Origin: a virus | DNA length: 64,000 nucleotides | IMG/VR virus record: IMGVR_UViG_3300045988_118310 | Span: 1-64,000 of that record | Reading direction: 5' to 3' (one strand) | Shown here: positions 1 to 64,000 of the stretch, one piece after another | How positions within the stretch are numbered: the stretch's first letter is position 1 | How the letters are laid out: each line of letters begins with the position of its first letter | Notes under the pieces: model-generated | What the model was told of the DNA's origin: nothing | The model's database searches: none | The model's input: only the letters and a program-made list of their open reading frames with translations | Position numbers and translations under genes: made by a program

Positions 1-202
1 AAACCAGACGGGCTCTTTTGCACACGAAGCGGAATATCGCCTGTGCGGTGTCGGCCGGCAGCTGTGAAGGAGAACAGCCGGAGGAGGATGGCGGACACCC
101 GATATTCCAAAAAACAAGAAGAAAAAGATTTCATGATCCAGAAGGGTCTTGCCCTTTCTGTAACCATATTGTAACTCTTTTGAAAGACTTTTGCAATAGC
201 TT

Positions 203-224
203 TTTGTAATTTCTTTGTAATTTC
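203..224. repeat. tandem direct repeat tttgtaatttc x2 in the non-coding region downstream (3') of the integrase gene
   Basis: exact 11-nt unit repeated back to back; such repeats adjacent to an integrase gene are typical of integrase arm-type binding sites / att region. Confidence 0.4.
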
Positions 225-377
225 TTCAAAAATTTTTTCTTTGGCTCGGCAAGCGTGGTATAAGTTTGTAAAACTTTATGCCAGACGATATATCGTAGAT
301 TTTCTACTCTGGAATTATTTACCAGTTTTTCTGCACTTCATATATCATTATACAGTATCATGCTAGTTCCGAAAAAT

Positions 378-401
378 TGGTGTAGTGATTGGTGTAGTGA
401 A
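378..401. repeat. tandem direct repeat ttggtgtagtga x2 adjacent to integrase
   Basis: exact 12-nt unit repeated twice, ~55 nt from the integrase stop. Confidence 0.4.
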
Positions 402-454
402 AAATGGAATATATTGGAATTGCTTGACAACTTATTTAAGTGAAGTGGCTCAAT

Positions 455-1612
455 TTACTGAACCATTTTGTTGAACTCATTGGCTACATATTGTTCGTCG
501 ATGTGGCTATAGACATCGAGCGTCACATTGACTTTGCTATGACCCATCATATACTGCACTGCCTTAATATTCATTCCAGATTCAATCATTCTCGTACAAA
601 ATGTATGGCGAAAAGTATGAGGCGTGATAGAAGAAGGCAACGGATCTTGTGGATGGGTTTTGTTGTACTCTCTTATTATTCTTTTTATACTCAGGGCAAT
701 ATCAGGGGCGATTCTTGGATTATGTCGCGAAGTCACTTGAAAGAATCCGCTGTATCCATCTATGACAGGTTCTGTTGTCAGCGGTGGTCGCATTTTTATT
801 AAATGCTCAAACGCGGCTTTTGCTTTAGCTGACAATGGAACGATTCGAGTTCCTTTTTTGGTCTTTGGTGACTGAATAAATCTTTTTCCTTTTAAGTACA
901 CCAGCTGATGAGTAACACTAATTGTGTTGTTTCTAAAGTCAACATCATTTAAAGTTAATCCACAAAATTCACTTACACGAAGACCAGTTTCATATAAAAT
1001 GATAAGTTCATCAACGTATTGATAAAAATGTTTATAAGACTTACAAAACTCAATCAGATTATTGTACTGGTCCTCTGACAATATAGTCTTTGATTTTTCT
1101 TCTTTTGGAATAATTTTAGCTAATGTAAAGCCAAATGGGTTTCTTGCTATCAATCTATCATCGCATGCAAGTTCAAACGCTGGTCTTAAAAACCCCTTGA
1201 AATTACTTAGCGTTCCATAACAATACCCGCTTTCATATAATCCTTTCATAAATAACTTAGCGTCACTTGTAGTAACAGACGCGATAGATTTATTAGAAAA
1301 CGGTTCGTCTTCAAGCATGGATATAAAAGTATCTATATTTTTTGTCGAAGTTGTTTTCAGTGATAATTTATGAACGTCCGAATACCTTTTTGCAAGTTCC
1401 ATGACAGTTATAGATGTGGCAGCTAAGTCAATATTTCTTTTGTTGAGTTCTGCAATATTCTCTTTTTTGTCTCTTAGTTCTTTTAGACTACCAGCGTATA
1501 CTGTGTGTCTCTTCCCTGCTCGATCTGTCCATCGATATTGATACAGCCCATCCTTTCGCTGACTCTCACCTTCTTTTAGAACTTTTCCTTTGTTATCTTT
1601 TCTTCTTTCCAT
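455..1612 (-). CDS. int: tyrosine recombinase / phage integrase
   Basis: C-terminal catalytic region HTFRHTF...GH....VYSH (R-H-R-Y pattern); N-terminal SAM-like arm-binding region; at the end of the gene array next to repeats. Confidence 0.85.
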   Translation of the reverse strand: MERRKDNKGKVLKEGESQRKDGLYQYRWTDRAGKRHTVYAGSLKELRDKKENIAELNKRNIDLAATSITVMELAKRYSDVHKLSLKTTSTKNIDTFISMLEDEPFSNKSIASVTTSDAKLFMKGLYESGYCYGTLSNFKGFLRPAFELACDDRLIARNPFGFTLAKIIPKEEKSKTILSEDQYNNLIEFCKSYKHFYQYVDELIILYETGLRVSEFCGLTLNDVDFRNNTISVTHQLVYLKGKRFIQSPKTKKGTRIVPLSAKAKAAFEHLIKMRPPLTTEPVIDGYSGFFQVTSRHNPRIAPDIALSIKRIIREYNKTHPQDPLPSSITPHTFRHTFCTRMIESGMNIKAVQYMMGHSKVNVTLDVYSHIDEQYVANEFNKMVQ

Positions 1613-1682
1613 AATAAGCTCCTTACATTATATAAAGAGCTCCAATGTGACATTTCGATTATATCACACTGAAGCCGAAGTT

Positions 1683-1877
1683 TCAAACGGAATATGCCTG
1701 TTCTATGTATTTTTCAAAGGCTTTTCGCTTTATCAGCTGTTTTCTGCCCACAAATATTACAAACGGACAGTTTTTCTCTTGAAGGAGCTCTCGTATCTTG
1801 CATTGACCGATATTAGAATACGCCGCTGCTTCTTCGATTGTCAGGGTCGTCTTTTCCCAAATTGGGACTTCCTTCAT
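1683..1877 (-). CDS. xis: excisionase-like HTH DNA-binding protein
   Basis: 64 aa with a helix-turn-helix (LTIEEAAAYSNIGQCKIREL) immediately upstream of int; 4-nt overlap with the next gene. Confidence 0.55.
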   Translation of the reverse strand: MKEVPIWEKTTLTIEEAAAYSNIGQCKIRELLQEKNCPFVIFVGRKQLIKRKAFEKYIEQAYSV

Positions 1878-2701
1878 TCAATCACCTCTTCCATCTTCTC
1901 TTCCCCATACCTCGCCACACACACATTATATAAGAGCATGGCACGTGTCATAAGGCCAACTCCGCCGATACGAGGGGTCACTTTGATATCTTCCATCTCA
2001 TAAATATCATCGGCACAGTCGCCGTGTTGCTTTCCGTTCTCGTCATAGTTGATGCCAACATCGATGCAGACTTCAACCCGATCAAGACCAAACGGTGTGA
2101 TAAAATTGCGCTTACCCACAGCAGAGATAATCACATCGACCATTTCAAATCCAAGAGCAGTGGCCTTCATAGCGGAACCCGTGCTGTTCACAGAAATCAC
2201 ATTACAGTGCCGCTTAATCAGCATATCAACCAGCGGACGACCAACAATGTCAGATTGACCGCATACGAGTACATTCTTGCCATCCAGATCGTAACCGATG
2301 GAGTCAAAAATCTTCATAACGCCCAGTGGAGTGCAGGGCTGAAATTTAGATGTAGAATTAAAGCCATCAACGTCAAGTTCATCTGGAATACAAATATTTT
2401 TAGGGTCGATATGTTTTGGCAACGGAAGCTGAACAATGATACCGTCCACATATTCCCAATTATAATCTTCTAAGATCTTGTTGTTCAATTCATCTTCGGT
2501 AATATTTTCTGGCAGCTTGATAAGCTCCGCTTCGATTCCAACCTCTTCACAGTCACGCAGCTTGCCACGAATATAAGCGTTGGATGCCGGATTATCCCCT
2601 ACTTGATAAATATGTAAAATAGGAGCATAGTCATCTTCTGCGATGATATTCTTGATTTTATTTTTGATATCTTGTGCGATAGATTTGCAGTCAATAATCA
2701 T
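1874..2701 (-). CDS. folD: bifunctional methylene-THF dehydrogenase/cyclohydrolase
   Basis: 275 aa; FolD signatures: PCTP, VGRP and C-terminal GGVGLMT (FolD GGVGPMT). Confidence 0.8.
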   Translation of the reverse strand: MIIDCKSIAQDIKNKIKNIIAEDDYAPILHIYQVGDNPASNAYIRGKLRDCEEVGIEAELIKLPENITEDELNNKILEDYNWEYVDGIIVQLPLPKHIDPKNICIPDELDVDGFNSTSKFQPCTPLGVMKIFDSIGYDLDGKNVLVCGQSDIVGRPLVDMLIKRHCNVISVNSTGSAMKATALGFEMVDVIISAVGKRNFITPFGLDRVEVCIDVGINYDENGKQHGDCADDIYEMEDIKVTPRIGGVGLMTRAMLLYNVCVARYGEEKMEEVIE

Positions 2702-2739
2702 TGTAACCCTCCTTTATAAGAATCCAAGTTCTTATGAAA

Positions 2740-3213
2740 TTACGAGTATCTGTAGCAATTCCAAACTTCGTCAGACTTATTGTAAATATTGTCTGGGTGC
2801 ATCCCAATTTTTAAGGCCAATTGATTTGATGCCACATTATCTTTTCGAGTTATCCACAACAATGGTTTATTATCAAAATCGGATCTATGAGCTGTATACC
2901 ATTTAATTGCCGATTGTGCAAGATTCAAAGCGTATCCATGTCCTCGATAGTTTTTATCGTTTCTTGTTGCAACCGCTACATCTATATATGAACATTCTTC
3001 AAACAGGTCAAAAAACGCGACAGGAGTATCGTTACTAATTTTCAAGAATCTTTTTATAACATGTTCTCCTGCTGGAATTGTTAGATATTCGTCATTGTAA
3101 ACACCAAGCATCCGCTGTTCCTCTGAAGATAGTGTTTTAACGATGTCATCTACAAGTGGTTTTGTTTTTGCTGTAGCTTTTGCTCTTTGTATATAAATAT
3201 TATTTTCGCACAT
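2740..3213 (-). CDS. GNAT-family N-acetyltransferase
   Basis: RGHGYALNL ... ASNQLALKIG acetyl-CoA-binding pattern (R/Q-x-x-G-x-G/A). Confidence 0.5.
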   Translation of the reverse strand: MCENNIYIQRAKATAKTKPLVDDIVKTLSSEEQRMLGVYNDEYLTIPAGEHVIKRFLKISNDTPVAFFDLFEECSYIDVAVATRNDKNYRGHGYALNLAQSAIKWYTAHRSDFDNKPLLWITRKDNVASNQLALKIGMHPDNIYNKSDEVWNCYRYS

Positions 3214-3230
3214 TATAAAACCCTAATTCT

Positions 3231-3455
3231 TCAACCATTACGCTTCACTCCTTCACAATAGAATTTATGGAGCATCTTTTCGTATTCGCATCGGCACTGC
3301 GGGCATAAATCTGAAATCGCACCTTTATCTTTTAAGCTCCATCTTTTAGAGTCGGAAATACAGCAGCCCACGATACAGTCTGGGAAACGTGCCTTTCTAA
3401 CAAGTGCTTCTTCCCCACAACGGTCACAATAAATTTTTACATATTCTTCAGTCAT
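3231..3455 (-). CDS. small cysteine-rich zinc-ribbon protein
   Basis: CxxC...CxxC pairs (CDRCGEE, CPQCRC); start ATG overlaps upstream TGA (ATGA) so the internal Met is used rather than the longer ORF. Confidence 0.4.
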   Translation of the reverse strand: MTEEYVKIYCDRCGEEALVRKARFPDCIVGCCISDSKRWSLKDKGAISDLCPQCRCEYEKMLHKFYCEGVKRNG

Positions 3456-3886
3456 AACAAGTACCTCAATCCGCTCAGATATTTTTCCTTCAACCGTGGC
3501 GTCAGTGTATCCACCTGTGACAGATGATCTTTCATGTCGGCCAGCTTGACAAACCAAGCACATTTGCCCCAATCAGGTTTTGCAGATAGTTTGATAATGT
3601 CGCAATACTCATCGTAACCCATTCCTTTTGGCTTTGTAAGTTTCAAAAGTGCTTTGTGAAAATTCGGAGGTAGATCGCCGGGAGCAGGATCATACTCAGT
3701 ATCTTCAATCAAATCGTGCATAAACGCTAGACATTGACAATCATTTCTTAACCGATCCGGGATTGCCTCGTTCATGACAACATAATAGAATACTCGTCTT
3801 GCATGCTCTAAGGTTTTCTTGTCATAATATTTTTCTGCAAGTGTAATCGCATCGTCAAGGAACATATAATTTTTATCAAACGCCAT
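3452..3886 (-). CDS. HD-domain phosphohydrolase
   Basis: H...HD motif (AFMHDLIEDT). Confidence 0.55.
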   Translation of the reverse strand: MAFDKNYMFLDDAITLAEKYYDKKTLEHARRVFYYVVMNEAIPDRLRNDCQCLAFMHDLIEDTEYDPAPGDLPPNFHKALLKLTKPKGMGYDEYCDIIKLSAKPDWGKCAWFVKLADMKDHLSQVDTLTPRLKEKYLSGLRYLL

Positions 3887-3928
3887 AATATTTTTTTGTG
3901 TCCCTCCCCACCCACCACTACCGAATGT

Positions 3929-4228
3929 TTACGTTACTTTTTCAAAGGTAAAAACTGTGTGTTTGGTCGTGATTTCTACGAAACTTTCATCGGTTGCAAT
4001 ATCAACGGCAACTACTGGAGAAGTATGCATTCCACCGCCATACGGGTTTCCTTTGTTATCTTTTACATATCGAAACTGAGCAATCCAACCAAGTTCAAGT
4101 GGCCGAAACTGCATCGTCATACCAACCCACTCAGGGTACCATCCATCAGTGCGTGGCACGCCAGTATTAACGTGAACTGCGCTCTTCATAATATAATTGC
4201 CTTTCGGCATTTGGATCAAATCGTTCAT
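3929..4228 (-). CDS. hypothetical protein
   Basis: same-strand packed ORF; internal Met chosen to avoid 130-nt overlap with upstream gene. Confidence 0.35.
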   Translation of the reverse strand: MNDLIQMPKGNYIMKSAVHVNTGVPRTDGWYPEWVGMTMQFRPLELGWIAQFRYVKDNKGNPYGGGMHTSPVVAVDIATDESFVEITTKHTVFTFEKVT

Positions 4229-4232
4229 TGAT

Positions 4233-4661
4233 TTACTCCTTATCTGGTTTCCACGGCCATCCGTCATCGGGTCGTCTTTCTGATTCGTCTTTAACATACC
4301 AGCTATTGTCTCCAGTATAAATTTCCACAGAAACACAATATTCAGCTCTGATATATCTTTCATTAAAGTTCATATATTTAGGATTGCCGTTAAACGCAGC
4401 TTTGATCATATTGTTTGCGCGATCGATAGCATTGTAAATGTCTTCGTCAAGCTTCTCTTTCGCATCCCAAGCTGTCTTCGCATCCAAATAACTAAACAGA
4501 GATCGTTGATAAGTATCGCTAAACTTATCGCCGTTTTCCATGATGTAATACACAGTAACAGACCTCGATGTATATGGGAGTTTAAGGTCTTTTGCTTTTA
4601 CAACAACAGGTTCTTCTTCGACTTCAACCAGCTGATTTTCCTCTGATTTATTCCAGAACAT
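4233..4661 (-). CDS. hypothetical protein
   Basis: 142-aa ORF in the gene run. Confidence 0.4.
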   Translation of the reverse strand: MFWNKSEENQLVEVEEEPVVVKAKDLKLPYTSRSVTVYYIMENGDKFSDTYQRSLFSYLDAKTAWDAKEKLDEDIYNAIDRANNMIKAAFNGNPKYMNFNERYIRAEYCVSVEIYTGDNSWYVKDESERRPDDGWPWKPDKE

Positions 4662-4959
4662 TTTGCATCACCCGCTCCTTTTCATTCCAGTGTTTGATAC
4701 CGTATTTGTCACGAACACAATTTAATCTTGCAAGGACTTCTTTATATTGCGGATTGTTTGGTTCTGTCTCGAATATAGCTGTCTCTGCTTTCCCAAGTTC
4801 TTCGTTGTATCTATAACCACCATTTCTTAGCTTCTCCCCAATGACAATCAATTCGTCATCACTTTGTACTGATTCGTCATAGATACCATTTTCATCGTAA
4901 TATTTGACACGTCTTTCTCTAAGAGGGTCCACAATTGTATAACCAAAAGCGAATCTCAT
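4648..4959 (-). CDS. hypothetical protein
   Basis: ORF downstream of dut; internal Met start (long form overlaps dut). Confidence 0.35.
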   Translation of the reverse strand: MRFAFGYTIVDPLRERRVKYYDENGIYDESVQSDDELIVIGEKLRNGGYRYNEELGKAETAIFETEPNNPQYKEVLARLNCVRDKYGIKHWNEKERVMQNVLE

Positions 4960-4978
4960 AAAACAGCCCTCCAAAATT

Positions 4979-5455
4979 TTACTTTCCAGTAGAACCAAAG
5001 CCTCCACACCCACGCTCGGTTTCATCCAGTTCATCGACCATATCAAACTGCGCTTGATAATACGGAACGAACATAAACTGTGCGATACGGTCACCATGTA
5101 CAATTTCCTGGGACGTATCAGAGTGATTGTGGAGCGGAACAAATGCTTGGCCGCGATAGTCTTCATCGATAACACAAGCTTTGTTTGCAGGAGCCAGACC
5201 TTTCTTAGTAGCCAAACCACTGCGGGCAAATCCGAGGATAGCCCAGCCTTCAGGAGGAGCAAAACGCAGACCAGTACCAATCATACGAGTGGAGTGAGGC
5301 GGAAGATAGATAATAGGGTTCCCCTGACTGTCGAACAGGTCGGCCTGATCCGCCGGGATATACGCATAAACATCAGCACAAGCGGCCTTCTCAGTGCCAT
5401 AAGTCGGAATGTGTGCATCAGGATAAATCTTGTTTACTTTTACGATAGGATTCAT
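4979..5455 (-). CDS. dut: dUTP diphosphatase
   Basis: dUTPase motifs RSG, IDEDYRG, GDRIAQ, RGCGGFGSTG. Confidence 0.85.
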   Translation of the reverse strand: MNPIVKVNKIYPDAHIPTYGTEKAACADVYAYIPADQADLFDSQGNPIIYLPPHSTRMIGTGLRFAPPEGWAILGFARSGLATKKGLAPANKACVIDEDYRGQAFVPLHNHSDTSQEIVHGDRIAQFMFVPYYQAQFDMVDELDETERGCGGFGSTGK

Positions 5456-5456
5456 A

Positions 5457-5954
5457 TTAGTTCTCCTTCCACAATACAATTTCATTCTTTTTCATACTCT
5501 GTTTGACATCGATCACTCTTTGATTGCGGCTGCCAGCCCACGGCAATGAAATATCGCGCTGGGCTTCGATATATGGACCATCCACCAGAACGTCCACATA
5601 CTTCAGGTGATTCCAATCTTTGATATCGTCCCACTCGTAGCCAGTCCACATCCAGATATCTTTGGCGTCGCCAAATTCTTTGCGGACACGCGCACAGATA
5701 TAACCGACGATGAGGCGATTCTGAACAAATAATGGGTCTCCCCCGCTGAATGTCAAACCGCGAATGTAATTTGGACGAAGCAGATCTAGCAGTTCTTGCA
5801 TTGTATCTTCGACAAATGGAATACCAGCGGCCGCGTTCCATGTAGTAGGATTCTGACAGCCGGGACAATGATGATCACAACCCTGCACGAAAAGTGTGAC
5901 GCGCACCCCTTCGCCATTTGCTATATCACAGGGAACAATTTTAGCGTAGTTCAT
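5457..5954 (-). CDS. nrdG: anaerobic ribonucleotide reductase activating protein (radical SAM)
   Basis: CDHHCPGC cluster near N-terminus; located with nrdD. Confidence 0.75.
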   Translation of the reverse strand: MNYAKIVPCDIANGEGVRVTLFVQGCDHHCPGCQNPTTWNAAAGIPFVEDTMQELLDLLRPNYIRGLTFSGGDPLFVQNRLIVGYICARVRKEFGDAKDIWMWTGYEWDDIKDWNHLKYVDVLVDGPYIEAQRDISLPWAGSRNQRVIDVKQSMKKNEIVLWKEN

Positions 5955-6334
5955 TTAATGCCCTCCATTTTTGCCCCACAATAGGGACAATACTTAAAAG
6001 GCTTGTATTTCTCAGAGCCGATACAAGGTGTCTCGCGCGGATAGAAAAAATCTTCGTAAAACTGTTCGTTGCAATTAGAACAATGATATACAGAGTCTTC
6101 TTCGTCATCGCACGGCCAGTGATCCCAGTGTGCAATAGCACGAACTGTATTAGATTCTGCTTTCGGAAGCCCTAATAGGTCTTCGCGTTCTTCTGCTAGG
6201 AAATCGGAATAGTCATCTCGTTCGTCATAAAAGCGCATGTGCTTCAAGCCACTGTCAATTTCGTCTAGTAAAGGAGTGATATCCGCCCATTGAGCGTTTT
6301 CAGGAATATATTTCGCCATCTTGAACCACCTCAA
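5951..6334 (-). CDS. hypothetical protein with C-terminal zinc ribbon
   Basis: CSNCN...CPYCG. Confidence 0.4.
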   Translation of the reverse strand: MRWFKMAKYIPENAQWADITPLLDEIDSGLKHMRFYDERDDYSDFLAEEREDLLGLPKAESNTVRAIAHWDHWPCDDEEDSVYHCSNCNEQFYEDFFYPRETPCIGSEKYKPFKYCPYCGAKMEGIK

Positions 6335-6519
6335 TGCTTAAACGTCTGTAATGCTGCAAACACGACAATGGCAACGTTCACAACTCCACAAAAGAACTTC
6401 TGTGTTCTTTCGTCATCAAAACTTGCCTTGGACACTTCAACGATAAGCTGCTCACATCGGATGCAACAGCCCATCATAATTAGAGTTGCTAAGACAGCAA
6501 TCGTAAAATCAATCCACAT
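6331..6519 (-). CDS. small hydrophobic (membrane) protein
   Basis: 62 aa, mostly hydrophobic. Confidence 0.3.
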   Translation of the reverse strand: MWIDFTIAVLATLIMMGCCIRCEQLIVEVSKASFDDERTQKFFCGVVNVAIVVFAALQTFKH

Positions 6520-6817
6520 CGATTAGCACCTCCTCGATAGGAATAATCTGACCATCAACGTAGTAGCACATCTGACCGTGCTTATTATAATAAGGAGACA
6601 TATAGCCGTAGCCTGTGTAGCCTGCACCTTTTCCGAACAAATAATACATGATGTGTGTATCCTTGTCGTACACCATAGGAGTGTCACCGATACGATAGAA
6701 CCAGTCATTCGCTACAGTTACATTCCCTACTGAGTCTTTCACCCTTGTACTGCATCCAGTCAGTATAATCGCTGCTAGAAGTACGCATACGGCAGTATTT
6801 TTAAAAATTTTAAACAT
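6509..6817 (-). CDS. putative lipoprotein
   Basis: signal peptide plus lipobox LTGC after the MFKIFK start (ATG with GGAAAGG upstream); the longer ORF form would start at TTG. Confidence 0.4.
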   Translation of the reverse strand: MFKIFKNTAVCVLLAAIILTGCSTRVKDSVGNVTVANDWFYRIGDTPMVYDKDTHIMYYLFGKGAGYTGYGYMSPYYNKHGQMCYYVDGQIIPIEEVLIDVD

Positions 6818-6924
6818 ACCTTTCCTTTCTGTTAAAAGCGGAATTCTATTAAAAATCGCCAAAAACTTATTGCGATACCTCGTTGATTAAATTTAACTGA
6901 AATCAGGATTGTTTTCATCCCCTG

Positions 6925-7254
6925 TCACATGCATCGCCAATAATCAGGCTTGTCGATAACATCGCAATTTAAATCGTACCATTGAGTGTTCCAGCCCATA
7001 AAACCAATTTCTGATGGTCCATCATTACCGTATCTGATGTAGACATTATCAGAACAAAGTTTATTATTTACCACTGGTTCTCTATCTTTTACTCGAATCC
7101 ACCGTGGATCATAATCAACTTCCTTATAGGATGAAATCTCGATGCTATGATAACAATTGGAAAGTTCCATACGAACATCATCTTCAATGGACTTAATATT
7201 TTCTTTATCGATATCATCAACCAGAAGTTCAAGGATCACTTTCTTCACGTTCAT
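6925..7254 (-). CDS. hypothetical protein
   Basis: packed minus-strand ORF. Confidence 0.35.
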   Translation of the reverse strand: MNVKKVILELLVDDIDKENIKSIEDDVRMELSNCYHSIEISSYKEVDYDPRWIRVKDREPVVNNKLCSDNVYIRYGNDGPSEIGFMGWNTQWYDLNCDVIDKPDYWRCM

Positions 7255-7567
7255 TCTCCTTTAAATACCGCCATACATCAGGCACTTTTAAATAAGTAAG
7301 CCCCTTGTCTGGCATCCAATTTCCTTTCATTGAATACCACACTCTAACTTCTCGTTCTTTGTATTTTGCCATGACTATGCTACAAGGCTTCGGAAGATTT
7401 ATCGTCGGGACATTCCAATCCGTAAGTTTTACCTCCGGCCAGTCAATTCGAGTTCCACACTGACCGCAGTAGCTATTTCGGTTTCCATCTTCGTTATAAA
7501 GATACTCGCCGCTGCCACAATACTGGCAAGCGATAATGCCTTCCTCTACAAAAGGATTGTTAATCAT
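7229..7567 (-). CDS. hypothetical zinc-ribbon protein
   Basis: CQYCGS...CGQCG; internal start chosen. Confidence 0.35.
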   Translation of the reverse strand: MINNPFVEEGIIACQYCGSGEYLYNEDGNRNSYCGQCGTRIDWPEVKLTDWNVPTINLPKPCSIVMAKYKEREVRVWYSMKGNWMPDKGLTYLKVPDVWRYLKENEREESDP

Positions 7568-7814
7568 GTTCAGCCTCGATTTCTTTCCATCCAATAAAAT
7601 CACAAACACAAAGCTTTTCTGGATCACATCTGTGGAGCAAGAATTTATTTTGTCCAGAAAGCCTAGATCCACCAGATTCTTCTGCCACTTTATATTTGTC
7701 TTCAAATATTTCAGAAAGACTCCATTGTTCAGTAACAGATAGATCTACATCATGTTTAATGACATCGCGACCACATCCACGGCATTTAAAGATTTTCACA
7801 TATTTCTTTTCCAT
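7560..7814 (-). CDS. hypothetical zinc-ribbon protein
   Basis: CRGCGRD...C.C. Confidence 0.35.
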   Translation of the reverse strand: MEKKYVKIFKCRGCGRDVIKHDVDLSVTEQWSLSEIFEDKYKVAEESGGSRLSGQNKFLLHRCDPEKLCVCDFIGWKEIEAEHD

Positions 7815-7839
7815 ACAGTCGCCTCCTAGAACGGCACTT

Positions 7840-8091
7840 TTATCGTGAATGAACTTCCATCCAAAGATTTTTCAACGGAATTCCATTTATCTTTTTTCCT
7901 TCAATATATTTTATTTCATATGGATTATTATTGCATCGATTATATCTTATTGTACTCTCCACTTCATAATAAGTGTTTTCATTTACAATCTCGCAAGACG
8001 CCCAATTGTCGGTTTCGATAATGAGCATTTCCTTGTATGATGGGTTAAATAGATGCTCAATATTAAAGTAACATTTTGACTCAACACTCAT
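7840..8091 (-). CDS. hypothetical protein
   Basis: ORF with ATGA start/stop overlap to the next small gene. Confidence 0.3.
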   Translation of the reverse strand: MSVESKCYFNIEHLFNPSYKEMLIIETDNWASCEIVNENTYYEVESTIRYNRCNNNPYEIKYIEGKKINGIPLKNLWMEVHSR

Positions 8092-8240
8092 AAATTACCC
8101 CACTTTTCACGACCGCAGGTATCACAGACAAAGTGCCATTTATCGTGCAAGCTGTGGTTATCATCATAAAGCATTATTCCACCACATCTACTGCATTCTG
8201 GAAGGAACCAACGGAGTAGACGTTTCAAGAACTTAATCAT
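8088..8240 (-). CDS. small zinc-ribbon protein (50 aa, not in ORF track)
   Basis: ATG 3 nt after upstream TAA with AGGAG RBS; CSRCGG...CDTCG; stop overlaps next ATG. Confidence 0.3.
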   Translation of the reverse strand: MIKFLKRLLRWFLPECSRCGGIMLYDDNHSLHDKWHFVCDTCGREKWGNL

Positions 8241-8242
8241 CT

Positions 8243-8605
8243 TTACTCCTTCTTCTCAATAATATCAGCCCTTTCCATAGTCTCGAAGAAATCTTCCATA
8301 ATGGCATCAGCCATCTTACCAGGAATTTCAGGAAGATCTAGTCCAAAATCTCTAAAAGCACAGTGTAGGCAGCCCCATGGAGTTAAGGCGAATTTTTTAT
8401 AAAAATCATCATCAGGATTGTTTTCTTTCGAATCCAACATATTCGTCTCGTACTCAAACTGTTTCACTTCATTCTTGGTGAGCCATTTCTGCCACTTACC
8501 ACAAGCAGAGCAATACAGACCAATCTGGCTACCTTTACTCTGGATAAAGAAGGATTCACTGCCACACTTACATTTGAAGTCCATCTCAGCCACCTGCCTT
8601 TTCAA
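8243..8605 (-). CDS. hypothetical zinc-finger protein
   Basis: CKCGS...CSACGKW. Confidence 0.4.
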   Translation of the reverse strand: MKRQVAEMDFKCKCGSESFFIQSKGSQIGLYCSACGKWQKWLTKNEVKQFEYETNMLDSKENNPDDDFYKKFALTPWGCLHCAFRDFGLDLPEIPGKMADAIMEDFFETMERADIIEKKE

Positions 8606-8831
8606 TGCTCTGAATCATACAGCTCATGTTAGGATGAGCCTTTTCAAAGCGATAATGCGCCTTGTTTATAGCATCATTCTGATCCTGCGCCTTTACCATA
8701 TATGTATTGAATGCCTGATTCCCATCATCGTAGTACATTACTTCAACAGACCAATAATCCATAAGACTCCTTTCTTTATCGACCGTTATAAAAATCAAAC
8801 TCAACATCAGAAATAATATCTTCCATTTCAT
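8586..8831 (-). CDS. small secreted/membrane-anchored protein
   Basis: N-terminal hydrophobic signal-like segment. Confidence 0.35.
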   Translation of the reverse strand: MKWKILFLMLSLIFITVDKERSLMDYWSVEVMYYDDGNQAFNTYMVKAQDQNDAINKAHYRFEKAHPNMSCMIQSIEKAGG

Positions 8832-8942
8832 TTTGACTAATATTGTTCGCTTGTTGTATGACTCGAATAATTTCGAGAATCAACTGACGTATACGTTCCA
8901 CATCCATGTTTTCATGCCACCACACCCACCCTGCTTGTTTAT

Positions 8943-9161
8943 TTACTTACCTCGGCTACCCTTAATGAATCGTTCCAGAAAAACTAGAGCCAGCCAGATG
9001 CCTGTCGCCACTTTAACGGTAAAAGTGATATTCAGCAGCTTAAAAATCAGCCAAATAATACCAATCGTGATAATCCACGAGGTAAAATATGTAGCTGCCA
9101 GAATCAGAACGATTCCCAGAAAAAAACCAAGTGCCTTAAAGAAATTTTTCCATGCGTTCAA
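8943..9161 (-). CDS. small two-TM membrane protein
   Basis: 72 aa with two hydrophobic helices. Confidence 0.35.
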   Translation of the reverse strand: MNAWKNFFKALGFFLGIVLILAATYFTSWIITIGIIWLIFKLLNITFTVKVATGIWLALVFLERFIKGSRGK

Positions 9162-9265
9162 TTTATCACCTCTATTTCTAACGATAACACGTTATATTTT
9201 ATTAACACATTTACGCTAAAATTTTCATTTTATATAACCCCACCAACCCACCGCTTATACATTAT

Positions 9266-11467
9266 TTAATTGTCGCTCAAATGAACCACTCGATCTCGAA
9301 TTTCCTGAGTGCGCCCCTGATTCCAAAAATTGGTTCCCAGGTAACCACAAGTACGTCTTACGACATTCATTTTGTTCTGGTCACGATTACCACAATTCGG
9401 GCACTCCCATATAAGCTTGTGGTTTTTCTCATCTTCTACAATTTTAATTTCGCCGTCGTAGCCGCAGCACTGGCAGTAGTCGGACTTGGTGTTCAGCTCC
9501 GCATACATGATGTTGTCGTAAATGAACTGCATAACACTAAGCACCGCAGGAATGTTCTGCTGCAGATTTGGCACCTCGATATAGCTAATCGCCCCTCCTG
9601 GAGAAAGCTTCTGGAACTCGCTCTCAAACTTTAGCTTAGTGAAAGCATCGATATGTTCACGGACAACGACATGATAAGAATTTGTTACGTAGTCATGGTC
9701 AGTAATATCTGGAATCATACCAAACCGCTTCTGCAAGCAACGTGCAAATTCATATGTAGTGGACTCCAAAGGAGTACCATACAGAGAGTAATCGATGTTT
9801 TCAGCGGCCTTCCACTCGTTACACTTATCATTCATGTGCCGCATAATTTCGAGAGCAAAAGGTTTAGCATCAGGATCGGTGTGGCTCTTGCCGGTCATAT
9901 ACTTCACACACTCATACAGACCGGCATAACCCAGGCTGATGGTGGAGTAGCCGCCGAAGAGCAACTTGTCGATCTTCTCGCCCTTCTTTAGACGAGCTAA
10001 TGCACCGTACTGCCACAGGATAGGGGCCATATCAGAAGAAGTGCCGAGTAGACGCTTGTGACGAATCTGTAGAGCTCGATGACACAATTCGAGTCGTTCA
10101 TCGAAGATTTTCCAGAATTTATCCTTGTCCCCTTCTGAACTGCAAGCCACGTCCACCAGATTGATGGTCACGACGCCCTGATTGAAGCGGCCATAATACT
10201 TATGCCCCTTAACCCAATTCTTGGCACTAGCTACGTTCTCAGTGGTGCGGTCAGGAGTAAGGAAGGATCTACAGCCCATGCTAGGCCACACACCGCCTTT
10301 AAGCTCCTTCATAACCTTTGCGGAAATATAATCAGGAACCATTCGCTTGGCAGTACACTTAGCTGCCAGCTCAGTCAGGTAATAATACTTAGAATCAGAA
10401 TGAATGTTATCCTCATCAAGAGCATAAATGAGCTTTGGGAAGGCCGGAGTGACCCATACACCAACTTCATTCTTTACACCCTGAATGCGCTGTTTTAACA
10501 CTTCTTCAACAATTAGAGCCAAATCATCACGAGTTTGACCTTCTGGAACTTCATCGAGGTACATAAACACGGTGATAAAAGGGGCCTGGCCGTTTGTCGT
10601 CATCAAAGTGACAACCTGATACTGGATGGTCTGCACGCCACGAGCAATTTCTTTATGTAAACGATCTTCTACAATTCGATTGATAGTTTCAGACTCCGGC
10701 ATCTTATCGATTTCATTATTCTGAACCATCTCGTAAAATTCTTGGTGTACTTCACTTGTGATCTTCTTGCGGGAAACATCTACGAATGGAGCCAGATGTG
10801 AAAGTGTAATACTCTGACCTCCAAATTGCATCGAAGCTACCTGTGCAATGATCTGGGTGGCAATGTTGCAGGCGGTGGAAAAGCTGTGAGGTTTTTCAAT
10901 ATAGGTGCCGGAGATGACGGTGCCGTTCTGGAGCATATCTTCAAGATTGACCAGATCGCAATTATGGCAGTGCATCACAAAATAATCTTTATCATGCACA
11001 TGAATTAAACCACTTTTGTGTGCATCTCGGATATCCTTTGGAAGTAGAAGTCTGTCAGTTAGTTCCTTAGATACCTCTCCGGCCATGTAATCACGTTGCG
11101 TGCTATTGATGGTTGCGTTCTTATTACTGTTTTCCTGATTGATTGCGTCGTTCTGGGCATCAAGAATTTCAAGAATACTTGCGTTGGTTTTCTCTTTATC
11201 TCGAATTTCCTGACGATACTGCCGCCACTGACTATATGCATTTGCAACGTCAATAAACGGGCTATTTGCTAGACTGTCCACTACGATATCCTGAATCTGC
11301 TCAACAGAAAGAATGCCCGGCATGTCTGCGATATAGTCAGCAATCGCATTCGACACACGAGCGTCGATACTACCCGGTGTACAGGTCATCGCCTTCTCGA
11401 CTGCATTCACAATCTTACTTTTATCAAAAGGGACTTCCGTTCCATCGCGTTTAATCACATATTCCAT
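9266..11467 (-). CDS. nrdD: anaerobic ribonucleoside-triphosphate reductase (class III)
   Basis: 733 aa, ATP-cone-like N-terminus, C-terminal glycyl-radical motif RRTCGYLG and Zn-ribbon CCGYDG...CPNCG. Confidence 0.85.
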   Translation of the reverse strand: MEYVIKRDGTEVPFDKSKIVNAVEKAMTCTPGSIDARVSNAIADYIADMPGILSVEQIQDIVVDSLANSPFIDVANAYSQWRQYRQEIRDKEKTNASILEILDAQNDAINQENSNKNATINSTQRDYMAGEVSKELTDRLLLPKDIRDAHKSGLIHVHDKDYFVMHCHNCDLVNLEDMLQNGTVISGTYIEKPHSFSTACNIATQIIAQVASMQFGGQSITLSHLAPFVDVSRKKITSEVHQEFYEMVQNNEIDKMPESETINRIVEDRLHKEIARGVQTIQYQVVTLMTTNGQAPFITVFMYLDEVPEGQTRDDLALIVEEVLKQRIQGVKNEVGVWVTPAFPKLIYALDEDNIHSDSKYYYLTELAAKCTAKRMVPDYISAKVMKELKGGVWPSMGCRSFLTPDRTTENVASAKNWVKGHKYYGRFNQGVVTINLVDVACSSEGDKDKFWKIFDERLELCHRALQIRHKRLLGTSSDMAPILWQYGALARLKKGEKIDKLLFGGYSTISLGYAGLYECVKYMTGKSHTDPDAKPFALEIMRHMNDKCNEWKAAENIDYSLYGTPLESTTYEFARCLQKRFGMIPDITDHDYVTNSYHVVVREHIDAFTKLKFESEFQKLSPGGAISYIEVPNLQQNIPAVLSVMQFIYDNIMYAELNTKSDYCQCCGYDGEIKIVEDEKNHKLIWECPNCGNRDQNKMNVVRRTCGYLGTNFWNQGRTQEIRDRVVHLSDN

Positions 11468-11478
11468 GTAATCACCTC

Positions 11479-13002
11479 TTACTCAGCATCCTGCGCATCG
11501 TTCTTTTCAGAAACAATCGTCGAATCGCTTACAAGGTTCACATTCTTAGTGACCTTTGCATCGTAACTGTTGGCACGGACAATTTCCTTCATATCAATGC
11601 CAGTTGCTTCACGAACGGCCTCAAAAGTCTGAGCCATGACTGCTGGGACATTGCCGGAAATCTCAGAAACACCATTTGCGTTACTGCCAATGATGGAAAC
11701 CTTGTCAATGGACGCCAGCGGCTTTGCAACCTCAGCTGCAATGCTAGGAAGAATCTTAATGATCATTTCACCCATAGCCGCACCATTGTACTGCTTGTAA
11801 GCTTCGGCCTTCTTCAGCATAGCTTCTGCTTCAGCAAGACCCTTCTGCCTGATGGCCTCAGCTTCCGCCATGCCAACCATACGGATGCCTTCTGCCTCCT
11901 GTTCCTTAGCGAACTTTGCGGATTCTGCAGAACGCTCTGCTTCGTACTTCTTTGCTTCAGCTTCCTTCTGACGCTTATACAGGTCGGCGTCTGCCTGCTT
12001 GCGAATCTCCGCATCCAGCTTTTGCTGACGAACTTCTGCTTCCTGAGCGGCCAACTCAACCATCTTCTTCTGCTTTGCAATAGCTGCGTCAGCTTCAGCT
12101 TCCTTAATTTCCTTATCACGCAGATTCATTTGAATCTCACCAGCAGCTTCTGCATCAGCATTTGCCTTATCAGCCTCCGCCTTCAGAGCGGCCTGAGTCA
12201 GAAGATACTCATTGTTGCGCTGTGCAATAGCGGTCTTGGATTCAATTTCCTTTTCATTTGATTCACGAGCAGTATCCGCCTTAGCACGAGCAATATCACG
12301 AGCGGCTTCGGCCTTAGCAATCTCTGCCTGTTTCTTCACCAGCTCTTCCTGCTGAACACCAATTGCCTCAATGACACCATGATTATGACCCTGAGCATCA
12401 ATAGCATCCTTAATATCCTGAACATTGAAAGTAACAACTTCCAGACCCATCTTTGCTAAATCAGGACGAGCATTCTCAACAACGGAAATTGCCATCTGTT
12501 TACGATTGGTCAGGATATCATTGACAGTCATCTCAGAAACAATCTCTCGCAGATTGCCCTGAAGGACATCGTTGATCTTTTCGTTAATGCCATCTTCACT
12601 CATGCCAAGGAAGTTGGAAATAGCAGCCTGCTGACGAGCACTAATATAAGTCTTTGCATCCTCACAACCGGCACTCTTAATCTCATCATCAGTTACAGTA
12701 GAGTTCTCAGAGTAAACCTGAACAGTAACAACAGAGTCCAGCCACAGAGAAACACCCTCTTTAGTCTTTACACCGGTTTCAGGAGTCTTGACATCAATCT
12801 TGAGCAATCGCATATTCAGACGGTCAGCTCGCTGAATAACCGGAAGGACGAACACGCCACGACCACAGATAACTTTCGGCTTAGACAGTCCAAAACCTGT
12901 TACGACGATTGCCTGAGTAGGAGGAGCCTTCTTATAGCAAGTAAATGCAAAGGCGATCAGAAAGACAACAACGACAGGAATTGCAATAAACATCATATTC
13001 AT
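11479..13002 (-). CDS. flotillin-like SPFH/band-7 protein
   Basis: N-terminal TM segment, SPFH core (AIVVTGFG...VLPVIQRADRLNMRL) and long Ala/Glu/Lys-rich coiled-coil, as in YqiK/FloT. Confidence 0.75.
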   Translation of the reverse strand: MNMMFIAIPVVVVFLIAFAFTCYKKAPPTQAIVVTGFGLSKPKVICGRGVFVLPVIQRADRLNMRLLKIDVKTPETGVKTKEGVSLWLDSVVTVQVYSENSTVTDDEIKSAGCEDAKTYISARQQAAISNFLGMSEDGINEKINDVLQGNLREIVSEMTVNDILTNRKQMAISVVENARPDLAKMGLEVVTFNVQDIKDAIDAQGHNHGVIEAIGVQQEELVKKQAEIAKAEAARDIARAKADTARESNEKEIESKTAIAQRNNEYLLTQAALKAEADKANADAEAAGEIQMNLRDKEIKEAEADAAIAKQKKMVELAAQEAEVRQQKLDAEIRKQADADLYKRQKEAEAKKYEAERSAESAKFAKEQEAEGIRMVGMAEAEAIRQKGLAEAEAMLKKAEAYKQYNGAAMGEMIIKILPSIAAEVAKPLASIDKVSIIGSNANGVSEISGNVPAVMAQTFEAVREATGIDMKEIVRANSYDAKVTKNVNLVSDSTIVSEKNDAQDAE

Positions 13003-13018
13003 GTATTTTTCTCCTTGA

Positions 13019-13114
13019 TTATCTTAAAACAAATTTGGCAAAGCCAAAAATCAACATTGTAACAAACAGGGCAAATGCCGCAAATGGTTCTTCCCAGTTG
13101 TATCTCATTCTCAT
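13019..13114 (-). CDS. 31-aa hydrophobic micropeptide upstream of the flotillin gene
   Basis: ATG ORF MRMRYNWEEPFAAFALFVTMLIFGFAKFVLR; its TAA is followed by the flotillin RBS. Confidence 0.25.
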   Translation of the reverse strand: MRMRYNWEEPFAAFALFVTMLIFGFAKFVLR

Positions 13115-13127
13115 TTATGTAAACCTC

Positions 13128-13568
13128 TTAAAACTTGACCTCATCGGCACAATCAGGGACCACGGCAGTTTCGATGTTTGGAGCATGGATTTCTGGACAG
13201 AAAACCAAATCATCCGTATAGTCGGGCTTTGCATGACGAGGAATGTAATCCGACATCGTAGTCAGCTTATCAGTTACCTCGTTAGGGACTTTCTTGAGCG
13301 TATCTACGACACTTTCAGCAACCTTCTGCTGTTCCTCTAAAAGCCGGATTTTATAGTCCAAATACCAACGTGCCTTCGTCAAATCTTGAAGCTGAGAATT
13401 GCCATCTTTGTGACCTGCCCGGCTCAGATACTTACCAACATTCCAAAGATAAGCATCCTTGTCTAACTGCCACTCCCGTAGCACTTTGATTGCCTCATAG
13501 GGATTGTCTGCACCGCCGTAATAAGACGGGTGCTCGACGTTCTTCTTGATTTCGTCAAGTGTTTGCAT
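13128..13568 (-). CDS. DUF3310-like phage protein
   Basis: HPSYYGG...PYEAIKVLREW motif characteristic of the DUF3310 family. Confidence 0.45.
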   Translation of the reverse strand: MQTLDEIKKNVEHPSYYGGADNPYEAIKVLREWQLDKDAYLWNVGKYLSRAGHKDGNSQLQDLTKARWYLDYKIRLLEEQQKVAESVVDTLKKVPNEVTDKLTTMSDYIPRHAKPDYTDDLVFCPEIHAPNIETAVVPDCADEVKF

Positions 13569-14271
13569 CAATAACCTCCTTGTTTTTTTCAATAGGCTTA
13601 TAAACATCTGCCAACCGAGGATGACGGCCACAGCAGCCACGACCTTCTGGACAGAACGGATACTTCGGATTAGCCTCACAGGAAGGAACCATCCAGTTTG
13701 CTACTTCAGGACAAACCTGTGCAACTTCCTTCTTCATTTCTGTGAACATCTCGCGGATTTCTTTTTGAGCCCTAGAACAAAGTCGAAGATGACTCATCTC
13801 AATCAAAGCACGAGCGTTCATCGTGATGTAGAATTCTGTACAGCAAGCATTTGGCAGAACTGCACGAGCGTCTTCGTTTTTGGCATTATGATACTTCTTG
13901 AGAATCTGATAATCGGTATCAATGTCCGACATCATATTATCGAAAACATCAGCATCTTCACCGGTAAACGGATTTACATACTTGAATCCATCCTCGCTGC
14001 AATAACGCTGGCTGCGGCAGCTCATGCTAATATGTCGATGACGACTAATCTGTGCCAGAAGTGCGCGACTCACATCTTTGACATAGAACGTAAAGTTGAT
14101 GTGTTCAAGCACAGAATAATGACCGCTGGCCTTACATCCCTTAGCAATCTTATAATCGTCAGTCATTGAAGAATCATAACAAATACTCGCAGCTTCCTCT
14201 ACAATATCTAAAGGATTCTTATCATTTGTAGGAACAACTCGCTGTGTGTACGCAATCAAATCAACAGTCAT
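13555..14271 (-). CDS. thyX: flavin-dependent thymidylate synthase
   Basis: ThyX signature RHRHISMSCRSQRY. Confidence 0.85.
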   Translation of the reverse strand: MTVDLIAYTQRVVPTNDKNPLDIVEEAASICYDSSMTDDYKIAKGCKASGHYSVLEHINFTFYVKDVSRALLAQISRHRHISMSCRSQRYCSEDGFKYVNPFTGEDADVFDNMMSDIDTDYQILKKYHNAKNEDARAVLPNACCTEFYITMNARALIEMSHLRLCSRAQKEIREMFTEMKKEVAQVCPEVANWMVPSCEANPKYPFCPEGRGCCGRHPRLADVYKPIEKNKEVIDANT

Positions 14272-14281
14272 TCAACTCTCC

Positions 14282-14506
14282 TTAATATTCGTCCTGCCAG
14301 TTTTCAGGAATGTCGTTCTCACCAATTACGATGCAATTTTTAGGTGCGACATTTAAAGTGTACTTTCCATCTTGAACTTTAATCATTACGTTCATAATGG
14401 AGACAACTTTATGAATGCTCCAAAGAACTCCGCGACCTTTTCGAGTTCTAGCTCTAAGAACTGTGTCGCCAATATGAATTTCTCTATTAAGAATATCGGT
14501 TACCAT
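14282..14506 (-). CDS. hypothetical protein
   Basis: packed minus-strand ORF. Confidence 0.3.
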   Translation of the reverse strand: MVTDILNREIHIGDTVLRARTRKGRGVLWSIHKVVSIMNVMIKVQDGKYTLNVAPKNCIVIGENDIPENWQDEY

Positions 14507-14665
14507 TTAATCCTCCTTTACTTTAGAAGTGCAAACTTAAACCAATCTGGGAAGCTTGATACTGAAATCCAATATTTGATAAGACAAGATAATAGCCACA
14601 ACGCAATCATGATTCCGACCGCAATAAGATAATCCTTAAAAATCTTAATGAAAGCGATCCACATC

Positions 14666-14869
14666 TTAATCCTGTCTCTCATTTACCTCACCTCTTTCAA
14701 TCAACTCATCCACAGTAACCTCTCCACAGAGAACCTGTTTAAGCTGCTCTTCTGACAACTGATATGTAATCGGATCTCCACATTCAGTGGGATATCGAGC
14801 TAAGATTCTATAATACTCTGCAAGGGCTCGTTCCTTACGACCCTGCTCACGATGGTCAATACCAATCAT
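14666..14869 (-). CDS. hypothetical protein
   Basis: packed ORF, 4-nt overlap with the next. Confidence 0.3.
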   Translation of the reverse strand: MIGIDHREQGRKERALAEYYRILARYPTECGDPITYQLSEEQLKQVLCGEVTVDELIERGEVNERQD

Positions 14870-15114
14870 ATCGCCCCACCTCCTTCCTCAAATTCTTCAC
14901 TCTTTCCGGTCACGACATAGATGTCATCTTCGAGATCTTCTTTATCAACAAACGATATTTCTCCTAGCCGCAGACCGCACTTGTTACTTTCTGGTCTGTT
15001 GTCAATTATGTAGAAGTCGCCAGCATCACAAAGAACCTTATACCAGTGTCCTTTCTGCAAAGTGGCTTCTGCCGGGCCCCACTCTTTATAGTCCGTTCTG
15101 AAGTACATCCTCAT
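14866..15114 (-). CDS. hypothetical protein
   Basis: packed ORF. Confidence 0.3.
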   Translation of the reverse strand: MRMYFRTDYKEWGPAEATLQKGHWYKVLCDAGDFYIIDNRPESNKCGLRLGEISFVDKEDLEDDIYVVTGKSEEFEEGGGAI

Positions 15115-15461
15115 TAGAGCTCCTTGTAGGGTTCCATATCACCCTTCCAAATCTGAAAATAAGGATGTGCGTCAATGCCGTAAACCTGACCCTTCATACC
15201 GGTACTGGTGATTTTGTAAGGCTTTCTGTCTTCAAGGCTATTGATAAAGTCCTGATACTGAGGACTCATCTTAAAGAAATCTTTCTTACCCTGAATCCTC
15301 TTTACCTTAATAGTGACCTCATCACCAATCTTTGGTTCCCACTCTTCAACTGGCATTCCAGCAAGAAAATCGGGCCCACCAGCCTTCTTGATTCGCCTGG
15401 CAAGGATTCGTGCTTTACGCTGCTCTCTGCGCCGGTCTTCTCGATTCATCGAATTACTCAT
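15114..15461 (-). CDS. hypothetical basic protein
   Basis: Arg/Lys-rich N-terminus. Confidence 0.35.
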   Translation of the reverse strand: MSNSMNREDRRREQRKARILARRIKKAGGPDFLAGMPVEEWEPKIGDEVTIKVKRIQGKKDFFKMSPQYQDFINSLEDRKPYKITSTGMKGQVYGIDAHPYFQIWKGDMEPYKEL

Positions 15462-15693
15462 ATTCTGTTCCTTTCAGCTTATCAAAGTAGGGATCGCCGT
15501 CTCGCTTCTCTAATAAGTTGAGCTCCCCGGCGGAGCCTACAGAATACAAACGAAAATTTTTAAAAATCTCAGCACCTTTAATAGTGGCTAGAGATGTAAT
15601 CACGTAAATGATATTGTGTTCTTCTGTACCATCCATAAGTTGAACTTCAAGTCGTTCTTTCTTTGGGATGGCTAGTTTTCGGAAGTCGTTCAT
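15454..15693 (-). CDS. hypothetical protein
   Basis: packed ORF. Confidence 0.3.
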   Translation of the reverse strand: MNDFRKLAIPKKERLEVQLMDGTEEHNIIYVITSLATIKGAEIFKNFRLYSVGSAGELNLLEKRDGDPYFDKLKGTEYE

Positions 15694-15909
15694 TTATTCC
15701 TCCGGCATTTTAAAAATCCTCTCATCACAACAATAGTCGTCAAAAATGTTTCCGATAATCTCGTAGCATCTTGACGCAGTATTATAACTACCAAGAACAA
15801 TTCCGCGTTCTCCCATACCTTGCCTTGCGTAAACATTAAGGTTTGCGGCATCAATGATTGCCATGCGGTCAAGATTTATAATTTCTCCACCTTGCGTTAA
15901 AAGTAGCAT
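15694..15909 (-). CDS. hypothetical protein, paralog of 15911..16135
   Basis: MLLLTQ... ends ...FKMPEE; shares termini and core with the neighbour. Confidence 0.35.
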   Translation of the reverse strand: MLLLTQGGEIINLDRMAIIDAANLNVYARQGMGERGIVLGSYNTASRCYEIIGNIFDDYCCDERIFKMPEE

Positions 15910-15910
15910 T

Positions 15911-16135
15911 TTAGTCCTCCGGCATATCGAAACTAACACGGCTCTCACAAAGAGCAGTATTAATTTCTTGGATTACTTCTTTTGCTCGTTCTACTGTTTT
16001 ATATTTACCAAGTCTCATCCATCCATCTTCATCAAAGGTATACGCTCTGATTACTGCTGATTCATCTACAATATGGATTCCAAAACATTTACCGGTGTCA
16101 ACAACTCCGGTTTGATTCTGTGTTAAAATAAACAT
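15911..16135 (-). CDS. hypothetical protein, paralog of 15694..15909
   Basis: MFILTQ... ends ...FDMPED. Confidence 0.35.
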   Translation of the reverse strand: MFILTQNQTGVVDTGKCFGIHIVDESAVIRAYTFDEDGWMRLGKYKTVERAKEVIQEINTALCESRVSFDMPED

Positions 16136-16144
16136 TGTAAAACC

Positions 16145-16423
16145 TCACAAATCTGCAAGCTGTGCAGGAGAATTGATATCTGGACTATCCAAATCCATCC
16201 CAAACTCCTTAGACATTTCATTCTTGATTCCCCAAAAGTAACCTTCGGATGGAGCGTAAACAATAGTCCACCATCCATACGCTTCTTTATTCTTAGGCGT
16301 GAATTCACGAGTTGGAATTCGATTGCCGCTGAAGCTAATTGTTGTGGTTTTGGATGGATTCTCAACACATTTGTTATCCAGAATCCGAAGAATGTGTTTA
16401 ATAGACTTCTTGGAAAGATTCAT
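16145..16423 (-). CDS. hypothetical protein
   Basis: packed ORF, internal start. Confidence 0.3.
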   Translation of the reverse strand: MNLSKKSIKHILRILDNKCVENPSKTTTISFSGNRIPTREFTPKNKEAYGWWTIVYAPSEGYFWGIKNEMSKEFGMDLDSPDINSPAQLADL

Positions 16424-16802
16424 GCCAGCCCTCCCGTTCAGCTTTCCACTGAGCATACTTATCATAAGCAATCTTTTGGGCAAGCTCTCTATTCTCAGCG
16501 GTTACATAAATAGTCCATACCATTTCCTTATCGTAAGGAGCCGAATCAAAATAATTAGGTTCCCATTCTTTGTCTTTAATATCTTCAACATCTCTATGGG
16601 AACGGATTACGAGCCAGTCTCTATTTTTTTCGTAGTGATAAACCTTCCAAACGCCAATCGGATTTATAATACAATCCTCGTACTCTTCGACATCACCGTC
16701 GTAAGCTGCAGCGATTCTTCCCGCTTTTTCTTTATCTTCAGTAATAGTAATAATTCGATAATTTGAATATTTACCTTCGGTTACTGCGTAATAAGTTTTC
16801 AT
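16398..16802 (-). CDS. hypothetical protein
   Basis: 134-aa ORF. Confidence 0.35.
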   Translation of the reverse strand: MKTYYAVTEGKYSNYRIITITEDKEKAGRIAAAYDGDVEEYEDCIINPIGVWKVYHYEKNRDWLVIRSHRDVEDIKDKEWEPNYFDSAPYDKEMVWTIYVTAENRELAQKIAYDKYAQWKAEREGWHESFQEVY

Positions 16803-16879
16803 AATCCTCTCCTTAGCCGTAGCTTACTTCATTCTTATCGTTTCCACCCATCCAATAAAAGGAATCTTTTAACTTGTTT

Positions 16880-18193
16880 TTAGGCATAAGACACCTCGTT
16901 CTTGTCATCTCTAAATCTTACAAAGGTCGGGAATTGCAGGGACTCAGCGCCAGTTTTCTTGTCACAGCTGACCTCTTTGTATTTACACTCAACAATCTTG
17001 CCAATGTAGTCATCAGGATTCGCCCACACAGTAGCTCTCGTAGCGTCATCAAAGCCAGAGCCAATGCGTAGCTCATTACCCTTGTAGTCCACAACGAGAG
17101 CTCCCGTCGTGCCAGCCAGACGGTTCTGACCTTCCTCAATCGCGATGATTCGCAGGTCAACAGTATAAAAACGTTTTACTTTCAGGCATCCATTATGTCG
17201 TGCCCGGCGGTAAGGGACATCTCTGTTACAGACAAGTCCTTCCCAGTCATTTGCAAGAGCGTAATCAAGCCATTTAGCAATCTGTGAATAGTCGGTTCCT
17301 TCGTAGACCATCTCGACAACTTCAATGTTTTGAAGATTGTGCTGCTTGATTTTCTCTTTCAGCTCAAGAAGCCGCTGTTTACGAACTGAATACCGTTCAA
17401 CACATTCGTCATTTTCAAACTGTCTCTGTAGAACCATATCGAAAATTACGAACTTGATGCAGCTCTTATCTGTAGAATCGCTGTTAATAATGCCTGTCCC
17501 AACAACGAAATTTTTGTTATCTGACAGACCATCGACATTCTTACGAATTAACTCTCCATCAAATACATAACCAAAATAGCCAGTATTTTTAATATCGTTG
17601 ATAATGTGGTCAAGTCCAGTAAACTTTTGCGCCTGTCTGGAAATGAACTGACCATTGATAAAGGTGCCGCGCACTCCATTTAATTTGCGCGATACAAAAA
17701 TCATTTCATCCCGCTTCAGTTTAACCTTGTCAATCGGATATCCCTGCTGTACCTCCCAGACAGGAACAATCTCTTCGCCGTACACCTTATTGATGGTAGC
17801 TGCCTCGACTCCGATCGGCAGGTTCTTAGTGAACAGTCGTTTCAGAAACTCTTCGTATTCAGGATTTTTATGTAAATAATTCTGGATTGTTGCGATGGAT
17901 GTATCAGAGCCTGTATTGTGACTAGCACCCATAATATAAAGGTATCCGCAGCTGAGATACTGAACATCGAAATCCGGCCTTGCGGTTACCTTCTTATTGA
18001 TCTTTGCATTAGACAGGCCAGTAACAATTGCCGGGTCAAGCAGGAATCGGAAGAATGCCATTAACTCATCAGCTTCATCTCCAAAATCCTTACGTGCATC
18101 CAGCAAAATGCGGGTCTTGTCCGTCTTTTTCTTTGCTTTCTGCAATGCCTTAACCATCGCATCAAGCTTACCTATGAGCTCTTTATCTGTCAT
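16880..18193 (-). CDS. ATP-dependent DNA ligase
   Basis: motif I KLNGVR, III FDGELI, IV EGLVC, V LKVKR, VI ESLQFPTFVRFRDDK. Confidence 0.75.
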   Translation of the reverse strand: MTDKELIGKLDAMVKALQKAKKKTDKTRILLDARKDFGDEADELMAFFRFLLDPAIVTGLSNAKINKKVTARPDFDVQYLSCGYLYIMGASHNTGSDTSIATIQNYLHKNPEYEEFLKRLFTKNLPIGVEAATINKVYGEEIVPVWEVQQGYPIDKVKLKRDEMIFVSRKLNGVRGTFINGQFISRQAQKFTGLDHIINDIKNTGYFGYVFDGELIRKNVDGLSDNKNFVVGTGIINSDSTDKSCIKFVIFDMVLQRQFENDECVERYSVRKQRLLELKEKIKQHNLQNIEVVEMVYEGTDYSQIAKWLDYALANDWEGLVCNRDVPYRRARHNGCLKVKRFYTVDLRIIAIEEGQNRLAGTTGALVVDYKGNELRIGSGFDDATRATVWANPDDYIGKIVECKYKEVSCDKKTGAESLQFPTFVRFRDDKNEVSYA

Positions 18194-18206
18194 AAAGCCT
18201 CCTTGT

Positions 18207-18233
18207 GTATCCTGTGTTATATAGTTATAGCTA
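18207..18233 (-). promoter_or_regulatory. conserved intergenic motif TAGCTAT..AACACAGGATAC just upstream of the ligase RBS
   Basis: same ~21-nt motif recurs at 18276, 18336(+), 33497, 37759, 43742, 45234(+). Confidence 0.45.
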
Positions 18234-18275
18234 ATAAAGAAAGGCTTGTCGTTACGAGCAAGCCTTCTCTTTCTC
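18232..18275. terminator. stem-loop with flanking T/A-rich runs between helicase and ligase genes
   Basis: GGCTTGTCG-TTA-CGAGCAAGCC hairpin flanked by aataaagaa and ttctctttctc; could terminate either strand. Confidence 0.4.
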
Positions 18276-18294
18276 GTATCCTGTGTTATGCATC
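18276..18294 (-). promoter_or_regulatory. second copy of the ACAGGATAC motif
   Basis: cgtatcctgtgttatgcatc. Confidence 0.4.
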
Positions 18295-18335
18295 TAAAGA
18301 GAGAATTTTAAGCCTACGGGATGGAGACTTTTTAT

Positions 18336-18355
18336 AACTATATTATACAGGATAC
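18336..18355 (+). promoter_or_regulatory. inverted copy of the ACAGGATAC motif
   Basis: taactatattatacaggatac in plus orientation, forming an imperfect inverted repeat with the 18276 copy. Confidence 0.4.
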
Positions 18356-18366
18356 GAATATAATTG

Positions 18367-21300
18367 TCAATGCTTTTCTGAAAATTCTTTCCGTAAAAAT
18401 TCCTTCAAGAACGTCCGCTTGTATGGCACCCTCGAAGTCTTTACAGCCCGATCAAGAGCATGAGTTTCGGCGCAAATCACACAATACTTCTTGGCACGAG
18501 TAATGGCCGTATAGAGCCATTCTCTCGTCAGCATCAGGTATGCAGAGTTGTCCATACCAACAATCACATACGGAGCCTCACTGCCCTGTAGTTTATGACA
18601 ACTTAAAGCATAAGCAAGTTCAAGCGTTGCCCAGATGTTATTCCCACCAAAGTAATGCGGAATGAAGATCGTTCCCCATTGGTCAAAATCAACCAGAATA
18701 AAACTAGTCTCAATCTTTCGGATAATGCCACGGTTTCCGTTGAACACCGGACACTTCTCTTCCTTTTTCTTTGTCTTGAGATTGTATGTGTGAAGTTCAT
18801 AATTGTTCTTGTTGATAATGACTTGATCGCCCTCACGCAGAGTATACACTCTATCCTTGCCATCACCATAGATTGTGACCTTTGCTTCTGCTTGACCACG
18901 ACTCGGATTCACAATTTCCTGAATAGCATTATTGACTTCATAAGTACAGATACTACCACGCAGCTTCTGTGGAAGTACAATCTGAATCTTCGCACTATCA
19001 TTCCCTACCTTATTATATAAGGTACGGTACTGATTGATGATGTGATTGAATGACTCACTTGCATCTTTATAGATATCAAGCTCCAAATCACGAAGTTCAC
19101 CACGAATCTCACTACCAGCCCAGCCATAAGGCACCAATTGCGTAGCATTGCGAACCTTGATGCTCTCCGTGATAATTGCAGACTTAGCTGCCTGACGATG
19201 GATCTTAGTCAACCGAGCCACAGGAACAACCTTAGATGCAAGCATATCCTTGAAAATGTTACACATACCGATGCTCTCAAGCTGTCCGTCATCACCAATC
19301 ATGATGAATCGCTTTCCGGTCTCGATTGCCTGAATCAAGTCATAGAACAACTGAGCTCCAACCATAGATGTCTCATCCAGAATGATAATATCTTCTTCAA
19401 GAGGATTGTCCTTGTTATGAATGAAACCACCATTCTCAATATCATAACCAAGAAGACGATGAATGGTCTTCCCGTCCTGACCAGTAATCTCCTGCATACG
19501 AGCTGCGGCACGTCCAGAGAGTGCAGTCTGAGCGAAAGACTTACCGTGAAGGACCTTTAGAACACCAGCGACAACGGTACTTTTACCGGTGTTGCCTGTG
19601 ACACAAATTCTTCCATTATATCTTATCAGAAACATATGAGACGGAACCGTAAAACAATACTTATATCCATCGCTTGAACGAACAATATCAATATCGCTTT
19701 TACTGCCTTTTGTCATAAGAGAAACTTTTCCATTCGAGTGTTGCACAATATGAACATTATACTCTGTGACCATTCTACCGTGCCGTTCAATATTTGATTC
19801 ATGTACAACAGAACGATAACCACAAGAAGAAAATGCGAACTGAACAAAATCTGCCGTTTCTTTAATCAGTGTACTAAAATCTTTCCGTCTCCCCTCTTTT
19901 ACGTGACCGTCCCAATTTAGAATCTCATCGCAAATCACCTCTAGCTGATGATGATTACAGCTATACCAATACGAAGTAAATCTTTTTTCTTTTCTTGGAG
20001 CATAAAAGACAAAGTTCGAATATTCCAAGTCTTTTGGATTCCACTGATGCTCATCAAAGTATCTACCACTTTCCAAAAGAAGTCTTCTCATGCGAAGTTT
20101 CTTTCGCTCTTTTTTTACGTTTACTCTACACCAAGCTGATTTATGATCCTTCAAAAACGACCCATCGCAAATAACAGCACACATTAGTCTAATATCAGCA
20201 TCGCTCAAATCGATTCCTGGACCATCATAATTGAACGTTGTTATAAAATGTCCGTTAAACCCAGACTTTCGTTTAACATTTCTTTGATACAACTCCCACA
20301 TTGGGATTTTAGCTAAATTGTTTTTGCTGGTCAAGTAAACAACATTATGCTCTGCACTCAATAGTTGATTGATACTGCCCGACTTGTTTTTCATGTGATA
20401 TAGATATTCACATTTAAATTTTACATATTTCTCAGGCTCAACAAGCGTTGTAGTCCCATTTTCATTATATTGAAGAACTTTGTCGCCCTTAACATAATCT
20501 TTTATTTTTTTCCATTGGATACCATTAAAGAACTCCATCTCTGCATCAAGGCATCCGCCGTAACCTGTTAAGATACAGACGTTGCTAGAGCATACCTTTT
20601 TAATAGCATCTCTCTGCTCTTCAGTGTACTCGATACCAAGTTCATCCTCGGCCTCATTGATTGCTGCATCCATATTTCGACCAATCGGCTCAACAGGAAC
20701 ATCCGCCAGACGCTTGATTTCCTTCGCAATACTATCTTCCAGATTCCACACTCTAGTTAAAGCAAATTCCTGACGGTCATCGCTCCACCAAAGCGTTTCA
20801 CGAGCATCATGCAAATGGAAAAGTGCCCTTTTGATGACTTCTTGGTCACCCTCATTCAAATCAAGTTCCTTAATACAGCTATTGATTGTCTGGTTTGCCG
20901 AGATGATAGAGTTGCCTTCTTCGGCACGGCCAGCAAGAAAGTGCATGACGTAAGCTTCAATTCTAAATTGCGAATTGTGTTTCAACCCCATATTCAGAGC
21001 TAGAGCGTCAGCCTTCTTCCAGCCGATGCCATACACATCGTCAATCAGGACGTAAGGATTCTCTTCAATCTTTCTCACCAGAGTGTCTGCACCATGATAT
21101 TGACGGACAAGCTTTTCAATAGCACTAGGGGTCAGACCGTACTCAATTAGCTTTGTGTACGCATCACTGTTATCAATGTTGTTTTCATAAGTATCAATGA
21201 TCTTTTGAGCTCTGCCTTCCGTAATACCACTAACAGTGCAAAGCGACTTGATATCACCATTCTTGATAATCTCATACGGATTTTCGAATGCTTCATAAAG

Positions 21301-21660
21301 TATCTCAAACTGATGGTCGGTCAGGATATAATGGAGAAAGCTTTTCTGTTCTTCCGGGTCAGTAATCTCTTGAAACTCATTCATATAAATGATTTTATAC
21401 TGGTCACCAAACTTTTCATGATGAACATACTCACCACAGAACGAATAAGTTTTATTCATATCGAGGCTAGGAACGTTGCCCTTTAACCGGAGGTCACTGT
21501 ATCGACTCATAACAGGATTTCCCTGCTTGACTTTTACCACCTCGGCAGAGAAAGTGGCGAAGCCGCCGGGCTCCACCTCCCTCCCATCTTTCGGATAAAA
21601 GACTCGTTTTATCCTGATGTAGCAACGGATCATATTTTCATTGAATTTTTTATCTGCCAC
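18367..21660 (-). CDS. RecD-like SF1B DNA helicase interrupted by an intein
   Basis: helicase motifs ILDETSMV, HKLQGSE, LYTAITRAK; Walker A split as LTGYGG|C...N|TGKST. Confidence 0.8.
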   Translation of the reverse strand: MADKKFNENMIRCYIRIKRVFYPKDGREVEPGGFATFSAEVVKVKQGNPVMSRYSDLRLKGNVPSLDMNKTYSFCGEYVHHEKFGDQYKIIYMNEFQEITDPEEQKSFLHYILTDHQFEILYEAFENPYEIIKNGDIKSLCTVSGITEGRAQKIIDTYENNIDNSDAYTKLIEYGLTPSAIEKLVRQYHGADTLVRKIEENPYVLIDDVYGIGWKKADALALNMGLKHNSQFRIEAYVMHFLAGRAEEGNSIISANQTINSCIKELDLNEGDQEVIKRALFHLHDARETLWWSDDRQEFALTRVWNLEDSIAKEIKRLADVPVEPIGRNMDAAINEAEDELGIEYTEEQRDAIKKVCSSNVCILTGYGGCLDAEMEFFNGIQWKKIKDYVKGDKVLQYNENGTTTLVEPEKYVKFKCEYLYHMKNKSGSINQLLSAEHNVVYLTSKNNLAKIPMWELYQRNVKRKSGFNGHFITTFNYDGPGIDLSDADIRLMCAVICDGSFLKDHKSAWCRVNVKKERKKLRMRRLLLESGRYFDEHQWNPKDLEYSNFVFYAPRKEKRFTSYWYSCNHHQLEVICDEILNWDGHVKEGRRKDFSTLIKETADFVQFAFSSCGYRSVVHESNIERHGRMVTEYNVHIVQHSNGKVSLMTKGSKSDIDIVRSSDGYKYCFTVPSHMFLIRYNGRICVTGNTGKSTVVAGVLKVLHGKSFAQTALSGRAAARMQEITGQDGKTIHRLLGYDIENGGFIHNKDNPLEEDIIILDETSMVGAQLFYDLIQAIETGKRFIMIGDDGQLESIGMCNIFKDMLASKVVPVARLTKIHRQAAKSAIITESIKVRNATQLVPYGWAGSEIRGELRDLELDIYKDASESFNHIINQYRTLYNKVGNDSAKIQIVLPQKLRGSICTYEVNNAIQEIVNPSRGQAEAKVTIYGDGKDRVYTLREGDQVIINKNNYELHTYNLKTKKKEEKCPVFNGNRGIIRKIETSFILVDFDQWGTIFIPHYFGGNNIWATLELAYALSCHKLQGSEAPYVIVGMDNSAYLMLTREWLYTAITRAKKYCVICAETHALDRAVKTSRVPYKRTFLKEFLRKEFSEKH
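19591..20553 (-). other. intein (~321 aa) with LAGLIDADG-type homing-endonuclease motifs inside the helicase P-loop
   Basis: starts with Cys after GYGG, contains SAEH (block B-like) and LMCAVICDGSF / FVQFAFSSCGY, ends ...VTGN followed by T; excision restores GYGGTGKST. Confidence 0.6.
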
Positions 21661-21672
21661 TTTATAACCCTC

Positions 21673-24600
21673 TTACGCTATCTCTCTATCATGCAGCCAC
21701 TGCTTATAAGGCTTCATCTTCTCAACAATGTACGAATTTTCTTTTCTCTTGCAAAGGATTGCAAGATCGTTACCCTTTGAAATCAGACTTGAATATCGTG
21801 CATACTGAGATGCCCAACAAATCATTTCGACAATACCACCTGTCGTGTAAACATGTAAGTACGCAAACTGGTTGCCACGTTTATCCTTCTTTTTTTGGAT
21901 ATCTACGATGACACAAATAGCAGTTGCCTTACCGCCATCCTCTACAGTATCAAGACCAGCATCAATATAGGTGCAAGCATCCTTAATGGGATTGCTAGTC
22001 AAAAACATTGAAAGAGTTTCAAATTCCCACATGTGCTCGTCTTGCATATACTTTTCAGCAAACGCCTGCATAAATGCATTCCGCTTTTTGTCTTTTTCTT
22101 TCTTTCGATTCCATGTGCCCGCTTCCCAGCGCTCCCTTCTTACCTTATTATATAAGGCAAGTCTGGTTGGTTTGTCTTTAACAGAGTCCGTATCAATGCC
22201 GTATTCGTCTTTAAGAATGGAAATCTTAGGGAGAGACGCCATCTCATGGAATCCTTTCTCTTTATACTCATTCTCAAAAACCATATTTGCAAAAGTGATT
22301 AAGATTTTTTTCTTATCCTTTGTCGGGATAGCGCCAGCCTTAATCAACTTGACAACATTTGAGGTTCCAATCTTACCACCGTTTGCTCTCTGAACAAAGT
22401 CTGCCAGTCCAGAATATGGACGGTCTGCAATCACTCCTGAAGCGACACTCTCACCCATTCCCTTAATGGCTTTCAAACCAAACAGGATTGTGTGCTTTTC
22501 CGCATCAGCCTTAAATTCCATATCAGACTTGTTGACACTTGGAGGAAGGACACGAATATGTAGACGGTCGCATTCGTTGATAAACACACCCATTTTGCCA
22601 GAATCGTCTTCCTTGGTAATCATACACGCAGCCATGAAATACTCAGTATAATGAGTTTTCAGGTAAGCCGTCAGGTAAGAAAGAAGTCCATACGCAACTG
22701 CGTGGCCTCTATTAAAGGAATAAGAAGCCTGCTTCAAGATTAGTGCCCACATCTCAGAAATCTGGTAATCATTCCATCCTTTCTTGTGAAGACCATCTCG
22801 GAACTGAACTTCCAAGGATGCCATAACATCTTTCTTTTTCTTGCCGATAGCACGACGAGCATTGTCAACCTCAGTTTCAGGGAATCCTGCATAGCGGAAT
22901 ACCGCTAGTGCCTGTTCCTGATAAAGAAGAATGTATTGCGTCTTAGCAAAAAGCTGTTTGATGTCAGGATGGAGTAGTTTGATAGTCTCTGGATGAAGTT
23001 TATTGGAGCAATACGTCGGGAAGCTGTCCTTAGTACCAGGACGATTCGCTGCGTTCACAACAATGATATCCTCAGCATTATCGCACTTTGCTTCAACACA
23101 CATCTTTCGTGCTTCTGCAGATTCCATCTGGAAAATGCCAATTGTGTTGCCCGACTTGTAGACGGTATCATAGACAGCCTTATCACTTAGATCAAGATGG
23201 TTGATATCGACATCTTCCCATGTTAATCCAGCCATCTTTAACGTATCGTCAATAATGTCCAGATTCTCAAGACCAAGGAAGTCCATCTTGACCAGCGACA
23301 AATCATCCATGGCATTGTGCATCTCAAGTTGGCACATCTGATTGCCTTCTCTGTCCATACAAAGAGGACAATATTCAATGACAGGCTTGGGCGTAATCAA
23401 TGTACCGGCAGCATGGCGACCCATACTCTTAGGCAGACCCTCAAGACGCATAACGTATTTGAACCATAGAGGAAACTTGTCATATACATTAGAAAGCTGT
23501 TCACTCTTTCCGAGGATATCCTTTAGTAGAACTTCCTTTTCAACTTCTTCGCCAAGATCATCCAGCGTTTTTACAGTCGGAATTAACTTGGCGACCTCAT
23601 TACGTAATTCATACGGAATCTGCATATAATACGGGCTTTCTGGGTCTTCGTTCAGAACTTTGCCAATATCTTTGATGGCAACTTTTGTAGACAAAGAGTT
23701 AAACGTAGCGATAGGAGCAACATTTTCTTTGCCGAAAAGTTCTTCTGCAATAGCAATAAGTTCCTTTCGACGACGTTTAGAGACATCGAAGTCGAAGTCG
23801 GCCAGGCTCTTTCTACCTTTGTTTGCAAAGCGAGAGAAGTCAAGATCCCAACGAACAGAGTCAATCTGAGTAACATTCTCCATAAAAAGGCAAAGACAAT
23901 TTGCGCCAGAACCACGAGAGTACCCACGAGGAATTTTGCGTTCATCAGCCTTTTTGCAAAGCATATACAGCATAATGAAATAGTCAATATAATCAACATA
24001 CTTCAAAACATCCAGTTCCATCTCAATACGATTCCGCCGGGTTTGCTGTTCCACTTCACTCATCCACCCGAATTTTTTATTAAAAGTGGCATATACAAGG
24101 TGCCGAAGATAATCAAAATGAGAATCAAATTTTCCCTCAATTTTCACTTCTGGCATCTGGTTCGGCTGTCCAAGACCGATATCGATATCATCAATCATGT
24201 CTGCGATTTTCACAGACATCTCACAGCCTTTTTTGATAAAGTCCTCATCAAACTGCTTTGATAGCGTTCTCAAAACATCGTTTTCAGTCTGAAGATAGCA
24301 GTCAACGTAGCTTTCACCAACTTCTCGGCCTTCTCCAATCTCAACAAAGACAGAGTGTGCATCAATATCTTCTTTAGAAAGCATGTGAGCATCGGTCGTA
24401 ATGGTATACGGCAAGTCGTATTTCCTAATAAACGCCGCAATTTTTGCATTGGCCTCAGCTTGATCTGGCGTATCATGTGACTGTACTTCCATAAACACGT
24501 CATCAAAGATCCATTCCAGTTTGTTCCATAACTGCCATGCTTCAGTCTCGTTGCCATCAACAAGTAATCTACTCATTCGACCAACTTGACAGGCTGTAAG

Positions 24601-25017
24601 ACAGATGATACCTTTACCCCACTCGTTCTGTTCAATAATGTTCAAAGAAGTTCGAGGCTTTTTATACATACCATCAACGCAAGCATTTGAAACAATCTTA
24701 AATAGATTTTTTAAACCGGTCTCGTTCTTTGCTAGTAAAACAAGATGGTAACGAGGTTGTTTATAGTCTTTTGTATCGGCTTTCTCTGCCTGATTATCTA
24801 CTTCATAGACTTCACAGCCGATGATAGGCTTAATACCTGCTTCCTTGCAAGCCTTAACTTGGTCAACAAAAGAGTGCATTTTTCCGTGGTCTGTAACCGC
24901 GATTGCTTTCTGGCCATTTTCTTTGGCAAAGTTTACAAGTTCCTTGACGGTAAGAATAGAGTCAAGTAACGAACCCTGCGCTGTATGTACATGAAGATTT
25001 ACAAAATTATCTGACAT
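21673..25017 (-). CDS. dnaE: DNA polymerase III alpha subunit (DnaE-type)
   Basis: 1114 aa; N-terminal PHP domain (NLHVHT...), Pol IIIalpha core. Confidence 0.8.
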   Translation of the reverse strand: MSDNFVNLHVHTAQGSLLDSILTVKELVNFAKENGQKAIAVTDHGKMHSFVDQVKACKEAGIKPIIGCEVYEVDNQAEKADTKDYKQPRYHLVLLAKNETGLKNLFKIVSNACVDGMYKKPRTSLNIIEQNEWGKGIICLTACQVGRMSRLLVDGNETEAWQLWNKLEWIFDDVFMEVQSHDTPDQAEANAKIAAFIRKYDLPYTITTDAHMLSKEDIDAHSVFVEIGEGREVGESYVDCYLQTENDVLRTLSKQFDEDFIKKGCEMSVKIADMIDDIDIGLGQPNQMPEVKIEGKFDSHFDYLRHLVYATFNKKFGWMSEVEQQTRRNRIEMELDVLKYVDYIDYFIMLYMLCKKADERKIPRGYSRGSGANCLCLFMENVTQIDSVRWDLDFSRFANKGRKSLADFDFDVSKRRRKELIAIAEELFGKENVAPIATFNSLSTKVAIKDIGKVLNEDPESPYYMQIPYELRNEVAKLIPTVKTLDDLGEEVEKEVLLKDILGKSEQLSNVYDKFPLWFKYVMRLEGLPKSMGRHAAGTLITPKPVIEYCPLCMDREGNQMCQLEMHNAMDDLSLVKMDFLGLENLDIIDDTLKMAGLTWEDVDINHLDLSDKAVYDTVYKSGNTIGIFQMESAEARKMCVEAKCDNAEDIIVVNAANRPGTKDSFPTYCSNKLHPETIKLLHPDIKQLFAKTQYILLYQEQALAVFRYAGFPETEVDNARRAIGKKKKDVMASLEVQFRDGLHKKGWNDYQISEMWALILKQASYSFNRGHAVAYGLLSYLTAYLKTHYTEYFMAACMITKEDDSGKMGVFINECDRLHIRVLPPSVNKSDMEFKADAEKHTILFGLKAIKGMGESVASGVIADRPYSGLADFVQRANGGKIGTSNVVKLIKAGAIPTKDKKKILITFANMVFENEYKEKGFHEMASLPKISILKDEYGIDTDSVKDKPTRLALYNKVRRERWEAGTWNRKKEKDKKRNAFMQAFAEKYMQDEHMWEFETLSMFLTSNPIKDACTYIDAGLDTVEDGGKATAICVIVDIQKKKDKRGNQFAYLHVYTTGGIVEMICWASQYARYSSLISKGNDLAILCKRKENSYIVEKMKPYKQWLHDREIA

Positions 25018-25034
25018 CTATTCTCCTTCCACCA

Positions 25035-25244
25035 TTAAAACTGATTACGTTCCTTCAGGCGCTTAATCCAACGCTTGCGCTTTTCATCGGCAGTAATATT
25101 TGCGTGTTCAAAAAAAAAATCATAAATACGGTCATCGTCGTCATCAAACAACGCATATAGGCAATTGAGTACATCGCCATATTCTTCATTCAAATCAGCC
25201 CACGCTTCACGAATACTTACTGGTGTAGGGTTCTTTTCTATCAC
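25035..25244 (-). CDS. hypothetical acidic protein
   Basis: 69 aa, GTG start, contains an A10/T10 homopolymer (25110-25119). Confidence 0.3.
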   Translation of the reverse strand: MIEKNPTPVSIREAWADLNEEYGDVLNCLYALFDDDDDRIYDFFFEHANITADEKRKRWIKRLKERNQF

Positions 25245-25360
25245 GAGCCCGGCGAAGCTTTAATGCCGCCTTTGCAACTTCAGAAGCCTCTTCTGACAAC
25301 TGCGCTAAAATTTCATTCTCGTCGATATAATCAAGGACTCGCAGACCTTTATTTCTATCT

Positions 25361-26122
25361 TTAACCATCACTCTTCACCTTGTCTCCAAACTTAATAATG
25401 TCATCAAAAAGCATCACATAGTCATCAGTGTATTTATTTCCATGGAAGTGACCAAAATACCAGAACGGTTTACAATCGTTAGGATAACATTCGTATATAT
25501 CATCAAAGAATATTTCAGTTGACTGGTCTACTGTGCTTTGATCAATACCACCGATAAACAATTCAGTTGGAATGAACCGGAATGGACAGGTATGCGTGAG
25601 CATAACATCAATATCATCGATTTGAGGGTCATGTGTAATATTCCAGATCTTTTTCTTAGTCTTTTCACTCGGCTGTTCATTCGGCCACCAGTTCCATCCA
25701 CGTTCCAACCGATAATATTTATCTACGGAATAAGCTCCGCCGCAAACAAGACAGTTCAGAATTTCCCTATCAGCAAGAATCTGGTAAACTTCGCCATCAA
25801 TAGCAAAATACTGATTGGGATAATGTGGGTCATGCCACACTTTTCCGCAAATATCTCCACTGATTTCCTTTGTCTTATAGCCATCCTTACGAGACGGGCG
25901 GCGTTCGTGATTTCCATGAATGCAGAATAAATTCGCAGGGATGTCCGCAGCAATGGTCTTAATGCTCCATTCACGAGAATCATCCTTGCCGTAGTAATTC
26001 AAACCAACATCGCCAAGGCAGATAATCCAATCATTCTTTCCAAGATTGTGTCTAATGCAAAACTTATTTAGCTTTAAGAGACGATTAAAGTCGCCGTGAA
26101 TATCGCCTGTAATATAAACCAT
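25361..26122 (-). CDS. calcineurin-like metallophosphoesterase
   Basis: GDIHGD, GDVGLNYYG, HGNHE motifs. Confidence 0.65.
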   Translation of the reverse strand: MVYITGDIHGDFNRLLKLNKFCIRHNLGKNDWIICLGDVGLNYYGKDDSREWSIKTIAADIPANLFCIHGNHERRPSRKDGYKTKEISGDICGKVWHDPHYPNQYFAIDGEVYQILADREILNCLVCGGAYSVDKYYRLERGWNWWPNEQPSEKTKKKIWNITHDPQIDDIDVMLTHTCPFRFIPTELFIGGIDQSTVDQSTEIFFDDIYECYPNDCKPFWYFGHFHGNKYTDDYVMLFDDIIKFGDKVKSDG

Positions 26123-26131
26123 ATACTCACC

Positions 26132-26380
26132 TCACTCAAAATCTTCTTTATCAATCACATAAGTTCGTGGATAAAACCTATCGTTTCTATCACCGAAAAT
26201 ATCAACAAAGTAGACTTTAACAACCTCAAACTTACGATTACACTCTTTGCTTTTTAGCATTTTAACTGCATCTCTTGCATTTTCAGCGTAGATTTCTCTG
26301 TGTAAGTTGTGATATTTCTTGAGCGTATAATTATATGTACGGTAATCAATTTTGTAATATCTATATCGTCGTTTTTCCAT
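26132..26380 (-). CDS. hypothetical protein
   Basis: packed ORF. Confidence 0.3.
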   Translation of the reverse strand: MEKRRYRYYKIDYRTYNYTLKKYHNLHREIYAENARDAVKMLKSKECNRKFEVVKVYFVDIFGDRNDRFYPRTYVIDKEDFE

Positions 26381-26383
26381 TTT

Positions 26384-26689
26384 TCATTCAAAATCAAGAA
26401 CAATCATATCTCCCATACCTTCATAGAAAACATGATCCATCTTAAATTTCTCACTAACCGATCCGTGGTCAGTTTCGATACAAATCTCCCAATCTGGATG
26501 CTGCTCTGCAAATTTATCAAGAATATGAGTCAATTCATCCGGTTCAATAATATGAGCACCATCATTTAAAATCTGATTAAATGCTGTACCTTCCCGAAGT
26601 GGTTCTAAATCTGCAATAGTATGTGCAAGTGATTGATGTGCTTTGTCAAGCAAATTTAATGGCAAATCGTAATTACCAACTTTATTCAT
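26384..26689 (-). CDS. hypothetical protein
   Basis: packed ORF, internal start. Confidence 0.3.
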   Translation of the reverse strand: MNKVGNYDLPLNLLDKAHQSLAHTIADLEPLREGTAFNQILNDGAHIIEPDELTHILDKFAEQHPDWEICIETDHGSVSEKFKMDHVFYEGMGDMIVLDFE

Positions 26690-27023
26690 TGTCAACCAAC
26701 TCTCCATTCTTTATTTTTACAGCCTTATCGTCCCAATATTCATCAGCCCCAACCTTTCTAGGAGCAGTGCCAAAATGCTCTTTCCACTCAGGAAGACTCT
26801 CATTGATGGCATCAAACTGAATACCCCAATCAAAGCAAGCCTCCATTGCATCATACAAAAGCTTTCCTTCCCGACAAGTCCAGAGAATCAGACCAGCACC
26901 GTGCTTCTGTTCCTGAATTGCTTGATAAATGACATTCCAGTTTGGTTCACCGATATCAGGATAATTATTCTCACAGAGAGTGCCATCAAAGTCGATGGCG
27001 ATAGCACGTTTCCAATTTCCCAT
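26682..27023 (-). CDS. small HAD-superfamily phosphatase
   Basis: DFDGTL motif I. Confidence 0.5.
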   Translation of the reverse strand: MGNWKRAIAIDFDGTLCENNYPDIGEPNWNVIYQAIQEQKHGAGLILWTCREGKLLYDAMEACFDWGIQFDAINESLPEWKEHFGTAPRKVGADEYWDDKAVKIKNGELVDNE

Positions 27024-27024
27024 A

Positions 27025-28749
27025 TCAAATCACCTCAAAATCAACAATCTGCGCCTGCGGAGTAACTTTGTTTCCGTACTGATTTAAAGACAACCGGCAT
27101 ACAGCATTGATGTATTTTTCTTCCTGATCACCATAGAAGTCATTATTGATCCAGCCAATCATCCGGCCATTATCTGCAAAGCACACAAAATCAATGCCTT
27201 TTTCTTCATCAGAATACTTCCACATATTGCCGTTCTTGCCCATCGGAGCACATCCACTATGAATCAGCGGAATATTTTTAATGTAGAAATATGGCTCTGA
27301 GATTCCCTGTGCCCAGATTTTATGCATTTCATACATGGTCTTCGGCAATGCAACAGTCAGCCTACTATAGTCAAAATCAAAGTCAACCACGATTGCTTTG
27401 CTCATCGTGACATCTTTAAGCAGCTCATTACAATCCGCAATCGCCTTTGGCACGTTTTCTTTCTTGATTTTCACACCAGCAGCATTATCATGACCAAGAA
27501 CTGACTCAAAATCTCCGGTACTCATCAGGAACTCCTTTAAACTTTCAATCGGAGAGCCGTCAGGATTTCTCATTGAACCACCGTAATAGTCCGGTTCATC
27601 AGCAAAAGTACGAAGCAATACGCACGGTTTTGCATACATTTCGGCCAGCTTGATTGCCACAACACCAGTCAGAGTGTTATCAAGAATGCCAGTGGAGTTG
27701 CAGAAGAGAATCTTATTCTGGTCTGCACCATGCTTTTCAATCAGTTCCTGCAACTCTGCAACAGCCTTATCCTTAGTTTTGTTTTGCTGATATTTACAAG
27801 ACGAACACTCACGAGCCACATGCTGTGCCAGAGTCTCGTCAATCGTGACACCGGCATTCTTGCCACGAGTCGGAGTGTACTGGAACGTCTGTTCCTCACC
27901 GACCATCGCACGGAACATCCGCTTCTTTTGCTCGGATGAGCCAACACGAATCAGTGCGTTCATCATCGGAACGATGTAGAACTGAATATCATTGATAGTC
28001 GGGTCACCCTTGATGTTGAAACTATTCGCCTCAACCAGAGCACAAATCATCGGATTTACAATTCGTGCAAGACCTTTTGTGCAAAGGCGCTTTGTCTCAT
28101 GCGAGTGCATATCCATAACGTCACCGATATTTCCGACTGCCACTAAATCAAGATACCTGTCTGCAACATCAGTCCAATTATCTTCATCAACGGCTTGAAG
28201 GAACTTATATACCACGCCAGCACCAGACAGTTCCTTGTTAGGATATGTACCATTCTGGTTATTAACGATTACTGCGTAAGGATTCTCTCTGTCGCAGATG
28301 TGATGGTCAAGAATCAGAATATCGATGCCCTTATCACGAAGTTCCTTGCACTGCTCAACATCGTTACTACCAGCATCAGGGATAATCAGCAAGGTAGTTT
28401 CAGGTGGAACCTCAATTTCTTTAGAGAGTCCATGTTCCTTGCCACTATGATGCAGAACATTGATTTTTCCAAAATAACCAATCGCTTTCAAATACTGAAA
28501 CATCATCGAAGCACTTGTAAAACCGTCCACATCACAGTCTACAAGGATAGAGATGATAGATTTTTTCCAAAGGTGTTTATTCAACATCATGACAGCATAC
28601 TCGATATTGTCCAATTCCCACGGAGAATTCAAGCAAGAATCATCCAGATTCATGTAGGTCTTATAATCCTTGACCCCTCTGTTCTCCATAATCGTTCCAA
28701 TCGGGTCTGATAGGTCGTTCCTACTCCCCTTCCAGAGTTTTACATTCAT
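27025..28749 (-). CDS. RecJ-like DHH-family ssDNA exonuclease
   Basis: DHH motifs (ILILDHHICD) and DHHA1 (GHDNAAG). Confidence 0.7.
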   Translation of the reverse strand: MNVKLWKGSRNDLSDPIGTIMENRGVKDYKTYMNLDDSCLNSPWELDNIEYAVMMLNKHLWKKSIISILVDCDVDGFTSASMMFQYLKAIGYFGKINVLHHSGKEHGLSKEIEVPPETTLLIIPDAGSNDVEQCKELRDKGIDILILDHHICDRENPYAVIVNNQNGTYPNKELSGAGVVYKFLQAVDEDNWTDVADRYLDLVAVGNIGDVMDMHSHETKRLCTKGLARIVNPMICALVEANSFNIKGDPTINDIQFYIVPMMNALIRVGSSEQKKRMFRAMVGEEQTFQYTPTRGKNAGVTIDETLAQHVARECSSCKYQQNKTKDKAVAELQELIEKHGADQNKILFCNSTGILDNTLTGVVAIKLAEMYAKPCVLLRTFADEPDYYGGSMRNPDGSPIESLKEFLMSTGDFESVLGHDNAAGVKIKKENVPKAIADCNELLKDVTMSKAIVVDFDFDYSRLTVALPKTMYEMHKIWAQGISEPYFYIKNIPLIHSGCAPMGKNGNMWKYSDEEKGIDFVCFADNGRMIGWINNDFYGDQEEKYINAVCRLSLNQYGNKVTPQAQIVDFEVI

Positions 28750-29768
28750 TTAATTCTCCTAACACAGTTTTCAATCAATGCCTTAAATTTTTCAGGATTA
28801 TCAGTCGGGGCTTCCTTTTCATCCAGAATCCCTTTATCATCTACTACAGCATACACACTTACGCCATCGACAAATCGATTAGCGAGAACCATAAGCTCAC
28901 TAAGCTGAACGTCTTTATCAAATACAAAACAAATATCAACGCAAAGACGTGTTAAAATTTCAATTTGATTCTGTGAAACCTTCTTACCGCCAGTCGCCAC
29001 ACAGTTGTAGACATCCATGTTCCACATCTGCATGACAGACTTTTCAGCTTCACCAACATATACCAGACCTTCATTCTTAATGTACGGCTCTGTCTTATAC
29101 AGGCCATACAGAATACGGTTTCTGGCACACGGCTCAAGATATAGATACTTTAATTCACCTTCAGGCGGCTTACCAAAATATCTTCCCTTTACACCAACCA
29201 AAGTACCAATTTCATCTCTGATTGGAATCGTGATTCTATTTGTTAGTTCATCAAAACCAATCTCAAACTCCCGTTGTGTCTCGTAAGATATCCCATCGTC
29301 AGCAAAAATCTGGTTAACATAAGGTTTGTAATAACCGAGGATGGCTTCGGAGATGGGGACTATCGGACGGTCATCCTCGTGTTCTTCACCTTCATTTTGC
29401 ATGGTGATGAGTTCTTTTAGAATCAACATACTTTTAGGAAGGTCTTCCTCGAAGTTGTGATAGTAGTCAAGTCCAACCCATTCGCAGATTTGCTTAATAG
29501 CTTTTGGGAAAGACAGTTCCAGAAAGAACTGGACGACAGAAATCAAATCATAACTGGTCTTTCCATTGACAATGTCTCGTGTGTAATCTACCGCAGTAAG
29601 ATTTTCATTCTCGTAGATACAGAGTGCCGTCCTATTGTCACCATCTGGATTCGCACACTGATAATATCCAGCTTTATGACTAATATGATGACAACCAAGC
29701 TCCTCCAAAATTGGTTCAATCTGCTGTTCTTCAAGAATATAATTTTTCAGATCTGCGATATTTACCAT
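28746..29768 (-). CDS. DnaG-like DNA primase
   Basis: N-terminal zinc-binding CHH...C...C, TOPRIM-like VGEAEKS ... DKD. Confidence 0.55.
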   Translation of the reverse strand: MVNIADLKNYILEEQQIEPILEELGCHHISHKAGYYQCANPDGDNRTALCIYENENLTAVDYTRDIVNGKTSYDLISVVQFFLELSFPKAIKQICEWVGLDYYHNFEEDLPKSMLILKELITMQNEGEEHEDDRPIVPISEAILGYYKPYVNQIFADDGISYETQREFEIGFDELTNRITIPIRDEIGTLVGVKGRYFGKPPEGELKYLYLEPCARNRILYGLYKTEPYIKNEGLVYVGEAEKSVMQMWNMDVYNCVATGGKKVSQNQIEILTRLCVDICFVFDKDVQLSELMVLANRFVDGVSVYAVVDDKGILDEKEAPTDNPEKFKALIENCVRRIK

Positions 29769-29777
29769 TGTAGTTCC

Positions 29778-31301
29778 TTACTTTCTGGTGCAGACACCGA
29801 CCTCTTTCCAGACATTCTGGTTCAAATTCACTTCAAACATGATTTTCTTCTTCTCGCCAAAACGGTTCTTGTCAATGTTTCCAACATAGTACCGTTTGTC
29901 TGGATTTAACCGATGAGCACAGTCGCCGCCCCATTCAGGGTCATGAAAGATGTATTGATACTTTGCGAACTTATCTTTCGGAATCTCCTTGAATAGAACC
30001 ATCGTCCAAGCAACATGCTTAATCATTTTTGACTCAGCAATATTGTTTGAATTCAGCTCATCAGGGAGATACTCATGAGCATTTTCAGCCAACTGGATAC
30101 TACCGTAGATGAAAATCTTCAGATTCTTCGCAATCTCTTCAAGCTCGGTGGCCGTGACCTTGAACGCTGCCCATTCACCAATAGATGCAATGTCGTTCTT
30201 TAGAGTATCATAAAACACATACTTAACTCCCTGAGTGAGAGCTGCCTTCTGGATTTCAAATCGCAGGGACTTATCACTATAATCAGCAGAAACATCTTTT
30301 GCGATAATCAAGCCTTGTGATTCGCTCTCAATCCACTGGCAAACATCAAGTACATTGCGGTACTCTTCGCTTTCCTCATAGACACGGGCGGTAAACTCAT
30401 CAATGCTTTCTATGTATTCTCCGTCTTCGTTTTGTTTTCTGAAGATGAAGTTTCCATTTGCATCCCGGTACATCCCAAGGGTGATTTCTCGCTCGTCCTT
30501 ATGGAAACGATGACCATGCAACTCTTGAAACTCAGGATTATTGATGGCGGTGACTAGCAAGCAATACCGGACTGACTCAAGATCCATCTCATTCAGCAGC
30601 AAAAGAGCTTTCTGCTTTTGAACCAATGTGACGTAGGCAACAATCGCCATCATATATCTAGTCTTACCAGCGTTAGATGGCATACCATTAAACATCACAG
30701 TGCCCAACTTCAATCCTCGGAACAAATCATTCATGATAGGATACTGGAACGGTAAACCCATATCGGGAACGCTCAGACGCTCATTGACCATTGGTAGCAG
30801 ACCATTATTCAAAATCTCAGCATCATCGTTTGTAATGATAACCGTATTGATCTTGTCGGCCTTGCCACGAATCAATTTGTAAATGTCCTGAGCACCAAAC
30901 ATTTCAAACCGTTGATGCTTTAAGATTCCTTCAATGTTAAATCCGTTTCTCTGATACTCACGAAGTAGCGAATATTTCTTCAGGATATTGAAATATCCCT
31001 TGATATCATCGTCATTCGCAAGACTCATGTAGTATTCAATGGTTGACCAGCCCTTCAGCCGCTTGTATTGGGACAATCTGGACTCATCTTCAGCCATAAA
31101 CGTTAAAACAGACGTTTTATTAAATTCTTGAGTCCGAGTTTCATAAATAATTAACGCTGCATCGTAGAAAAATTTTGTTGCTTCATCGGCAAAATCGTAC
31201 TTGCTCTTGACATAATGCCCATACTCGACCAAATAGTCAGGATGCTTGTAAATTGCGCCAACAAATAGAATTTCATTCGGGATATTTGAAATGAGTTCCA
31301 C
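29778..31301 (-). CDS. DnaB-like replicative helicase
   Basis: Walker A GMPSNAGKTRYM, RecA-like C-terminal domain. Confidence 0.6.
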   Translation of the reverse strand: MELISNIPNEILFVGAIYKHPDYLVEYGHYVKSKYDFADEATKFFYDAALIIYETRTQEFNKTSVLTFMAEDESRLSQYKRLKGWSTIEYYMSLANDDDIKGYFNILKKYSLLREYQRNGFNIEGILKHQRFEMFGAQDIYKLIRGKADKINTVIITNDDAEILNNGLLPMVNERLSVPDMGLPFQYPIMNDLFRGLKLGTVMFNGMPSNAGKTRYMMAIVAYVTLVQKQKALLLLNEMDLESVRYCLLVTAINNPEFQELHGHRFHKDEREITLGMYRDANGNFIFRKQNEDGEYIESIDEFTARVYEESEEYRNVLDVCQWIESESQGLIIAKDVSADYSDKSLRFEIQKAALTQGVKYVFYDTLKNDIASIGEWAAFKVTATELEEIAKNLKIFIYGSIQLAENAHEYLPDELNSNNIAESKMIKHVAWTMVLFKEIPKDKFAKYQYIFHDPEWGGDCAHRLNPDKRYYVGNIDKNRFGEKKKIMFEVNLNQNVWKEVGVCTRK

Positions 31302-31318
31302 TCATCCACCTCCCTCTT

Positions 31319-32011
31319 TTATATCTCATCGAGAATTGCACTTATATCAATTTCATTCTCGTTTTTACTCTGTTTCGGTGCTGTTTTCATACGTTTCAGT
31401 ACCGTTTCAGTCAGATTTTCCTTCATTTTTTCTTCGCTTTCACTGCGAATCGAAGCTAGTCTTTCTTTTCGATCGAGATAACTAGGATATTGAGCCAATA
31501 AAACAGCCAAGTCGTAATTCCATCGCTGACTCATATCACAACCCTTTGCTTCTTTCTCGGCAACTATCTTATCTAGTCGGGGTTTCGCTAGAACCCACAT
31601 ATCGTAAAGTTCTAGCGGAGGAATAGAACCTCTGTATTTGTAATAATTACCGGAAATTAACTGCGCAAGTTTCGAGTAGAAGCTACCAGGAACAACCGCC
31701 GGGGCGTATATATCTCGAATATGGTCGAAAAGAATCTTTTTCTCTTCCTGTTTGATATGTGCAAGCTCACGATTGTGGTCTTGTTCTCTCTTTTTGGAAA
31801 GAAGATCATCGACCTTTTTATCCGTAGTGTCATTCACTTTGTCAAAAAATGCCCTTAGCAGGTCATCTGTCCAAGGGCGTTTTTGATTTTTCTTTTTTTC
31901 TACAAAACAATCCTTATGATAAAAACCAGTCTTGTCGTAGAAAAATGTGCTACGGTCTCGCTCGATGAAAATGTTCTTCCCGCAAATCTTGCATTTACGG
32001 GTTAGTTCCAT
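31319..32011 (-). CDS. hypothetical protein with N-terminal zinc finger (possible helicase loader / replication accessory)
   Basis: CKICG...HKDC; position between helicase and recombination ATPase. Confidence 0.35.
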   Translation of the reverse strand: MELTRKCKICGKNIFIERDRSTFFYDKTGFYHKDCFVEKKKNQKRPWTDDLLRAFFDKVNDTTDKKVDDLLSKKREQDHNRELAHIKQEEKKILFDHIRDIYAPAVVPGSFYSKLAQLISGNYYKYRGSIPPLELYDMWVLAKPRLDKIVAEKEAKGCDMSQRWNYDLAVLLAQYPSYLDRKERLASIRSESEEKMKENLTETVLKRMKTAPKQSKNENEIDISAILDEI

Positions 32012-33159
32012 TAAGCCAGTTCCTTCTCCATGATTGCGGCGACCTTCTTCAGTTCCTCAATATCAGTCATAGAACGGAACGCGGTAGACAGGCCAGCCGC
32101 CTTAACAGCCTTCTGTGCTGCGCTCTTCTTCACAGGAGAAGCGGAAGCAATCAGGTCGTTCAGCTTTGCCTTGATGTCATCCATAGAAGGCTCTTTACTA
32201 TCAGAACTCTTATCTGCCGGAACATCATCCGGCTCATCGTTTTCGATACCAAGGTCACGCATACTCAGCTTAACCTCAGTCTTAACAGCATCGTTTAAGC
32301 CGTTCTTGATGACGTTCTCCCGATTCTTTGCGCTACTAGAGATAATATCCTGATACTCAAGCAGGGTCAGATCCTCAACGACCTCACCGCCCTTATGCAT
32401 ACCGGTACGATCCTTATCGAAGAAAGCGAGCTGCTGACCATCCTGAAAATACAGGCGGAACTCAGTATCAACGTTGTACTCCTGACCAGCAAACCCATCA
32501 GGAATCTTACGACCAGTAGGCTCACTTACGATAGAACCATTCACAACCTTAGTATGCTTCTCGTCCTTCTCTCGGCAAACAACGATGTAGTTTACACCAG
32601 ATGCATTCAGATCCAAAATCAGAGACTGACCCTTGAAGTTCAGGGTATTGAAATCCTTGAGCTCCATGCCAGCACCCTCAATCTTAACTGCCTTTTCATC
32701 ACCAGTCAGACCCTGAGATGCGGCCTTAACCTTGGCACGCTTCTGCGAGAAGGCGGTGAGGCCCTGGGTAGCAGTCATCTTGAGGATGGAAGCGGAGTCA
32801 ACAACCAGAGCGTCTGCACGGAACGGCTTACTGTCTGCATCCAGATAAACATCTCCATTCTCATCCTCGATATCCTCATCGTTGGTAACCATCTTGATAT
32901 AATCCTGAACTTCTGCCAGAGACTGGGTGTAAACAATCAACAGATTATCAGGATTCACACCATTGGCTTCCAGCTCCTCGGTGTAATTATCAATAGAACC
33001 ATTTTCGGTATCCAAATACAGAACACGGAACGGCTTACCGTCTGCATTCTTCAAATAGCACAGCTGCATAGCAGTACGAGACTTACCAGTTCCCTGTTCA
33101 CCATAAATCAGCATATGAAGCTTCTTACGAACAGCAGATGCCTTACGAATCATAGCCAT
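32011..33159 (-). CDS. AAA/RecA-like ATPase (phage recombination protein, Sak4-like)
   Basis: Walker A YGEQGTGKS near N-terminus. Confidence 0.55.
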   Translation of the reverse strand: MAMIRKASAVRKKLHMLIYGEQGTGKSRTAMQLCYLKNADGKPFRVLYLDTENGSIDNYTEELEANGVNPDNLLIVYTQSLAEVQDYIKMVTNDEDIEDENGDVYLDADSKPFRADALVVDSASILKMTATQGLTAFSQKRAKVKAASQGLTGDEKAVKIEGAGMELKDFNTLNFKGQSLILDLNASGVNYIVVCREKDEKHTKVVNGSIVSEPTGRKIPDGFAGQEYNVDTEFRLYFQDGQQLAFFDKDRTGMHKGGEVVEDLTLLEYQDIISSSAKNRENVIKNGLNDAVKTEVKLSMRDLGIENDEPDDVPADKSSDSKEPSMDDIKAKLNDLIASASPVKKSAAQKAVKAAGLSTAFRSMTDIEELKKVAAIMEKELA

Positions 33160-33187
33160 ATATGTAAATTCCTCTCTAAATCTTTTA

Positions 33188-33481
33188 TTAAACTTTCAAA
33201 CACTCATACCACGGATCACCCGTTTCAACTGCATGAGCAACATAATCCAACTGACGGGTGATGTTATCCACACTATCAACCAGAAGGTCTTTACACCCTA
33301 CCGGAACAGCACCACCATTGCATTCCGCGTCGGCTTTAGCTTCTGCAATAATCTCAGGATGCGTAGTAAACACAATAGACATCATCGGAGAGTCTTCTTC
33401 AGGTTCCTTTTCAAGCGCTTCGATGTAGACAATGTAAAATTTCATACCATTATAAGCGGTATACTCAAGAGTATTCTGCAT
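33188..33481 (-). CDS. hypothetical protein
   Basis: 97-aa ORF preceded by RBS and the ACAGGATAC motif. Confidence 0.4.
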   Translation of the reverse strand: MQNTLEYTAYNGMKFYIVYIEALEKEPEEDSPMMSIVFTTHPEIIAEAKADAECNGGAVPVGCKDLLVDSVDNITRQLDYVAHAVETGDPWYECLKV

Positions 33482-33530
33482 AACTAAACTCCTTATGTAT
33501 CCTGTATTGCATAGCTAATGCTAAAATAAA

Positions 33531-34631
33531 TTAACCCCAGTCGTCCTCTTCCTCATTTGCAGGAGTTGCAGTAGACTTGTTGGAACCACCCCACCAAGAA
33601 GTGTCGTTCTCAGCACCCGTGCCGTCGAAGTCCTTCTTAGCCTGAGTATTGGCAGCAATCTTTGCCCGTGCCTCGGAGATATTGTCCTCTGTGTAAGTAG
33701 GTTCCGCATCCTTGTCGCCAGGGTTCGGATCAAAGGAATCAGGATTAACGCCCTCAATATACAGCTTACGAACTGCCGGAGTGCTCTGGCGCTTCATCTT
33801 ATTAGGACCACCCCAGATATTCTCGGTCTCAACTTCCTCAACCTTCTGCTGATTGACAATGGGGCCAAAACACTCAAAGCTAGTATAAGACTTCAGACGC
33901 TTACGAATAGAATCAGCCAGAACCTTATTCTGAGTGTTTGCCTTATAGTCAATGAAAAGTTCTGCGTCCTCAATGGTGTTGTAGTTCACAATTTTTGCAT
34001 CAACAACTACTTCATCATCCTCATCACTCTTGCGGCAACCAGTGTAAACAATGGTCTGAGTAAACAGAGCCAGCTCCTCGAAACCCTCTGCATCGAAGTC
34101 GATTTCCTTAGAGCTCAGAGACACCTGAGTAGGAACGAAGCGAATTTGGTGCTTGCCGTTGTAAGTGCTGTACTCGATGTTACCACGGACATACACATTG
34201 TCACCATCATGCAGGTTATCAGAGATCTCCTTGGCTGCATCGAAGTCAGTCAGAGTCTTGTTATCATTGACGACCTTACCAGACTCATTCGTCTTCTTGG
34301 TAACACCGACCTTAACGCCAATCATATCATAGCCTTCCGGTGCAACATAAGTCAGACGATCCTTCCAAGCAACTTCCTTCTTATCCTTCTCGATGCCCTT
34401 GTCCTTATCGGCACGGCGGAAGAAGTAAACCTTATCACGAGGCATACCATTAAGATCAACATAAAAAGTGTTTTCATTGGAAGTCTGAACGCCAAAGCTC
34501 AGGACACGGCGCATAGCACCATTCTTAGTCTCCTTCTCGTTATAGAAGTTGCTACGCTGGGTGCCGGTGACCTTACCAGCCATCTCAAAAGAACCACGGG
34601 TCTGAGGAAGATTAAAAATTCTATCTGCCAT
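33531..34631 (-). CDS. putative single-stranded DNA-binding protein
   Basis: OB-fold-like segments and an acidic C-terminal tail ...EEEDDWG; follows the recombination ATPase. Confidence 0.4.
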   Translation of the reverse strand: MADRIFNLPQTRGSFEMAGKVTGTQRSNFYNEKETKNGAMRRVLSFGVQTSNENTFYVDLNGMPRDKVYFFRRADKDKGIEKDKKEVAWKDRLTYVAPEGYDMIGVKVGVTKKTNESGKVVNDNKTLTDFDAAKEISDNLHDGDNVYVRGNIEYSTYNGKHQIRFVPTQVSLSSKEIDFDAEGFEELALFTQTIVYTGCRKSDEDDEVVVDAKIVNYNTIEDAELFIDYKANTQNKVLADSIRKRLKSYTSFECFGPIVNQQKVEEVETENIWGGPNKMKRQSTPAVRKLYIEGVNPDSFDPNPGDKDAEPTYTEDNISEARAKIAANTQAKKDFDGTGAENDTSWWGGSNKSTATPANEEEDDWG

Positions 34632-34776
34632 ATCAAGTCTCCTTTATATAATTTTGTTTCATTGATAATCACTTATGTTTCTTTTTATTGTCTTGAATCA
34701 ATTCATGCACTATTCATTTTATGTGTTATCCTCCGTCTGGTTTATTGATGGCTTATATTTCATACGGCACTCGCCG

Positions 34777-34989
34777 TTAGAAATCGTCCTTTAAAGGATT
34801 ATGTACAAACATTGCGCCGAGCACTATTGGGAGCCGTTCTGAACATTCAGGGCACAAATCAAAACTCAAAAGCGAACCATCAAGTTGGCTACCATAAGAG
34901 TATTGATGCTCAAAACTGATTCCCTGCTCGCTACCTATCGGCTTGATTTCACGACCACACCAGTTACATATTTTCTTACATGTGTTCAT
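34777..34989 (-). CDS. small zinc-ribbon protein
   Basis: CNWCG...CPEC. Confidence 0.35.
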   Translation of the reverse strand: MNTCKKICNWCGREIKPIGSEQGISFEHQYSYGSQLDGSLLSFDLCPECSERLPIVLGAMFVHNPLKDDF

Positions 34990-35006
34990 ACGGCATCACC
35001 CCATTT

Positions 35007-35294
35007 TTAATATTCTCTATCACGGAACATCTTAGATTGAGCACGAGTCAGTCTGTTATTCCGGCCATACTTAGGTCTGAATACGGACTGTAGCTTGTTG
35101 TTTGCATATTCGAGGTCACTCTCCAGAATCTTGGCAGCTTCTTCAATGTAGTCTCGAATGGCACAATATTGGTCATTGCTGATACAGTGCGTCTTTAGAT
35201 AATCAAGCATATCGACGGCCTGATTTTTCAAAAGAAGCGTATCTTCAAGCTGTGTCTTGCGCCGTTGGAAGAAATCTATATTCATAGGCATCAC
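35007..35294 (-). CDS. hypothetical protein
   Basis: 95-aa ORF. Confidence 0.3.
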   Translation of the reverse strand: MMPMNIDFFQRRKTQLEDTLLLKNQAVDMLDYLKTHCISNDQYCAIRDYIEEAAKILESDLEYANNKLQSVFRPKYGRNNRLTRAQSKMFRDREY

Positions 35295-35355
35295 TCCTCT
35301 AACAGATTTTCATACATGCTTCGCAATTTTTCATAGGCGACGGCTCGTTTAAGAA

Positions 35356-35508
35356 TCATCTCGTAGGCGTGAGTAGTGTGTTCACGAGGACACCACTTTC
35401 CGCCCTCCTTGCCAAGTCGGATTTGATTCTCAAGAATTTTTTTGCTTCATCAAAAGTCATCTTTTCGATTCGTTTCTTACTGGCATTTTTCCATTCGTCT
35501 AGTTCCAT
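35356..35508 (-). CDS. small ORF (50 aa) with possible frameshifted C-terminal extension
   Basis: ATG ORF not in track; a T7 run (35437-35443) separates it from an open alternative frame running to 35291. Confidence 0.25.
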   Translation of the reverse strand: MELDEWKNASKKRIEKMTFDEAKKFLRIKSDLARRAESGVLVNTLLTPTR

Positions 35509-35513
35509 AGGAA

Positions 35514-35708
35514 TCACTCCTTTTTGGCAAATTTACTCCAATCCATCTTGTGATGACAATCAGAACACTCACACTCGAACTTTTCCAGCTTCGTCACACA
35601 AAACGGACAGAGATACGTGTTCTTATCCTTCTGGAAGATAGGACTTGCCGGAAGGCTCAAGGAGCCGTGATCGATAGTTACATTGATAGGAATTTTGCTG
35701 TTCATCAT
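35514..35708 (-). CDS. small zinc-binding protein
   Basis: CPFC...CECSDCHH. Confidence 0.3.
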   Translation of the reverse strand: MMNSKIPINVTIDHGSLSLPASPIFQKDKNTYLCPFCVTKLEKFECECSDCHHKMDWSKFAKKE

Positions 35709-35733
35709 GTCACCTCTTGTTTGAATTAGCCTT

Positions 35734-36159
35734 TTATGAGATTTTCTTATCAAGTTTTCGTAACTCTAACTTACTGGGAAGAAAATTTCTACAGAAGTAT
35801 GCACTTCCAAAAGACACTCCCTCGACAGGGCTGTCTGCGTGTTTAGGGTCCATGAATCCTATTCGAGAATCAAAACACAGCATCTGTACATCATTTTTGA
35901 AGATGTCAAATCGTGTCTTACCCTGAATACTATTTGCAGGAAGTAGTAGAGCAAACGGCTTTTTAAGCTCATAGGCTCTACGCAATACTTCATCCTTCCT
36001 ACTAAAAGGAGGGTTTGAAATCATAATATCCCAATATTCCGGTTCGTATGTAAAGAAATCTTGTCCGTTATCAATGTGGCTATATTCTACTTTATATCCA
36101 GCATTTCTGAACACCTGCACAAAGGCAGACCACTCTTTATCAAACGGACACCAAATCAC
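35734..36159 (-). pseudogene. N-terminally truncated amino-methyltransferase-like fragment (NPPF motif IV)
   Basis: DIMISNPPF but no upstream FxGxG within the ORF; GTG start; G6 homopolymer just upstream. Confidence 0.4.
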
Positions 36160-36276
36160 TGTTTTACTCGACGGGGGGCAAATTCAAGCAATGGAATAAC
36201 CGCGTAAACCGGTGTGTATCGCTCATCGCCTACCGCAGATCGGTCAGCTGTTAAATATCCTTTATTTTCTGGCAAA

Positions 36277-37731
36277 TTATCCTCCTTGCTTTTCTGGAAA
36301 ATGCTTCTTAGTTACTGCAACGCAGAACGGTTCAATTTCAGATCCCCAGATAGCAGTACCATCACCATACGTACTTTCAAAGACAAGCGGAAAGCCACCG
36401 ATTCCATCAAAAAGACTGCCAAGCGTAGGATTCTCACCGATATACGGCTTCATTTTCTGGAAAATCCAATACCACTGAGGCAATGCAATCGAATTGCCGA
36501 GCGCCTTGTAACGAGGAGAATCAGCTGGTTTGTGCTTTTTACCATTCTCATCAACCCACTCGCCAATATCAGTCCATCCATCAGGGAACCCTTGAAGTCG
36601 TTCACACTCGACAGGAGTCAGGCGACGAACAATCCATTGCAGATTCTTCGTTTCCTTCTCTGCAATCAAGTCAGTAGCATCCTTGTAGTCACGAGATTTC
36701 ATCGTACTAGCTTGTTCACTTTCCTTGTATTCACCAATGCGTTGCATTGCAAAGGTTTTCTTTTCAGCAACAAGCGGCATATTATTGCCACCAGTCCCCC
36801 ATTGAGCCGTACAAGCCGGACTTGTGTCGCCCTGTTGAGTGTATCGAGCATCCTGACTGTGACTCTCAAACACCACCGGCGAAATCTTTTGTTTTGAATT
36901 ATGTAAAGAGGTGTTGTCTGCCAAGCAAATTAACGTTTGATCTTGCAATGTAGAAAGCGTTGCGCTCTTCTCGATTTGTACCAGTGCGCCTTTGCCACCA
37001 CCTTCGCATCCTGAACGAATCTTTAAAGTGTAGGCAACAGCATTACGGTCAATAGTGTTTATAGTGAAAGCAGTATCTTCTTTTACACCAGTCCCATTCA
37101 TGTTGGTTTCTCTGTCAATCATGTTTCCGACGATACAAAAGCTTTTTTCTCCCACCACTCGATCATTTCCAACAATGCATTTTTCAGCAATTCTGGCAGC
37201 ACCTTGCCACGTCGGGATGCTCTCGTCAGAATTCCCTGGCACGCCCGTGCGCTCAAATAATATCTTTGCGGCACGTTGTCCTCCAAAATCCATGACAAGC
37301 GCGATTCTTTGACGACGTTGGGGCACTCCCCAGTATTGAGCATCGAAGAGTCTCCATGCCAAAGACCATCCATTACCGGAAATTGCGCCGGATTTAGACC
37401 ATTTTCCACCTTTTTCCGAAGGTTTAGGAATTGTAGCGTCTGCTTCGACGATGTGTGCAAATTCTTCCAAGACACATCGGAAGTCTTCTCCGTTGTTTGA
37501 GGAGAGTGCTCCTCTAACATTTTCCCAGATTGCAAATTTTGGATATTCTCCATTGGTGGTATCCCTCATTTCTTTTATCACACGAATCATTTCCATAAAT
37601 AGACCAGACCGTTCTCCAGCCAAACCTGCCCGCTTACCGGCAATAGAAAGATCTTGGCTAACAAGGTGAACCACCAGTGATACACGAGACAGGTTCAATC
37701 TTAGAACCATCAATCTCGCAAATACTTCCAT
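36277..37731 (-). CDS. DNA cytosine-5 methyltransferase, circularly permuted (motifs V-X followed by I-II), catalytic Cys encoded out of frame upstream
   Basis: ENV, QRRQR, RLTPVECERLQGFPDGW, GNSIALP then LFDGIGG and SEIEP...HFPE at the C-terminus; N-terminus reads ...LVSQDLSIAG lacking PC. Confidence 0.65.
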   Translation of the reverse strand: MEVFARLMVLRLNLSRVSLVVHLVSQDLSIAGKRAGLAGERSGLFMEMIRVIKEMRDTTNGEYPKFAIWENVRGALSSNNGEDFRCVLEEFAHIVEADATIPKPSEKGGKWSKSGAISGNGWSLAWRLFDAQYWGVPQRRQRIALVMDFGGQRAAKILFERTGVPGNSDESIPTWQGAARIAEKCIVGNDRVVGEKSFCIVGNMIDRETNMNGTGVKEDTAFTINTIDRNAVAYTLKIRSGCEGGGKGALVQIEKSATLSTLQDQTLICLADNTSLHNSKQKISPVVFESHSQDARYTQQGDTSPACTAQWGTGGNNMPLVAEKKTFAMQRIGEYKESEQASTMKSRDYKDATDLIAEKETKNLQWIVRRLTPVECERLQGFPDGWTDIGEWVDENGKKHKPADSPRYKALGNSIALPQWYWIFQKMKPYIGENPTLGSLFDGIGGFPLVFESTYGDGTAIWGSEIEPFCVAVTKKHFPEKQGG

Positions 37732-37741
37732 AATGTTTCAC
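37658..37741 (-). pseudogene. out-of-frame 5' segment of the C5-MTase encoding motifs III/IV (IDGSKIEP...ITGGSPC) ending at TAG
   Basis: GTG 7 nt after AAGGAGGTG; +1 frame relative to the main ORF; the ATG of the main ORF lies inside it. Confidence 0.5.
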
Positions 37742-37758
37742 CAAACCACCTCCTTTTC

Positions 37759-37779
37759 GTATCCTGTGTTACATAGCTA
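37759..37779 (-). promoter_or_regulatory. ACAGGATAC motif upstream of the MTase RBS
   Basis: gtatcctgtgttacatagcta. Confidence 0.4.
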
Positions 37780-37882
37780 AATCTCAGAGAATAAGCAAAA
37801 AACAATAGACGTATCAACGTCATATTATTTCAACGCTTATAAAACAAAAGTTCTAGCGGGTTTTATGTACGCCCTTTCGGGC

Positions 37883-37963
37883 TGGTGGGACATGTCGGAC
37901 TTGAACCGTGATACATATGCTCAGTTATGAGCTGAGTTCTCTAACCAATTGAGATAATGTCCC
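37883..37963 (-). tRNA. tRNA-Met/Ile2-like (anticodon CAT), CCA encoded; T-stem imperfect
   Basis: acceptor GGGACAT/ATGTCCC, D-stem TCTC/GAGA, anticodon stem CTCAG/CTGAG loop CTCATAA; GGTTCAAGTCC T-arm. Confidence 0.55.
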
Positions 37964-38094
37964 ATAAAAACCAGTTAAATAGCTGCAACTATTCAACTGG
38001 GCACCTTCCTTATAAAACGCTATTGCATCTATATCATATAGACGAGGAAGGAATAACAGCGATGCACATTTCCTATATCTCGCCCCTTTCGGGG

Positions 38095-38152
38095 TGGTAT
38101 CTCGCACAGGCGCGGCCAGATCTGACCGCCAAAGATCCTACCCATACGAGAT
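38095..38152 (-). ncRNA. 57-nt tRNA-minihelix-like element ending in CCA, directly after tRNA-Gly
   Basis: TCTCGTA/TGCGAGA terminal pairing, internal AGATCT palindromes, ends ...TACCA followed by a CCCCGAAAGGGG hairpin. Confidence 0.3.
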
Positions 38153-38227
38153 TGGAGCAGCGAAAGGTAGTCGAAACCTCATCCTCAGCTTGGAAGGCTG
38201 ATGTACTAGCCGTTGTACGACCGCCGC
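38153..38227 (-). tRNA. tRNA-Gly (anticodon TCC), CCA encoded
   Basis: cloverleaf: acceptor GCGGCGG/TCGCTGC (2 GU), D-stem GTAC/GTAC, anticodon loop CTTCCAA, T-arm GAGGT-TTCGACT-ACCTT. Confidence 0.7.
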
Positions 38228-38233
38228 ATGAAA

Positions 38234-38284
38234 ACCCAGCTTACAAAACACTACTGCACCATCACTGGCGAGCTGGGAATAATA
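38234..38284 (-). repeat. R1: conserved ~50-nt inverted-repeat spacer element (CCCAGCT...AGCTGGGAATAAT) upstream of tRNA-Gly
   Basis: shares acccagcttac...cactgc...gagctgggaataat with R2. Confidence 0.4.
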
Positions 38285-38328
38285 GTGGTCAAAGGAGTTC
38301 AACCATGAACAACAACGATTCATGACCG

Positions 38329-38410
38329 TGGTGCGGATAGTGGGCATCGAACCCACACGCCGAAGCACCAGATCCTAAATCTGGCGTGTCTGCCATTCCA
38401 CCATATCCGC
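38329..38410 (-). tRNA. tRNA-Leu (anticodon TAG), long variable arm, CCA encoded
   Basis: acceptor GCGGATA/TATCCGC, anticodon loop TTTAGGA, variable arm TGCTTCGGCGTG, T-arm GTGGG-TTCGATG-CCCAC. Confidence 0.75.
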
Positions 38411-38415
38411 ATAAA

Positions 38416-38486
38416 TTGCGCCAACAGGGGTCGAACCTGTGATGGAGGAGTCAAAGTCCTCTGCCTTACCGCTTGGCGATGGCGCA
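38416..38486 (-). tRNA. tRNA-Gln (anticodon TTG), no encoded CCA
   Basis: acceptor TGCGCCA/TGGCGCA (U1-A72 as in bacterial tRNA-Gln), anticodon stem GAGGA/TCCTC loop CTTTGAC, T-arm ACAGG-TTCGACC-CCTGT. Confidence 0.7.
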
Positions 38487-38495
38487 TCATATACC

Positions 38496-38549
38496 CAGCT
38501 TACTACGCCACACTGCTCCGTTTCCAGAGAGCTGGGAATAATGTGAATG
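38496..38549 (-). repeat. R2: second copy of the inverted-repeat spacer element, upstream of tRNA-Gln
   Basis: tacccagcttac...cactgctcc...gagctgggaataat. Confidence 0.4.
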
Positions 38550-38571
38550 AAAAATTCTACATGCCCTTTCG

Positions 38572-38647
38572 GGCTGGTCCGAGTGACAGGTCATGATCCT
38601 GCGGCCTCATGTTCCCAAAACACGCGCTCTTCCAACTGAGCTACACC
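38572..38647 (-). tRNA. tRNA-Pro (anticodon TGG), CCA encoded, atypical T-loop
   Basis: acceptor CCGGGTG/CACTCGG, D-arm GCTC-AGTTGGAA-GAGC, anticodon loop TTTGGGA, T-loop ATCATGA. Confidence 0.55.
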
Positions 38648-38654
38648 CGGATAT

Positions 38655-38741
38655 AAATGCCACCGAGGAGAGTTGAACTCCTAATCTCTTACGAGCGTTC
38701 CGGTTTAAGCGGAAAGTGTATGCCATTTCCACCACGGTGGC
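38655..38741 (-). tRNA. tRNA-Leu (anticodon TAA), long variable arm, no encoded CCA
   Basis: acceptor GCCACCG/CGGTGGC, anticodon stem TTCCG/CGGAA loop CTTAAAC, T-arm AGGAG-TTCAACT-CTCCT. Confidence 0.7.
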
Positions 38742-38821
38742 ACATCAACACTGTCTGTCCAGCAGTCAACCGTCTTTCCGATTTTGCCAATATTCTAGCA
38801 CTTGCCCATCTGCAAATGGGT

Positions 38822-38900
38822 TGGTAGCCCTACTCAGATTTGAACTGAGAATTTTACAAGGTTTGAGCTTGTTGCGTATGCCTAATTCCGCCATAGGGCC
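38822..38900 (-). tRNA. tRNA of uncertain identity (anticodon CAA, short variable arm, large D-loop), CCA encoded
   Basis: acceptor GGCCCTA/TAGGGCT, anticodon stem ACAAG/CTTGT loop CTCAAAC, T-arm CTCAG-TTCAAAT-CTGAG. Confidence 0.5.
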
Positions 38901-38967
38901 ATAATGCCGGTCTTTCCCGGCTGTCAGCTCACAATGAGCAATTTTCGGAGGAAGAAAAATGTCTTAG

Positions 38968-41178
38968 TTATTCGTGCCGATTCTCATAGAATTCATTCCG
39001 AAGCTGAATGATGTTCTTTTTGCAGAACGATTCGTGATCGGCATCATTCTGTTGTCTCATCCATCCGTAGAAGTTGTTGTCTTCTGCGGTGAACAATTTT
39101 GAGGTGTGTTCGTAGTATCCACGCTTTTGAACGCTCTGCATAACACTACGCAAGAATTTCCAGTGCTTATAGCAAGGAAGCTTCAGCTTAAACATGAAAT
39201 TGTTGTTATCTCTCAAAACAAAGCCTTCAACGTGTTTAAAGCCATGATGCAGATAGTTCTCGTTCATGACTTCCTCGTACCAAGGATAGAATTCACGCCA
39301 GTTCTCAAAGGTCTTAACCTTCTCCTTAATCTGCAGATGACACTTCTCGGCTACACGCTTCAAATCATCATAATCCATTACACTGAAATTCATATCATTT
39401 GCAATAATATCCAGCAAAACAACGTGCGGTTTCTTATATTCGATGATATGCGCATCATTCACAGGATCAATCACCTCGAAGATGATGGAGCCATTCTCTT
39501 TTGCAAATTCTTTCAGATTCTTACGGTCTTCATCAGAAGTCGTATCCATGAGAATCTTTCGAAACATATCTGCAAAAGGCCCTTCAGGAGTGGATTTACT
39601 TGCAATGAACAGACTATCCTGTTCTGCATCATACGAAATGATACCAAGAAATCCGTTCTCTTTTAGATATGCAGTCACCGGGAACTTCAAAGTGTTCTGT
39701 AGGTTTCCAATTCTCGTTTCATTCCGCTCATCAACCGCAAAGAACTTATCATAGCTTCGAGCTACAATCTTATTCGTCTTTGTGTTAATGAACAATCCCC
39801 TTGCTTTGGTAGAAACCTCATCCCAGTGCTTCTTATAAAATGCTTCACGAGAGAAGTTGAAAGAAGAAATATCTCCGAATCGCTTCTCAAACACATATTT
39901 GCTTTGACGCATCTTACTAACAAGTTCTGCGTTATCGAACTCAGTTTTCAGTTCAACGACAGTTTCAGTCTTTGGCTCCTCTTTTTGGAACACATCGTTC
40001 TTGGTTTCTACACACTTGATTGACTGACCGTGTTCAAGTTCCACGCAACGAAGATATCCACCAAACTCGATTTTTCCTTCGAGGTTGTAGCACTGATGCC
40101 CCATATCAATAGGAACATCCTGCACATTTCGATGTCCAAAGATTTGGAAACATCCGTCAGGCATCTTTTGTTCCCATGACTCTGCGACAGTGAGCATGTC
40201 AGAGTAGCGGCCAACACCCTTTACCATCTGGTCAGTAGACACGAACGGTAGAAATTCAGGCAAATAACTCAAACCACCATGGCTAACGAAGTATCTTTTA
40301 TCATCGTAATCAAAATAGGAGCACTGTCCTACTCTTGAATAGACCTTACGAGCCGTATTATGGTCAATCCCTGCTTTAAAAAGCTGCGGACGAGTGTAGT
40401 TTGTAAATTCCTCACTCTGAACCGGCTCGTCATGACCCCACTTGTTTAGCCACCGTTCATGATTTCCTTCAAGGAGAATTACATTCTTCCGATTATTGTC
40501 TACAACATCACAAAGGAACTTGAACATCTCTACATTTTCAATTCCACGATCCAGATAATCGCCAACAAAAATGTACAGCTCATCGTCCTTCAGGTCTCCA
40601 AGGTACTCTTTCAGGCAACTGTAGCATCCATGCACATCACCGATGATATGAATTTTGCTCCAATTATTAAAATCCTGCGGAACATAGTTCAATTTTTCAA
40701 GGACATTGACATCCGACGAAAGCACAGTCACTCCAGACGGAATTTTTTGTGTTGCGAATCGTGCATACATCTTATCAATGACAGCATCTGGAACTCTCTT
40801 CAGTGGGGCACGGAGCGAATTGCGCCGCTTGCACTCATCAATCGGCAAGCCCGTCATGTCAATGATGTACATTCTGTACCTGTACTGCTTGGCGAGGTTC
40901 TTGTAGCGATTGATTTCGACCGTTTTAGAATTCGTTGCATCGATCACGGTGAACTCACCATGAGACATCCGAACCTCCAACAGCTTAAAGAGCATATCCC
41001 AGACAACATCATCGTTCTGGGGAGAGATTTCCATTGTGCCAGCCGGGGTTTCCTGACCACCCTGGCACATAAGACGAATCGTATCTGCACTAAGCGTATA
41101 CTTTTCCAGATCATGCTCTTTAATATAGGGGGACTTCCCGCATCCGGGTGCTCCACGGAAAAGAAGCAAAGTTCTCAT
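38968..41178 (-). CDS. Pnkp-like polynucleotide kinase - metallophosphatase - ligase (RNA repair enzyme)
   Basis: P-loop GAPGCGKS + VIDATN (kinase); GDVHG, GDYLDRG, GNHE (calcineurin-like phosphatase); KENG, FEVID, EGFVL, FKLK (nucleotidyltransferase ligase motifs I, III, IV, V). Confidence 0.75.
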   Translation of the reverse strand: MRTLLLFRGAPGCGKSPYIKEHDLEKYTLSADTIRLMCQGGQETPAGTMEISPQNDDVVWDMLFKLLEVRMSHGEFTVIDATNSKTVEINRYKNLAKQYRYRMYIIDMTGLPIDECKRRNSLRAPLKRVPDAVIDKMYARFATQKIPSGVTVLSSDVNVLEKLNYVPQDFNNWSKIHIIGDVHGCYSCLKEYLGDLKDDELYIFVGDYLDRGIENVEMFKFLCDVVDNNRKNVILLEGNHERWLNKWGHDEPVQSEEFTNYTRPQLFKAGIDHNTARKVYSRVGQCSYFDYDDKRYFVSHGGLSYLPEFLPFVSTDQMVKGVGRYSDMLTVAESWEQKMPDGCFQIFGHRNVQDVPIDMGHQCYNLEGKIEFGGYLRCVELEHGQSIKCVETKNDVFQKEEPKTETVVELKTEFDNAELVSKMRQSKYVFEKRFGDISSFNFSREAFYKKHWDEVSTKARGLFINTKTNKIVARSYDKFFAVDERNETRIGNLQNTLKFPVTAYLKENGFLGIISYDAEQDSLFIASKSTPEGPFADMFRKILMDTTSDEDRKNLKEFAKENGSIIFEVIDPVNDAHIIEYKKPHVVLLDIIANDMNFSVMDYDDLKRVAEKCHLQIKEKVKTFENWREFYPWYEEVMNENYLHHGFKHVEGFVLRDNNNFMFKLKLPCYKHWKFLRSVMQSVQKRGYYEHTSKLFTAEDNNFYGWMRQQNDADHESFCKKNIIQLRNEFYENRHE

Positions 41179-41246
41179 CGTTTTTCTCCCTTTATTTAAC
41201 GTATTATCGTCATTTATTTGTTGTCAAATCACGATAAAATGTCTAT

Positions 41247-41630
41247 TTAATTCAACTCTTCCAGCTTCTTCATTAGCTGGTCAACGTCCATATCTTCAAG
41301 TTCCTTGTCCTTCTTCTTTGCAACGATCTTCATAATCTTATCACGTTGCGCCTTCTTCTCTGCGGCGTCCACACGTGCCTCGTACTCGGCCAGCCTGACA
41401 GAAACGATGTATTTGACTAGCTCAATCTTATTTTCCAGTTCTGTATTTTCGGCGCTCTTAACAGCCAGCAAAGAATCTTCATCTGCGGTTTTCTTTTGAC
41501 GGTTCAGAGTCTTAAAAATCGCATCCAGTGCCTCGACGCTCAGAGCCCACAGATCTTCAACAGTCATAACACCCTTATAGTTGAAGCGATAGCGATTACG
41601 GGTTGCAATTTCAAACAGATTCTTTTCCAT
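41247..41630 (-). CDS. hypothetical coiled-coil protein
   Basis: 127 aa, Lys/Glu-rich C-terminal half. Confidence 0.4.
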   Translation of the reverse strand: MEKNLFEIATRNRYRFNYKGVMTVEDLWALSVEALDAIFKTLNRQKKTADEDSLLAVKSAENTELENKIELVKYIVSVRLAEYEARVDAAEKKAQRDKIMKIVAKKKDKELEDMDVDQLMKKLEELN

Positions 41631-41644
41631 AATTATTTCTCCTT

Positions 41645-43711
41645 TCAGATAACCACTTTCAAAATTCGCTCAGTAGCTCCCTGCACCTTAACAATAAAGG
41701 AATCCTGCTTCGTTTCAGAGAATCCAACGCCGGACAGCTGATCATTTACCGACTGAACTGCCATCTGAGAACCCAGCGCCTCAAATACTCGCTTATGCTG
41801 TAGCAATTCCGCCTTCAGGAATTCGTTGTAAAATCCGTTCGGCTTTTCGGGGTTGACGCAATCCTTGAGCATGAAGAAGTAGTGACGATTGCCATTGCCG
41901 GTCTGTTCGTCCCAGTAGTTCGGAGAGTACATCGCCACAGACACAGGTACGAACTGGTTGGAACTCACACCCCAAATTTCACGGGTGCTGGTAGAACTGG
42001 GAAGCAGTTCCTTGATAGAGAATTTGCCATCCTTCAGAGTGACCTTTGCCACAGCTACATTCTGACCACCATGCAGCGGCTTATCGTAGTTAAACGAGTA
42101 GATGTTGCCATCGAATTCGATTTCAGCACGGAAACCGGTTTTGCCGCCGCGACTAGCGAAGCAGTTTACATAGAAGCTGTACTCGCCTTCCTTCATCTTT
42201 TTGATGTCAGGCCAGGTGATATTCTCGACCGCGGCCTTATAGCGAATGGGACGCATAATATCTACGTCCAGGCGGCCATCAGTACGAGGGTGCCACTTGC
42301 TGCCGAAATAGATGTGATTCTTATCGGGTTCAATGCAATGAGCATCCTCATCATTTTCATCCCACTCGCCCGGCTTATCGTTCCACTGAATAGAGAAACG
42401 CAGCACGCCATCGACTTTGCCGCCAGCATTCTTGACGTTCTCCCGAATCTGGCTGTCAGTCATGTTGCCGGTATATGCCCAACTGAAACCATTAGGCCAC
42501 TTGAACATAGACGGCGCAGCCTTATCCTGCAGAGCAATCAGAGACATCATATTCTTCTCGAAACGATTCTCCATAAACAGCTCTAGGCCCGTTGCAGTCG
42601 GCAGCACGTCTCTGATGAACTTGTCGATGCCGATTTCCTCCGCGCGACCGAACTTCTTAGGATCGGTGCCCATAGATTTTGCCATTGCCTCGAACGGGTT
42701 CATTGCCCCCATTACACGAGGAGCGGCATCGCGGTTGCAGAACAGAATATTGTTGGCAGTAATATCATCCAGAGTGGCAAATCGGCGACCCAGACTGTTC
42801 ATGTAACCCAACTCAGTAACGGTTTTCTGTGCATCTTCCAGCATCTTCTTAGTGAAAATAGCTTTGGGACGCTTGTAATTGGCAGGAGCGACAACCTTCT
42901 CAAAGGCGGTAACGGCGGAATCCACATCCATGCCTTCGCTCAAATTGATAAGAAGGGTGCCGATAGCGGTGTTACGAATACGAAGCCGGTTCATCGACGC
43001 ACCGCCGGGAGCCATCCAAACATAAGCGGACTTCTTTTCATCAGGCAGACGATCATACACTCGCTTATCGATTTTGAAGCCACGAACCAGAGATTCAAAC
43101 TCCTTGCCGCGATACAGGCTGTTCTGCGCAATCAGCTCAAGTACGGTGTCCACGGCATCCATGGTCAGCTCCTCCAGAGAACGCTTGAACACATTAGCAG
43201 AATCACGCCACTCGGCCATCTTGGTAGTCACATCGCAGGAATTGACAATGAACCGCTGAGGAATCTCGACAGCGAAATGATCCCAGGTGTGAACCGCCTT
43301 ATGATCAGCATCGTACTCATAGTTTACCTCCGTGCCGAACTTGCCATCGGAGATCATATTGCGGCTAACATAATACGGATTCACAACAGCACAGGTTTTC
43401 ACATAAGTAGCCAGCGCATCCACAACCGGCTGATAAACGTCGGACTTGGTATCGAAATCCCAGACGGTAACCATCTGACCATCCATAAAGGAAACCAGCT
43501 TACCAATGTTCTTTACGAAACGACGGCAGTAGGAGCAATCATACTTACGCCGCTTACGGAAGATGGAGTTCGTGCCAGCCGGGAAGCTGTCCAGATAGAG
43601 GTCATATAGCTTATCCTCATCTGCATTGGTGATAAACAGAGGTGCGCCATCCTTCACCATCTCATTGAAGTGATCCTGCAGTAGTGCACGAAATTTCTTG
43701 AAATCAGACAT
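41645..43711 (-). CDS. large hypothetical protein (688 aa)
   Basis: no confident family; CSYCRRF pair and an isolated GGKVDGVLRF (KxDG-like) segment; preceded by the ACAGGATAC motif. Confidence 0.5.
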   Translation of the reverse strand: MSDFKKFRALLQDHFNEMVKDGAPLFITNADEDKLYDLYLDSFPAGTNSIFRKRRKYDCSYCRRFVKNIGKLVSFMDGQMVTVWDFDTKSDVYQPVVDALATYVKTCAVVNPYYVSRNMISDGKFGTEVNYEYDADHKAVHTWDHFAVEIPQRFIVNSCDVTTKMAEWRDSANVFKRSLEELTMDAVDTVLELIAQNSLYRGKEFESLVRGFKIDKRVYDRLPDEKKSAYVWMAPGGASMNRLRIRNTAIGTLLINLSEGMDVDSAVTAFEKVVAPANYKRPKAIFTKKMLEDAQKTVTELGYMNSLGRRFATLDDITANNILFCNRDAAPRVMGAMNPFEAMAKSMGTDPKKFGRAEEIGIDKFIRDVLPTATGLELFMENRFEKNMMSLIALQDKAAPSMFKWPNGFSWAYTGNMTDSQIRENVKNAGGKVDGVLRFSIQWNDKPGEWDENDEDAHCIEPDKNHIYFGSKWHPRTDGRLDVDIMRPIRYKAAVENITWPDIKKMKEGEYSFYVNCFASRGGKTGFRAEIEFDGNIYSFNYDKPLHGGQNVAVAKVTLKDGKFSIKELLPSSTSTREIWGVSSNQFVPVSVAMYSPNYWDEQTGNGNRHYFFMLKDCVNPEKPNGFYNEFLKAELLQHKRVFEALGSQMAVQSVNDQLSGVGFSETKQDSFIVKVQGATERILKVVI

Positions 43712-43741
43712 TGTTATTCTCCATTCAAATACTATTTTTAA

Positions 43742-43762
43742 GTATCCTGTATTATATATCTA
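43742..43762 (-). promoter_or_regulatory. ACAGGATAC motif upstream of the 688-aa gene
   Basis: gtatcctgtattatatatcta. Confidence 0.4.
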
Positions 43763-43797
43763 ACGTATTAAAATCAAGGAGCCGAAGCCCCCTGTTT

Positions 43798-44724
43798 TTA
43801 ATTTTTATGGAAATATTCGACCCAACCTTTGTATCCTTGTCTGAAGCTAATGTAGGCAACCTTGCTACACTTTCTTCCGATAATGTCTGCAAGAGGGTCT
43901 TTACCATTTCCGAAACTAAGTTCTGCAAGATTAAATTCTGGATTATTCTTACAGTAGTCGTAGACCTTCACGTATTCGCCGTTTCTGGTTAGATGCCTTC
44001 GATCTAAAGCCTTTGAGTGATATCTTTTTTCGAGGATGTTATTCAACCGCATAAAATAGGTATGAATTGTATGCACAGACATCTTTGGGTCACTGTCTGC
44101 ACCGATACTATCCTCGGTTTTACGAATGATGTAATCACCATTCATGACATAGAATGCCCTATACCCTCCCTTATTGGGAGCGTCATACTGTTTCATTTCA
44201 TAACACTGCTTAATAATATCCATCAACTTTGCATCAACACCTGTCTTATCAAGAACAGTACAAGATTCAAAATCGACATCGTTAATCGTCAGGTTAGAAA
44301 CTTCTTCAGAAGTAAGGCCAATCCAGTACAGTGCAGCAATCACGTTCATACGAATCTGATATGGCTCTTCATACTTATTTAAGAAGTCAACAAACTCATC
44401 AACTGATGCAAAGTATTTATCCGCATACATATTGTCTGCGCTTACATCGCTCTCTGAAAAGTCAGCCAGATCATACATGCTTGTTTTGTTTTCGCTTTTG
44501 ATGTAGCCTGTGATTATTGACTTCACATTTTTAAACGAACGACTCGAGTTCACCCAATTATATTTGGCAAACATCTTTACGAAATCATCTTTTGTGAAGT
44601 CAAACAACTCATACCCACGCTCAGCCTCGTAACCCAGAACATGGTTAAGCGTCGATACAACAAACTCACCGCTTCTATCAGAATACTTTTCAGCAAAAGC
44701 TTTGATCTTTTCTTCAGTAAGCAT
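43798..44724 (-). CDS. divergent tyrosine-recombinase-like protein
   Basis: box-I-like RMNVIAALYWIGLTSEEVSNLTINDVDF; C-terminal region with His/Arg/Tyr but non-canonical spacing. Confidence 0.35.
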   Translation of the reverse strand: MLTEEKIKAFAEKYSDRSGEFVVSTLNHVLGYEAERGYELFDFTKDDFVKMFAKYNWVNSSRSFKNVKSIITGYIKSENKTSMYDLADFSESDVSADNMYADKYFASVDEFVDFLNKYEEPYQIRMNVIAALYWIGLTSEEVSNLTINDVDFESCTVLDKTGVDAKLMDIIKQCYEMKQYDAPNKGGYRAFYVMNGDYIIRKTEDSIGADSDPKMSVHTIHTYFMRLNNILEKRYHSKALDRRHLTRNGEYVKVYDYCKNNPEFNLAELSFGNGKDPLADIIGRKCSKVAYISFRQGYKGWVEYFHKN

Positions 44725-44777
44725 AGTGGCACACTCCTTCTTATTATATGTAGTGTACCATTAACCATTATAAAAAA

Positions 44778-45197
44778 TCAAGCAAATGCGGCAAAATTTT
44801 GAAATTCCATGGTATGTTGTACGCCGCTCAGGAATGCTGCGAGTAAAAACGGTTCATCCTTGCATCTTGCCATTGCGATCATATTCATATGACGCTCAGA
44901 CAAGACACCAAGCTTTTTGATGAACTGTCCTTTGTTAAGTGTATCAGTCTCTTCACAAAGAACAATACTATCAACCTCTAGGAAATCGCAGTCTTCTTTC
45001 GAGAGTAGAACATGAACCGGAGAACGCTTGTATATTCTGGAAGACAACGGATTCCCTTTGATTGTGGGACTGAAGAAGTTGCGCTTGTTGTTGCTTGTCA
45101 CAACGAACGGTCGAATACCGCGCTGCTGATGACCTGTTGCATTGGACAAATCGACCAACCAAACCTCTCCGACCTTTGGGTCAATATTGTTGTCCAT
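44778..45197 (-). CDS. MazF/PemK-family endoribonuclease-like protein with ~30-aa C-terminal extension
   Basis: GEVWLVDLSNATGHQQRGIRPFVVTSNN and downstream conserved core. Confidence 0.6.
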   Translation of the reverse strand: MDNNIDPKVGEVWLVDLSNATGHQQRGIRPFVVTSNNKRNFFSPTIKGNPLSSRIYKRSPVHVLLSKEDCDFLEVDSIVLCEETDTLNKGQFIKKLGVLSERHMNMIAMARCKDEPFLLAAFLSGVQHTMEFQNFAAFA

Positions 45198-45233
45198 AGT
45201 TTTTCTCCTCTATAATAGTGTAGCTCCGTTCCA

Positions 45234-45254
45234 TAGCTATATTATACAGGATAC
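45234..45254 (+). promoter_or_regulatory. ACAGGATAC motif (plus orientation) upstream of the MazF-like gene
   Basis: tagctatattatacaggatac. Confidence 0.35.
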
Positions 45255-45288
45255 CATTTCAGAAGTCAAGAGGTTTTTGAAAATATTT

Positions 45289-45633
45289 TTAGTGCCCGTA
45301 CAACTCGGGATTCTCTGATACGAACACGCTTGTGTTATCGAATATCATCTCATACGCTTTCTCTTTATCGCCCGGTCTAAGCTCAATCCTCCTTGCTTCG
45401 TGGCATTCTTGCCGCAGCTCAATATGACTTTCGTTTCCGAAGAAGCCAATGCCTTTAACGATCCCATGTGTCTCTGTTCCAACATCGTTCATTTTGTTAC
45501 AGACCATGTGAACATCTACACCATTGCAAACAAAACAAACCCACACTCTCTTTTTTCTTATGTACTTTAAAAAGTCATCAACTCGTATGACCTTCAGAAC
45601 CTTTCTCTCACGCATTAAAACACCGCCCTCCAC
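45289..45633 (-). CDS. hypothetical protein
   Basis: 114-aa ORF. Confidence 0.3.
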   Translation of the reverse strand: MEGGVLMRERKVLKVIRVDDFLKYIRKKRVWVCFVCNGVDVHMVCNKMNDVGTETHGIVKGIGFFGNESHIELRQECHEARRIELRPGDKEKAYEMIFDNTSVFVSENPELYGH

Positions 45634-45665
45634 TCATTTAGACAACTTTCAAGATATATTATACA

Positions 45666-45718
45666 CATCTTTTTGTTTTAGTCAATATATTATACATCTT
45701 TTTGTTGTTGTAAAAGTT
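45666..45718. repeat. direct repeat atatattataca(c)atctttttgtt x2
   Basis: two near-identical ~23-nt units resembling the 5' half of the ACAGGATAC-family motif, in the upstream region of gene 45289..45633. Confidence 0.4.
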
Positions 45719-45739
45719 TAAAATTTTAGATGATGCCAT

Positions 45740-46366
45740 TCACTCGGCATCATCCACAACCAGTTCCGCGTTGTAATAGAACCTATGTGCGCCAAATTGT
45801 CCAGCGAACGTTGCTCCGCGCTCGTGCCAACTGCCGGAAGCTGCCGCCGGGGTCACAAACCATTGAATTGGTTTGTCTGAAATTTTAGCGCCGTAATCAA
45901 ACACCATAGACACAGCCAATTCGTTCTCTGCCGTCACCTTCCTATTATATAAGGAACTATAACCATACTTCTTAAAGACCTGCTGGATGGTTAGACCATC
46001 AAGTACGGCAGAATCATAAAGACATTGAGCCACCGCCATCTGACCTTCTAGGCTATCAGCACCTGCTTCACAAGCAACGATCTGCTCCGCAAGAGCACGC
46101 TCATCATTAGTGAGTTCGCGCTTTCCCTGACTGAAGTTTACCACACGCGTTTCGATAACAGTTTTTACGATGACTTCTGGTTCCTTTTCCTCTTGCTGCA
46201 CAACACTTACTGCCGGAGGACTACTATTATAAAGGTACGAATTGCTCTGATTTTGAATTACCGGGCTGATCTTCGATACCAGATTCCCTGCCAGCAAGCA
46301 CATTATACACACAATGGCAACACTTTGCTCACAATTTATTAACAAATTAGAGTTAATGAAAATCAC
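45740..46366 (-). CDS. SleB/CwlJ-like cell-wall hydrolase with N-terminal membrane anchor
   Basis: ERALAEQIVACEAG...GQMAVAQCLYDSA pattern of the Hydrolase_2 family. Confidence 0.5.
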   Translation of the reverse strand: MIFINSNLLINCEQSVAIVCIMCLLAGNLVSKISPVIQNQSNSYLYNSSPPAVSVVQQEEKEPEVIVKTVIETRVVNFSQGKRELTNDERALAEQIVACEAGADSLEGQMAVAQCLYDSAVLDGLTIQQVFKKYGYSSLYNRKVTAENELAVSMVFDYGAKISDKPIQWFVTPAAASGSWHERGATFAGQFGAHRFYYNAELVVDDAE

Positions 46367-46387
46367 TTCCCTTCAAAAATATTGGTT

Positions 46388-46579
46388 TTATAAGCTGCGC
46401 AAAAATTCATACAGCTCAATTTCACCTTGCAGCCAAACGACATCTCCGCCAGCCTTCAAATACACCGAATAGATCTTATCAGGATGCTCGAAGATAGATT
46501 CTACCTTCTTAGCTGCGTTCCGATCAATAAGTACACTACTCATAGTCTTATTCTCCTTCTTCAAAACGCATATCCACAC
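46388..46579 (-). CDS. hypothetical protein
   Basis: packed ORF. Confidence 0.3.
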   Translation of the reverse strand: MWICVLKKENKTMSSVLIDRNAAKKVESIFEHPDKIYSVYLKAGGDVVWLQGEIELYEFLRSL

Positions 46580-46896
46580 ACATTATTATGCAGCGGCGGT
46601 TCAATCTCGAATGCTGTGTCACTCTCAGCATCATATTTAAACCACCTCGTCAATTCTGGTCTTGGATACAGACCTTCCTCGTATCCTTCAACGACTGCGT
46701 AGTTGTAACAATGTTCAAAGATGTCAGTCACGTTTTCCTTAACAACTCGAATAGCCTCTGCTAAATCTGTAAAGAATCCAGCAATCCAACTGTCGTCCGG
46801 CATCCAGTAGATGCCTTTGGTATTTGACACTGGCGAACTAAATTTCGCATTCTGCTCGTTCTTAAACGAGTCAATCATTGTTACGGTATAAATCAT
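46561..46896 (-). CDS. hypothetical protein
   Basis: internal start adjoining the upstream stop. Confidence 0.3.
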   Translation of the reverse strand: MIYTVTMIDSFKNEQNAKFSSPVSNTKGIYWMPDDSWIAGFFTDLAEAIRVVKENVTDIFEHCYNYAVVEGYEEGLYPRPELTRWFKYDAESDTAFEIEPPLHNNVCGYAF

Positions 46897-46897
46897 T

Positions 46898-47116
46898 TTA
46901 AAACACCTTATTATCAAAATGTACTCTATCTTCAACTGGTTCCTGTAACCATACAATCCATTCAAATTTATTCTTGGGATAACGGTCTGGATACTTCTGA
47001 ATGTTCTCAAGAAACTTTTCAAGCCCCATAATGTCTATCTTTCTAATTGCGTCAAGTCGAGTCACTTCATGTTTGTTCTTTTCATGATTTGTTTCGCTCA
47101 TAATATTTTCCTCCAT
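46898..47116 (-). CDS. hypothetical protein
   Basis: packed ORF. Confidence 0.3.
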   Translation of the reverse strand: MEENIMSETNHEKNKHEVTRLDAIRKIDIMGLEKFLENIQKYPDRYPKNKFEWIVWLQEPVEDRVHFDNKVF

Positions 47117-47129
47117 TAAATCTTAGTTT

Positions 47130-47360
47130 TTATTCGACTCGCTTATTCCACGCTTCGATAAGGTCGGCTTTGATTCTTTCCTTGTCTTTTTCAGAGGAAT
47201 CAAAGTAGTAAGTTTTGCTTTCCATGAAAACATGGCAGTTGCACCTATTTTCTTTGTTTCCTCTCGTAACATACATCCATCGTGTTTGGCGATAACTGCC
47301 CTCTGCAACGGTAACTTCTCCACCACAAAAAGGACACGGCTTTAATTTATATTCACTCAT
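47130..47360 (-). CDS. small zinc-ribbon protein
   Basis: CPFCGG...C.C. Confidence 0.35.
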   Translation of the reverse strand: MSEYKLKPCPFCGGEVTVAEGSYRQTRWMYVTRGNKENRCNCHVFMESKTYYFDSSEKDKERIKADLIEAWNKRVE

Positions 47361-47407
47361 AACTATGTCTCCCTAAATCTCAGCTTTTATTAGACATACC
47401 TTTTCAC

Positions 47408-47623
47408 TCAAAAGTTATCCAAATCATTTTTAGCAGCTAACACATTGTAATGAATTTCATGCTCGTGTCCTTTTACAGAATCATTTAATCTTTTAGCGAT
47501 CCTTTCCGCTCCTTGTTTTGAAAATTGCCAACTTGCCGTTTTCTCTTTTGTCCATCCATCTATACATTTATATTTTTTGTACTCAATACCATTTTTTGTG
47601 GTTTTAATTACATAGAATTTCAT
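47408..47623 (-). CDS. hypothetical protein
   Basis: packed ORF. Confidence 0.3.
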   Translation of the reverse strand: MKFYVIKTTKNGIEYKKYKCIDGWTKEKTASWQFSKQGAERIAKRLNDSVKGHEHEIHYNVLAAKNDLDNF

Positions 47624-47654
47624 AGAATCCTCCTAGAACTTAACTTTTATCACA

Positions 47655-47954
47655 TCAACTACGTTCTTTAATCAAACCATTATCCGATGCCTCTGCTCTT
47701 AATTTTATGAGTTCTTTCTTTGTTTCAAAATTTTTCTCATATCTTTCCATAAAAGCCCGAACGTTCATGTTCTTCTGGTTATTCGGAAAGATAAATTCAT
47801 CTAAAATACCATCTTTTGTTACCGTATAAATATCCTTTGATGTATACTGTTTTTTCAATTTCACCTCAAAGCCATGTTTTAATAGCCAAGAGATAGCTAG
47901 TTCCTCTTGTTTATTAAAGTCCCATTTTTTATTTTCAAGTCCTTGTAAATTCAT
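47655..47954 (-). CDS. hypothetical protein
   Basis: packed ORF. Confidence 0.3.
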   Translation of the reverse strand: MNLQGLENKKWDFNKQEELAISWLLKHGFEVKLKKQYTSKDIYTVTKDGILDEFIFPNNQKNMNVRAFMERYEKNFETKKELIKLRAEASDNGLIKERS

Positions 47955-48059
47955 AAGTCCACCTCATTCCATGCTTGCGCATTCTGTGATTATGCAAAGT
48001 TTAACAGCATAACCAGTTGTCGTTAAGCTTTTTACAGCAATTTCATAAGAACCCGGATT

Positions 48060-48275
48060 TTATCGACCATTGTGTATTGCATTTTCGATCTTGCCATTGA
48101 TAGAATCGATTTCACGCATCAGCCTACAACGATAGTTTCCGTTCTTATCAAGTCTGAAACACAAATCCTCATCGTCACTCTTGTAACCAATATAGCATCC
48201 AGACCGACACAAGCTCGTCGCATCAAGCGCATCTTGTATAACTCGTGCTTCATTGAGAGTCAAATCAATCTTCAT
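48060..48275 (-). CDS. hypothetical protein
   Basis: packed ORF. Confidence 0.3.
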   Translation of the reverse strand: MKIDLTLNEARVIQDALDATSLCRSGCYIGYKSDDEDLCFRLDKNGNYRCRLMREIDSINGKIENAIHNGR

Positions 48276-48290
48276 TGTTGTCCACCACCT

Positions 48291-48578
48291 TTATTCTTCT
48301 GCCTTTCCACCAACTCCGGCGATAAACACCCGATGCTTTCCATTCTCGTCACGCTGCCAATCACCACCAAGCATCTCAATCGTATTCAAGACTGTATGGT
48401 AAATCTCAACGGAATCCACTGCCTTTTCTTCATCTCCAAAATCATTGGTATGAATCCAACGCCAATTATTATCCAACCAGCTGACAACTTTCATAACACC
48501 AGCCCGCAGTTCTTTTTCTTTCGTGTTTGTCATTTTTTCACTCCTTTGTTTTACATATCCTGGTTCACAGCATTCCAT
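48291..48578 (-). CDS. hypothetical protein
   Basis: packed ORF. Confidence 0.3.
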   Translation of the reverse strand: MECCEPGYVKQRSEKMTNTKEKELRAGVMKVVSWLDNNWRWIHTNDFGDEEKAVDSVEIYHTVLNTIEMLGGDWQRDENGKHRVFIAGVGGKAEE

Positions 48579-49060
48579 ACCTCAGTCGAAATCATGTCGT
48601 TCTCATCGGATAGGCGACTAATCCAAGCATTGAGCACTTCACGGTACACTGTCATATTTGGACAAAAATGACTGTTGGTGAATACCGGCATATCGTCATT
48701 ACACAGAATTCTCATGATGGCAGCGCACACAGCGGCGGATCTCGATACGCCAGCAGCACAATTCACGCAGAACCAATCGGTCTTATCTGCTTCGTGGTTA
48801 TCCAAGACAAATTTCACAATATTCCTAGCTTGAACATCCGTAATGCATGTACCTTCCAGATCAGTAGTACAATCATCAAACTTCAGCGGTAGAAAAGTAA
48901 TATTACCCTCACACTTATGAAAATCAATATGATGGCCATTAGCTTCAGTGATTGAGATAAACCGAATCCGTTCAAAATGTGGCTGTCGGATAAAGTCTTC
49001 TGCATCTTCTGCGCTCATCACCGAGAATTTCCATTTTCTTCGATACATAGTAATAATCAT
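48551..49060 (-). CDS. dual-specificity/tyrosine phosphatase-like protein (CX5R)
   Basis: VNCAAGVSRSAAV active-site loop C-x5-R-S. Confidence 0.55.
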   Translation of the reverse strand: MIITMYRRKWKFSVMSAEDAEDFIRQPHFERIRFISITEANGHHIDFHKCEGNITFLPLKFDDCTTDLEGTCITDVQARNIVKFVLDNHEADKTDWFCVNCAAGVSRSAAVCAAIMRILCNDDMPVFTNSHFCPNMTVYREVLNAWISRLSDENDMISTEVWNAVNQDM

Positions 49061-49245
49061 TTCTCATCATCCTTCTTTAACAACACTTGTTTTAAATATT
49101 CTGGTGTTAGTTCTCTTATCGTTCCATCTTCCTCTTGAATCATTGGCACTTTATATTCTGACGATAACGGAACATTATACTTTTTACAAAGACTCAGGAA
49201 CAATTCACGATTAAACATCAAGCTCTCCTTCAACAAATACTCCAC
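49057..49245 (-). CDS. hypothetical protein
   Basis: packed ORF. Confidence 0.3.
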   Translation of the reverse strand: MEYLLKESLMFNRELFLSLCKKYNVPLSSEYKVPMIQEEDGTIRELTPEYLKQVLLKKDDEK

Positions 49246-49613
49246 GAGTCATTCCATGCACTCAATTCTTCTAACTCATTCCAAATCTGGTCAGAAATAT
49301 CTTTAATAACAGGATGCTTCTTTACCTGTTCCCATACAATTCTTGTTTCTTCTACGGTAAAATCCCCATAAATATTGTTAAACCACTTTACTAGAACCGG
49401 ATTAGTACCTTCCGGGAAAACAATCTTTTCATGTTCTGTGTTATCAGAACTCATAAAACCAAACCAATAATCGAGTGATCCGTCAACTTCAGAATCTCTT
49501 TTCTCTTTAATATATTTACTTTCTACTCCACCAAAAATTTTTGCAACCTCACACAACTCTCTGTCAAATCGTGGATAGCTAGAGCTTCCAGAATAACGAT
49601 AACCCATACCCAT
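49230..49613 (-). CDS. hypothetical protein
   Basis: packed ORF. Confidence 0.3.
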   Translation of the reverse strand: MGMGYRYSGSSSYPRFDRELCEVAKIFGGVESKYIKEKRDSEVDGSLDYWFGFMSSDNTEHEKIVFPEGTNPVLVKWFNNIYGDFTVEETRIVWEQVKKHPVIKDISDQIWNELEELSAWNDSWSIC

Positions 49614-49634
49614 AATTATTTTCCTCCAAAGAAT

Positions 49635-49910
49635 TTAGGTTTTATTGTTTTCATAAAGTTTTAACATAATTTCTAGCGAAACAGAATCCAGACTACCATA
49701 TTGAACCAAATTAAGCGCCATGTAAAAATTCCTTCGAATATTAAAGTCCACTACGTCCTTTATCTCACCGCCTTTTTGAGCGTGATACAAAATATTATTT
49801 AACTTAAACAGTTCCTGATAACTTAACTTGACAACGGCATCACCATCCGTATCTTTTGGATTTTCATTTCCATTAAAACTCAGAATATTCATATTTGCAC
49901 CTCCAGTCAA
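49635..49910 (-). CDS. hypothetical protein
   Basis: packed ORF. Confidence 0.3.
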   Translation of the reverse strand: MTGGANMNILSFNGNENPKDTDGDAVVKLSYQELFKLNNILYHAQKGGEIKDVVDFNIRRNFYMALNLVQYGSLDSVSLEIMLKLYENNKT

Positions 49911-50110
49911 ATATCCAAGTCTTTAAAATCAACCACTTCTGATTCACCATCATATTCAATATCTACATTCGATAAATATGTTTTGTACGTCTTTTCACGA
50001 CGTATAGCAGCTTCCATACTCGGACGTCGAATATCATAAAGCAACTGTTTAAGTTCTTCATCCGTCAAATTGTACTCTTCTTGCAACATACTCATATCCA
50101 CACCTCTCAA
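49907..50110 (-). CDS. hypothetical protein
   Basis: packed ORF. Confidence 0.3.
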   Translation of the reverse strand: MRGVDMSMLQEEYNLTDEELKQLLYDIRRPSMEAAIRREKTYKTYLSNVDIEYDGESEVVDFKDLDI

Positions 50111-50196
50111 TCAAAACGCAAACGGATTGTTATCCACTGTTGTTATCAGTGCCACATTCAAAATAAACATTACAAACGCGGTCATTCCATATTACC

Positions 50197-50385
50197 TCAA
50201 TCTCTAAATTCAATATCTACAACAATATTCTCAGGCTCTGTCATGTACCTTCGTGCCAACAGCTCTACCATACGTTCCTTGTCACCAAGATTGCTTTCTC
50301 GTAAAATATACGAAGCAACTTGCTTGCCTCTGTACAAAAATACGGCCCAAGCGCTTCTCCTTAGCGGATTTGAAACACCAATCAT
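50197..50385 (-). CDS. hypothetical protein
   Basis: packed ORF. Confidence 0.3.
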   Translation of the reverse strand: MIGVSNPLRRSAWAVFLYRGKQVASYILRESNLGDKERMVELLARRYMTEPENIVVDIEFRD

Positions 50386-50726
50386 TCCATCGCTTCCTCC
50401 AGAGAGGTAGTCACATCACCAAAGTCAAAATCCAGAGCACCAATCATATCATCCAGAGCATCCACAGTATCAGACAGATTCGTGCAAGCATTATCTGCTT
50501 TATCGTACCGCTCACTCCCCTGCAAATTCTCCGGCATGTTATCACGATACTCTTCTTCTTCCCATTGGATATCCTCAACATCGGATTTTACACTTTCGAC
50601 CTCAGATACAAGTTCTTCCAGCTTCTTACGGATGGAATCAAAGCGGTCAATGGTCTGTTTTATAGCTTTTCTACGAGTGTTATTCATTTTCAAATCTCCT
50701 CTCAATCTACAATACCAAGCTTGCAA
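50382..50726 (-). CDS. hypothetical acidic protein
   Basis: packed ORF. Confidence 0.3.
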   Translation of the reverse strand: MQAWYCRLRGDLKMNNTRRKAIKQTIDRFDSIRKKLEELVSEVESVKSDVEDIQWEEEEYRDNMPENLQGSERYDKADNACTNLSDTVDALDDMIGALDFDFGDVTTSLEEAME

Positions 50727-51103
50727 ATGTTTTTCGGATCAGTAATGTAGCCAAATGTCAATGTATTACGAAGATATCCCTTGTATTCAAATCCACGGTC
50801 ACGAGCCGCCAGACGGCACACATCCCGAATCGCAGATTCTCTCGGCCAAGAAATACCAGCCAACTGATACTTCCACTGAAGATCTCTCAGCTTCTGCCAC
50901 TCAATCACAGGTTTTTTCTCATCCTCGAAACACAAACCATTCTGTACCGCATACTTTAGAGCATCGCACCGTTTACTCTCTTCCGATGTGCAAATGTCCC
51001 AATCATTTTCAAGACGACGATACGCCCTGTTAAATGGTGCTTGCTTTGCCGCATCAATACCAAACGCTGCTCCAAGCAGACCCAAACCAAGTAACAGTCC
51101 CAT
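50702..51103 (-). CDS. secreted/lipoprotein-like hypothetical protein
   Basis: N-terminal signal-like MGLLLGLGLLGAAFG. Confidence 0.35.
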   Translation of the reverse strand: MGLLLGLGLLGAAFGIDAAKQAPFNRAYRRLENDWDICTSEESKRCDALKYAVQNGLCFEDEKKPVIEWQKLRDLQWKYQLAGISWPRESAIRDVCRLAARDRGFEYKGYLRNTLTFGYITDPKNICKLGIVD

Positions 51104-51118
51104 ATTTTAAACCTCCAT

Positions 51119-51802
51119 TTATGCTGTTTCCAATTCTCTTTTAACCAACGGACGACGTTTCGTTGCGTTTTTTAACCAATCGTTTCCACTAGGGGCTTGT
51201 CTATCCACTCTTGTATTGCGACCACAACCAATCGGACACACCCGGCGGTAATCATCAGCTGTCTTGCAGCCAAGAGATTCAGCTTCGTCCAGTGCTTTTC
51301 GCACATAAGCCCATGTATTACCGCCCAGATCAGAACACTTTCCAATTACAGCAAGTACGAGTTTATCACCCATGCGTTCAACATATTCTGCCAAAGCCTT
51401 CTTTCCTGTAGCACTGAGCTTCCCAATATTCTCTCGAAAAACATCCTCGACAGATTTCGTCGTTGTCGTCTCATCACAAGACGAAGACGATATCTTATCT
51501 TTTTCTTTCTCTTCTTCTTTTTCTAGCTTGGTTTTGCTTGCGCTTGCTTCGCTTTGCTTACGCTTGCTTGATGAGCCACCAGCTTTACCAGAAATCCTCT
51601 TACCTTCGATGTATTCGGCATCTTTATCCAAATCTCTCTTCACGGCAGGCCACACATACCGCTCATTTCCGTTGAGTTCAGGCTCCGTTCCAGACGATTT
51701 ATATTTCATCATCGCCAGTACCAGACGCCCCACCTCGGCAGCACTAAGGGGTTCAAAGTAGCTCTCGTAAGTATCCCAGATTTTAATATAAGTATCAGCC
51801 AT
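51119..51802 (-). CDS. DnaD-domain-like replication/organiser protein
   Basis: C-terminal NTWAYVRKALDEAESLGCKTADDY resembles the DnaD/DDBH2 motif; low-complexity Ser/Lys/Glu linker. Confidence 0.35.
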   Translation of the reverse strand: MADTYIKIWDTYESYFEPLSAAEVGRLVLAMMKYKSSGTEPELNGNERYVWPAVKRDLDKDAEYIEGKRISGKAGGSSSKRKQSEASASKTKLEKEEEKEKDKISSSSCDETTTTKSVEDVFRENIGKLSATGKKALAEYVERMGDKLVLAVIGKCSDLGGNTWAYVRKALDEAESLGCKTADDYRRVCPIGCGRNTRVDRQAPSGNDWLKNATKRRPLVKRELETA

Positions 51803-51810
51803 AACACACC

Positions 51811-52650
51811 TCAGTCTTCCAAGCTGTGTGTATTCACACCATAAAAAGTCTTCTTATAATATTCTTTTGCCTTATCCTCATCAAAACCAACGTACCGTAA
51901 TGTAATATCCTGACTACTATGATTCAACTGACCCTGAATCCAAGACAATGCCTGGTTATCATCCTTATTAAGACACATCTCACGATAACCAAATGTCTTA
52001 CGGCAAGAATGAGATGCAATCTTATAATTAAGACCCAAATCTTTGCCAGCGTTACGAAGAATACGAGCAAAAGAATCAACATCAATAGGATCACCGGCCT
52101 TTTTGGGTTCTGCAATATGAGGAATACCAGTTTTCCCATCTCCACCATTTGTCCTCAACGACTTTTTCCAGCTCCCCTGCCGAGACGGAAACATCCAATC
52201 GTCATATCCAAGTTTCGCAATCTTAATATATGTTTCAACAATATCCCTCGCTTCTGGAGTAAGGATGATTTCTCGATACTTGGACGTTTTTTCTTCAACG
52301 ATACACACTCCAGCGTCTTCAACCACTTCAATTTTTCCATTATAAAGGCAATAAGACATATCGGAAACTTTCAATTTGAGTAAATCACTAGCACGTAACC
52401 CGGTTGCGATACCTACGTTAAATAGACACCAATTGCGATATTGCTTTTTATCCCAGAAGTATTCCGAAATCATTTGAACATCATCCAAGCTTCTAATTGG
52501 AGAAATATTACGCTTACGCTTCTGCTTACTTCTTGTAACACCACGTTTTTTAGCCGGAACAGAAGGTTTCGGATTAAAATAAATCAATTTAGGTATCTGT
52601 TCTTCTTTTCTTTCAACAACTGCGCTCATTATATTCACCTCAAACTCCAT
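51811..52650 (-). CDS. small tyrosine recombinase (Xer/phage-integrase family)
   Basis: box I GLRASDLLKLKVSDM, box II HSCRKTF...LNHSSQDITLRY. Confidence 0.7.
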   Translation of the reverse strand: MEFEVNIMSAVVERKEEQIPKLIYFNPKPSVPAKKRGVTRSKQKRKRNISPIRSLDDVQMISEYFWDKKQYRNWCLFNVGIATGLRASDLLKLKVSDMSYCLYNGKIEVVEDAGVCIVEEKTSKYREIILTPEARDIVETYIKIAKLGYDDWMFPSRQGSWKKSLRTNGGDGKTGIPHIAEPKKAGDPIDVDSFARILRNAGKDLGLNYKIASHSCRKTFGYREMCLNKDDNQALSWIQGQLNHSSQDITLRYVGFDEDKAKEYYKKTFYGVNTHSLED

Positions 52651-52864
52651 ACTTCAAACAATACTTACCGTAAGATAATCCTTCAGCATCTGCCATTCTT
52701 ACAATCTCAACAAATGTTGGTTTATGTTTCTTTTTATTCTTGCATCGAATGGATGCCTCATTTCTTATTATCTTACGACATTCATCACAATAGAGCTTTC
52801 CACATTTAGGACCATACCATGTAATGCCACAGCGATTACACGTTATGTTTCCATATACCATCAT
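52640..52864 (-). CDS. small zinc-ribbon protein
   Basis: CNRCG...CDEC. Confidence 0.3.
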   Translation of the reverse strand: MMVYGNITCNRCGITWYGPKCGKLYCDECRKIIRNEASIRCKNKKKHKPTFVEIVRMADAEGLSYGKYCLKYGV

Positions 52865-52984
52865 AATTTACACCTCAAACTTGTCAATTTTCCAATGATG
52901 TCGATAGTAATTTCCAGAATTCCCACTAACAACGGACACCTTACATGAATCACACCACGTTTCGTCCTGTTTCACACTATTTCC

Positions 52985-53122
52985 TTACGAATCCCGGCAG
53001 TCCTTATAAAGCAAGAACATCTTTTCAGACAACTTCTCTTTATCTTTGTTAATAGTAATAATATTACCTTCTGCGTAAAAATCGCTAGAGTCGATACATT
53101 CGTGTAAAATATGAATCGTCAT
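52985..53122 (-). CDS. small ORF (45 aa, not in track)
   Basis: ATG with GAGGT RBS, fills the gap between neighbouring genes. Confidence 0.25.
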   Translation of the reverse strand: MTIHILHECIDSSDFYAEGNIITINKDKEKLSEKMFLLYKDCRDS

Positions 53123-53133
53123 TTTTATATACC

Positions 53134-53757
53134 TCAATTCTTTTCAAACAGATCGTTACGAACCTTCGGAGTAAATTGACGCGAGTCAAGCTGTTCAATA
53201 GCAGCCTCAAGCCGACCATGGCCCCAATCATCGTTATTTCGATGGTTCATCACAATCTCAAGCAGAAGCTTTGCATCCTTAGCTTCTCTGCGCTTCCGGC
53301 GAGCTCTTTTAAGTTCTGCCATAAGCTGATAGCCTTGCGCTGCATTTACAGTTTTGAACTCTATTGCGTGTTCAATATCAGCAATCTCATCGCTAGCCGC
53401 AGTTAAATCACTGTAGACTTTGGCATATAAATCATCGAGGCTGGTCATTGTTTTGTCTGTGACCTCAAGATTTTTCTTCAACTCTATCAGCCATTCAGAA
53501 TCTTCCATGTGAAATGCGTATGTATTTGGCTTTACAGCCGGAGCCGTTATATTCGGACTCTTGCCTGCGATGGTAGCTTCATCCATAGATTTTGGTGCAT
53601 AGCGTCCGTTCTTATACCCAGCGGGAAGTTTATTGATTTCACAGATTGCCAGCCCCTTTGATTCAAACTGCAATGCCAGATTGATATCACAGGTGGCGCA
53701 GATTCGACCTCCCTTCCGTTTCATAATATAGTTATGACCATTCGAGATTACATACAT
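53134..53757 (-). CDS. hypothetical protein
   Basis: 207-aa ORF. Confidence 0.35.
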   Translation of the reverse strand: MYVISNGHNYIMKRKGGRICATCDINLALQFESKGLAICEINKLPAGYKNGRYAPKSMDEATIAGKSPNITAPAVKPNTYAFHMEDSEWLIELKKNLEVTDKTMTSLDDLYAKVYSDLTAASDEIADIEHAIEFKTVNAAQGYQLMAELKRARRKRREAKDAKLLLEIVMNHRNNDDWGHGRLEAAIEQLDSRQFTPKVRNDLFEKN

Positions 53758-55065
53758 TTACTTATTCTCCTGTCCTTTCATCAGCTGCTTCACAGTCTTC
53801 TTAAATAGCGCGAGATTCTTTTCATTTTCGATAAACACCTTAGTCTTCGTATGCGGTGCCTTACCGTGTGCCTTTTCGTAAGCCACAAACAAATTATTCA
53901 TTTTCTTATAGCCAATATGCTCATAAATCAGAGTGTAAGTGTGCTTATATTGTGGCTTGTCACCAAGTTTTTCCGCCAGAGGCATCATGATTGGAAAAAG
54001 GATCTTCGCCGTCTCACTCTGTTTCTTGTTCTTAAGTTTTTTGTTAACGACTTCTTTAGCTACCACATCAATCACAGGAGTAACGTTCATATTTGTTTCA
54101 GAAACTGCTTCGACAGCCTTTGGAGTCGGACGAAGTTCATTCTGATTCTGATGCAGACGCTCGATAGATGCTACGTACATATCTGCAACAACAGCCTCCA
54201 TGATAGATTTCCAAGTGGAATCCTCTTCGATAATGTCGATTATTGAAATTTTCCCACTACGATTCGTTCTCTTAATATACTTTGCACGAGCATCTTCCAA
54301 AACAAAACCATAATTACGATTCAGATATTCATAGATCTTGTGAAGCGTTTCTTTATTTGTGTAACCTTTAGTATTTGCAATCACACCAATCTTGCTATAC
54401 AAATCTTTACGCCAGTCACTCATTTCATCCCGAAACACATTGCGAGGAGTATAGCTCTTAGCACGAATCGAATTATCCATCTGCTTATCCTTAATCTGAT
54501 GGACACACTGAGACACGCTGCTGATTACATTCAGTGCTTCGTTGCTAGTAGCACGAGCTTCCTCAATTTGGTCACCGAGCTCCTTGCGAGTGGAATCAAG
54601 TTCACTCTGAAGGTTCTTCATACTATCAAACAGAGCGTGAAGTCTTACATCAATAAATTCTTTACTCAGTGCAGCATCCATCTGAGGCGTAGCCAGAACG
54701 GTGTCACCACGCATCAAGGATTCCATGATGTCCCAGCAGAAATCCATGAACGCATCTGCTTTCGGCTGACGTGACAGACGGCAGATTTCCATAACACCAC
54801 GCAAACTGTAAACAATATATTCACGTTCCTTCGTGATTCCGCCCTCAACTTTCCTCAGTTTGAGGAATGTTGAAAGAGGGTCAAGACGATCCGTATTCTT
54901 AACATGGATGTTTTGAATTGCCTTATTAGGATTATTGTACTCTAGCGCTGCACCAATTTGTTCACGAGTCATGTAATACTGATGCTTGTCATTCTGGTAC
55001 ACATCCACATTCAGTACACCAAAGGGCTTAGAGGTTATTACGGTCATAGGATTATTAGTAGTCAT
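53758..55065 (-). CDS. Bro-N domain antirepressor-like protein
   Basis: N-terminal FGVLNVDVYQNDKHQYYMTREQIGAAL resembles the Bro-N/antirepressor domain. Confidence 0.45.
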   Translation of the reverse strand: MTTNNPMTVITSKPFGVLNVDVYQNDKHQYYMTREQIGAALEYNNPNKAIQNIHVKNTDRLDPLSTFLKLRKVEGGITKEREYIVYSLRGVMEICRLSRQPKADAFMDFCWDIMESLMRGDTVLATPQMDAALSKEFIDVRLHALFDSMKNLQSELDSTRKELGDQIEEARATSNEALNVISSVSQCVHQIKDKQMDNSIRAKSYTPRNVFRDEMSDWRKDLYSKIGVIANTKGYTNKETLHKIYEYLNRNYGFVLEDARAKYIKRTNRSGKISIIDIIEEDSTWKSIMEAVVADMYVASIERLHQNQNELRPTPKAVEAVSETNMNVTPVIDVVAKEVVNKKLKNKKQSETAKILFPIMMPLAEKLGDKPQYKHTYTLIYEHIGYKKMNNLFVAYEKAHGKAPHTKTKVFIENEKNLALFKKTVKQLMKGQENK

Positions 55066-55084
55066 TTTTGTTTACTCCCTACAC

Positions 55085-55336
55085 TCACTCTTTAATCATA
55101 AGTTGTTCTTTAGTCCATCGCATCATCTTAGTGCATTCATCTGTAGACGTATTTTCCCAGATAAAGACTCTGCCTTCGCCAGTTTCTTTATCAATTTCCG
55201 TGCAAGACAAATCAATTTGAACGCCATCTTCTCTCTGAAGATAAATGTAAATTCCTGGATAATCTTTATAATCTCCATCAGCTTCAGCAACCAGTTTTCC
55301 AATAGGCGTATCAATTTCAAATCTCTTTTCATTCAT
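55085..55336 (-). CDS. hypothetical protein
   Basis: packed ORF. Confidence 0.3.
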   Translation of the reverse strand: MNEKRFEIDTPIGKLVAEADGDYKDYPGIYIYLQREDGVQIDLSCTEIDKETGEGRVFIWENTSTDECTKMMRWTKEQLMIKE

Positions 55337-55365
55337 ATTACCATCTCCTTAGAAGAACTGTTTTA

Positions 55366-55626
55366 TCAAATCTCTACGATTTTCCACCAGTCGTATACGT
55401 CACAAGCATCAATACGAATATCACCTTTTAATCGCAAAACACTAAAATTCTGTTCACCGTTTTCATCTTTATAATATTTACAATAATGATTTACAAGAAT
55501 ATCGTCCACTTGTTTGTTCATTTCATTTTCCGCCTCAAGAATCGTATTAAAACCCTTTTTATAAACAACTTCTGGGAGAAATGAATTCTCACCTTTTGCA
55601 ATATAAATATTGATAAGCAAAAACAT
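55366..55626 (-). CDS. hypothetical protein
   Basis: packed ORF, internal start. Confidence 0.3.
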   Translation of the reverse strand: MFLLINIYIAKGENSFLPEVVYKKGFNTILEAENEMNKQVDDILVNHYCKYYKDENGEQNFSVLRLKGDIRIDACDVYDWWKIVEI

Positions 55627-55640
55627 TTTGTTTCCTCCTC

Positions 55641-55853
55641 TTAAAACTGATACTTCCAAAAGATTCGTGCGTTGCCGGTAATATCTTGCAAGCAAGAAAT
55701 GTACTCCCGGAACGAAATCAGCCCTTGTATTTTTAGAACCCATGCTCGCTTTGCACGAACTGCAATCGCTGGATCGTACTTCACAGCATCATCAAATGCA
55801 CTGTCGGTCATCTTACGTTCAAAGTAACGAATTTCGTTGATATTCATAATCAT
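55641..55853 (-). CDS. hypothetical protein
   Basis: packed ORF. Confidence 0.3.
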   Translation of the reverse strand: MIMNINEIRYFERKMTDSAFDDAVKYDPAIAVRAKRAWVLKIQGLISFREYISCLQDITGNARIFWKYQF

Positions 55854-56053
55854 TTCTCCTCTGTCTCACTCAGTTTCTTTTCAAAATCTTCGAGTTCTTC
55901 ATAATCTTCATCTGTGAGATAATCGTCGATCTCAATATCCAAAAGGATATAACACTGCGCCTGCAAAGCAACATACGCATCATCCGCACTCATTCCATTT
56001 TCAATAAGAACCTGTGCTGCTTCCATGAGTTTATCATTCATAGTTCGTTCCAT
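55850..56053 (-). CDS. hypothetical acidic protein
   Basis: packed ORF. Confidence 0.3.
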   Translation of the reverse strand: MERTMNDKLMEAAQVLIENGMSADDAYVALQAQCYILLDIEIDDYLTDEDYEELEDFEKKLSETEEK

Positions 56054-56070
56054 TTTCTAAAACCTCGATT

Positions 56071-56388
56071 TTATTTAATTTCAATATTCATTTTGCTAAA
56101 TAAATATTTAGCAGATTCTTCAATCGCATCAATAGACCAAACATTAGGATTACACACACCAAGAATTTTATCGCCAGAAGCATTGTAACGTGCATCACAA
56201 AAATGCCACCAGCTATTATCGCCAGCATCATATTCATAATAAACATCCACATCAATTTCAGGGTGACCATCTACATGATATTTAATCTGATCTTTATCAT
56301 TAAATGTATCCGGTTTGTATCCACGTCCATTCCATCCAGAAGGATTCATTTTAGAAAGAAAATCTCTTGCAATCTCACGTGCCGTCAT
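56071..56388 (-). CDS. hypothetical protein
   Basis: packed ORF. Confidence 0.3.
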   Translation of the reverse strand: MTAREIARDFLSKMNPSGWNGRGYKPDTFNDKDQIKYHVDGHPEIDVDVYYEYDAGDNSWWHFCDARYNASGDKILGVCNPNVWSIDAIEESAKYLFSKMNIEIK

Positions 56389-56578
56389 AAGTTAATGCCC
56401 CCAAAATAAAAGCTTTTTCTGAATCAAAAGGTTTTAGTAACTCACATTTGTTGGTTTCTTCATTAAAAATACCAACTGTCACACCTTCTCTTAACCAATA
56501 TGAAAGTGTATCAAGAGCTTCCTTAACTTCGTCCACTGAATGATCCCATCCGCAATTTTGGATAATCATAACTCTCAC
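56375..56578 (-). CDS. hypothetical protein
   Basis: packed ORF. Confidence 0.3.
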   Translation of the reverse strand: MRVMIIQNCGWDHSVDEVKEALDTLSYWLREGVTVGIFNEETNKCELLKPFDSEKAFILGALTYDGT

Positions 56579-56593
56579 TCCCTTAATTCCTCA

Positions 56594-56812
56594 TTATATT
56601 ATTATCTTATCCTCACCAAGCGTTTCGGTTTCATACGTTGCATAGACAAGCTCTGTCGGCTTGCTGTAACACATTTTCATCCAGTTAAGTTCTGCGTTAC
56701 GCAGCTCTTTTGTAGGATAGACTTCATGCCCTCTATATGTATCGCCGTACATAAAGTGTCTGACAGAGTATTCAAGATGGTAATACATTATTTTTCTCTC
56801 AGCTCCTCGCAC
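56594..56812 (-). CDS. hypothetical protein
   Basis: packed ORF. Confidence 0.3.
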   Translation of the reverse strand: MRGAERKIMYYHLEYSVRHFMYGDTYRGHEVYPTKELRNAELNWMKMCYSKPTELVYATYETETLGEDKIII

Positions 56813-56985
56813 ACTTTAGCAATGATAGCAAGACCATTACGACGAAAATCAGCATTGTAAGGATTTTGTGCCATAATATCTAGCGAATGCAACAAATTTT
56901 CTAAATCAAGGTTATACTCAACACCTGCTACATCGCAAAGCGTCTCCGTCATTTGTTTAATGTCATATTTTATAGTAATTCTCAT
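56788..56985 (-). CDS. hypothetical protein
   Basis: packed ORF. Confidence 0.3.
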   Translation of the reverse strand: MRITIKYDIKQMTETLCDVAGVEYNLDLENLLHSLDIMAQNPYNADFRRNGLAIIAKVCEELREK

Positions 56986-57000
56986 AATAAAACTCTCCTT

Positions 57001-57237
57001 TTACATCAATTTGTTAGAAATATCAAATGCTTTCCATCTGAAACCAAATTCATCCGTCCAAACCTGTGCCTCGAGTTCGTCACTATCATAATAAGCCAGA
57101 ACATTAGGAAGGTCAGAATACATTGCATGGCATTCTTTCGAATCATCCACGATATATTTCATAACTTCTTTTTCGTTTTGAAAAAACTCAGGCTCAAAAA
57201 TTTCACCTTTAGAACCACATTTGATAACACACCACAT
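57001..57237 (-). CDS. hypothetical protein
   Basis: packed ORF. Confidence 0.3.
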   Translation of the reverse strand: MWCVIKCGSKGEIFEPEFFQNEKEVMKYIVDDSKECHAMYSDLPNVLAYYDSDELEAQVWTDEFGFRWKAFDISNKLM

Positions 57238-57417
57238 AACTTATACCTTACTAAAATTTGCATTAAAAAGAATCTCATTACCATATTCAGTAAGAGTATC
57301 CTTAAACCACTTTTCGTTCTTTTTCCACCACGACTCAGCTTGTTGCGAAGTCAATACAATTCCTTTTTTCTTCGCTGCATCAATAACGTCATCGATACAC
57401 CAACGAGTTTCAGCAAA

Positions 57418-57735
57418 CTAATACTGATTTACGTCATCATCCTTTTCCTGTTCGTCTTCAATATAGTTATGGCAATAGTTGGTGTAGAAATCCACATCAA
57501 AAAGTGTGATAGTCATATCATTGCCGCTTAATTCACGTTCAACGTCAGCTACTTCTTCTCTGAGATACAGCTCAGACATAATACCGTCTTCATGTTCCTG
57601 AATCCATTTCTCTGTAATATTGAACTTTTTCGCCAGTTCATCGACCTCAAACACCCATGTGCCATAATTCGTGTTTTCAGTGCCATACTTCACCATATAA
57701 TCAGCAATCTGACGTTCCATCATATTATCATCCAT
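57418..57735 (-). CDS. hypothetical protein, paralog of 61464..61787
   Basis: shares IA.-MVK-GT-NT--G-W-F--DE--K-FN-----...ADVE..L..G....-FDVDFYT--C with the other copy. Confidence 0.4.
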   Translation of the reverse strand: MDDNMMERQIADYMVKYGTENTNYGTWVFEVDELAKKFNITEKWIQEHEDGIMSELYLREEVADVERELSGNDMTITLFDVDFYTNYCHNYIEDEQEKDDDVNQY

Positions 57736-57764
57736 GGTATTTCCCTCCTAAAATTCAACATTTA

Positions 57765-58664
57765 TCAAAAGCGCCAGCTAGTTGTAACAACCTTTTTTGC
57801 TTCGCCTTCTTCGTATTTGTTATTTTTAATAGCTTCTTCTAAACCATTACCTGCATTGTAGGCCATACCATTTTGAACAAGATCATCTCCAAGAAAACCA
57901 CCACAAGAATCAATTTCAACCCAATTGGATTCGGCGCTTTCTTCGACATCATCTTCTACAAAACCATCCTGTTCATAAAGCGTATACCCATACACTTCAC
58001 CAGTCAGATAGTTGTTATATGCCTCAACGTCAAGTTCCATATTTTTTTCAGCAATAGCTTTATTCTTTTCGTTAAAGTCAGAAAGAACAGTAACAATCCA
58101 TCCAGCGCAACTTGAATCAAACGTATCATTGTAAGGATATGTCCGATCTCCGCAGCTCATCGTGATTACGCTGTGTTCGTAAATCCAAAGAGGAAGCCAA
58201 ACCACTTTCTTTTCAAGCAATTTCATACAATCACGAATGGAAAAATCTCCTCTTGAATACTGAACAAGATCATCATAAAACAGATTTCTCCAAGAATATT
58301 CTTCTTCATTTGGAATCCAATCGTTTGACTCAAAATCATTGACGCAAATTGCCCAATAATCATTATCGTCATCCTGGTCGTGATATTGAACTGCACATGT
58401 ATCAAATAACTTTTTGTTTACAAGTGCATCAAGAACTTCCTTGTCGTCGCAATACTTCCAAACAAGGTTATTCCAAAAACTTTCCGGTGTATCTGCTTCA
58501 ATAAAGTCTCCAAGTTTATAATTCCCATAAAAGCAAGCCATAATAGAATCATGGTCATAATCACGAGGGTTACACTCTTCGCCATTGTCTGCCCAAATAT
58601 GTAAACAATAATTTATATCGTTGTCTGTCCATTTTATGGTTTCATTATCATAGCAATATAACAT
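57765..58664 (-). CDS. highly acidic hypothetical protein (299 aa)
   Basis: Asp/Glu-rich throughout; no motif recognised. Confidence 0.4.
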   Translation of the reverse strand: MLYCYDNETIKWTDNDINYCLHIWADNGEECNPRDYDHDSIMACFYGNYKLGDFIEADTPESFWNNLVWKYCDDKEVLDALVNKKLFDTCAVQYHDQDDDNDYWAICVNDFESNDWIPNEEEYSWRNLFYDDLVQYSRGDFSIRDCMKLLEKKVVWLPLWIYEHSVITMSCGDRTYPYNDTFDSSCAGWIVTVLSDFNEKNKAIAEKNMELDVEAYNNYLTGEVYGYTLYEQDGFVEDDVEESAESNWVEIDSCGGFLGDDLVQNGMAYNAGNGLEEAIKNNKYEEGEAKKVVTTSWRF

Positions 58665-58683
58665 ATTTAAAATCTCCCTTTTA

Positions 58684-58878
58684 TCAATCTTTTTCTTTCA
58701 CAAAAATCATCAGCATATTGAACTCTGGTGTGATGAAGTCAACCGTGTAGCGTCTTGCTTCTGAAATTTCAAGAAGAGAATTATTATTGTAACATTCAAT
58801 TTCTTCGCCTGAATTACAATCACAAAGCGTAAAGCTAATGTCATCCGGAATAATTGAAAGTAAAGTAAGCAGTTCCAT
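58684..58878 (-). CDS. hypothetical protein
   Basis: packed ORF. Confidence 0.3.
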   Translation of the reverse strand: MELLTLLSIIPDDISFTLCDCNSGEEIECYNNNSLLEISEARRYTVDFITPEFNMLMIFVKEKD

Positions 58879-58891
58879 ATTCCATCACCTC

Positions 58892-59164
58892 TTATGCACT
58901 AGCCTTTTCTTCAAAAGCGTACCAATCAGACCAAATCTTATCGACCTCGCCATTCTTAAAACCGTTCTTGTAATCAGTGAACTCAACATAATAGTTGCTT
59001 GTCCACTCATTCAGATAGTGTTCATAGATGGCTGCGACTCCACGCTTTGTTTCAACGACAAAACTATCAACCAGAACACCTTCAACATAAGCACCAGTGT
59101 ATTGTGCTTTATTCTGGTGCATCCAACGGCCAAGAGTACCCGCATCCAAATAAAAACGTGTCAT
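58892..59164 (-). CDS. hypothetical protein
   Basis: packed ORF. Confidence 0.3.
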   Translation of the reverse strand: MTRFYLDAGTLGRWMHQNKAQYTGAYVEGVLVDSFVVETKRGVAAIYEHYLNEWTSNYYVEFTDYKNGFKNGEVDKIWSDWYAFEEKASA

Positions 59165-59177
59165 AATTCATTCTCCT

Positions 59178-59426
59178 TTACTCTGCAATCATCATAGCAA
59201 GAACCGGCTCGCCAGAATCCTTCAATTGAAGTTCTAGAATATCACCATCATCAACGATTTCGCACTTATTAAGATAATCTTGAAGGAAGAACATCTGACA
59301 TTCTTGCCAGAAGATTTCTCTCGGGTTTTCGTTCTCATCTACAAATACATCCTTGTGATGGAAAGATCCGTTCCAAACCCAACTTTCACCATCAAAACAA
59401 GCGTGGACTTCTCTCAGATCCCACAT
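59178..59426 (-). CDS. MWDL-family small protein (copy 3)
   Basis: starts MWDLREV. Confidence 0.35.
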   Translation of the reverse strand: MWDLREVHACFDGESWVWNGSFHHKDVFVDENENPREIFWQECQMFFLQDYLNKCEIVDDGDILELQLKDSGEPVLAMMIAE

Positions 59427-59428
59427 AG

Positions 59429-59659
59429 TTAATCCTCCAAAGTTTTAGAATGTCTTAAAATAATAATTTCTTTCATTTCTTCTTTATCTCTTGCGGTAGG
59501 AAGAACAAAAAAGGAAGAATACTCTGGAAAATAAAAAGAAATACAAAAACTAAGTATCATATACATGATTGTGAAGTAATGACCTGTTTGTTTGTTCTTG
59601 AACTTTGCTCTTCCGATTTTATATTCTTCAGAGTATTCATCTTTAATTAAATCCCACAT
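59429..59659 (-). CDS. MWDL-family small protein (copy 2)
   Basis: internal start MWDLIKDEYSEEYKIGRAKF. Confidence 0.35.
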   Translation of the reverse strand: MWDLIKDEYSEEYKIGRAKFKNKQTGHYFTIMYMILSFCISFYFPEYSSFFVLPTARDKEEMKEIIILRHSKTLED

Positions 59660-59661
59660 AG

Positions 59662-59883
59662 TTAATCCTTCCAAAAGTTGAGTTTCTTTTTGATTGTCAT
59701 CTCAATTTCGTCTTTATCACCGTCAGATAGAATCTTATTATCGTACTCGGAATAGCAAAACATAACGCTACGGCCATTATATTTATACATAACCATTGCT
59801 GTTTTTAATTGTTTGTCACGAAAAAAGGTTGCACACCCAATTCCATATTTTTTAGAATATTCATTTTCAACTAGATCCCACAT
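59662..59883 (-). CDS. MWDL-family small protein (copy 1)
   Basis: MWDLVENEYSKKYGIGCATF. Confidence 0.35.
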   Translation of the reverse strand: MWDLVENEYSKKYGIGCATFFRDKQLKTAMVMYKYNGRSVMFCYSEYDNKILSDGDKDEIEMTIKKKLNFWKD

Positions 59884-59887
59884 TTTA

Positions 59888-60400
59888 TCACCTCAAAATC
59901 TCCTTGAGCATCTTTACCATACCTTCGTAATCTTTATCATCGGCACCCAGCATACGAACCGTCATATCAAAATCAACTGTCTGACAATCACTGAAATCGT
60001 ATTGTTCAATATCATTACTACAAGTGTCAGGGTAATGTTCTTCGAGCCGGTCTTTCGTACCACAGTCACAGAAGGTTCCAGAATAATAATCACTGGCCGA
60101 CTCACCTGTTTTCATATACACACGGATACCATCTGTGACAATCACTTTAGCGAACCGCTTCATATCTTCTGGCGTAAAGGTCTTATCCATAACATCATAC
60201 GAATAGACCATGTAACAAGTTTTATCAGGCTCATAAATATCCTGTTCCTTATCTGCACCAAACGCTCTAGCGTATCCACCAGCCCATCCACCACAAAACA
60301 CAAGAATTTCTTTTCCCGCTTCGATAGCTGCCATATATTCCTCTTCAGGAATCGCTACAATTCTTCCGTTAGGAAAAATAAAACCTTCAAATTCTCTCAT
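59888..60400 (-). CDS. hypothetical protein
   Basis: 170-aa ORF. Confidence 0.35.
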   Translation of the reverse strand: MREFEGFIFPNGRIVAIPEEEYMAAIEAGKEILVFCGGWAGGYARAFGADKEQDIYEPDKTCYMVYSYDVMDKTFTPEDMKRFAKVIVTDGIRVYMKTGESASDYYSGTFCDCGTKDRLEEHYPDTCSNDIEQYDFSDCQTVDFDMTVRMLGADDKDYEGMVKMLKEILR

Positions 60401-60404
60401 TTTA

Positions 60405-60614
60405 TCACTCCTCTGCGTCTTTTACCGTAACACTATCAATGTCCGTCGGATTCGGATTATCTGGTTCAATCTCACCGGCAACAAATCTATCTTTCGCAAT
60501 TTCATAAGCATCATCTTTGTTGTCTGCTTCTACAAACGTTGTGTAAGTAACTCTTGTTTCAATAGTAACGTAATAGCCGTTCATTTTACACACTCCCAAC
60601 ATTCTTGAATCCAT
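60405..60614 (-). CDS. hypothetical protein
   Basis: packed ORF. Confidence 0.3.
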   Translation of the reverse strand: MDSRMLGVCKMNGYYVTIETRVTYTTFVEADNKDDAYEIAKDRFVAGEIEPDNPNPTDIDSVTVKDAEE

Positions 60615-60858
60615 AAAGGCTATAACCTTTACATTTGAAATACCGCATCGCTTTGTTAATCTGAGAAGAGCTTGCTGTCGAATGGCTTTTTAGGTATGTA
60701 TTCTTATATTCACACAGCTTCTTATACTCATCACTTTCACGATGGGCTTTCAGCTTTTTGCAATGGTCGTGGCAACCAGGATAACGCTCCGGTGCCACGC
60801 AATAATGGCATGGATCAGTCAATTTCTGCCACCTCCCCAGCTTCATAAAAAGCAACAA
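60586..60858 (-). CDS. hypothetical Cys/His-rich protein
   Basis: CHYC...CHDHC. Confidence 0.3.
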   Translation of the reverse strand: MLLFMKLGRWQKLTDPCHYCVAPERYPGCHDHCKKLKAHRESDEYKKLCEYKNTYLKSHSTASSSQINKAMRYFKCKGYSLYGFKNVGSV

Positions 60859-60997
60859 CGTAGGATTGAGCTATTCTTTTATCCTTCCATCTATACGGAG
60901 TAATAATAACCTTGCCGCTCATCCATGTTTGTTCAACATGATACCAGCCATCAATATAAACAATCTTCATTCTTTTGTATTTCATATTCCACCTATC

Positions 60998-61285
60998 TCA
61001 TTTATTAGACTTGCACTGATATTTGCGTTCAATCATCTCTGCATCAGCGCAAGTCATACCGTAATACCAACGCACATCAACAACGGATTCAACCCAGTTT
61101 CCAGTCTTGCGGTTCTTTATGACACGAACCTCTTCAACATCTTTGTGAATCTGTGTGCCTGGCTTCGGGAGATAAGTCAAAACACTTTCTTCAGAATGTT
61201 CCAAATCGTAAGAGCCAACAAATGTGCAATCACGTTTGATCAAATCAAAAATTTTCTTGCGGTTCTGTTTAGACAGGTTTCTCAT
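60998..61285 (-). CDS. hypothetical protein
   Basis: packed ORF. Confidence 0.3.
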   Translation of the reverse strand: MRNLSKQNRKKIFDLIKRDCTFVGSYDLEHSEESVLTYLPKPGTQIHKDVEEVRVIKNRKTGNWVESVVDVRWYYGMTCADAEMIERKYQCKSNK

Positions 61286-61467
61286 ATTGCAAACTCCTTT
61301 TCTCTTGTAAACTTAATCACCAACGCATTCACGTTGGCTGCTTCAATCGTGCTTGCTCTTGCATCCTCGTGATTGCCAGCTCTGAGGAACGAAACACTCT
61401 GATCCATCAGCTTACGCCGATATGAAGAAAGAGCTGCGAGAACGATATTCTTTTCAGTGTTGGTCAT
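61282..61467 (-). CDS. hypothetical protein
   Basis: packed ORF. Confidence 0.3.
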   Translation of the reverse strand: MTNTEKNIVLAALSSYRRKLMDQSVSFLRAGNHEDARASTIEAANVNALVIKFTREKEFAI

Positions 61468-61787
61468 ACAATCTCACTCCAATTTTTATCCTCTACATTG
61501 GGACAAAATTTTGTATAAAAATCAACGTCAAAAGTTTTCACATAAAAATTAGAGCCTTCTTGTAGAGTACATTCCACATCAGCAACCGATTCGTGTTCAT
61601 AAAGTGAATCAAAAATCTCTCCACAATAGGCCGCAACAAACATTTTGCTTACGTTAAATTCTTTTGTGATTTCGTCAATATGAAAAATCCAATTGCCTTC
61701 TGTAGTATTTTTTGTACCTTCTTTGACCATCCATTCGGCAATCTGCTTCACAACTTTGCTTTCGTCCATTTTTATCACCTCAATCAA
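61464..61787 (-). CDS. hypothetical protein, paralog of 57418..57735
   Basis: see paralog. Confidence 0.4.
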   Translation of the reverse strand: MIEVIKMDESKVVKQIAEWMVKEGTKNTTEGNWIFHIDEITKEFNVSKMFVAAYCGEIFDSLYEHESVADVECTLQEGSNFYVKTFDVDFYTKFCPNVEDKNWSEIV

Positions 61788-62017
61788 AACTGAACCACTT
61801 CATGTTTGACTTTCTCCAGCATCTCTTTCTCTTGTTCTTCAAGACGCTCAACCTCATATAAAACGCTGTGAATACCATAAATAATCAATTCACGATCTCG
61901 TTCACGGTTCGCTTTGTTTTCAAGGTTGCTTTTACAACTTCCTTTGCATAATTCGATTTCTCTAAGAACAAGATTATCGATTGCGTATTTTAGAATCCGT
62001 TTATCTTTCTCAGTCAT
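61784..62017 (-). CDS. hypothetical protein
   Basis: packed ORF. Confidence 0.3.
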   Translation of the reverse strand: MTEKDKRILKYAIDNLVLREIELCKGSCKSNLENKANRERDRELIIYGIHSVLYEVERLEEQEKEMLEKVKHEVVQF

Positions 62018-62026
62018 ATTATCACC

Positions 62027-62194
62027 TCAATCTTCGTAAAATGCTTTCTTATTCTGACATTTGTAGAATGCAATTACCTCGTGAACATACTCAGGATCGT
62101 CATGAATTCGCAACGAAAATACTTCGTTTGCTTTCTTTTTGGTGCATCCAAACTCCCAGCAAAACGCTTCAATAAAATCTCTCCGAATGTTCAT
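62027..62194 (-). CDS. small ORF (55 aa, not in track)
   Basis: ATG ORF MNIRRDFIEAFCWEFGC... filling the inter-gene gap. Confidence 0.25.
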   Translation of the reverse strand: MNIRRDFIEAFCWEFGCTKKKANEVFSLRIHDDPEYVHEVIAFYKCQNKKAFYED

Positions 62195-62227
62195 TTTTTT
62201 GTTACTCCTGCTCCATCGTTACGCAAA

Positions 62228-62410
62228 TCAAAGGCTCATCAGGATATGCTTCTTCGTCAGAAAAACACACACCCTTTGACACCCCCTGACCTGAAGTTCT
62301 TTCCAGTCTCCGAATTCAGTATTGGTATACATTCCAAAAACCAATTCGGTATTTTCGTCATAGCCAAACTCTTTCAACTTCTTAATAAATTCAGAAACAG
62401 TCATAAACAA
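62228..62410 (-). CDS. hypothetical protein
   Basis: packed ORF. Confidence 0.3.
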   Translation of the reverse strand: MFMTVSEFIKKLKEFGYDENTELVFGMYTNTEFGDWKELQVRGCQRVCVFLTKKHILMSL

Positions 62411-62429
62411 ACCTCATAAAAGCATGATT

Positions 62430-62729
62430 TTAAGCCGTTTTGTAATTTGCACAGCTATTCAAAAACTGCAACACTTCATCTGGGGAGAGATACCCAGCAA
62501 CATCATCACAGGTGTCGCAGAACTTATTTGTAACCCATTCGTCGTTTTCATTCCATGCGGCCACTTCTGCTGTATTAGAACTTGCTTCTTTTGAGAAAGA
62601 GAAGTCTTTACTAAAATAGTTATCGCAGTAATTCCCAGTTCCCCACTGGACGCTTGCAGTAATACCATTTGCAAAAGTCATATTGAATCCTTTATTTGAG
62701 GTCGAATTAAACTTCTTCATACCTAACAC
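62430..62729 (-). CDS. hypothetical protein
   Basis: packed ORF. Confidence 0.3.
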   Translation of the reverse strand: MLGMKKFNSTSNKGFNMTFANGITASVQWGTGNYCDNYFSKDFSFSKEASSNTAEVAAWNENDEWVTNKFCDTCDDVAGYLSPDEVLQFLNSCANYKTA

Positions 62730-62738
62730 TCCTTTTAT

Positions 62739-62930
62739 TTACCACGTTTCATCAATTAACGTGTCGTGAATCCAGCCCAGCTTATCAATCAAGTCGGCCC
62801 TTACATAGTTGTTAAAATTAGGGTCTTCCTTAATTCTCTTGAGAAGTAAAGAGCAAATCTCATCATAATTCATCTCATATTTGAGACCGTACTTGTCGTA
62901 TAATTCGGGAATGTTATATTCTTTATCCAT
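62739..62930 (-). CDS. hypothetical protein
   Basis: packed ORF. Confidence 0.3.
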   Translation of the reverse strand: MDKEYNIPELYDKYGLKYEMNYDEICSLLLKRIKEDPNFNNYVRADLIDKLGWIHDTLIDETW

Positions 62931-62943
62931 AATGCTATCTCCT

Positions 62944-63186
62944 TTATTTCACTCTTACGCAGAAATCATCGTCGTAAAGTCCAAACGATACGATTTCTTT
63001 GCCGAGTAAATCTTTATGCTTTTCTTTTTCGTCCATAAATTCAAAGATTTTGGTTCGTGCATTATACAGACGATTCAAACTATTGTCGTTGATGATGATA
63101 TATTTGTTCCAATCATCAAACAGATTAAGCAATGTCCCCACTTTCATAGCACCATCTCCTTTATTTTCATGTGTGTATTCGTTCAT
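62944..63186 (-). CDS. hypothetical protein
   Basis: packed ORF. Confidence 0.3.
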   Translation of the reverse strand: MNEYTHENKGDGAMKVGTLLNLFDDWNKYIIINDNSLNRLYNARTKIFEFMDEKEKHKDLLGKEIVSFGLYDDDFCVRVK

Positions 63187-63247
63187 GCTTTCGCATTGGT
63201 AGCGGTTATGTCTGCCCTAGTACCGCTAATCACCTAGCATCTGCTGC

Positions 63248-63487
63248 TTATACCACCCAGACTTGACTTCTTATGTAGTCCTCAATATCTGCCGGGTATC
63301 CATTGCGCTGGATATACTGACACAGAACACGCTGCACATCTTTGTTATCACCGTAATCCATTGCAATAGAAATATCCTCGCCGTTTGTCCCAACACCCAA
63401 ACGCTCATATTTCCTGACCTCAAGATAGAAATCATGAGCACTGTAGTGTCTGCCGTCCTTACGGTCAAGAATAGAATCAATGATCAT
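63248..63487 (-). CDS. hypothetical protein
   Basis: packed ORF. Confidence 0.3.
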   Translation of the reverse strand: MIIDSILDRKDGRHYSAHDFYLEVRKYERLGVGTNGEDISIAMDYGDNKDVQRVLCQYIQRNGYPADIEDYIRSQVWVV

Positions 63488-63675
63488 TCTTCATCCTCGC
63501 TTTCCATATAACCTTCATCAACCAAAAACTGATGGAAATCCTCGTTCAAAAGCTGATTACCAAAGAAATTTGCAAACGCTCTTGCAACATCCTCACCGGA
63601 CATCTCAACCAGCACGTCCCACATCTTTTCCTGAATATCAGTCATTTTCTTCCACCTCATAATACTGAAAAACAC
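63484..63675 (-). CDS. hypothetical acidic protein
   Basis: packed ORF. Confidence 0.3.
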   Translation of the reverse strand: MFFSIMRWKKMTDIQEKMWDVLVEMSGEDVARAFANFFGNQLLNEDFHQFLVDEGYMESEDEE

Positions 63676-63877
63676 AGTCGTACATCATGTTCCCCGTAAT
63701 CTGATCCACGAATTTTGCACAATGAAAGTTCATCGTATACCCATTTTCATCACACCATTCAGAAATAATTTTTGTAGTCAACGGTGTTACAAAAACATAA
63801 AGGTCGGACATATGATGATAAATTTCTGCTTTCGGATATCCGGCATCCAAAAGTCGTTCAAGCAACGTCTTACGCAT
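63638..63877 (-). CDS. hypothetical protein
   Basis: packed ORF. Confidence 0.3.
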   Translation of the reverse strand: MRKTLLERLLDAGYPKAEIYHHMSDLYVFVTPLTTKIISEWCDENGYTMNFHCAKFVDQITGNMMYDCVFQYYEVEEND

Positions 63878-63892
63878 TTTCTTCCAGCTCCT

Positions 63893-64000
63893 TTACAGTC
63901 TCATCATCCCAATGGAATCCACGCTTTTCATAAAGCGGAATCCAATGAGATTCGTAAAAGTCGTAGCCACAACCATCAATGCCGAAAACGTACTCAAAAT
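63893..64000 (-). CDS. 3' end of a minus-strand gene continuing beyond the window
   Basis: open frame from the window edge to TAA at 63893, followed by AAGGAG and the next ATG. Confidence 0.3.
   Translation of the reverse strand: MLSTFSALMVVATTFTNLIGFRFMKSVDSIGMMRL

Follow-up and report, generated by a model that had tools for sequence, protein, structure and literature searches.

The stretch of DNA analyzed here, hereafter the window, is positions 1 to 64,000 of the IMG/VR virus record IMGVR_UViG_3300045988_118310. It carries a gene for a 507-residue flotillin, located between the genes for a DUF3310 protein and for the anaerobic ribonucleotide reductase NrdD and preceded by a short open reading frame (the mini-ORF) with a hydrophobic translation. 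The relevant features are the following.

455..1612, minus strand: tyrosine integrase (phrog_1, 1.9e-64), at a prophage end about 10 kb from flotillin
9266..11467, minus strand: NrdD, right border of the variable slot (Pfam NRDD 3.9e-192, ATP-cone, Gly_radical)
11479..13002, minus strand: flotillin gene, an ATG ORF of 507 aa, accessory gene of the prophage
11647..12360, minus strand: Ala/Glu/Lys-rich helical (coiled-coil) region of flotillin, aa ~215-430
aa 374-452 of flotillin, minus strand: Flot domain (Pfam PF15975), with the coiled-coil region
12304..12930, minus strand: SPFH/Band_7 domain of flotillin, aa 25-233 (Pfam PF01145)
12934..13002, minus strand: predicted N-terminal hydrophobic membrane anchor of flotillin, aa 1-23, MNMMFIAIPVVVVFLIAFAFTCY
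13011..13016, minus strand: flotillin Shine-Dalgarno sequence AAGGAG, 8 nt 5' of the flotillin ATG (13002-13000)
13017..13093, minus strand: 77-nt T-rich segment, the rest of the mini-ORF, reading EEPFAAFALFVTMLIFGFAKFVLR up to the stop; origin not found in the searched loci
13019..13114, minus strand: mini-ORF of 31 aa, hydrophobic, MRMRYNWEEPFAAFALFVTMLIFGFAKFVLR, an ATG ORF with a second in-frame ATG at 13108
13094..13127, minus strand: head of the mini-ORF, ribosome binding site (RBS) AAGAGG and ATG AGA TAC AAC TGG, the LemA translation start of most related phages
13128..13568, minus strand: DUF3310 gene (146 aa, Pfam PF11753), left border of the slot, also 146 aa in related contigs
13555-14271: ThyX

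NrdD starts 11 nt after the flotillin stop. On the other side, the TAA of the mini-ORF (13021-13019) lies 2 nt before the flotillin Shine-Dalgarno sequence (13016-13011), and the RBS of the mini-ORF, inherited from LemA, is 9 nt upstream of its ATG. The 31-codon ATG frame described in the original prediction, with its stop adjoining the flotillin RBS, agrees with these positions and is on the same strand as flotillin. Flotillin had also been placed between nrdD and the thymidylate genes of a phage replication module; these neighbors are as stated, and PHROG and Pfam assignments put the gene within a block devoted to nucleotide metabolism and replication, but the DUF3310 gene, which separates ThyX from the mini-ORF, had gone unmentioned. 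A 6-bp hairpin with a T-run and a 9/12 promoter-like site, both weak, are also present in the mini-ORF region.

The window belongs to a group of related IMG/VR contigs of 125 to 141 kb. In two loci (L317 and L319), the integrase gene is preceded by Xis and followed by the host genes guaB, pncB, phoH, ybeY, era and recO, and the GC content shifts from 0.39-0.41 to 0.58 across the prophage-host junction. Integrase and Xis at the end abutting host genes, together with a compositional break, mark an integrated prophage, and SPbeta Yom/Yon Pfam families are found on a further locus (L320). The window is the integrase-proximal arm of an SPbeta-like temperate prophage of about 125 to 140 kb, next to guaB. 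Contigs of 374 to 706 kb were first taken for a jumbo phage or concatemers, but are better explained by an element integrated in a bacterial chromosome. Era of the host shares 90% identity with that of Faecalibacterium and, as far as sequence resemblance can tell, the host looks like a Faecalibacterium-like gut bacterium. Faecalibacterium is among the most abundant genera of the human gut.

The family assignment of the 507-residue protein is confirmed; it had been predicted as a flotillin/SPFH protein in which an anchor and an SPFH core precede a long coiled coil. In Pfam, Band_7 (PF01145) matches at 2.7e-19 (70.3 bits for a gathering cutoff of 23.6) and Flot (PF15975) at 3.4e-8 (34 bits for a gathering cutoff of 27), both above the gathering scores. 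The NCBIfam FloT model (NF058507) aligns over about 5-477 of its 477 positions with a score of 256 bits; as this does not reach the equivalog cutoff of 700, the protein and B. subtilis FloT are not orthologues. Among PDB sequences, flotillin-1/2 are matched, and human flotillin-1 aligns over residues 27-489, coiled coil included, with an E value of 5e-49. The assignment is well beyond chance, and the protein is a bona fide full-length member of the SPFH/flotillin subfamily. Its N-terminus is a predicted hydrophobic membrane anchor preceding the SPFH domain, and all homologues have the same anchor with a KKAPP motif after it. Structure prediction relied on a shallow alignment and had a mean pLDDT of 53.6, so that only secondary structure is quoted from this low-confidence model and no fold search was performed: a helix is predicted at residues 3-23, within the anchor, and two more at 215-329 and 337-430.

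The flotillin gene is a real accessory gene, and the purifying selection acting on it is strong. Among 14 phage haplotypes, we observed 326 synonymous (Sd) and 58 non-synonymous (Nd) changes (pN/pS 0.05), distributed as 43, 19 and 322 over the three codon positions, and pN/pS is 0.01 in the SPFH part (aa 31-230). Selection of this strength indicates that the phage uses its flotillin. Chromosomal flotillins of high-GC Oscillospiraceae are 75-79% identical to it, the closest found being at 78-79%; examples come from a Subdoligranulum variabile MAG and from Clostridium sp. TM06-18. The GC content of the gene (0.47) is between that of the phage background (0.40) and that of bacteria (0.59-0.63), and its 90%-identity cluster comprises 300 member sequences from many samples. 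The presence of such a gene in a phage had been called unusual. Indeed, few deposited phage genomes encode a full-length flotillin (10 of 50,697 records match), but one is already annotated in phage csAssE-Sib and several independent flotillin-carrying viral lineages exist in IMG/VR. Large viral contigs (L292-L307), representing at least one other group, carry the same flotillin family at 76-78% identity. The phage flotillin is a further member of an already known protein family, here in a prophage.

The region between DUF3310 and NrdD is a variable slot, for which three states were observed in IMG/VR genomes. About 74 genomes, devoid of flotillin, have a LemA gene (phrog_1383) followed by a gene for a 244-residue protein with two transmembrane (TM) segments (phrog_3886, hereafter X), NrdD being directly 3' of X. 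About 12 genomes, the window included, have the mini-ORF, flotillin and NrdD, and a single one has LemA, X, flotillin and NrdD. The neighboring NrdD and ThyX alleles are likewise swapped among relatives. The flotillin of the LemA-X-flotillin genome has 98.4% nucleotide identity to particular haplotypes of the mini-ORF type and is nested in their 87-99% diversity; this genome is therefore a later recombinant and not the ancestor. In bacteria, LemA, X, a gene Y and flotillin are adjacent in one genome lineage (L005/L006). A conserved bacterial LemA-flotillin operon was considered and rejected, as the arrangement is limited to that lineage and LemA is beside flotillin in 0 of 76 non-clade metagenomic loci. 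Given such a rare adjacency in bacteria, the functional link between the LemA and flotillin modules is weak.

The junction sequences of the three slot states show that the flotillin ORF occupies precisely the interval from the X stop to the nrdD RBS. Nucleotide alignment to a LemA-carrying locus (L012) shows that the RBS and first codons (MRYNW) of the mini-ORF are the start of the LemA gene; similarity to the LemA allele stops after ATGAGATACAACTGG and restarts at the flotillin RBS, the 77-nt segment having no counterpart in L012. In the window, 6 nt at the head of the mini-ORF are duplicated in tandem, giving ATGAGA-ATGAGA. Flotillin, together with 77 nt of 5' flanking DNA, has probably replaced LemA-X, the exchanged part starting at LemA codon 6 and ending with the X stop; the LemA RBS and five codons that were kept then run on into the T-rich 77 nt, and the first stop met there closes the mini-ORF. 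A simple deletion of LemA-X leaving the mini-ORF as a remnant is rejected in that form, since the LemA-X-flotillin allele lacks the 77 nt and has a flotillin that nests within the mini-ORF-type diversity. Import of the 77 nt together with flotillin is inferred, although no donor was found for them. Neither the 77 nt nor the peptide tail gave a match in the window or in about 320 loci (blastn-short, tblastn), and Smith-Waterman comparison revealed nothing similar in the 250 nt that precede each flotillin homologue. A degenerate DNA pattern of the region, searched in IMG/VR, had a single chance match outside the clade (L030). The 77 nt and the mini-ORF were also considered as the C-terminus of the bacterial gene Y or of other upstream genes, with which they have no similarity.

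The mini-ORF translation has a single hydrophobic stretch of about 21 residues. It had been described as unannotated, which is not strictly so: gene calls in ENA assemblies include this very sequence, and nr has an entry for it ('MAG TPA: hypothetical protein [Caudoviricetes sp.]'). A word-index search with it against 5.8 billion proteins returned only 4 clusters of 29-32 aa, an exhaustive phmmer search of 1.84 billion protein representatives returned the peptide itself only, and there was no match in Pfam, NCBIfam, PHROG or PADLOC. Membership of the LemA family was rejected, since no PF04011 match was obtained and the RBS and MRYNW alone are common to both. The mini-ORF is present in about 16 haplotypes, all of this phage clade. 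The conservation that a partner of flotillin would lead one to look for stops there, as the frame precedes none of the flotillin homologues (75-79% identity) at 80 metagenomic and 16 other viral loci, more than 90 in all outside the clade, and the 5.8 and 1.84 billion proteins contain no homologue but the peptide itself. The LemA-X-flotillin genome also lacks it, its flotillin being intact. At the nucleotide level, the 77-nt/mini-ORF region corresponds to no Rfam family and has no stable fold (z +1.43), and its matches to promoter and terminator consensus sequences are not above those of shuffled controls.

Substitutions in the mini-ORF amount to 4 synonymous (Sd) and 12 non-synonymous (Nd) ones, spread as 4, 7 and 5 over the codon positions, giving a pN/pS of 0.78 from 16 changes only. 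They are compatible with omega = 1 (P 0.78) and exclude omega <= 0.1 (P 1e-4); with so few substitutions, an omega of about 0.3 is just weakly disfavored (P 0.07). Purifying selection at the protein level was not detected, and no codon periodicity is seen in these 16 changes. As controls in the same phage population, the whole LemA and X genes have pN/pS values of 0.13 and 0.19, respectively, and the TM codons 1-30 of LemA a value of 0.20, with 6, 4 and 20 changes at the codon positions. Small single-TM ORFs found in the same slot of relatives (sTM1) look selected (pN/pS 0.11-0.31), so that a small membrane peptide would not be out of place here. Nucleotide diversity of the mini-ORF region is 0.038, flat over codon positions, and about 5-fold lower than that of flotillin third positions (pi 0.235). 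Some constraint or a younger age applies, and a peptide function may be combined with constraint at the nucleotide level. Of 16 haplotypes, 15 keep the frame open and one (L015) is frameshifted; a further haplotype (L003, L011) has its C-terminus truncated by a 1-nt deletion, and N-terminal indels also occur. Since the frame is mostly intact and a functional RBS was inherited, the mini-ORF is probably translated into a hydrophobic peptide.

In our opinion, the locus is probably that of an SPbeta-like prophage with a selected flotillin in a variable slot, the mini-ORF being a by-product of the junction or a leader. For the micropeptide, the most likely reading is that of a junction ORF, generated by the recombination that brought in flotillin, and not of a conserved partner. 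Flotillins are archetypal scaffolds of bacterial membrane microdomains. Going by homology only, the phage protein would insert in the membrane via its N-terminal anchor; by analogy with flotillin-1/2 complexes (PDB 9l3g and 9bq2), it may form large homo- or hetero-oligomeric cages or microdomain scaffolds, held together by its SPFH domain and coiled coil, on the inner side of the host's cytoplasmic membrane, possibly including host flotillin, if the host has one. The biological role that we infer is that such a scaffold would reorganize or stabilize the membrane and its client proteins, either in the lysogen or while the phage grows lytically, and that this membrane-level role would overlap that of the displaced LemA-X pair.

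Other readings concern either the mini-ORF or flotillin itself. A genuine small membrane protein, acting as a functional analogue of NfeD that might nucleate or regulate flotillin oligomers, would fit the one clean hydrophobic segment of the mini-ORF, its good inherited RBS, and a stop placed about 13 nt before the flotillin ATG in an operon-like, possibly coupled arrangement. The frame open in 15 of 16 haplotypes, a region more conserved than neutral sites, the calls by ENA gene callers and the other small TM ORFs of the slot that look selected all point the same way. We nevertheless hold this unlikely: the mini-ORF has no NfeD domain or other family match and no homologue beyond the clade or beside other flotillins, the LemA-X-flotillin genome keeps an intact flotillin without it, and frameshifted and truncated variants exist. 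Moreover, it lacks codon periodicity at a pN/pS of 0.78, and its conservative amino-acid changes are expected by chance, as only 12-17% of possible changes in such T-rich codons are disruptive. It is possible, though we would not favor it, that the 77 nt are mainly a non-coding, U-rich and unstructured 5' leader of flotillin, the ORF being incidental or serving translational coupling. Diversity is low and flat over codon positions, the trough reaching the first 90 nt of flotillin (pi3 0.067); 186 of 200 shuffled sequences are more structured than the RNA itself; the mini-ORF stop is immediately 5' of the flotillin RBS; and T-richness automatically gives codons rich in Phe, Leu, Ile and Val. 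However, the LemA-X-flotillin allele has the same flotillin RBS without the 77-nt leader, neither Rfam nor the promoter and terminator comparisons with shuffles gave a signal, and low diversity could equally mean that the junction copies share a younger ancestor.

As for flotillin, it might serve competition from a hot spot of accessory genes, as LemA-X might in sister phages, through superinfection exclusion or through prophage-encoded defense or counter-defense at the membrane, for instance by blocking the entry of rival-phage DNA or by neutralizing membrane-targeting abortive-infection effectors. Alternative membrane-protein cargos in otherwise syntenic genomes, swapped NrdD and ThyX alleles, a position no more than about 10 kb from the prophage end with the integrase, and the same family at 76-78% identity in at least one other viral group (L292-L307) agree with such a role. 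It appears rather doubtful, as no PADLOC model matches flotillin, LemA or X (nor the mini-ORF, DUF3310 or Y), and as the gene is co-directional in an operon-like block of nucleotide metabolism, in contrast to a moron with its own promoter and terminator. Our literature search on phage flotillins, SPFH proteins in defense and LemA in phages gave passing mentions only, with no link between SPFH proteins and phage defense. A broader proposal would make the region a 'membrane-remodeling slot', filled either by LemA (MamQ-like) and phrog_3886 or by flotillin, along with small single-TM peptides, the phage flotillin co-assembling with that of the host. This is a long shot; were it true, host microdomains, built on a host flotillin presumed to be about 78% identical, would be captured or reshaped for the benefit of the phage or lysogen, with membrane proteases, cell-envelope synthesis or rival-phage entry as possible targets, and the peptide of the mini-ORF would be a membrane micro-protein of recent birth that has joined the slot module. 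Finally, flotillin could be a recently acquired passenger without function for the phage, given its host-like sequence (75-79% identity) and its presence in only about 15% of the clade's IMG/VR genomes. The selection data contradict this reading and make it extremely improbable: phage alleles differ by up to 13% in nucleotides, almost all of it synonymous (pN/pS 0.05; SPFH 0.01), the GC content is partly ameliorated (0.47), and the 300 members of the 90%-identity cluster come from many samples.

The architecture of the phage flotillin (anchor, SPFH/Band_7 domain, Ala/Glu-rich coiled coil and C-terminal Flot domain) is common to B. subtilis FloT/YuaG, E. coli YqiK and the eukaryotic flotillin-1/2. 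Unlike these known flotillins, it is encoded by a prophage in a nucleotide-metabolism block. In bacteria, SPFH operons have NfeD partners, such as YuaF with FloT, YqeZ with FloA and YbbJ with QmcA. No NfeD gene is found beside the phage flotillin, and its closest chromosomal homologues are also without an adjacent one. The mini-ORF resembles these partners in being directly 5' of an SPFH gene, on the same strand and predicted to be membrane-embedded. However, NfeD proteins have several TM helices and a C-terminal OB-fold (PF01957), and are conserved across taxa (PMC13086221). With 31 residues, the mini-ORF is too short for that domain; it has one hydrophobic stretch, and neither a domain, homologues nor coding-type conservation. 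The NfeD-like partnership of the original prediction is thus not supported, the frame starting as LemA does and having neither an NfeD domain nor a coding-type substitution pattern. The LemA family (PF04011, which includes the magnetosome protein MamQ) is related to the mini-ORF by the common start, and occupies the same slot with phrog_3886. Like flotillin, LemA and phrog_3886 are membrane-anchored with helical cytoplasmic parts, but they are unrelated to it in sequence and fold.

Tailed phages likewise carrying SPFH/flotillin proteins include csAssE-Sib, MT835492 and phages with the PHROG 200 'lipoprotein' with SPFH (for example, phage GIB1). These proteins are 27-37% identical to the phage flotillin, represent independent acquisitions, and none comes with a mini-ORF. 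In csAssE-Sib, flotillin also lies among replication genes and after a small membrane protein; assignment of this 164-residue upstream protein to NfeD was not supported by Pfam, NCBIfam or PDB. The reason why phages carry SPFH proteins has been described as unclear (PMC13239085). The prophages examined here amount to a natural experiment, as otherwise syntenic genomes have flotillin, the LemA pair or both at the same position. With such slot variants, and a flotillin under selection, what a virus gains from a membrane scaffold can be tested through natural variants or engineered lysogens. The mini-ORF, for its part, is a caution that a neat hydrophobic micropeptide with an RBS, ending right at the next gene, can arise at a recombination junction over T-rich DNA.

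Our main new findings are the prophage and host context of the flotillin gene, a variable slot that exists in three states, evidence that selection acts strongly on the phage flotillin, and the apparent hybrid origin of the 31-aa hydrophobic ORF directly 5' of it (hereafter the mini-ORF). Every long ORF of the window is carried by the minus strand. The locus, as read from the ORF list and the raw sequence, comprises:

9266-11467, minus strand, NrdD, starting 11 nt past the flotillin stop
11479-13002, minus strand, flotillin ORF, 507 aa, ATG start
13019-13114, minus strand, mini-ORF, 31 aa, ATG start, MRMRYNWEEPFAAFALFVTMLIFGFAKFVLR
13128-13568, minus strand, DUF3310 gene, 5' of the mini-ORF
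13555-14271, minus strand, ThyX, beyond DUF3310 on the 5' side of the mini-ORF

Between the TAA that ends the mini-ORF and the flotillin ATG stands AAGGAG, 2 nt past the former and 8 nt before the latter. The two ORFs and their stop/RBS abutment are therefore present as the original prediction described them, and its placement of the flotillin between nrdD and a thymidylate gene holds, with the DUF3310 gene intervening on the ThyX side. Just downstream of NrdD, at 8943-9161 on the minus strand, an ORF encodes 72 aa with two hydrophobic stretches; it is also called as a gene in related contigs (for example at 2452-2670 of L317), and its sole family signal is a sub-threshold MAPEG match.

The proposed flotillin identity was confirmed by the suggested HMM search, as residues 25-233 match Pfam Band_7 (2.7e-19) and residues 374-452 match Flot (3.4e-8), both above the gathering scores. 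The NCBIfam FloT model was aligned over 5-474 of its 477 positions at 256 bits, compared to an equivalog cutoff of 700 bits; the protein is thus a flotillin, yet not an orthologue of B. subtilis FloT. Human flotillin-1 (E 5e-49 over residues 27-489) and flotillin-2 head the PDB matches, and PADLOC gave none for the protein. The AlphaFold model rested on a shallow alignment and was of low quality (mean pLDDT 53.6); of it, only the secondary structure was used, which runs from an N-terminal helix (3-23) through mixed alpha/beta structure to helices 215-329 and 337-430. Phage haplotypes differ in this gene by 326 synonymous and 58 non-synonymous changes (codon positions 43/19/322), that is, a pN/pS of 0.05, which falls to 0.01 in the SPFH domain.

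A tyrosine integrase gene marks the end of the element:

455-1612, minus strand, tyrosine integrase (phrog_1, 1.9e-64)

In contigs with an identical integrase (L317, 9736-15199; L319, 639-12061), a Xis-Int pair, the Xis being Tn916-type, is followed by guaB, pncB, phoH, ybeY, era, recO and mutS2, and GC content steps from 0.39-0.41 in the element to 0.58 on the host side. The flanking Era is 98% identical to one protein cluster and 90% to Faecalibacterium Era, and SPbeta Yom/Yon structural-protein families are found on one contig. Together, these features establish the element as an integrated SPbeta-like temperate phage (~130 kb) of a Faecalibacterium-like host. Its IMG/VR contigs measure about 125-141 kb and have the flotillin gene near one end, at a distance of 8-22 kb; because the element integrates in the chromosome, the mini-ORF also occurs on contigs of 374-706 kb. 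No close cultured relative was found: the top polymerase match is Clostridium phage Amboise (47%), and megablast with 7 kb returned two unannotated gut fragments as sole matches.

The interval between DUF3310 and NrdD is a slot whose states were defined by IMG/VR searches, using as queries the flotillin and the two genes that replace it in a variant genome. In state 1 (74 contigs), flotillin is absent and NrdD is preceded by a LemA protein (185 aa, PF04011 1e-33, phrog_1383) and by X, a 244-aa protein with a TM helix at each end (phrog_3886, 4e-68; no Pfam match). State 2, LemA-X-flotillin-NrdD, was found twice, on L012 from IMG/VR and on the metagenome contig L203. State 3, mini-ORF-flotillin-NrdD, is that of the window, of 12 IMG/VR contigs and of several ENA and Logan contigs; neither LemA nor X was found elsewhere in the 64-kb window. 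In many members NrdD and ThyX are swapped for alleles 26-34% identical, so that the entire region is mosaic. Among otherwise syntenic contigs (L047-L120), NrdD versions are 26-28% or 80-90% identical and a ThyX version about 34% identical, a pattern that points to frequent allelic replacement over the whole nucleotide-metabolism block. The L012 NrdD (7536-10610) has 1,024 aa instead of 733, with about 290 aa inserted after ...HNC, reminiscent of an intein or a homing endonuclease.

Comparison of the window with L012 locates the junction. Homology covers the end of DUF3310, the RBS and ATG AGA TAC AAC TGG (13127-13094), which is the start of LemA (MRYNWKLP...) in L012 and all state-1 genomes; the following 77 nt (13093-13017) have no counterpart in L012, and homology resumes at the flotillin RBS. 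Judging from this alignment, the mini-ORF is a hybrid of the LemA start and the 77 nt, for which no paralogue, as DNA or peptide, was found in the window or the other loci compared. The flotillin ORF occupies exactly the space from the X stop (TAAGGAG) to the nrdD RBS, and all state-3 haplotypes have the left junction in common. The state-2 flotillin shares 98.4% nucleotide identity with two state-3 haplotypes, while state 3 itself spreads up to 13%; state 2 is thus nested in state 3 and most plausibly arose later, by recombination with a state-1 phage. In the simplest history, the segment from LemA codon 6 through X was replaced once by the 77 nt plus flotillin, with diversification afterwards.

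Whether the mini-ORF is a genuine gene was weighed on several grounds. In its favour, the RBS it inherited is functional, 15 of the 16 distinct haplotypes keep the frame open, and it is called by ENA gene callers and listed in nr as a hypothetical Caudoviricetes protein. However, the remaining haplotype (L015) is frameshifted at codon 8, a 1-nt deletion in L003, L004, L011 and L026 alters and shortens the C-terminus, and the N-terminus varies by indels (MRMRYNW, MRYNW or MRYTRYNW). Over 27 shared codons, 4 synonymous and 12 non-synonymous changes (positions 4/7/5) give a pN/pS of 0.78. This value is compatible with neutral evolution (P 0.78) and rules out omega <= 0.1 (P 1e-4); an omega of 0.3 is disfavoured (P 0.07). 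Controls matched to it, drawn from the same phage population, do look like genes: pN/pS is 0.05 for the flotillin, 0.13 for LemA, 0.19 for X, 0.20 (positions 6/4/20) for the 30-codon TM start of LemA, and 0.11-0.31 for a 28-aa single-TM ORF described below. That the replacements look conservative is no surprise in so T-rich a sequence, where only 12-17% of possible non-synonymous changes would add a charge, a proline or a stop. In the mini-ORF region nucleotide diversity is 0.038 and flat over codon positions, versus 0.235 at flotillin third positions (0.067 within the first 90 nt of that gene), so either its nucleotide sequence is under constraint or the region postdates most of the flotillin diversity. 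Folding of the region gave nothing stable (z +1.43), Rfam had no match for it, and its promoter and terminator signals did not exceed shuffled controls.

The mini-ORF had also been proposed as an NfeD-like partner of the flotillin. This is not supported: it had no family match in any library searched, no homologue outside the clade and no co-occurrence with other flotillins. A word-index search of 5.8 billion proteins yielded only four clusters (29-32 aa), all of the clade; exhaustive phmmer against 1.84 billion representatives recovered the mini-ORF alone; and an IMG/VR pattern scan for its DNA gave the clade and one chance match. Nothing like it lies upstream of the 75-79% identical flotillins in 80 metagenomic loci and 16 further viral contigs, and state-2 phages have an intact flotillin without it.

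At the DNA level, the mini-ORF start in the window (13103-13114, minus strand) is a 6-nt tandem duplication, ATGAGA ATGAGA, read as MRMR; in other haplotypes the unit is single, or ATGAGATACACGAGATAC is present. The start codon shows slippage-type variation. Some relatives carry another single-TM ORF, of 28 aa (MRNENDTYLIFAIFFFIVAPGLALMAFR), between DUF3310 and LemA or the mini-ORF (L046, which is L012, at about 4903-4989; also L081, L013, L054-L056 and L016/L019), with variants MKNENNTYLAFVVFFCIVVPILASMVFR and a 32-aa form MRKNDDWNYLLASAMFFIAGAIVEIMVRIFHW. Its changes (Sd 7, Nd 3; positions 1/2/7; pN/pS 0.11-0.31, pairwise 0.31) follow a coding-type pattern, unlike those of the mini-ORF.

Proteins matching the flotillin number in the thousands, and the top matches outside the clade (75-79% identical) fall into two groups. 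Group 1 consists of chromosomal loci with a GC content of 0.56-0.63, including a Subdoligranulum variabile MAG and a 3.4-Mb contig, where flotillin has its own promoter-like leader and neither NfeD nor LemA is adjacent. In the high-GC bacterial loci (L246, L253, L249, L256 and others), a conserved region about 110 nt upstream of the start has a TATAAT box with an inverted repeat behind it (CATCATCAGC...GCTGATGA), and another hairpin, rich in GC, precedes the RBS. The region may serve the chromosomal flotillin gene as a regulatory leader. Group 2 consists of mid-GC loci (0.46-0.50) on a second set of large, ORFan-rich IMG/VR viral contigs (68-389 kb). On these viral or mobile contigs (L292-L307, L036-L040, L204-L225), flotillins are 76-78% identical to that of the window, surrounded by RNase H and a CobS-like AAA ATPase, with various non-membrane genes upstream; one protein cluster occurs on at least 1,000 contigs. 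The isolate Clostridium sp. TM06-18 carries LemA, X, a further gene (Y) and flotillin consecutively; its LemA shares only 53% and its X only 41% identity with the phage proteins. A neighbor joining tree sets the window clade apart as a branch of its own within a tight flotillin family, and the GC content of the gene (0.47) is intermediate between the phage background (~0.40) and bacterial values (0.59-0.63). The phage therefore did not acquire the gene recently, and selection has kept it since then. At 90% identity, the cluster of this flotillin counts 300 member sequences.

The view that a phage flotillin is unusual stands as regards frequency: tblastn found a relative in 10 of 50,697 deposited phage records, several of them short fragments. 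It is not new as a kind, since phage csAssE-Sib has an annotated 'flotillin family protein' among its replication genes, MT835492 has another, PHROG 200 groups SPFH-like phage 'lipoproteins', and at least four further viral lineages in IMG/VR carry flotillins (28-78% identity). A 2026 paper mentions an SPFH-like gene in phage GIB1 and calls the reason for its carriage unclear (PMC13239085).

By homology, the phage flotillin would insert in the membrane by its N-terminal anchor, and its SPFH domain and coiled coil would oligomerise into a cage-like scaffold on the inner membrane face; the solved flotillin, HflK/C and QmcA-YbbJ assemblies are the basis for this proposal. The closest chromosomal flotillins found, from related high-GC Oscillospiraceae, are 78-79% identical. 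SPFH paralogues commonly form hetero-oligomers, so mixed phage-host assemblies are plausible if the host has a flotillin. The alternative LemA-X cargo is also membrane-bound, which fits a slot devoted to membrane organisation. LemA weakly matches the model of MamQ, a protein required for magnetosome membrane formation (1.7e-20, under the cutoff). Candidate processes served by the slot are lysogen fitness, lytic growth and inter-phage competition.

The window also encodes a DnaE-type polymerase, helicases, a primase, RecJ, a ligase and the following:

1874-2701, minus strand, FolD (methylene-THF dehydrogenase/cyclohydrolase)
4979-5485 and 5457-5954, minus strand, dUTPase and NrdG, in that order
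37883-38900, minus strand, cluster of seven tRNAs (Met, Gly, three Leu, Gln, Pro)
38968-41178, minus strand, polynucleotide kinase/phosphatase-RNA ligase fusion, 736 aa (phrog_8238), adjoining the tRNA cluster

FolD, dUTPase, NrdG, NrdD and ThyX together amount to a self-contained module for anaerobic dTMP and dNTP supply, in which methylene-THF from FolD would feed ThyX, and the tRNA cluster with its adjoining fusion gene suggests a tRNA supply-and-repair unit. Two further integrase/recombinase-like genes, both on the minus strand, lie far from the element end, at 51811-52650 (phrog_216, 2.2e-42) and 43798-44724 (phrog_5830, 3.8e-11).

Follow-up and report, generated by a model that had tools for sequence, protein, structure and literature searches.

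Integrase-fold master repressors, which read long asymmetric operators as monomers, were described between 2023 and 2025 and, to our knowledge, only in Bacillus phages of the SPβ family. In SPβ, the element SPBRE is an experimentally shown MrpR site (PMC10516654). Among the SPβ upstream regions that we examined, the repressor operon included, SPBRE lies either inside the spacer of a TAGACA-17-TATAAT promoter or directly before a ribosome-binding site. The phi3T repressor SroF recognizes, in monomeric form, a 26-bp non-palindromic box, CAGTAATTTTATTTTTATTCTTAATG, which has many dispersed sites (PDB 9rd5; bioRxiv 10.1101/2025.11.27.690993). The SroF monomer reads 24 bp, and different phages have specific repressor/box pairs (bioRxiv 10.1101/2025.11.27.690993).

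Here, we compare these systems with a 64-kb stretch of viral DNA, hereafter the window, taken from a genome of ~130 kb. The window corresponds to the early and replication half of an SPβ-like phage from human-gut metagenomes. Since a Tn916-type integrase and an excisionase are encoded, the phage is temperate. A non-palindromic motif, with the 21-nt consensus TAGCTATRYAAYACAGGATAC, occurs seven times over 27 kb, within five intergenic regions. All genes in the window are on the minus strand, and motif orientation is mixed: five copies are on the minus strand and two on the plus strand. We refer to copies co-directional with the genes as F-type, and to copies reversed relative to the genes as R-type. 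The copies are as follows.

18207..18227, minus strand: F-type copy TAACTATATAACACAGGATAC, ending 3 nt upstream of AGGAGG and 13 nt upstream of the ligase ATG
18276..18296, minus strand: F-type middle copy TAGATGCATAACACAGGATAC, the weakest at 28.6 bits
18335..18355, plus strand: R-type copy TAACTATATTATACAGGATAC, kept in relatives, sometimes with single-base core variants
33497..33517, minus strand: F-type copy TAGCTATGCAATACAGGATAC, ending 3 nt before the AGGAG of a 97-aa ORF
37759..37779, minus strand: F-type copy TAGCTATGTAACACAGGATAC, ending 4 nt before AGGAGG, upstream of a C5 methyltransferase ORF
43742..43762, minus strand: F-type copy TAGATATATAATACAGGATAC, upstream of a 688-aa ORF and directly after a terminator-like hairpin
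45234..45254, plus strand: R-type copy TAGCTATATTATACAGGATAC, within the promoter of the MazF-like/MrpR-like operon, in the same register as the copy at 18335-18355

A preliminary description of this DNA had listed the same seven copies, all of which are present, and had proposed an invariant core. Indeed, the 9-nt core ACAGGATAC is exact in every copy. The literal pattern given there, TAGCTAT-N4-5-ACAGGATAC, was too strict and fits only three of the seven; the left half of the other copies reads TAACTAT, TAGATAT or TAGATGC. By chance, ~0.5 exact cores are expected in the window (both strands, 128 kb). Allowing up to one mismatch gave 25 matches, compared to 10.5 +/- 3.1 in shuffled sequences. 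In a position-weight scan of the window, only the seven motif sites exceeded 12 bits, with scores of 28-33 bits each. The preliminary description had named the frequency of the motif in coding regions as a check. None of the seven copies overlaps a coding region, in a window that is ~93% coding. Similarly, 274 of 292 exact cores are outside ORFs in 80 related loci, where ORFs cover 89% of the sequence.

The genes, predicted promoters and hairpins around these sites are listed here.

16880-18193, minus strand: ATP-dependent DNA ligase ORF
18241..18266, minus strand: terminator-like hairpin AAGGCTTGCTCGTAACGACAAGCCTT, followed by TCTTTATT
18312..18328, minus strand: small hairpin followed by a T-rich run, just past a predicted start; GTCTCC-N5-GGAGGC in relatives
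18342..18370, minus strand: predicted sigma-A-type promoter TTGACA-17-TATAAT (12/12), -35 at 18370-18365 and -10 at 18347-18342
33188-33481, minus strand: 97-aa ORF, heading a Sak4-like/DnaB-like/primase/RecJ-like/PolIII-alpha module
36277-37731, minus strand: C5 methyltransferase ORF
41645-43711, minus strand: 688-aa ORF (Pnkp block)
43775-43794: terminator-like hairpin ending the repressor operon
43798..44724, minus strand: 308-aa ORF of the MrpR/YopR/SroF family, the candidate motif binder
44778..45197, minus strand: 139-aa MazF/PemK-like toxin ORF, first gene under the 45269 promoter
45241..45269, minus strand: predicted sigma-A-type promoter TTGACT-17-TATAAT (11/12), -35 at 45269-45264 and -10 at 45246-45241
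45289-45615: 108-aa ORF, immediately upstream of the repressor operon, with no Pfam or PHROGs domain match
51811-52650: 279-aa Phage_integrase-family ORF

Three copies are clustered between the ligase gene and, on the far side, a gene encoding a RecD2-type helicase. As previously noted, they flank a hairpin and the outer two form an inverted pair, with 21 of 23 positions matching. The core of the copy nearest ligase is exact in all 14 relatives displayed (from 58 unique upstream regions), and the middle copy reads GCAGGATAC in some relatives. The predicted 18370 promoter faces the ligase gene, with a start at ~18335, and both hexamers are conserved in relatives. The leader downstream belongs to the ligase/nucleotide-metabolism operon. 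Note that the R-type copy is embedded in this promoter: its reverse complement, GTATCCTG, comprises the last 8 nt of the spacer, then the -10 element to ~+1. The small hairpin that follows has one compensatory C-G to T-A change, in a single relative (L131).

The second R-type copy has an identical register in the 45269 promoter, which is predicted to drive the MazF-like gene and the 308-aa ORF. Across 36 unique relatives, the -35 element, motif and -10 element are conserved, and the 6 spacer bases between the -35 element and the motif vary. The two R-type copies occupy two of the window's five strongest intergenic minus-strand promoter matches. Note that, in this context, promoters are consensus matches rather than mapped start sites. 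An extended -10 (TGn) does not fit the R-type promoters, as the TG abuts TATAAT and the spacer base is missing.

The F-type copies are placed differently. Each is followed closely by a ribosome-binding site and, in most cases, preceded by a hairpin; a usable -35 element is missing. The copy at 37759..37779, for example, comes after a tRNA array and a hairpin at 37808-37821. The genes previously named downstream of the motif (ligase, the 97-aa ORF, methyltransferase, the 688-aa ORF with Pnkp, and the MazF-like gene) are correct. Three minus-strand copies (33497, 37759 and 43742) had been placed 10-15 nt upstream of the ribosome-binding site. The distance is actually 3-4 nt (copies at 18207, 33497 and 37759) or 19 nt to the Shine-Dalgarno sequence (43742); the earlier figure better suits the distance from motif to start codon. 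We rejected the F-type copies as sigma-A promoters on two grounds: no -35 element is present at 16-18 nt, and C is often the last base of the internal TATAAY hexamer. The SPO1 late consensus is CGTTAGA...GATATT. As a match to the motif, it was set aside on spacing. Finally, degenerate half-sites had been reported at 45666-45718. This proved to be a different element: a tandem direct repeat, ACAAAAAGATGT(G)TATAATATAT, at 45658-45714, constituting two sigma-A-like promoters. It scores <12 bits, and has only a -10-like TATAAT stretch in common with the motif.

The 308-aa ORF is, from its sequence relationships, a remote member of the MrpR/YopR/SroF family, with an integrase fold and both CB and CAT-like domains. 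Its best Pfam match is MrpR_N_CB, at 19 bits (cut-off 27); a homologue, P0066, scores 27.7 bits against the same model, above the cut-off, and MrpR_C_cat is a precomputed annotation on close homologues. A profile search of 1.8 billion proteins recovered 70 relatives. Ten of these were scanned with Pfam: nine matched MrpR_N_CB/MrpR_C_cat alone, five of them above cut-off, and one had no match. P0163, also among the 70, matches YopR of SPβ at 1.7e-23. A family HMM built from a wider, 62-member set was compared to 468 SPβ ORFs and found yopR only (E 2e-25); the true integrases of SPβ were not matched. With an HMM restricted to the 19 closest remote relatives, YopR was not found, and direct comparison of the 308-aa ORF with SPβ YopR, by BLASTP and hhalign, was non-significant (identity is ~16%). 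Against PDB sequences, phmmer and the profile search gave no MrpR match, and only a weak box-I alignment to Tn1549 Int. In Foldseek, the top three PDB structures were DNA-bound phi3T SroF, MrpR and YopR, with TM-scores of 0.2-0.35 for a model of pLDDT 68. Box I reads GLTSEE in the 308-aa ORF, GLRISE in Tn1549 Int and GLAHSE in YopR; the other catalytic residues could not be placed reliably, the model being weak at 178-240. At the Arg I position, the 308-aa ORF has Thr, kept across its clade, and YopR has Ala. Recombinase activity has probably been lost. Searches of GenBank phages, by megablast with 10 kb of the window and by tblastn with the 308-aa ORF, gave no match. Likewise, species-representative bacterial genomes gave no match by protein alignment or by the promoter-operator DNA pattern.

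We compared motif and candidate repressor among relatives. Orthologous sites retain the motif in syntenic relatives whose repressor has 73-100% identity, even if the downstream gene is different. In a divergent clade, with a repressor 37% identical and neighbours 70-93% identical, both orthologous sites have changed together to GTAKAGTAWACAGAAT (...GTAWACAGAAT...). Site identity is 16-19/21 within a genome, compared to 11-16/21 between orthologous sites. The new motif is absent from the methyltransferase site of the divergent clade. As far as these sequences tell, the motif and repressor form a co-varying pair. The 279-aa integrase-like ORF does not track the motif, because it is ~48% identical both in L004, where the motif is kept, and in L284, where it has changed. 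The MazF-like gene, located between the 108-aa ORF and the repressor, is 93% identical in L284. The 108-aa ORF is swapped, at the same position, for a 105-aa ORF with no detectable similarity. One repressor sequence, P0049, recurs unchanged on 445 contigs, and the lineage carrying the repressor/operator system comprises >100 IMG/VR contigs, with IMGVR_UViG_3300045988_112321 as an example of a complete contig of ~130 kb. A related prophage is also present in the isolate of IMG genome 650377940.

Several properties are shared with SPβ. MrpR, YopR, SroF and the window protein have in common the integrase fold, an N-terminal CB domain and a C-terminal CAT-like domain; catalytic arginines are missing from the SPβ repressor, and Arg I from the window protein. 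In both phages, long asymmetric sites are dispersed between genes (about ten in SPβ), placed in a sigma-A promoter spacer or directly before a ribosome-binding site, often after a stem-loop. The repressor operon itself has one such site, which controls it in SPβ and would do so in the window. The backbone is also syntenic for yorI, yorJ, yorK and yorL. Conversely, the operator TAGCTATRYAAYACAGGATAC is unrelated to SPBRE, AAATACAAAWAATATGTATATAAT. Orientation flips between site types here, whereas SPBRE has one orientation relative to the downstream gene in the regions examined. The predicted co-transcribed partner of the repressor is a MazF-like toxin gene, in place of the yopM-Q genes, and the host is a human-gut bacterium, not Bacillus. 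Furthermore, none of the window ORFs scanned has an AimR-like or TPR regulator domain. The best structural match to the 308-aa model is phi3T SroF (9rd5), but the box sequences are without similarity, and the Sar antirepressor and LexA control of phi3T were not identified in the window. No LexA/Cheo box was found near candidate antirepressor genes; the sole GAAC-N4-GTTC match is at chance level and in a coding region. Because arbitrium and LexA-Sar coupling were not found in the window, we class this locus as a repressor and operator of the SPβ kind, and not as an 'arbitrium phage'. Most likely, it is the same kind of dormancy switch as in SPβ, with a different recognition sequence.

More distant systems share individual properties. 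Lambda operators are 17-bp dyads, bound by dimers and clustered in two regions. As with CI and Cro, the repressor would occlude early promoters and autoregulate its own gene; unlike lambda, no CI/Cro-type HTH domain was found in the window, including 104 further ORFs in which sigma factors and RNA polymerases were also sought without a match. The C1 repressor of P1 uses asymmetric 17-bp operators, scattered around the genome in either orientation, that overlap promoters for early functions. The proposed system would work in a similar way, with a protein fold unrelated to that of C1.

Taken together, the sites, their placement, the promoters, protein family membership, and the co-variation of motif and repressor argue that the 21-nt motif is probably the operator of the phage's own 308-aa master repressor. 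From published work with SPβ and phi3T, we infer binding, the monomeric mode of binding, and a roadblock role at F-type copies. One asymmetric site would be wrapped by one repressor monomer and so could be used in either orientation; monomeric binding of SroF to a non-palindromic site would explain how an asymmetric motif works both ways. The R-type operator would cover roughly -21 to +1 of a consensus sigma-A promoter and, hence, bound repressor would exclude RNA polymerase. At the 18370 promoter, this would shut off the leader of the ligase/nucleotide-metabolism operon. At the 45269 promoter, the MazF-like/repressor operon would be negatively autoregulated. At F-type sites, a hairpin precedes the operator, and the ribosome-binding site for the following gene block comes after it. 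Here, bound repressor may be a roadblock to read-through into the 688-aa/Pnkp block, methyltransferase, replication module and ligase. On induction, the repressor would be released and all blocks opened at once. One point against the operator reading is that it does not account for transcription of the genes behind F-type sites, given their upstream hairpins and missing -35 element.

A point against the 308-aa ORF as the binder is that the divergent clade has also exchanged the 108-aa ORF, which is thus an alternative candidate for this role. Because this ORF is replaced in L284, with the MazF-like gene between it and the repressor so well conserved, its co-variation with the motif is as good as that of the repressor. 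The paired cysteines of the 108-aa protein could also form a zinc-binding DNA reader. However, the ORF has no domain match and no precedent as a DNA binder and, by analogy with Sar/SroF pairs, a small partner that co-evolves is equally likely to be an antirepressor. The 279-aa ORF is the lesser candidate, suggested by analogy with SroD/YopP of SPβ, and its failure to track the motif speaks against it. We consider it unlikely that the motif is the operator of either protein. The preliminary description had left a choice between an operator and a phage-specific promoter class. Its operator alternative is supported by the use of both orientations, the fixed register in two promoters, and the co-variation with the repressor gene, which that description had not recognized. 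The promoter alternative, in which a phage sigma factor or RNA polymerase would recognize the motif and so mark a middle-gene regulon, is in our view very unlikely. Five of the seven copies are co-directional with genes and directly upstream of a ribosome-binding site, usually after terminator-like hairpins, as expected of a new transcription unit. T7-type promoters have ~23 bp conserved, and need a phage RNA polymerase and a single orientation. In length and strong conservation, the ~21-nt motif, upstream of several gene blocks, recalls these promoters. Yet orientation is mixed: two of the seven copies oppose every gene, coinciding with consensus sigma-A promoters on the coding strand. No consistent -35 element accompanies the co-directional copies and, at 18207, 33497 and 37759, the distance to the Shine-Dalgarno sequence is too short to accommodate a start site. 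The window ORFs scanned (64 kb of the genome) include no sigma factor or RNA polymerase domain, and tblastn of window proteins against SPβ gave no YonO match, although the half of the genome beyond the window could encode a YonO-like polymerase. We also considered the 688-aa ORF as a hidden RNA polymerase. It was rejected: it has no DxDGD-type metal-binding motif, and only 26 of the 84 relatives with the motif encode it, leaving 58 without. Finally, the motif co-varies with a gene of the repressor family.

Two further readings do not involve transcription initiation. The inverted pair of copies at 43742 and 45246 flanks a two-gene cassette, two integrase-like ORFs are present, and the gene content of relatives diverges exactly past the F-type site downstream of the repressor (688-aa and 127-aa ORFs, RNA ligase, or Pnkp). 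The copies might, on this evidence, be integrase-like core sites bounding an invertible MazF-like/repressor cassette, or homology patches for cassette exchange. We regard this as highly improbable. The cassette has the same order and orientation in all 84 related loci, the adjacent integrase-fold protein is without the catalytic Arg I, and the motif has no internal dyad and central spacer, unlike the core sites of tyrosine recombinases. Moreover, phage genomes often have mosaic junctions in regulatory intergenic sequences, for which no dedicated site is needed. It is more improbable still that the motif acts as RNA, either by the pairing of copies into an RNase III-type processing or stability stem, or as a common 5'-UTR signal. 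In minus-strand RNA from 18195-18372, the outer R-type and F-type copies do pair, as a stem of ~20 bp (-46.3 kcal/mol, z-score -4.9), and F-type copies would be transcribed within 5' leaders. However, only one cluster has copies at a suitable distance; those at 33497 and 37759 are single, and 43742 is 1.5 kb from 45246. Natural single-base variants of the R-type copy are not compensated in the F-type copy, and the R-type motif is mostly upstream of the predicted start and so mostly untranscribed from that promoter. Motif sites have no Rfam match at gathering score; in the whole window, Rfam recovers only seven tRNAs and one IMPDH RNA, none of which is located at a motif site.

If the operator reading is right, wider consequences can be drawn, though jointly they are speculative and we think them unlikely. 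In abundant human-gut SPβ-like phages, a portable immunity-specificity module, free of arbitrium, might consist of the motif set together with the repressor and the exchanged 108-aa/105-aa ORF. As part of the same proposal, the junctions of hairpin, F-type operator and ribosome-binding site might be repressor-controlled gates, so that the early region would consist of exchangeable cassettes, each silenced separately. With its gene under the autoregulated repressor promoter, the MazF-like toxin might in turn tie lysogeny maintenance to toxin (addiction or abortive infection). Were all this true, it would be a new wiring of an integrase-fold repressor system and not a copy of the Bacillus version.

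The early genes of this phage group are otherwise mostly of unknown function. For annotation, the analysis supplies a probable lysogeny repressor, its putative operators and two strong predicted early promoters. Together with the lineage's own recognition sequence, the natural pair of putative specificity variants, ACAGGATAC versus ACAGAAT, is material at hand for testing DNA reading by this fold. More broadly, our data indicate that the same repressor/operator logic, with its own recognition sequence, is used in a widespread lineage of ~130-kb phages from human-gut metagenomes.

The preliminary description reported a conserved intergenic motif of about 21 nt, recurring in both orientations. 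We confirm this, with minor corrections. The core, ACAGGATAC, has seven exact copies in the window, at 18207(-), 18276(-), 18347(+), 33497(-), 37759(-), 43742(-) and 45246(+), against a chance expectation of about 0.5. With one mismatch allowed, there are 25 matches, compared to 10.5 +/- 3.1 in shuffled sequences. Aligned on the core, the copies give the 21-nt consensus TAGCTATRYAAYACAGGATAC. A weight-matrix scan of the window found only these seven sites above 12 bits (28-33 bits each), none inside a real coding region. Note that the pattern as originally written matches just three of the seven copies, and the ‘half-sites’ described at 45666-45718 are instead a separate tandem repeat.

All genes in the window are tightly packed on the minus strand, with a coding share of about 93% by a crude ORF call, and GC skew is negative throughout. 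The ORFs, which also include an excisionase, mark the window as the half of a temperate phage genome that holds the early and replication genes:

455-1612, minus strand, Tn916-type integrase
9266-11467, minus strand, anaerobic ribonucleotide reductase
13555-14271, minus strand, ThyX
16880-18193, minus strand, DNA ligase
18367-21660, minus strand, RecD2-type helicase
21673-25017, minus strand, PolIII-alpha
27025-28749, minus strand, RecJ-like exonuclease
28746-29768, minus strand, primase
29778-31301, minus strand, DnaB-like helicase
32011-33159, minus strand, Sak4-like protein
36277-37731, minus strand, C5 methyltransferase
37883-38900, minus strand, seven-tRNA array (Met, Gly, Leu x3, Gln, Pro)
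38968-41178, minus strand, Pnkp/RNA ligase ORF
44778-45197, minus strand, MazF-like (MazF/PemK-like) toxin

Gene order in the helicase, primase, RecJ-like and PolIII block follows that of yorI, yorJ, yorK and yorL in Bacillus phage SPβ (24-35% identity). By PolIII, the closest GenBank phage is Clostridium phage Amboise (47%); no near DNA match was found among GenBank phages. Just past the integrase, an IMPDH RNA (RF02994; 7-113, minus strand; 127 bits against an Rfam gathering score of 95) probably marks the prophage end or host flank. The tRNA array sits between the Pnkp/RNA ligase ORF and the methyltransferase; this arrangement and the MazF-like toxin together point to a tRNA damage-and-repair theme.

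Two copies, in plus orientation, oppose all genes (R-type). Both coincide with excellent minus-strand promoter matches:

18370-18342, minus strand, promoter TTGACA-17-TATAAT, 12/12 consensus match
45269-45241, minus strand, promoter TTGACT-17-TATAAT, 11/12 consensus match

The whole window has only five intergenic minus-strand promoter matches of at least 11/12, and these are two of them. In each, the reverse complement, GTATCCTG, takes up the 8 spacer positions nearest the -10 element; the motif includes TATAAT, and its TAGCTAT half extends to about +1. Across 36 unique relatives the -35 element, motif and -10 element are kept, while the six bases between -35 and motif vary. The 45269 promoter is followed, in one operon, by the MazF-like gene and a 308-aa ORF (43798-44724, minus strand). 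The predicted 18370 promoter start is followed by a small hairpin (18312-18328, minus strand; GTCTCC-N5-GGAGGC in relatives, then a T-rich run), a possible attenuator within the leader of the ligase gene. One relative, L131, has a compensatory C-G to T-A change in this stem; the window copy has a stem mismatch.

The five minus copies run in the same direction as the genes (F-type). At 18207, 33497 and 37759, only 3-4 nt separate the motif end from the Shine-Dalgarno sequence; at 43742 the distance is 19 nt, and the copy at 18276 is within the ligase operon leader. Upstream of four of the five lies a hairpin that ends in a T-rich run (18241-18266, 18312-18328, 37808-37821 and 43775-43794). We considered whether F-type copies are sigma-A promoters. 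This was rejected, because there is no -35 element at 16-18 nt and the internal TATAAY hexamer often ends in C. Genes behind these junctions may be transcribed via leaky hairpins, an antiterminator or unrecognised promoters.

In the methyltransferase ORF (36277-37741, minus strand), the start codon lies 17 nt downstream of the Shine-Dalgarno, and the N-terminal region of the Pfam model is not covered. Normal spacing is seen for a GTG in a different reading frame. A separate 141-aa ORF (35734-36159, minus strand) likewise has a match to a methyltransferase family. A frameshift, a split gene or a leader ORF may account for this.

Between the F-type site at 43742 and Pnkp lie two ORFs, one of 688 aa (41645-43711, minus strand; phrog_1735, without a match in Pfam or PDB) and one of 127 aa (41247-41630, minus strand). 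Of 84 related loci, only 26 contain the 688-aa ORF. In relatives, RNA ligase or Pnkp directly follows the same site; hence, this is a mosaic junction at the putative operator and terminator.

The 308-aa ORF is a candidate for the protein that binds the motif. PHROGs gives a weak ‘integrase’ call, and the best Pfam match is MrpR_N_CB (19 bits, under the cut-off of 27). A 78% identical homologue, P0066, reaches 27.7 bits, and for most close homologues the precomputed annotations, based on a newer Pfam release, include MrpR_C_cat. Among 1.8 billion representative proteins, a full HMMER profile search recovered 70 relatives, about 320-340 aa in length. Ten were scanned; Pfam matches were only to MrpR_N_CB or MrpR_C_cat, with five above the cut-off and one lacking any match. 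Also in this set is P0163, whose match to SPβ YopR is at 1.7e-23. An HMM of the 308-aa protein and 62 relatives had one match among 468 six-frame SPβ ORFs, yopR (mrpR/sroF; E 2e-25), and did not match the genuine SPβ integrases. AlphaFold gave a mediocre model (pLDDT 68); even so, the top three PDB matches to it are DNA-bound phi3T SroF, MrpR and YopR, with Tn1549 Int and Cre ranking below them. Conversely, BLASTP, phmmer and hhalign against YopR or PDB gave nothing significant, and an HMM restricted to the 19 closest relatives failed to detect YopR. We conclude that kinship with MrpR/YopR/SroF is real but remote. The box-I arginine of tyrosine recombinases is Thr in the 308-aa ORF and Ala in YopR; the Thr would fit published descriptions of MrpR as having lost catalysis.

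MrpR of SPβ has been shown by ChAP-seq, gel shifts and reporter assays to bind SPBRE, an element conserved in about ten intergenic regions, including those of aimR and the repressor operon (PMC10516654). In the SPβ genome we recovered SPBRE as AAATACAAAWAATATGTATATAAT, with copies placed either inside TAGACA-17-TATAAT promoters (yorE, yonP, yorZ, yosX) or, past a promoter, immediately ahead of the RBS (yopV, yopM). These are the two placements of the window motif. In the phi3T structure, one SroF monomer encircles a 26-bp non-palindromic box and reads 24 bp; sites are many and spread over the genome, and each phage has its own specific boxes (bioRxiv 10.1101/2025.11.27.690993). Since a monomer occupies an asymmetric site, the 21-nt motif would be able to function in either orientation. 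There is also a curious parallel: the SPβ repressor operon begins with yopM, which is reported to act on MazE/MazF of the host (PMC10516654), and the putatively autoregulated operon here begins with the MazF/PemK-like toxin, with no obvious antitoxin there. Elsewhere in the early region, a 279-aa integrase-family ORF (51811-52650, minus strand; Phage_integrase, 59 bits), adjoining a DUF6291/DnaB_2-like ORF, recalls SroD/YopP by position.

The motif had also been proposed to mark a phage-specific promoter class. Three features contradict this reading: the copies face both ways, they overlap canonical promoters, and too little space is left for transcription to start ahead of the RBS. Furthermore, the ORFs scanned in the window yielded neither a sigma factor nor an RNA polymerase domain, and the 688-aa ORF, an accessory gene, lacks a polymerase motif. 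Could the copies instead form an RNA stem? One is predicted between the outer copies of the ligase cluster (z -4.9), but it is confined to that cluster and shows no compensatory changes among relatives. Recombination sites are unlikely, because gene order is constant and the 308-aa ORF lacks Arg I; the cassette between inverted copies 43742 and 45246 is inverted in none of 84 loci.

Close relatives comprise 80 IMG/VR loci and several ENA and Logan contigs, with putative repressors 73-100% identical to the 308-aa protein of the window. In the 80 loci, 274 of 292 exact cores are outside ORFs. The core is kept at orthologous sites despite differing downstream genes (688-aa ORF, RNA ligase or Pnkp). 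Upstream of ligase, 34 of 58 unique relatives retain the R-F-F cluster; the others vary by single core bases.

A syntenic, more distant clade (loci L284-L287) differs. Here, the repressor is just 37% identical, compared to 70-93% for its neighbours (93% for the MazF-like gene), and ACAGGATAC is not present. Two sites, one in the MazF-like promoter and one downstream of the repressor gene, have the sequence GTA(T/G)AGTA(A/T)ACAGAAT; this new motif is missing at the methyltransferase site. Sites share 16-19/21 positions within one genome, against 11-16/21 between orthologous sites of different clades. The 279-aa ORF does not track the motif, since it is about 48% identical to that of the window in both clades.

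Between the 208-aa and MazF-like genes is a small ORF of 108 aa (45289-45615, minus strand), or 105 aa in L284 (9116-9433). The two are unrelated (BLASTP E 4.5). The 108-aa ORF has no domain matches and is not acidic (pI 7.7). It is a candidate alternative binder or, because it is swapped along with repressor and operator, a candidate cognate partner (antirepressor or Cro-like). Upstream is the tandem direct repeat (45658-45714, minus strand), two copies of ACAAAAAGATGT(G)TATAATATAT, forming back-to-back sigma-A-like promoters (TTTACA-16-TAATAT and TTGACT-16-TATAAT). The repeat loosely resembles SPBRE (ACAAAWAATATGTATATAAT). It does not co-vary with the repressor, since it is also kept in the clade with the 37% identical protein.

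The pattern in L284-L287 is that of an operator set changing in concert with its candidate binder. The best explanation of the motif, judged from sequence, is that it is probably an SPBRE-like operator set of an MrpR/SroF-family repressor.

Follow-up and report, generated by a model that had tools for sequence, protein, structure and literature searches.

The 64,000-nt stretch of viral DNA analysed here (IMG/VR virus record IMGVR_UViG_3300045988_118310, positions 1 to 64,000; the window) carries a helicase gene whose ATP-binding loop is interrupted by a long in-frame segment, raising the question of whether this segment is an intein, and whether it may still splice and move, or belongs to the helicase itself. 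An earlier note, made from the sequence alone, had proposed that a LAGLIDADG-type intein splits Walker A of a RecD-like helicase. This placement was exact to the base and was borne out by the fold, the empty alleles, the occurrence in unrelated host proteins, and the junction residues, which together with the conserved catalytic residues, the filled alleles, and an intein sequence that has diverged less than its flanks support an intein at this site. The insert is thus, with high confidence, a full-length and probably active intein composed of a Hint domain with a nested two-motif LAGLIDADG endonuclease and interrupting Walker A of a RecD2-like phage helicase. It is a genuine element and apparently still mobile.

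Host helicase gene and its interruption

The full Pfam set of the helicase (OB, HHH, 1A/2A ATPase, SH3, and UvrD_C) was found in the interrupted reading frame, the matching families being OB_YrrC, HHH_RecD2, AAA_30, AAA_19, SH3_13, and UvrD_C_2. The NCBIfam model TIGR01448 (RecD2) scored 464.3 bits over two stretches with the insert and 489.5 bits over one stretch without it; since the latter score is just below the equivalog cut-off of 500 bits, the helicase is named RecD2-like. The insert, 963 nt in length and corresponding to residues 370–690 of the helicase ORF, consisted of 321 codons in frame, with no stops and no frameshifts. It split the Walker A loop, the junctions reading ...NVCILTGYGG/CLDAEME...GRICVTGN/TGKSTVVAG (here and below, a slash marks an insert boundary or an insertion point). 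Taking out the insert restored GYGGTGKST, as the earlier note had stated for the removal of about 321 residues, and gave a protein of 776 aa matched by TIGR01448 in a single stretch. The GC content was 35.7% in the intein versus 43% in the exteins. The coordinates of the features are listed in Table 1.

Searching the window by tblastn with the intein revealed no second copy, and Pfam scans of ten other large ORFs of the window revealed no other inteins. The whole helicase gene had no match by megablast among 50,697 phage records, indicating that it has no close cultured relative in that set.

Table 1. Features of the interrupted helicase gene and its intein (positions in the window)
Feature	Position	Strand	Remarks
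Precursor ORF, RecD2-like SF1B helicase split by intein	18367..21660	-	GTG start, 1097 aa
N-extein, residues 1–369	20554..21660	-	Ends ...ILTGYGG (first half of Walker A)
Intein, 321 aa, Cys1 to Asn321	19591..20553	-	Translation, exact indel, AF2 model, Foldseek
N-terminal Hint lobe, intein residues 1–107	20233..20553	-	DSSP all-beta over 1–104
Block A with Cys1	20515..20553	-	
Block B, S66-x-x-H69 (SAEH)	20335..20376	-	
LAGLIDADG homing-endonuclease domain, monomeric two-motif, intein residues ~108–271	19741..20232	-	
LAGLIDADG motif 1, DADIRLMCAVICDGSF	20155..20202	-	Helix 118–130 (…VICDG), catalytic Asp130
LAGLIDADG motif 2, HHQLEVICDEILNWDGHV	19900..19953	-	Helix 201–215 (…LNWDG), catalytic Asp215
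Helix 231–243, KETADFVQFAFSSCGY	19816..19863	-	Second endonuclease half, not a LAGLIDADG motif
C-terminal Hint lobe, intein residues 272–321	19591..19740	-	
Block F, YKYCFTVPSHMFLIRY	19618..19665	-	Cys300 at F:4, His306
Block G, RICVTGN	19591..19611	-	
Thr+1 codon (ACC)	19588..19590	-	C-extein nucleophile
C-extein, from Thr+1, including stop codon	18367..19590	-	TGKST..., remaining Walker A and helicase core

Splicing domain and junction residues

The AF2 model of the intein had a pLDDT of 94.4 and a pTM of 0.92. Its top PDB matches in Foldseek were TliVMA (E 2e-15), PI-SceI, PI-PfuI, PhoVMA, and PI-TkoII, and the probability of 1.00 against the inteins TliVMA, PI-SceI, PI-PfuI, and AceL NrdHF showed that the Hint fold is present. 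Among 146 relatives, Cys1, His69 (B:10), Cys300 (F:4), and Asn321 were invariant, whereas Arg311 (145 relatives), Thr319 (G:5; 139), and Gly320 (G:6; 135) were nearly so. The start with Cys and the end in Asn, which had been pointed out before together with the Thr that follows, were seen in the window copy and are shared by the family. The residue at +1, Thr here, was Cys, Ser, or Thr in all 146 relatives; because of this the element is not of the bacterial intein-like (BIL) type, which is marked by a missing +1 nucleophile. Position B:12 was occupied by Val71 in the window copy and by Val, Ile, Leu, Met, Phe, or Cys in the 146 relatives, never by Trp.

The penultimate His (G:6), a residue common but not obligatory in inteins, was absent from the window copy, which possessed Gly320. 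The earlier note had read this Gly correctly, but its suggestion of a decaying intein did not hold. Gly is the norm in the family, with a T-G-N C-terminus in 129 of the 146 relatives, and functional inteins lacking the penultimate His are documented. The Bethlehem RDF intein, with a penultimate Gly, splices completely, and the AceL NrdHF intein, which ends in T-G-N and has neither C-terminal His, reaches half-completion of splicing in about 4 min and loses its activity upon the change G145H (PMC7891396). Since inteins ending in this way splice well and Gly is usual among the relatives, the penultimate Gly is not a mark of decay.

Position F:4 was occupied by Cys in place of the Asp usual in class 1 inteins. 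Sequence comparison of the C-terminus of the window intein with solved inteins found nothing, and a 38-position family profile of the C-terminal blocks gave chance matches only (E > 0.6). As these blocks were not alignable to a solved intein, the F:4 assignment is based on the spacing from Cys300 to Asn, 21 residues here versus 20 to 22 in proven class 3 inteins, and on the block-F sequences of two other inteins. The latter, VFDLTVPGPHNF in Ssp DnaB and VYDIGVERDHNF in Npu DnaE, were compared with KYCFTVPSHMF here, giving Cys at F:4.

Searches with curated models, a check that the earlier note had proposed, did not recognize the window copy: no Pfam family was matched at E ≤ 1, NCBIfam gave only a spurious 17-bit match to YcgN, and phmmer against the PDB gave no match at E ≤ 10. 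Among 29 relatives, Pfam Intein_splicing matched one (E 0.011). The fold and the junctions are intein-like, and the absence of matches stems from how little of intein diversity the models cover; a family comprising 2,000 or more protein clusters escapes those of Pfam.

Endonuclease domain

An alpha-beta-beta-alpha-beta-beta topology occurred twice in the endonuclease domain of the AF2 model (DSSP), and Foldseek matched this central domain to I-DmoI and I-Tsp061I. The catalytic Asp130 of the first LAGLIDADG motif was kept in 143 of the 146 relatives. The true second motif was EVICDEILNWDGH (D215), lying in the helix of residues 201–215 with the sequence QLEVICDEILNWDG; its Trp214 and Asp215 were found in 145 and 141 of the 146 relatives, respectively. 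Of the motifs named in the earlier note, SAEH (block B) and LMCAVICDGSF (the first LAGLIDADG motif) are real and conserved, whereas FVQFAFSSCGY, although conserved, was misassigned as a LAGLIDADG motif. It lies in a later helix (residues 231–243), which comes after the beta-hairpin trailing motif 2 (DSSP) and has no conserved acidic residue before its Gly. Pfam LAGLIDADG_3 was matched by 15 of 29 relatives (best E 2.6e-6) but not by the window copy.

Filled and empty alleles

In a blastn comparison with a related metagenomic contig bearing an empty site (L005), the alignment stopped at window position 20554 and restarted at 19590. Within 28 nt on each side of the insertion, the two sequences had 3 differences, all synonymous. 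The insert was an exact indel relative to both this contig and another contig with a variant site (L004). At the protein level, the intein-less homologue P0040 was 776 aa in length, exactly that of the spliced product, and 95% identical to the helicase, and the intein-bearing homologue P0039 was 1097 aa in length and 97% identical. The intein-less allele sought in relatives was therefore found, both as the empty site of L005 and as P0040.

Of 120 RecD2 homologues listed, 63 had a readable Walker A context, and among these the loop was uninterrupted in 61 and carried the insert in 2. Among these homologues the segment is thus no conserved part of the helicase; its presence in all of them was the outcome that the earlier note had named as refuting an intein. 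ExoV of Thomasclavelia phage TR-TP1 reads SPAGTGKTT with no interruption, and the insert is exactly missing in near and remote orthologues alike.

The empty site of the L005 type has the sequence …ACAGGCTACGGCGGA/ACTGGCAAAAGTACC…, and the variant site of the L004 type reads …ACAGGTCTTGGTGGA/TGCGGCAAAAGTACC…. The differences of L004 clustered at the insertion site, and a co-conversion tract borne by the intein was considered as their source. This reading was rejected because the sequence on either side of the intein in the filled allele, SSNVCILTGYGG/TGKST, represents the common, ancestral-looking state among the intein-less homologues, and the L004-type site, SNNIAIVTGLGG/CGKST, the derived state. 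The window and its metagenomic relatives provide a natural snapshot of the homing cycle, with a filled allele, an empty one that shares its flanks, and an empty one that is abundant and has a diverged site.

Spread of the intein family

Full-length homologues of the insert were found in 180 phage records, and the insert module occurred in at least 2,051 protein clusters at E ≤ 1e-3, 524 of them at E ≤ 1e-30, a distribution far beyond chance. The host proteins in the phage records were RtcB, primase/helicase, PhoH, TerL, RecD, and other helicases, and those in the metagenomic set included Terminase_3, dNMP kinase, guanylate kinase, IstB/DnaA-type ATPase, PhoH, T2SSE, DnaB, and dNK; DnaC/IstB-like ATPases and nucleotide kinases were also among the unrelated hosts. 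In unrelated proteins the copies were always bounded by Cys at the start and by Asn followed by Cys, Ser, or Thr at the end. The insertion site was nearly always G/xGK, x being Cys, Ser, or Thr, with GK following 133 of the 146 full-length copies. The phages carrying the family infect gut Firmicutes (Enterocloster-type), Vibrio, Staphylococcus, Bacillus, Pseudomonas, and Acinetobacter. The intein in the DnaB-like helicase of Enterocloster phage CB473P1 shared 78% identity with that in RecD of phage PMBT24. Apart from the intein, these two host proteins are unrelated.

Between the window and another intein-bearing allele (L006), dS was 0.061 in the intein versus 0.31 and 0.35 in the two exteins. 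The intein value, approximately five-fold below that of the helicase sequence on either side, indicates recent homing. The intein dN/dS was 0.17, a value derived from only 19 substitutions. The low dS shows recent spread, though it is no proof of present endonuclease activity in this particular copy. Strong purifying selection on the exteins between the two intein-bearing alleles was also considered as proof of splicing but was set aside as weak evidence, since most of the extein divergence predates the intein.

Predicted splicing and homing

By the chemistry of the family, splicing would begin with a 1097-aa precursor in which the ATP-binding loop is broken by the insertion between Gly369 and Thr370. 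Folding of the Hint domain would bring the two splice junctions close, and Cys1, aided by Ser66 and His69 of block B, would turn the peptide bond between Gly and Cys into a thioester, from which the hydroxyl of Thr+1 would receive the N-extein. Cyclisation of Asn321 would then set the intein free, and an O-N shift would rebuild GYGGTGKST in a normal 776-aa helicase. The usual penultimate His being absent, its role is probably taken by His306 of block F and/or the near-invariant Arg311; with no such His and with Cys, not Asp, at F:4, the assisting residues named are guesses.

The freed intein would act as a LAGLIDADG endonuclease through Asp130 and Asp215. During co-infection, intein-less DNA coding for the P-loop would be cut, and the intein would be copied into it by recombinational repair. 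As the target codes for the near-universal G-x-G-K-[ST], the intein family may also move among unrelated P-loop genes.

Alternative explanations

The same intein might instead splice by a class 3-type or hybrid route, a reading considerably less probable than the class 1-type scheme above. Here Cys300 would attack the N-terminal junction, instead of or besides Cys1, and a putative branched thioester at block F would pass the N-extein to Thr+1. Cys at F:4 (146/146) with Thr at G:5 (139/146) is a class 3 feature, the spacing from F:4 to Asn is within the range of proven class 3 inteins, and the Hint-only family profile had as its sole sequence match in the PDB the class 3 intein AceL NrdHF (E 9e-7), which was also the top-ranked Hint-only chain in Foldseek. 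AceL likewise has S-x-x-H, a residue other than Trp at B:12, C-x3-P in block F, T-G-N, and Ser/Thr at +1, and WCT inteins that start with Ser1 or Cys1 are on record. However, class 3 is defined by the absence of the N-terminal nucleophile, whereas the window copy and all 146 relatives have Cys1, an invariance unexpected if it were dispensable. Moreover, B:12 is Val, Ile, or Leu and never Trp, and Cys at F:4 also occurs in known class 1 inteins, which are polyphyletic. An improbable reading, though one with some points in its favour, is that the intein is kept as a conditional post-translational switch of the helicase and is not purely selfish; for example, reversible oxidation of Cys1 and Cys300 or metal binding by them might hold the P-loop broken until conditions suit. 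The two invariant cysteines are predicted to lie at the active site, and with its ATP-binding loop interrupted the precursor must be inactive. Furthermore, P-loop inteins of mycobacterial DnaB responding to oxidants and zinc are documented, and phage-specific tuning of the penultimate residue has already been proposed in the literature. Selfish homing, however, fully accounts for the polymorphism of filled and empty alleles and for the low intein dS, and the conserved endonuclease residues point to selection for mobility, not domestication.

That the intein is decaying or inactive, with a non-functional helicase or a dead endonuclease, is very unlikely. The missing penultimate His, the lack of a match between the window copy and any Pfam intein model, and the absence of an acidic residue in the second-half helix where the second motif had been placed could all be read in this way. 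Nevertheless, Gly at G:6 is normal for the family (135/146) and has functional precedents, all catalytic positions are intact in the window copy, in the splicing domain as well as in the endonuclease, and the 963 nt are free of stops and frameshifts. The intein dN/dS of 0.17 and a dS five-fold under that of the flanks point to recent spread, and the family is found in replication and packaging proteins across hundreds of phage lineages. There is hardly any chance that the insert is a lineage-specific helicase domain that stays in the mature protein, or that it is some element other than an intein (for instance an intron, or an endonuclease gene of its own that is read through), in spite of its being in frame and of the lack of intein annotation in the related GenBank records. 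The insert is missing from alleles of 95–96% identity that share its flanks, so the reading as a non-excised domain is already refuted by the empty alleles. It also occurs in unrelated proteins with the bounds Cys...Asn/Cys, Ser, or Thr and has a Hint fold, and a Walker A loop parted by 321 residues is unable to bind ATP. A search of positions 19000..21200 against Rfam gave no intron or other RNA family, only noise (E 0.94).

Implications

An intein that probably splices from Cys1 remains the preferred reading, and it belongs to a well-known kind of selfish element, P-loop inteins of phage replication proteins being already well documented; current understanding is unchanged by the window intein. 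For annotation, the helicase is to be entered as a 776-aa RecD2-like enzyme and a 321-aa intein, and related phage genes in GenBank, designated as 'hypothetical protein' or 'exodeoxyribonuclease V', hold the same element unannotated. As a compact intein with a penultimate Gly, Thr at +1, and an endonuclease predicted to target DNA coding for the P-loop, it could have practical interest as a tool.

Invariant Cys1 together with Cys at F:4, the Thr-Gly-Asn end, and the lack of Trp at B:12 are the marks behind a further, tentative proposal, which is doubtful at present. The family, large and uncurated, may be a living class 1-type lineage that gave rise to the AceL-type (non-WCT) class 3 inteins through loss of Cys1, or may itself operate as a two-cysteine relay, in which the thioester would pass from Cys1 to a branched thioester at Cys300 and then to the +1 residue. 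If either were true, the family would stand between the chemistries of classes 1 and 3 as a natural intermediate, combined with a P-loop-targeting endonuclease family hopping among unrelated ATPase genes.

Comparison with known inteins and endonucleases

The inteins of mycobacteriophage TerL1, bacterial and archaeal DnaB, MCM, and RFC are situated, as here, in the Walker A of replication and packaging ATPases. Many such inteins are phage-borne with LAGLIDADG endonucleases, RecD is listed among the intein-bearing helicases, and in phage class 1 inteins the penultimate His is often swapped for Gly, Lys, or Ser (Kelley et al. 2016, PMC5050341; Novikova et al. 2016, PMC4760082). The classic P-loop site is GK/T, at the Lys/Ser-Thr boundary, whereas the window family is inserted two residues upstream, at G/xGK, and no sequence link was found between this family and the P-loop inteins of TerL1, DnaB, MCM, and RFC.

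The endonuclease domain resembled I-DmoI, also a monomeric two-motif enzyme, over about 175 aligned columns (TM to target 0.54–0.61, E ~1e-5), both having two LAGLIDADG helices that end in an acidic residue with Gly after it. I-DmoI, however, is intron-encoded and free-standing, whereas the window domain, with 15–17% identity to it, is internal to an intein.

The class 1 structures PI-SceI/VMA1, TliVMA, PhoVMA, PI-PfuI, and PI-TkoII possess the same arrangement of a Hint domain split by a two-motif LAGLIDADG endonuclease and have Cys1, the C-terminal Asn, and a +1 nucleophile in common with the window intein. In Foldseek they matched it with E 2e-15 to 3e-8 and TM to query of 0.54–0.67, although the sequence identity was only 10–13%. 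The window intein is more compact, 321 aa versus chain lengths of 361 to 537 aa, with no apparent extra DNA-recognition region like that of PI-SceI. It differs further in having Gly for the penultimate His and Cys for Asp at F:4, and its family resides in phage P-loop proteins, whereas the hosts of the class 1 structures are V-ATPase, RNR, or polymerase.

AceL NrdHF-1-1 (PDB 6ZGQ), which alone among PDB sequences was matched significantly by the Hint-only profile of the family, shares with the window intein S-x-x-H in block B, a hydrophobic residue other than Trp at B:12, Cys at F:4 with Pro four residues on, T-G-N at the C-terminus, and, probably, an origin in phages. Its residue at B:12 is Met (Hoffmann et al. 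2020, PMC7891396). It has Ala1 and is a proven class 3 intein, whereas Cys1 is invariant in the window family; it is split in nature, a free-standing GIY-YIG gene lying between its two parts, whereas the window intein forms one continuous stretch that contains a LAGLIDADG domain. The block-F His present in the window copy (His306) is absent from AceL NrdHF, and the AceL host, NrdHF, is interrupted outside a P-loop, unlike the helicase of the window. The family's invariant signature of Cys1, Cys at F:4, and T-G-N forms a link between class 1 inteins of the ordinary sort and AceL NrdHF, an atypical class 3 intein.

Host gene and insertion site

Translation of the precursor ORF (Table) gave a helicase interrupted by an insert reading CLDAEME…GRICVTGN, preceded by …NVCILTGYGG and followed by TGKSTVVAG…; the earlier note had given its coordinates, its initial Cys, its final Gly-Asn and the Thr that follows (+1) exactly. 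Outside the insert, Pfam domains OB_YrrC, HHH_RecD2, AAA_30/AAA_19, SH3_13 and UvrD_C_2 made up the full set of a RecD2-type SF1B helicase. TIGR01448 matched the precursor in two stretches (464 bits in total) and the 776-aa product without the insert in one (profile positions 27–711 of 713, 489.5 bits); since the latter score falls slightly below the equivalog cut-off of 500 bits, the host was named "RecD2-like".

Pfam scans of the window ORFs showed the surroundings to be a phage replication module, with genes for NrdD, ATP-dependent ligase, RecD2, PolIII alpha, RecJ, C5 methylase and a Pnkp/RNA-ligase fusion; an Rfam scan around the helicase/intein region found nothing. The PolIII alpha gene, which adjoins the helicase, is an indel among close relatives: it was present in the window and in the related contigs L005 and L006, and in a third contig, L004, its 3.3 kb region was replaced by ~270 bp with a 76-aa ORF (5714–5986), the two edges aligning at about 90–93% nt identity. 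The fusion protein combined an AAA_33 kinase, a metallophosphatase and a T4 Rnl1-type RNA ligase and, together with the RtcB intein hosts of other phages, points to RNA-repair genes in this phage group.

Features of the intein, its host gene and neighbouring genes; residue conservation was counted over 146 full-length relatives
Feature	Window position	Strand	Intein residue(s)	Remarks
Precursor ORF	18367..21660	-		1097 aa
Intein	19591..20553	-		precursor residues 370-690; 963 nt, stop-free
L004 codons 359-371 (corresponding positions)	~19585..19590 and 20554..20586			
PolIII alpha gene	21673..25017	-		1114 aa
Pnkp-ligase fusion	38968..41178	-		736 aa
A:1			Cys1	same in 146/146
B:7			Ser66	same in 118/146 (Cys 18, Thr 10)
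B:10			His69	same in 146/146
LAGLIDADG helix 1			118-130	DIRLMCAVICDG; strand directly after
LAGLIDADG helix 2			201-215	QLEVICDEILNWDG; strand directly after
F:4			Cys300	same in 146/146
Block F			Arg311	same in 145/146
G:5			Thr319	same in 139/146
G:6			Gly320	same in 135/146
G:7			Asn321	same in 146/146

Empty and filled alleles

With the conceptually spliced helicase as query, the metagenomic representative P0040 (95% identical, cluster of 2,046 sequences) had exactly the spliced length of 776 aa and no insert, and P0039 (1097 aa, 97% identical, cluster of 348 sequences) carried it. The Walker A context was readable in 63 of the best 120 RecD2 homologues, the loop being uninterrupted in 61 and filled in two (P0039 and another representative, P0081). 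Flanks CSSNVCILTGYGGTGKST were identical in several fragments of 95–96% identity, and the flanks of the filled allele were the common state among RecD2 homologues. The loop was likewise uninterrupted (SPAGTGKTT) in ExoV of the cultured Thomasclavelia phage TR-TP1. At the DNA level, the alignment of L005 (121.6 kb) with the window stopped at 20554 and restarted at 19590, so the indel corresponds exactly to 19591..20553; just three differences, all synonymous, lay within 28 nt on either side. L004 also had an empty site, in a gene of 2331 nt, the length of the spliced window gene, with 91.9% identity. Thus, the intein-less allele that the earlier note had proposed to look for occurs in P0040, L004, L005 and TR-TP1, and the intein reading withstood the objection that all homologues might carry the segment; these alignments show it to be an insertion and not a helicase domain. 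The RecD ORF of L005 (5001–6713) ended at residue 570 with an unrelated 25-aa tail, ~340 nt from the contig end, probably reflecting an assembly end or chimera and not biology.

The most abundant empty allele, that of L004 and P0040, had a diverged insertion site, SNNIAIVTGLGG|CGKST (GLGG|CGKST). Around the insertion point, codons 359–371 of the L004 gene (6001–8331) showed 15 nt differences, an identity of 0.80 versus 0.92 gene-wide, which makes this site a candidate cleavage-resistant allele.

Fold and endonuclease domain

As a single sequence, the window intein gave nothing useful against Pfam, NCBIfam and PDB sequences; Pfam LAGLIDADG_3 matched 15 of 29 intein relatives, the window copy itself remaining unmatched. 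With 29 family sequences as input, AlphaFold2 gave a model (mean pLDDT 94.4, pTM 0.92) whose top Foldseek matches in the PDB were endonuclease-containing inteins, namely TliVMA (E 2e-15), PI-SceI, PI-PfuI, PhoVMA and PI-TkoII, followed by I-DmoI and I-Tsp061I, which matched the central 175 residues. According to DSSP, residues 1–107 and 272–321 formed all-beta Hint lobes, between which an alpha-beta-beta-alpha-beta-beta unit was repeated twice. The first LAGLIDADG motif had been placed correctly in the earlier note, in the helix ending at Asp130 (kept in 143/146 relatives; Asp215 in 141/146), whereas FVQFAFSSCGY, proposed as the second, lay in helix 231–243, which serves packing in the second half rather than catalysis.

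Splicing residues and mechanistic class

The penultimate Gly, previously read as a possible sign of a non-canonical or decaying intein, is a family trait and not decay, because Gly320 prevailed among the relatives, and spliceable precedents exist. In mycobacteriophage class 1 inteins, Gly, Lys or Ser often replaces the penultimate His, and the Gly-penultimate Bethlehem RDF intein splices completely, more slowly with G316H (PMC5050341). Neither of the two C-terminal histidines is present in the AceL NrdHF intein, whose last residues are T144-G145-N146; its splicing half-time is ~4 min, and G145H inactivates it (PMC7891396). A block-F His, a residue able to substitute for the penultimate His (PMC5050341), was present in the window copy (His306, in PSHMF) and in 48/146 relatives.

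The AceL NrdHF intein, a class 3 intein, was also the single significant match of a Hint-only family profile among PDB sequences (E 9e-7); the C-terminal splicing blocks gave nothing significant against the PDB. It shares with the family S-x-x-H in block B, a small hydrophobic residue instead of Trp at B:12, Cys at F:4 with Pro four residues on, and the T-G-N end, and the F:4-to-Asn spacing of 21 residues in the family compares with 20–22 in proven class 3 inteins. These likenesses point to a class 3-like or relay mechanism, which is nevertheless rather unlikely: class 3 inteins by definition lack the N-terminal nucleophile (PMC7891396), whereas Cys1 was invariant here. The intein was therefore classed as putatively class 1-type, with the invariant cysteine assigned to F:4 as its unusual feature.

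Distribution of the family

Megablast against phage genomes found nothing. By tblastn, full-length homologues of the insert (30–46% identity) occurred in 180 phage records, in RtcB RNA ligases, primase/helicases, PhoH-like proteins, large terminases, RecD and other helicases; the phages were those of Enterocloster, Vibrio, Staphylococcus, Bacillus, Pseudomonas, Acinetobacter, Escherichia, Klebsiella and Tenacibaculum. A PHROG of PhoH-like proteins matched the insert over its whole length (E 6e-47). Among metagenomic proteins, the module was hosted by Terminase_3, dNMP kinase, guanylate kinase, IstB/DnaA-type loaders, PhoH, T2SSE, DnaB and deoxynucleoside kinase. HMMER, run exhaustively over 1.84 billion representative proteins, retrieved 2,051 at E<=1e-3 and 524 at E<=1e-30. 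By protein length (~1,050–1,120 aa) and insert position (~residues 350–700), many of the best matches appear to be RecD2-type helicases that carry the module in the equivalent place. All 146 full-length copies began with Cys and 129 ended in T-G-N; the next residue was Cys (81), Ser (56) or Thr (9), followed by GK in 133. These copies form an intein family that targets the G|xGK[ST] position in Walker A loops and, now and then, another site, as in RtcB.

More than one hmmsearch domain was seen in 40 of 149 representative carriers (P0159–P0307), with three stretches in P0166 and two in P0169, P0184 and P0239; these may be several related inteins per host or split matches. GenBank records no intein feature in the intein-bearing DnaB-like helicase gene of Enterocloster phage CB473P1 (L001 2347–4818, "hypothetical protein") or in the intein-bearing RecD gene of phage PMBT24 (L003 1936–5262, "exodeoxyribonuclease V"). 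In Staphylococcus phage PhiSepi-HH3 (MT880872.1 78229–82062, 3.8 kb), the recD annotation consists of two genes, recD21 and recD22, with a "hypothetical protein" between them; this is another interrupted phage RecD gene, of no assigned type.

Evidence for mobility and proposed mechanism

Filled and empty alleles coexisted at 95–97% protein identity; no second intein copy was found within the window. Between the window and L006, both filled, intein DNA was 98.0% identical (dS 0.061; dN/dS 0.17 over 19 substitutions) versus 93.2–93.4% for the exteins (dS 0.31 and 0.35 for N- and C-extein), and mismatch density rose again within ~30–50 nt of both junctions. This makes the intein several times younger than the helicase gene, as would be expected under homing into already diverged alleles. 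The inteins of the CB473P1 DnaB-like helicase and the PMBT24 RecD were 78% identical in unrelated host proteins, and those of the window and PMBT24 RecD were 48% identical versus only 28% for the exteins, which implies movement between P-loop genes. GC content was 35.7% in the intein versus 43% in the exteins. Together, these sequence comparisons are evidence for an intein mobile now or recently.

The analysis shows the insertion, its fold, the conservation of its residues, the allele polymorphism and the unequal divergence of intein and exteins; the splicing chemistry and the cutting of DNA are inferred. In the proposed scheme, the precursor would be translated with a split Walker A loop and should be inactive. 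Ser66 and His69 would help Cys1 through an N-S shift; the N-extein would then pass to Thr+1, Asn321 would cyclise, with His306 and Arg311 as candidate helpers, and GYGGTGKST would be restored by an O-N shift. Once excised, the intein would cut empty P-loop-coding sites of co-infecting genomes via Asp130 and Asp215, and repair would then copy the intein into the cut site.

Comparison with known inteins

It is established that inteins occupy the P-loops of replication and packaging ATPases, that they abound in phages, that RecD can be a host and that the penultimate residue need not be His (PMC5050341, PMC4760082). Mildly new are the size of an intein family missed by curated intein models, its invariant double-cysteine/T-G-N signature together with its connection to AceL NrdHF, an atypical intein of class 3, and the clean natural snapshot of the homing cycle around the window. 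In contrast to the "classic" P-loop insertion site, GK|T (PMC5050341), the site of this family lies two residues upstream.
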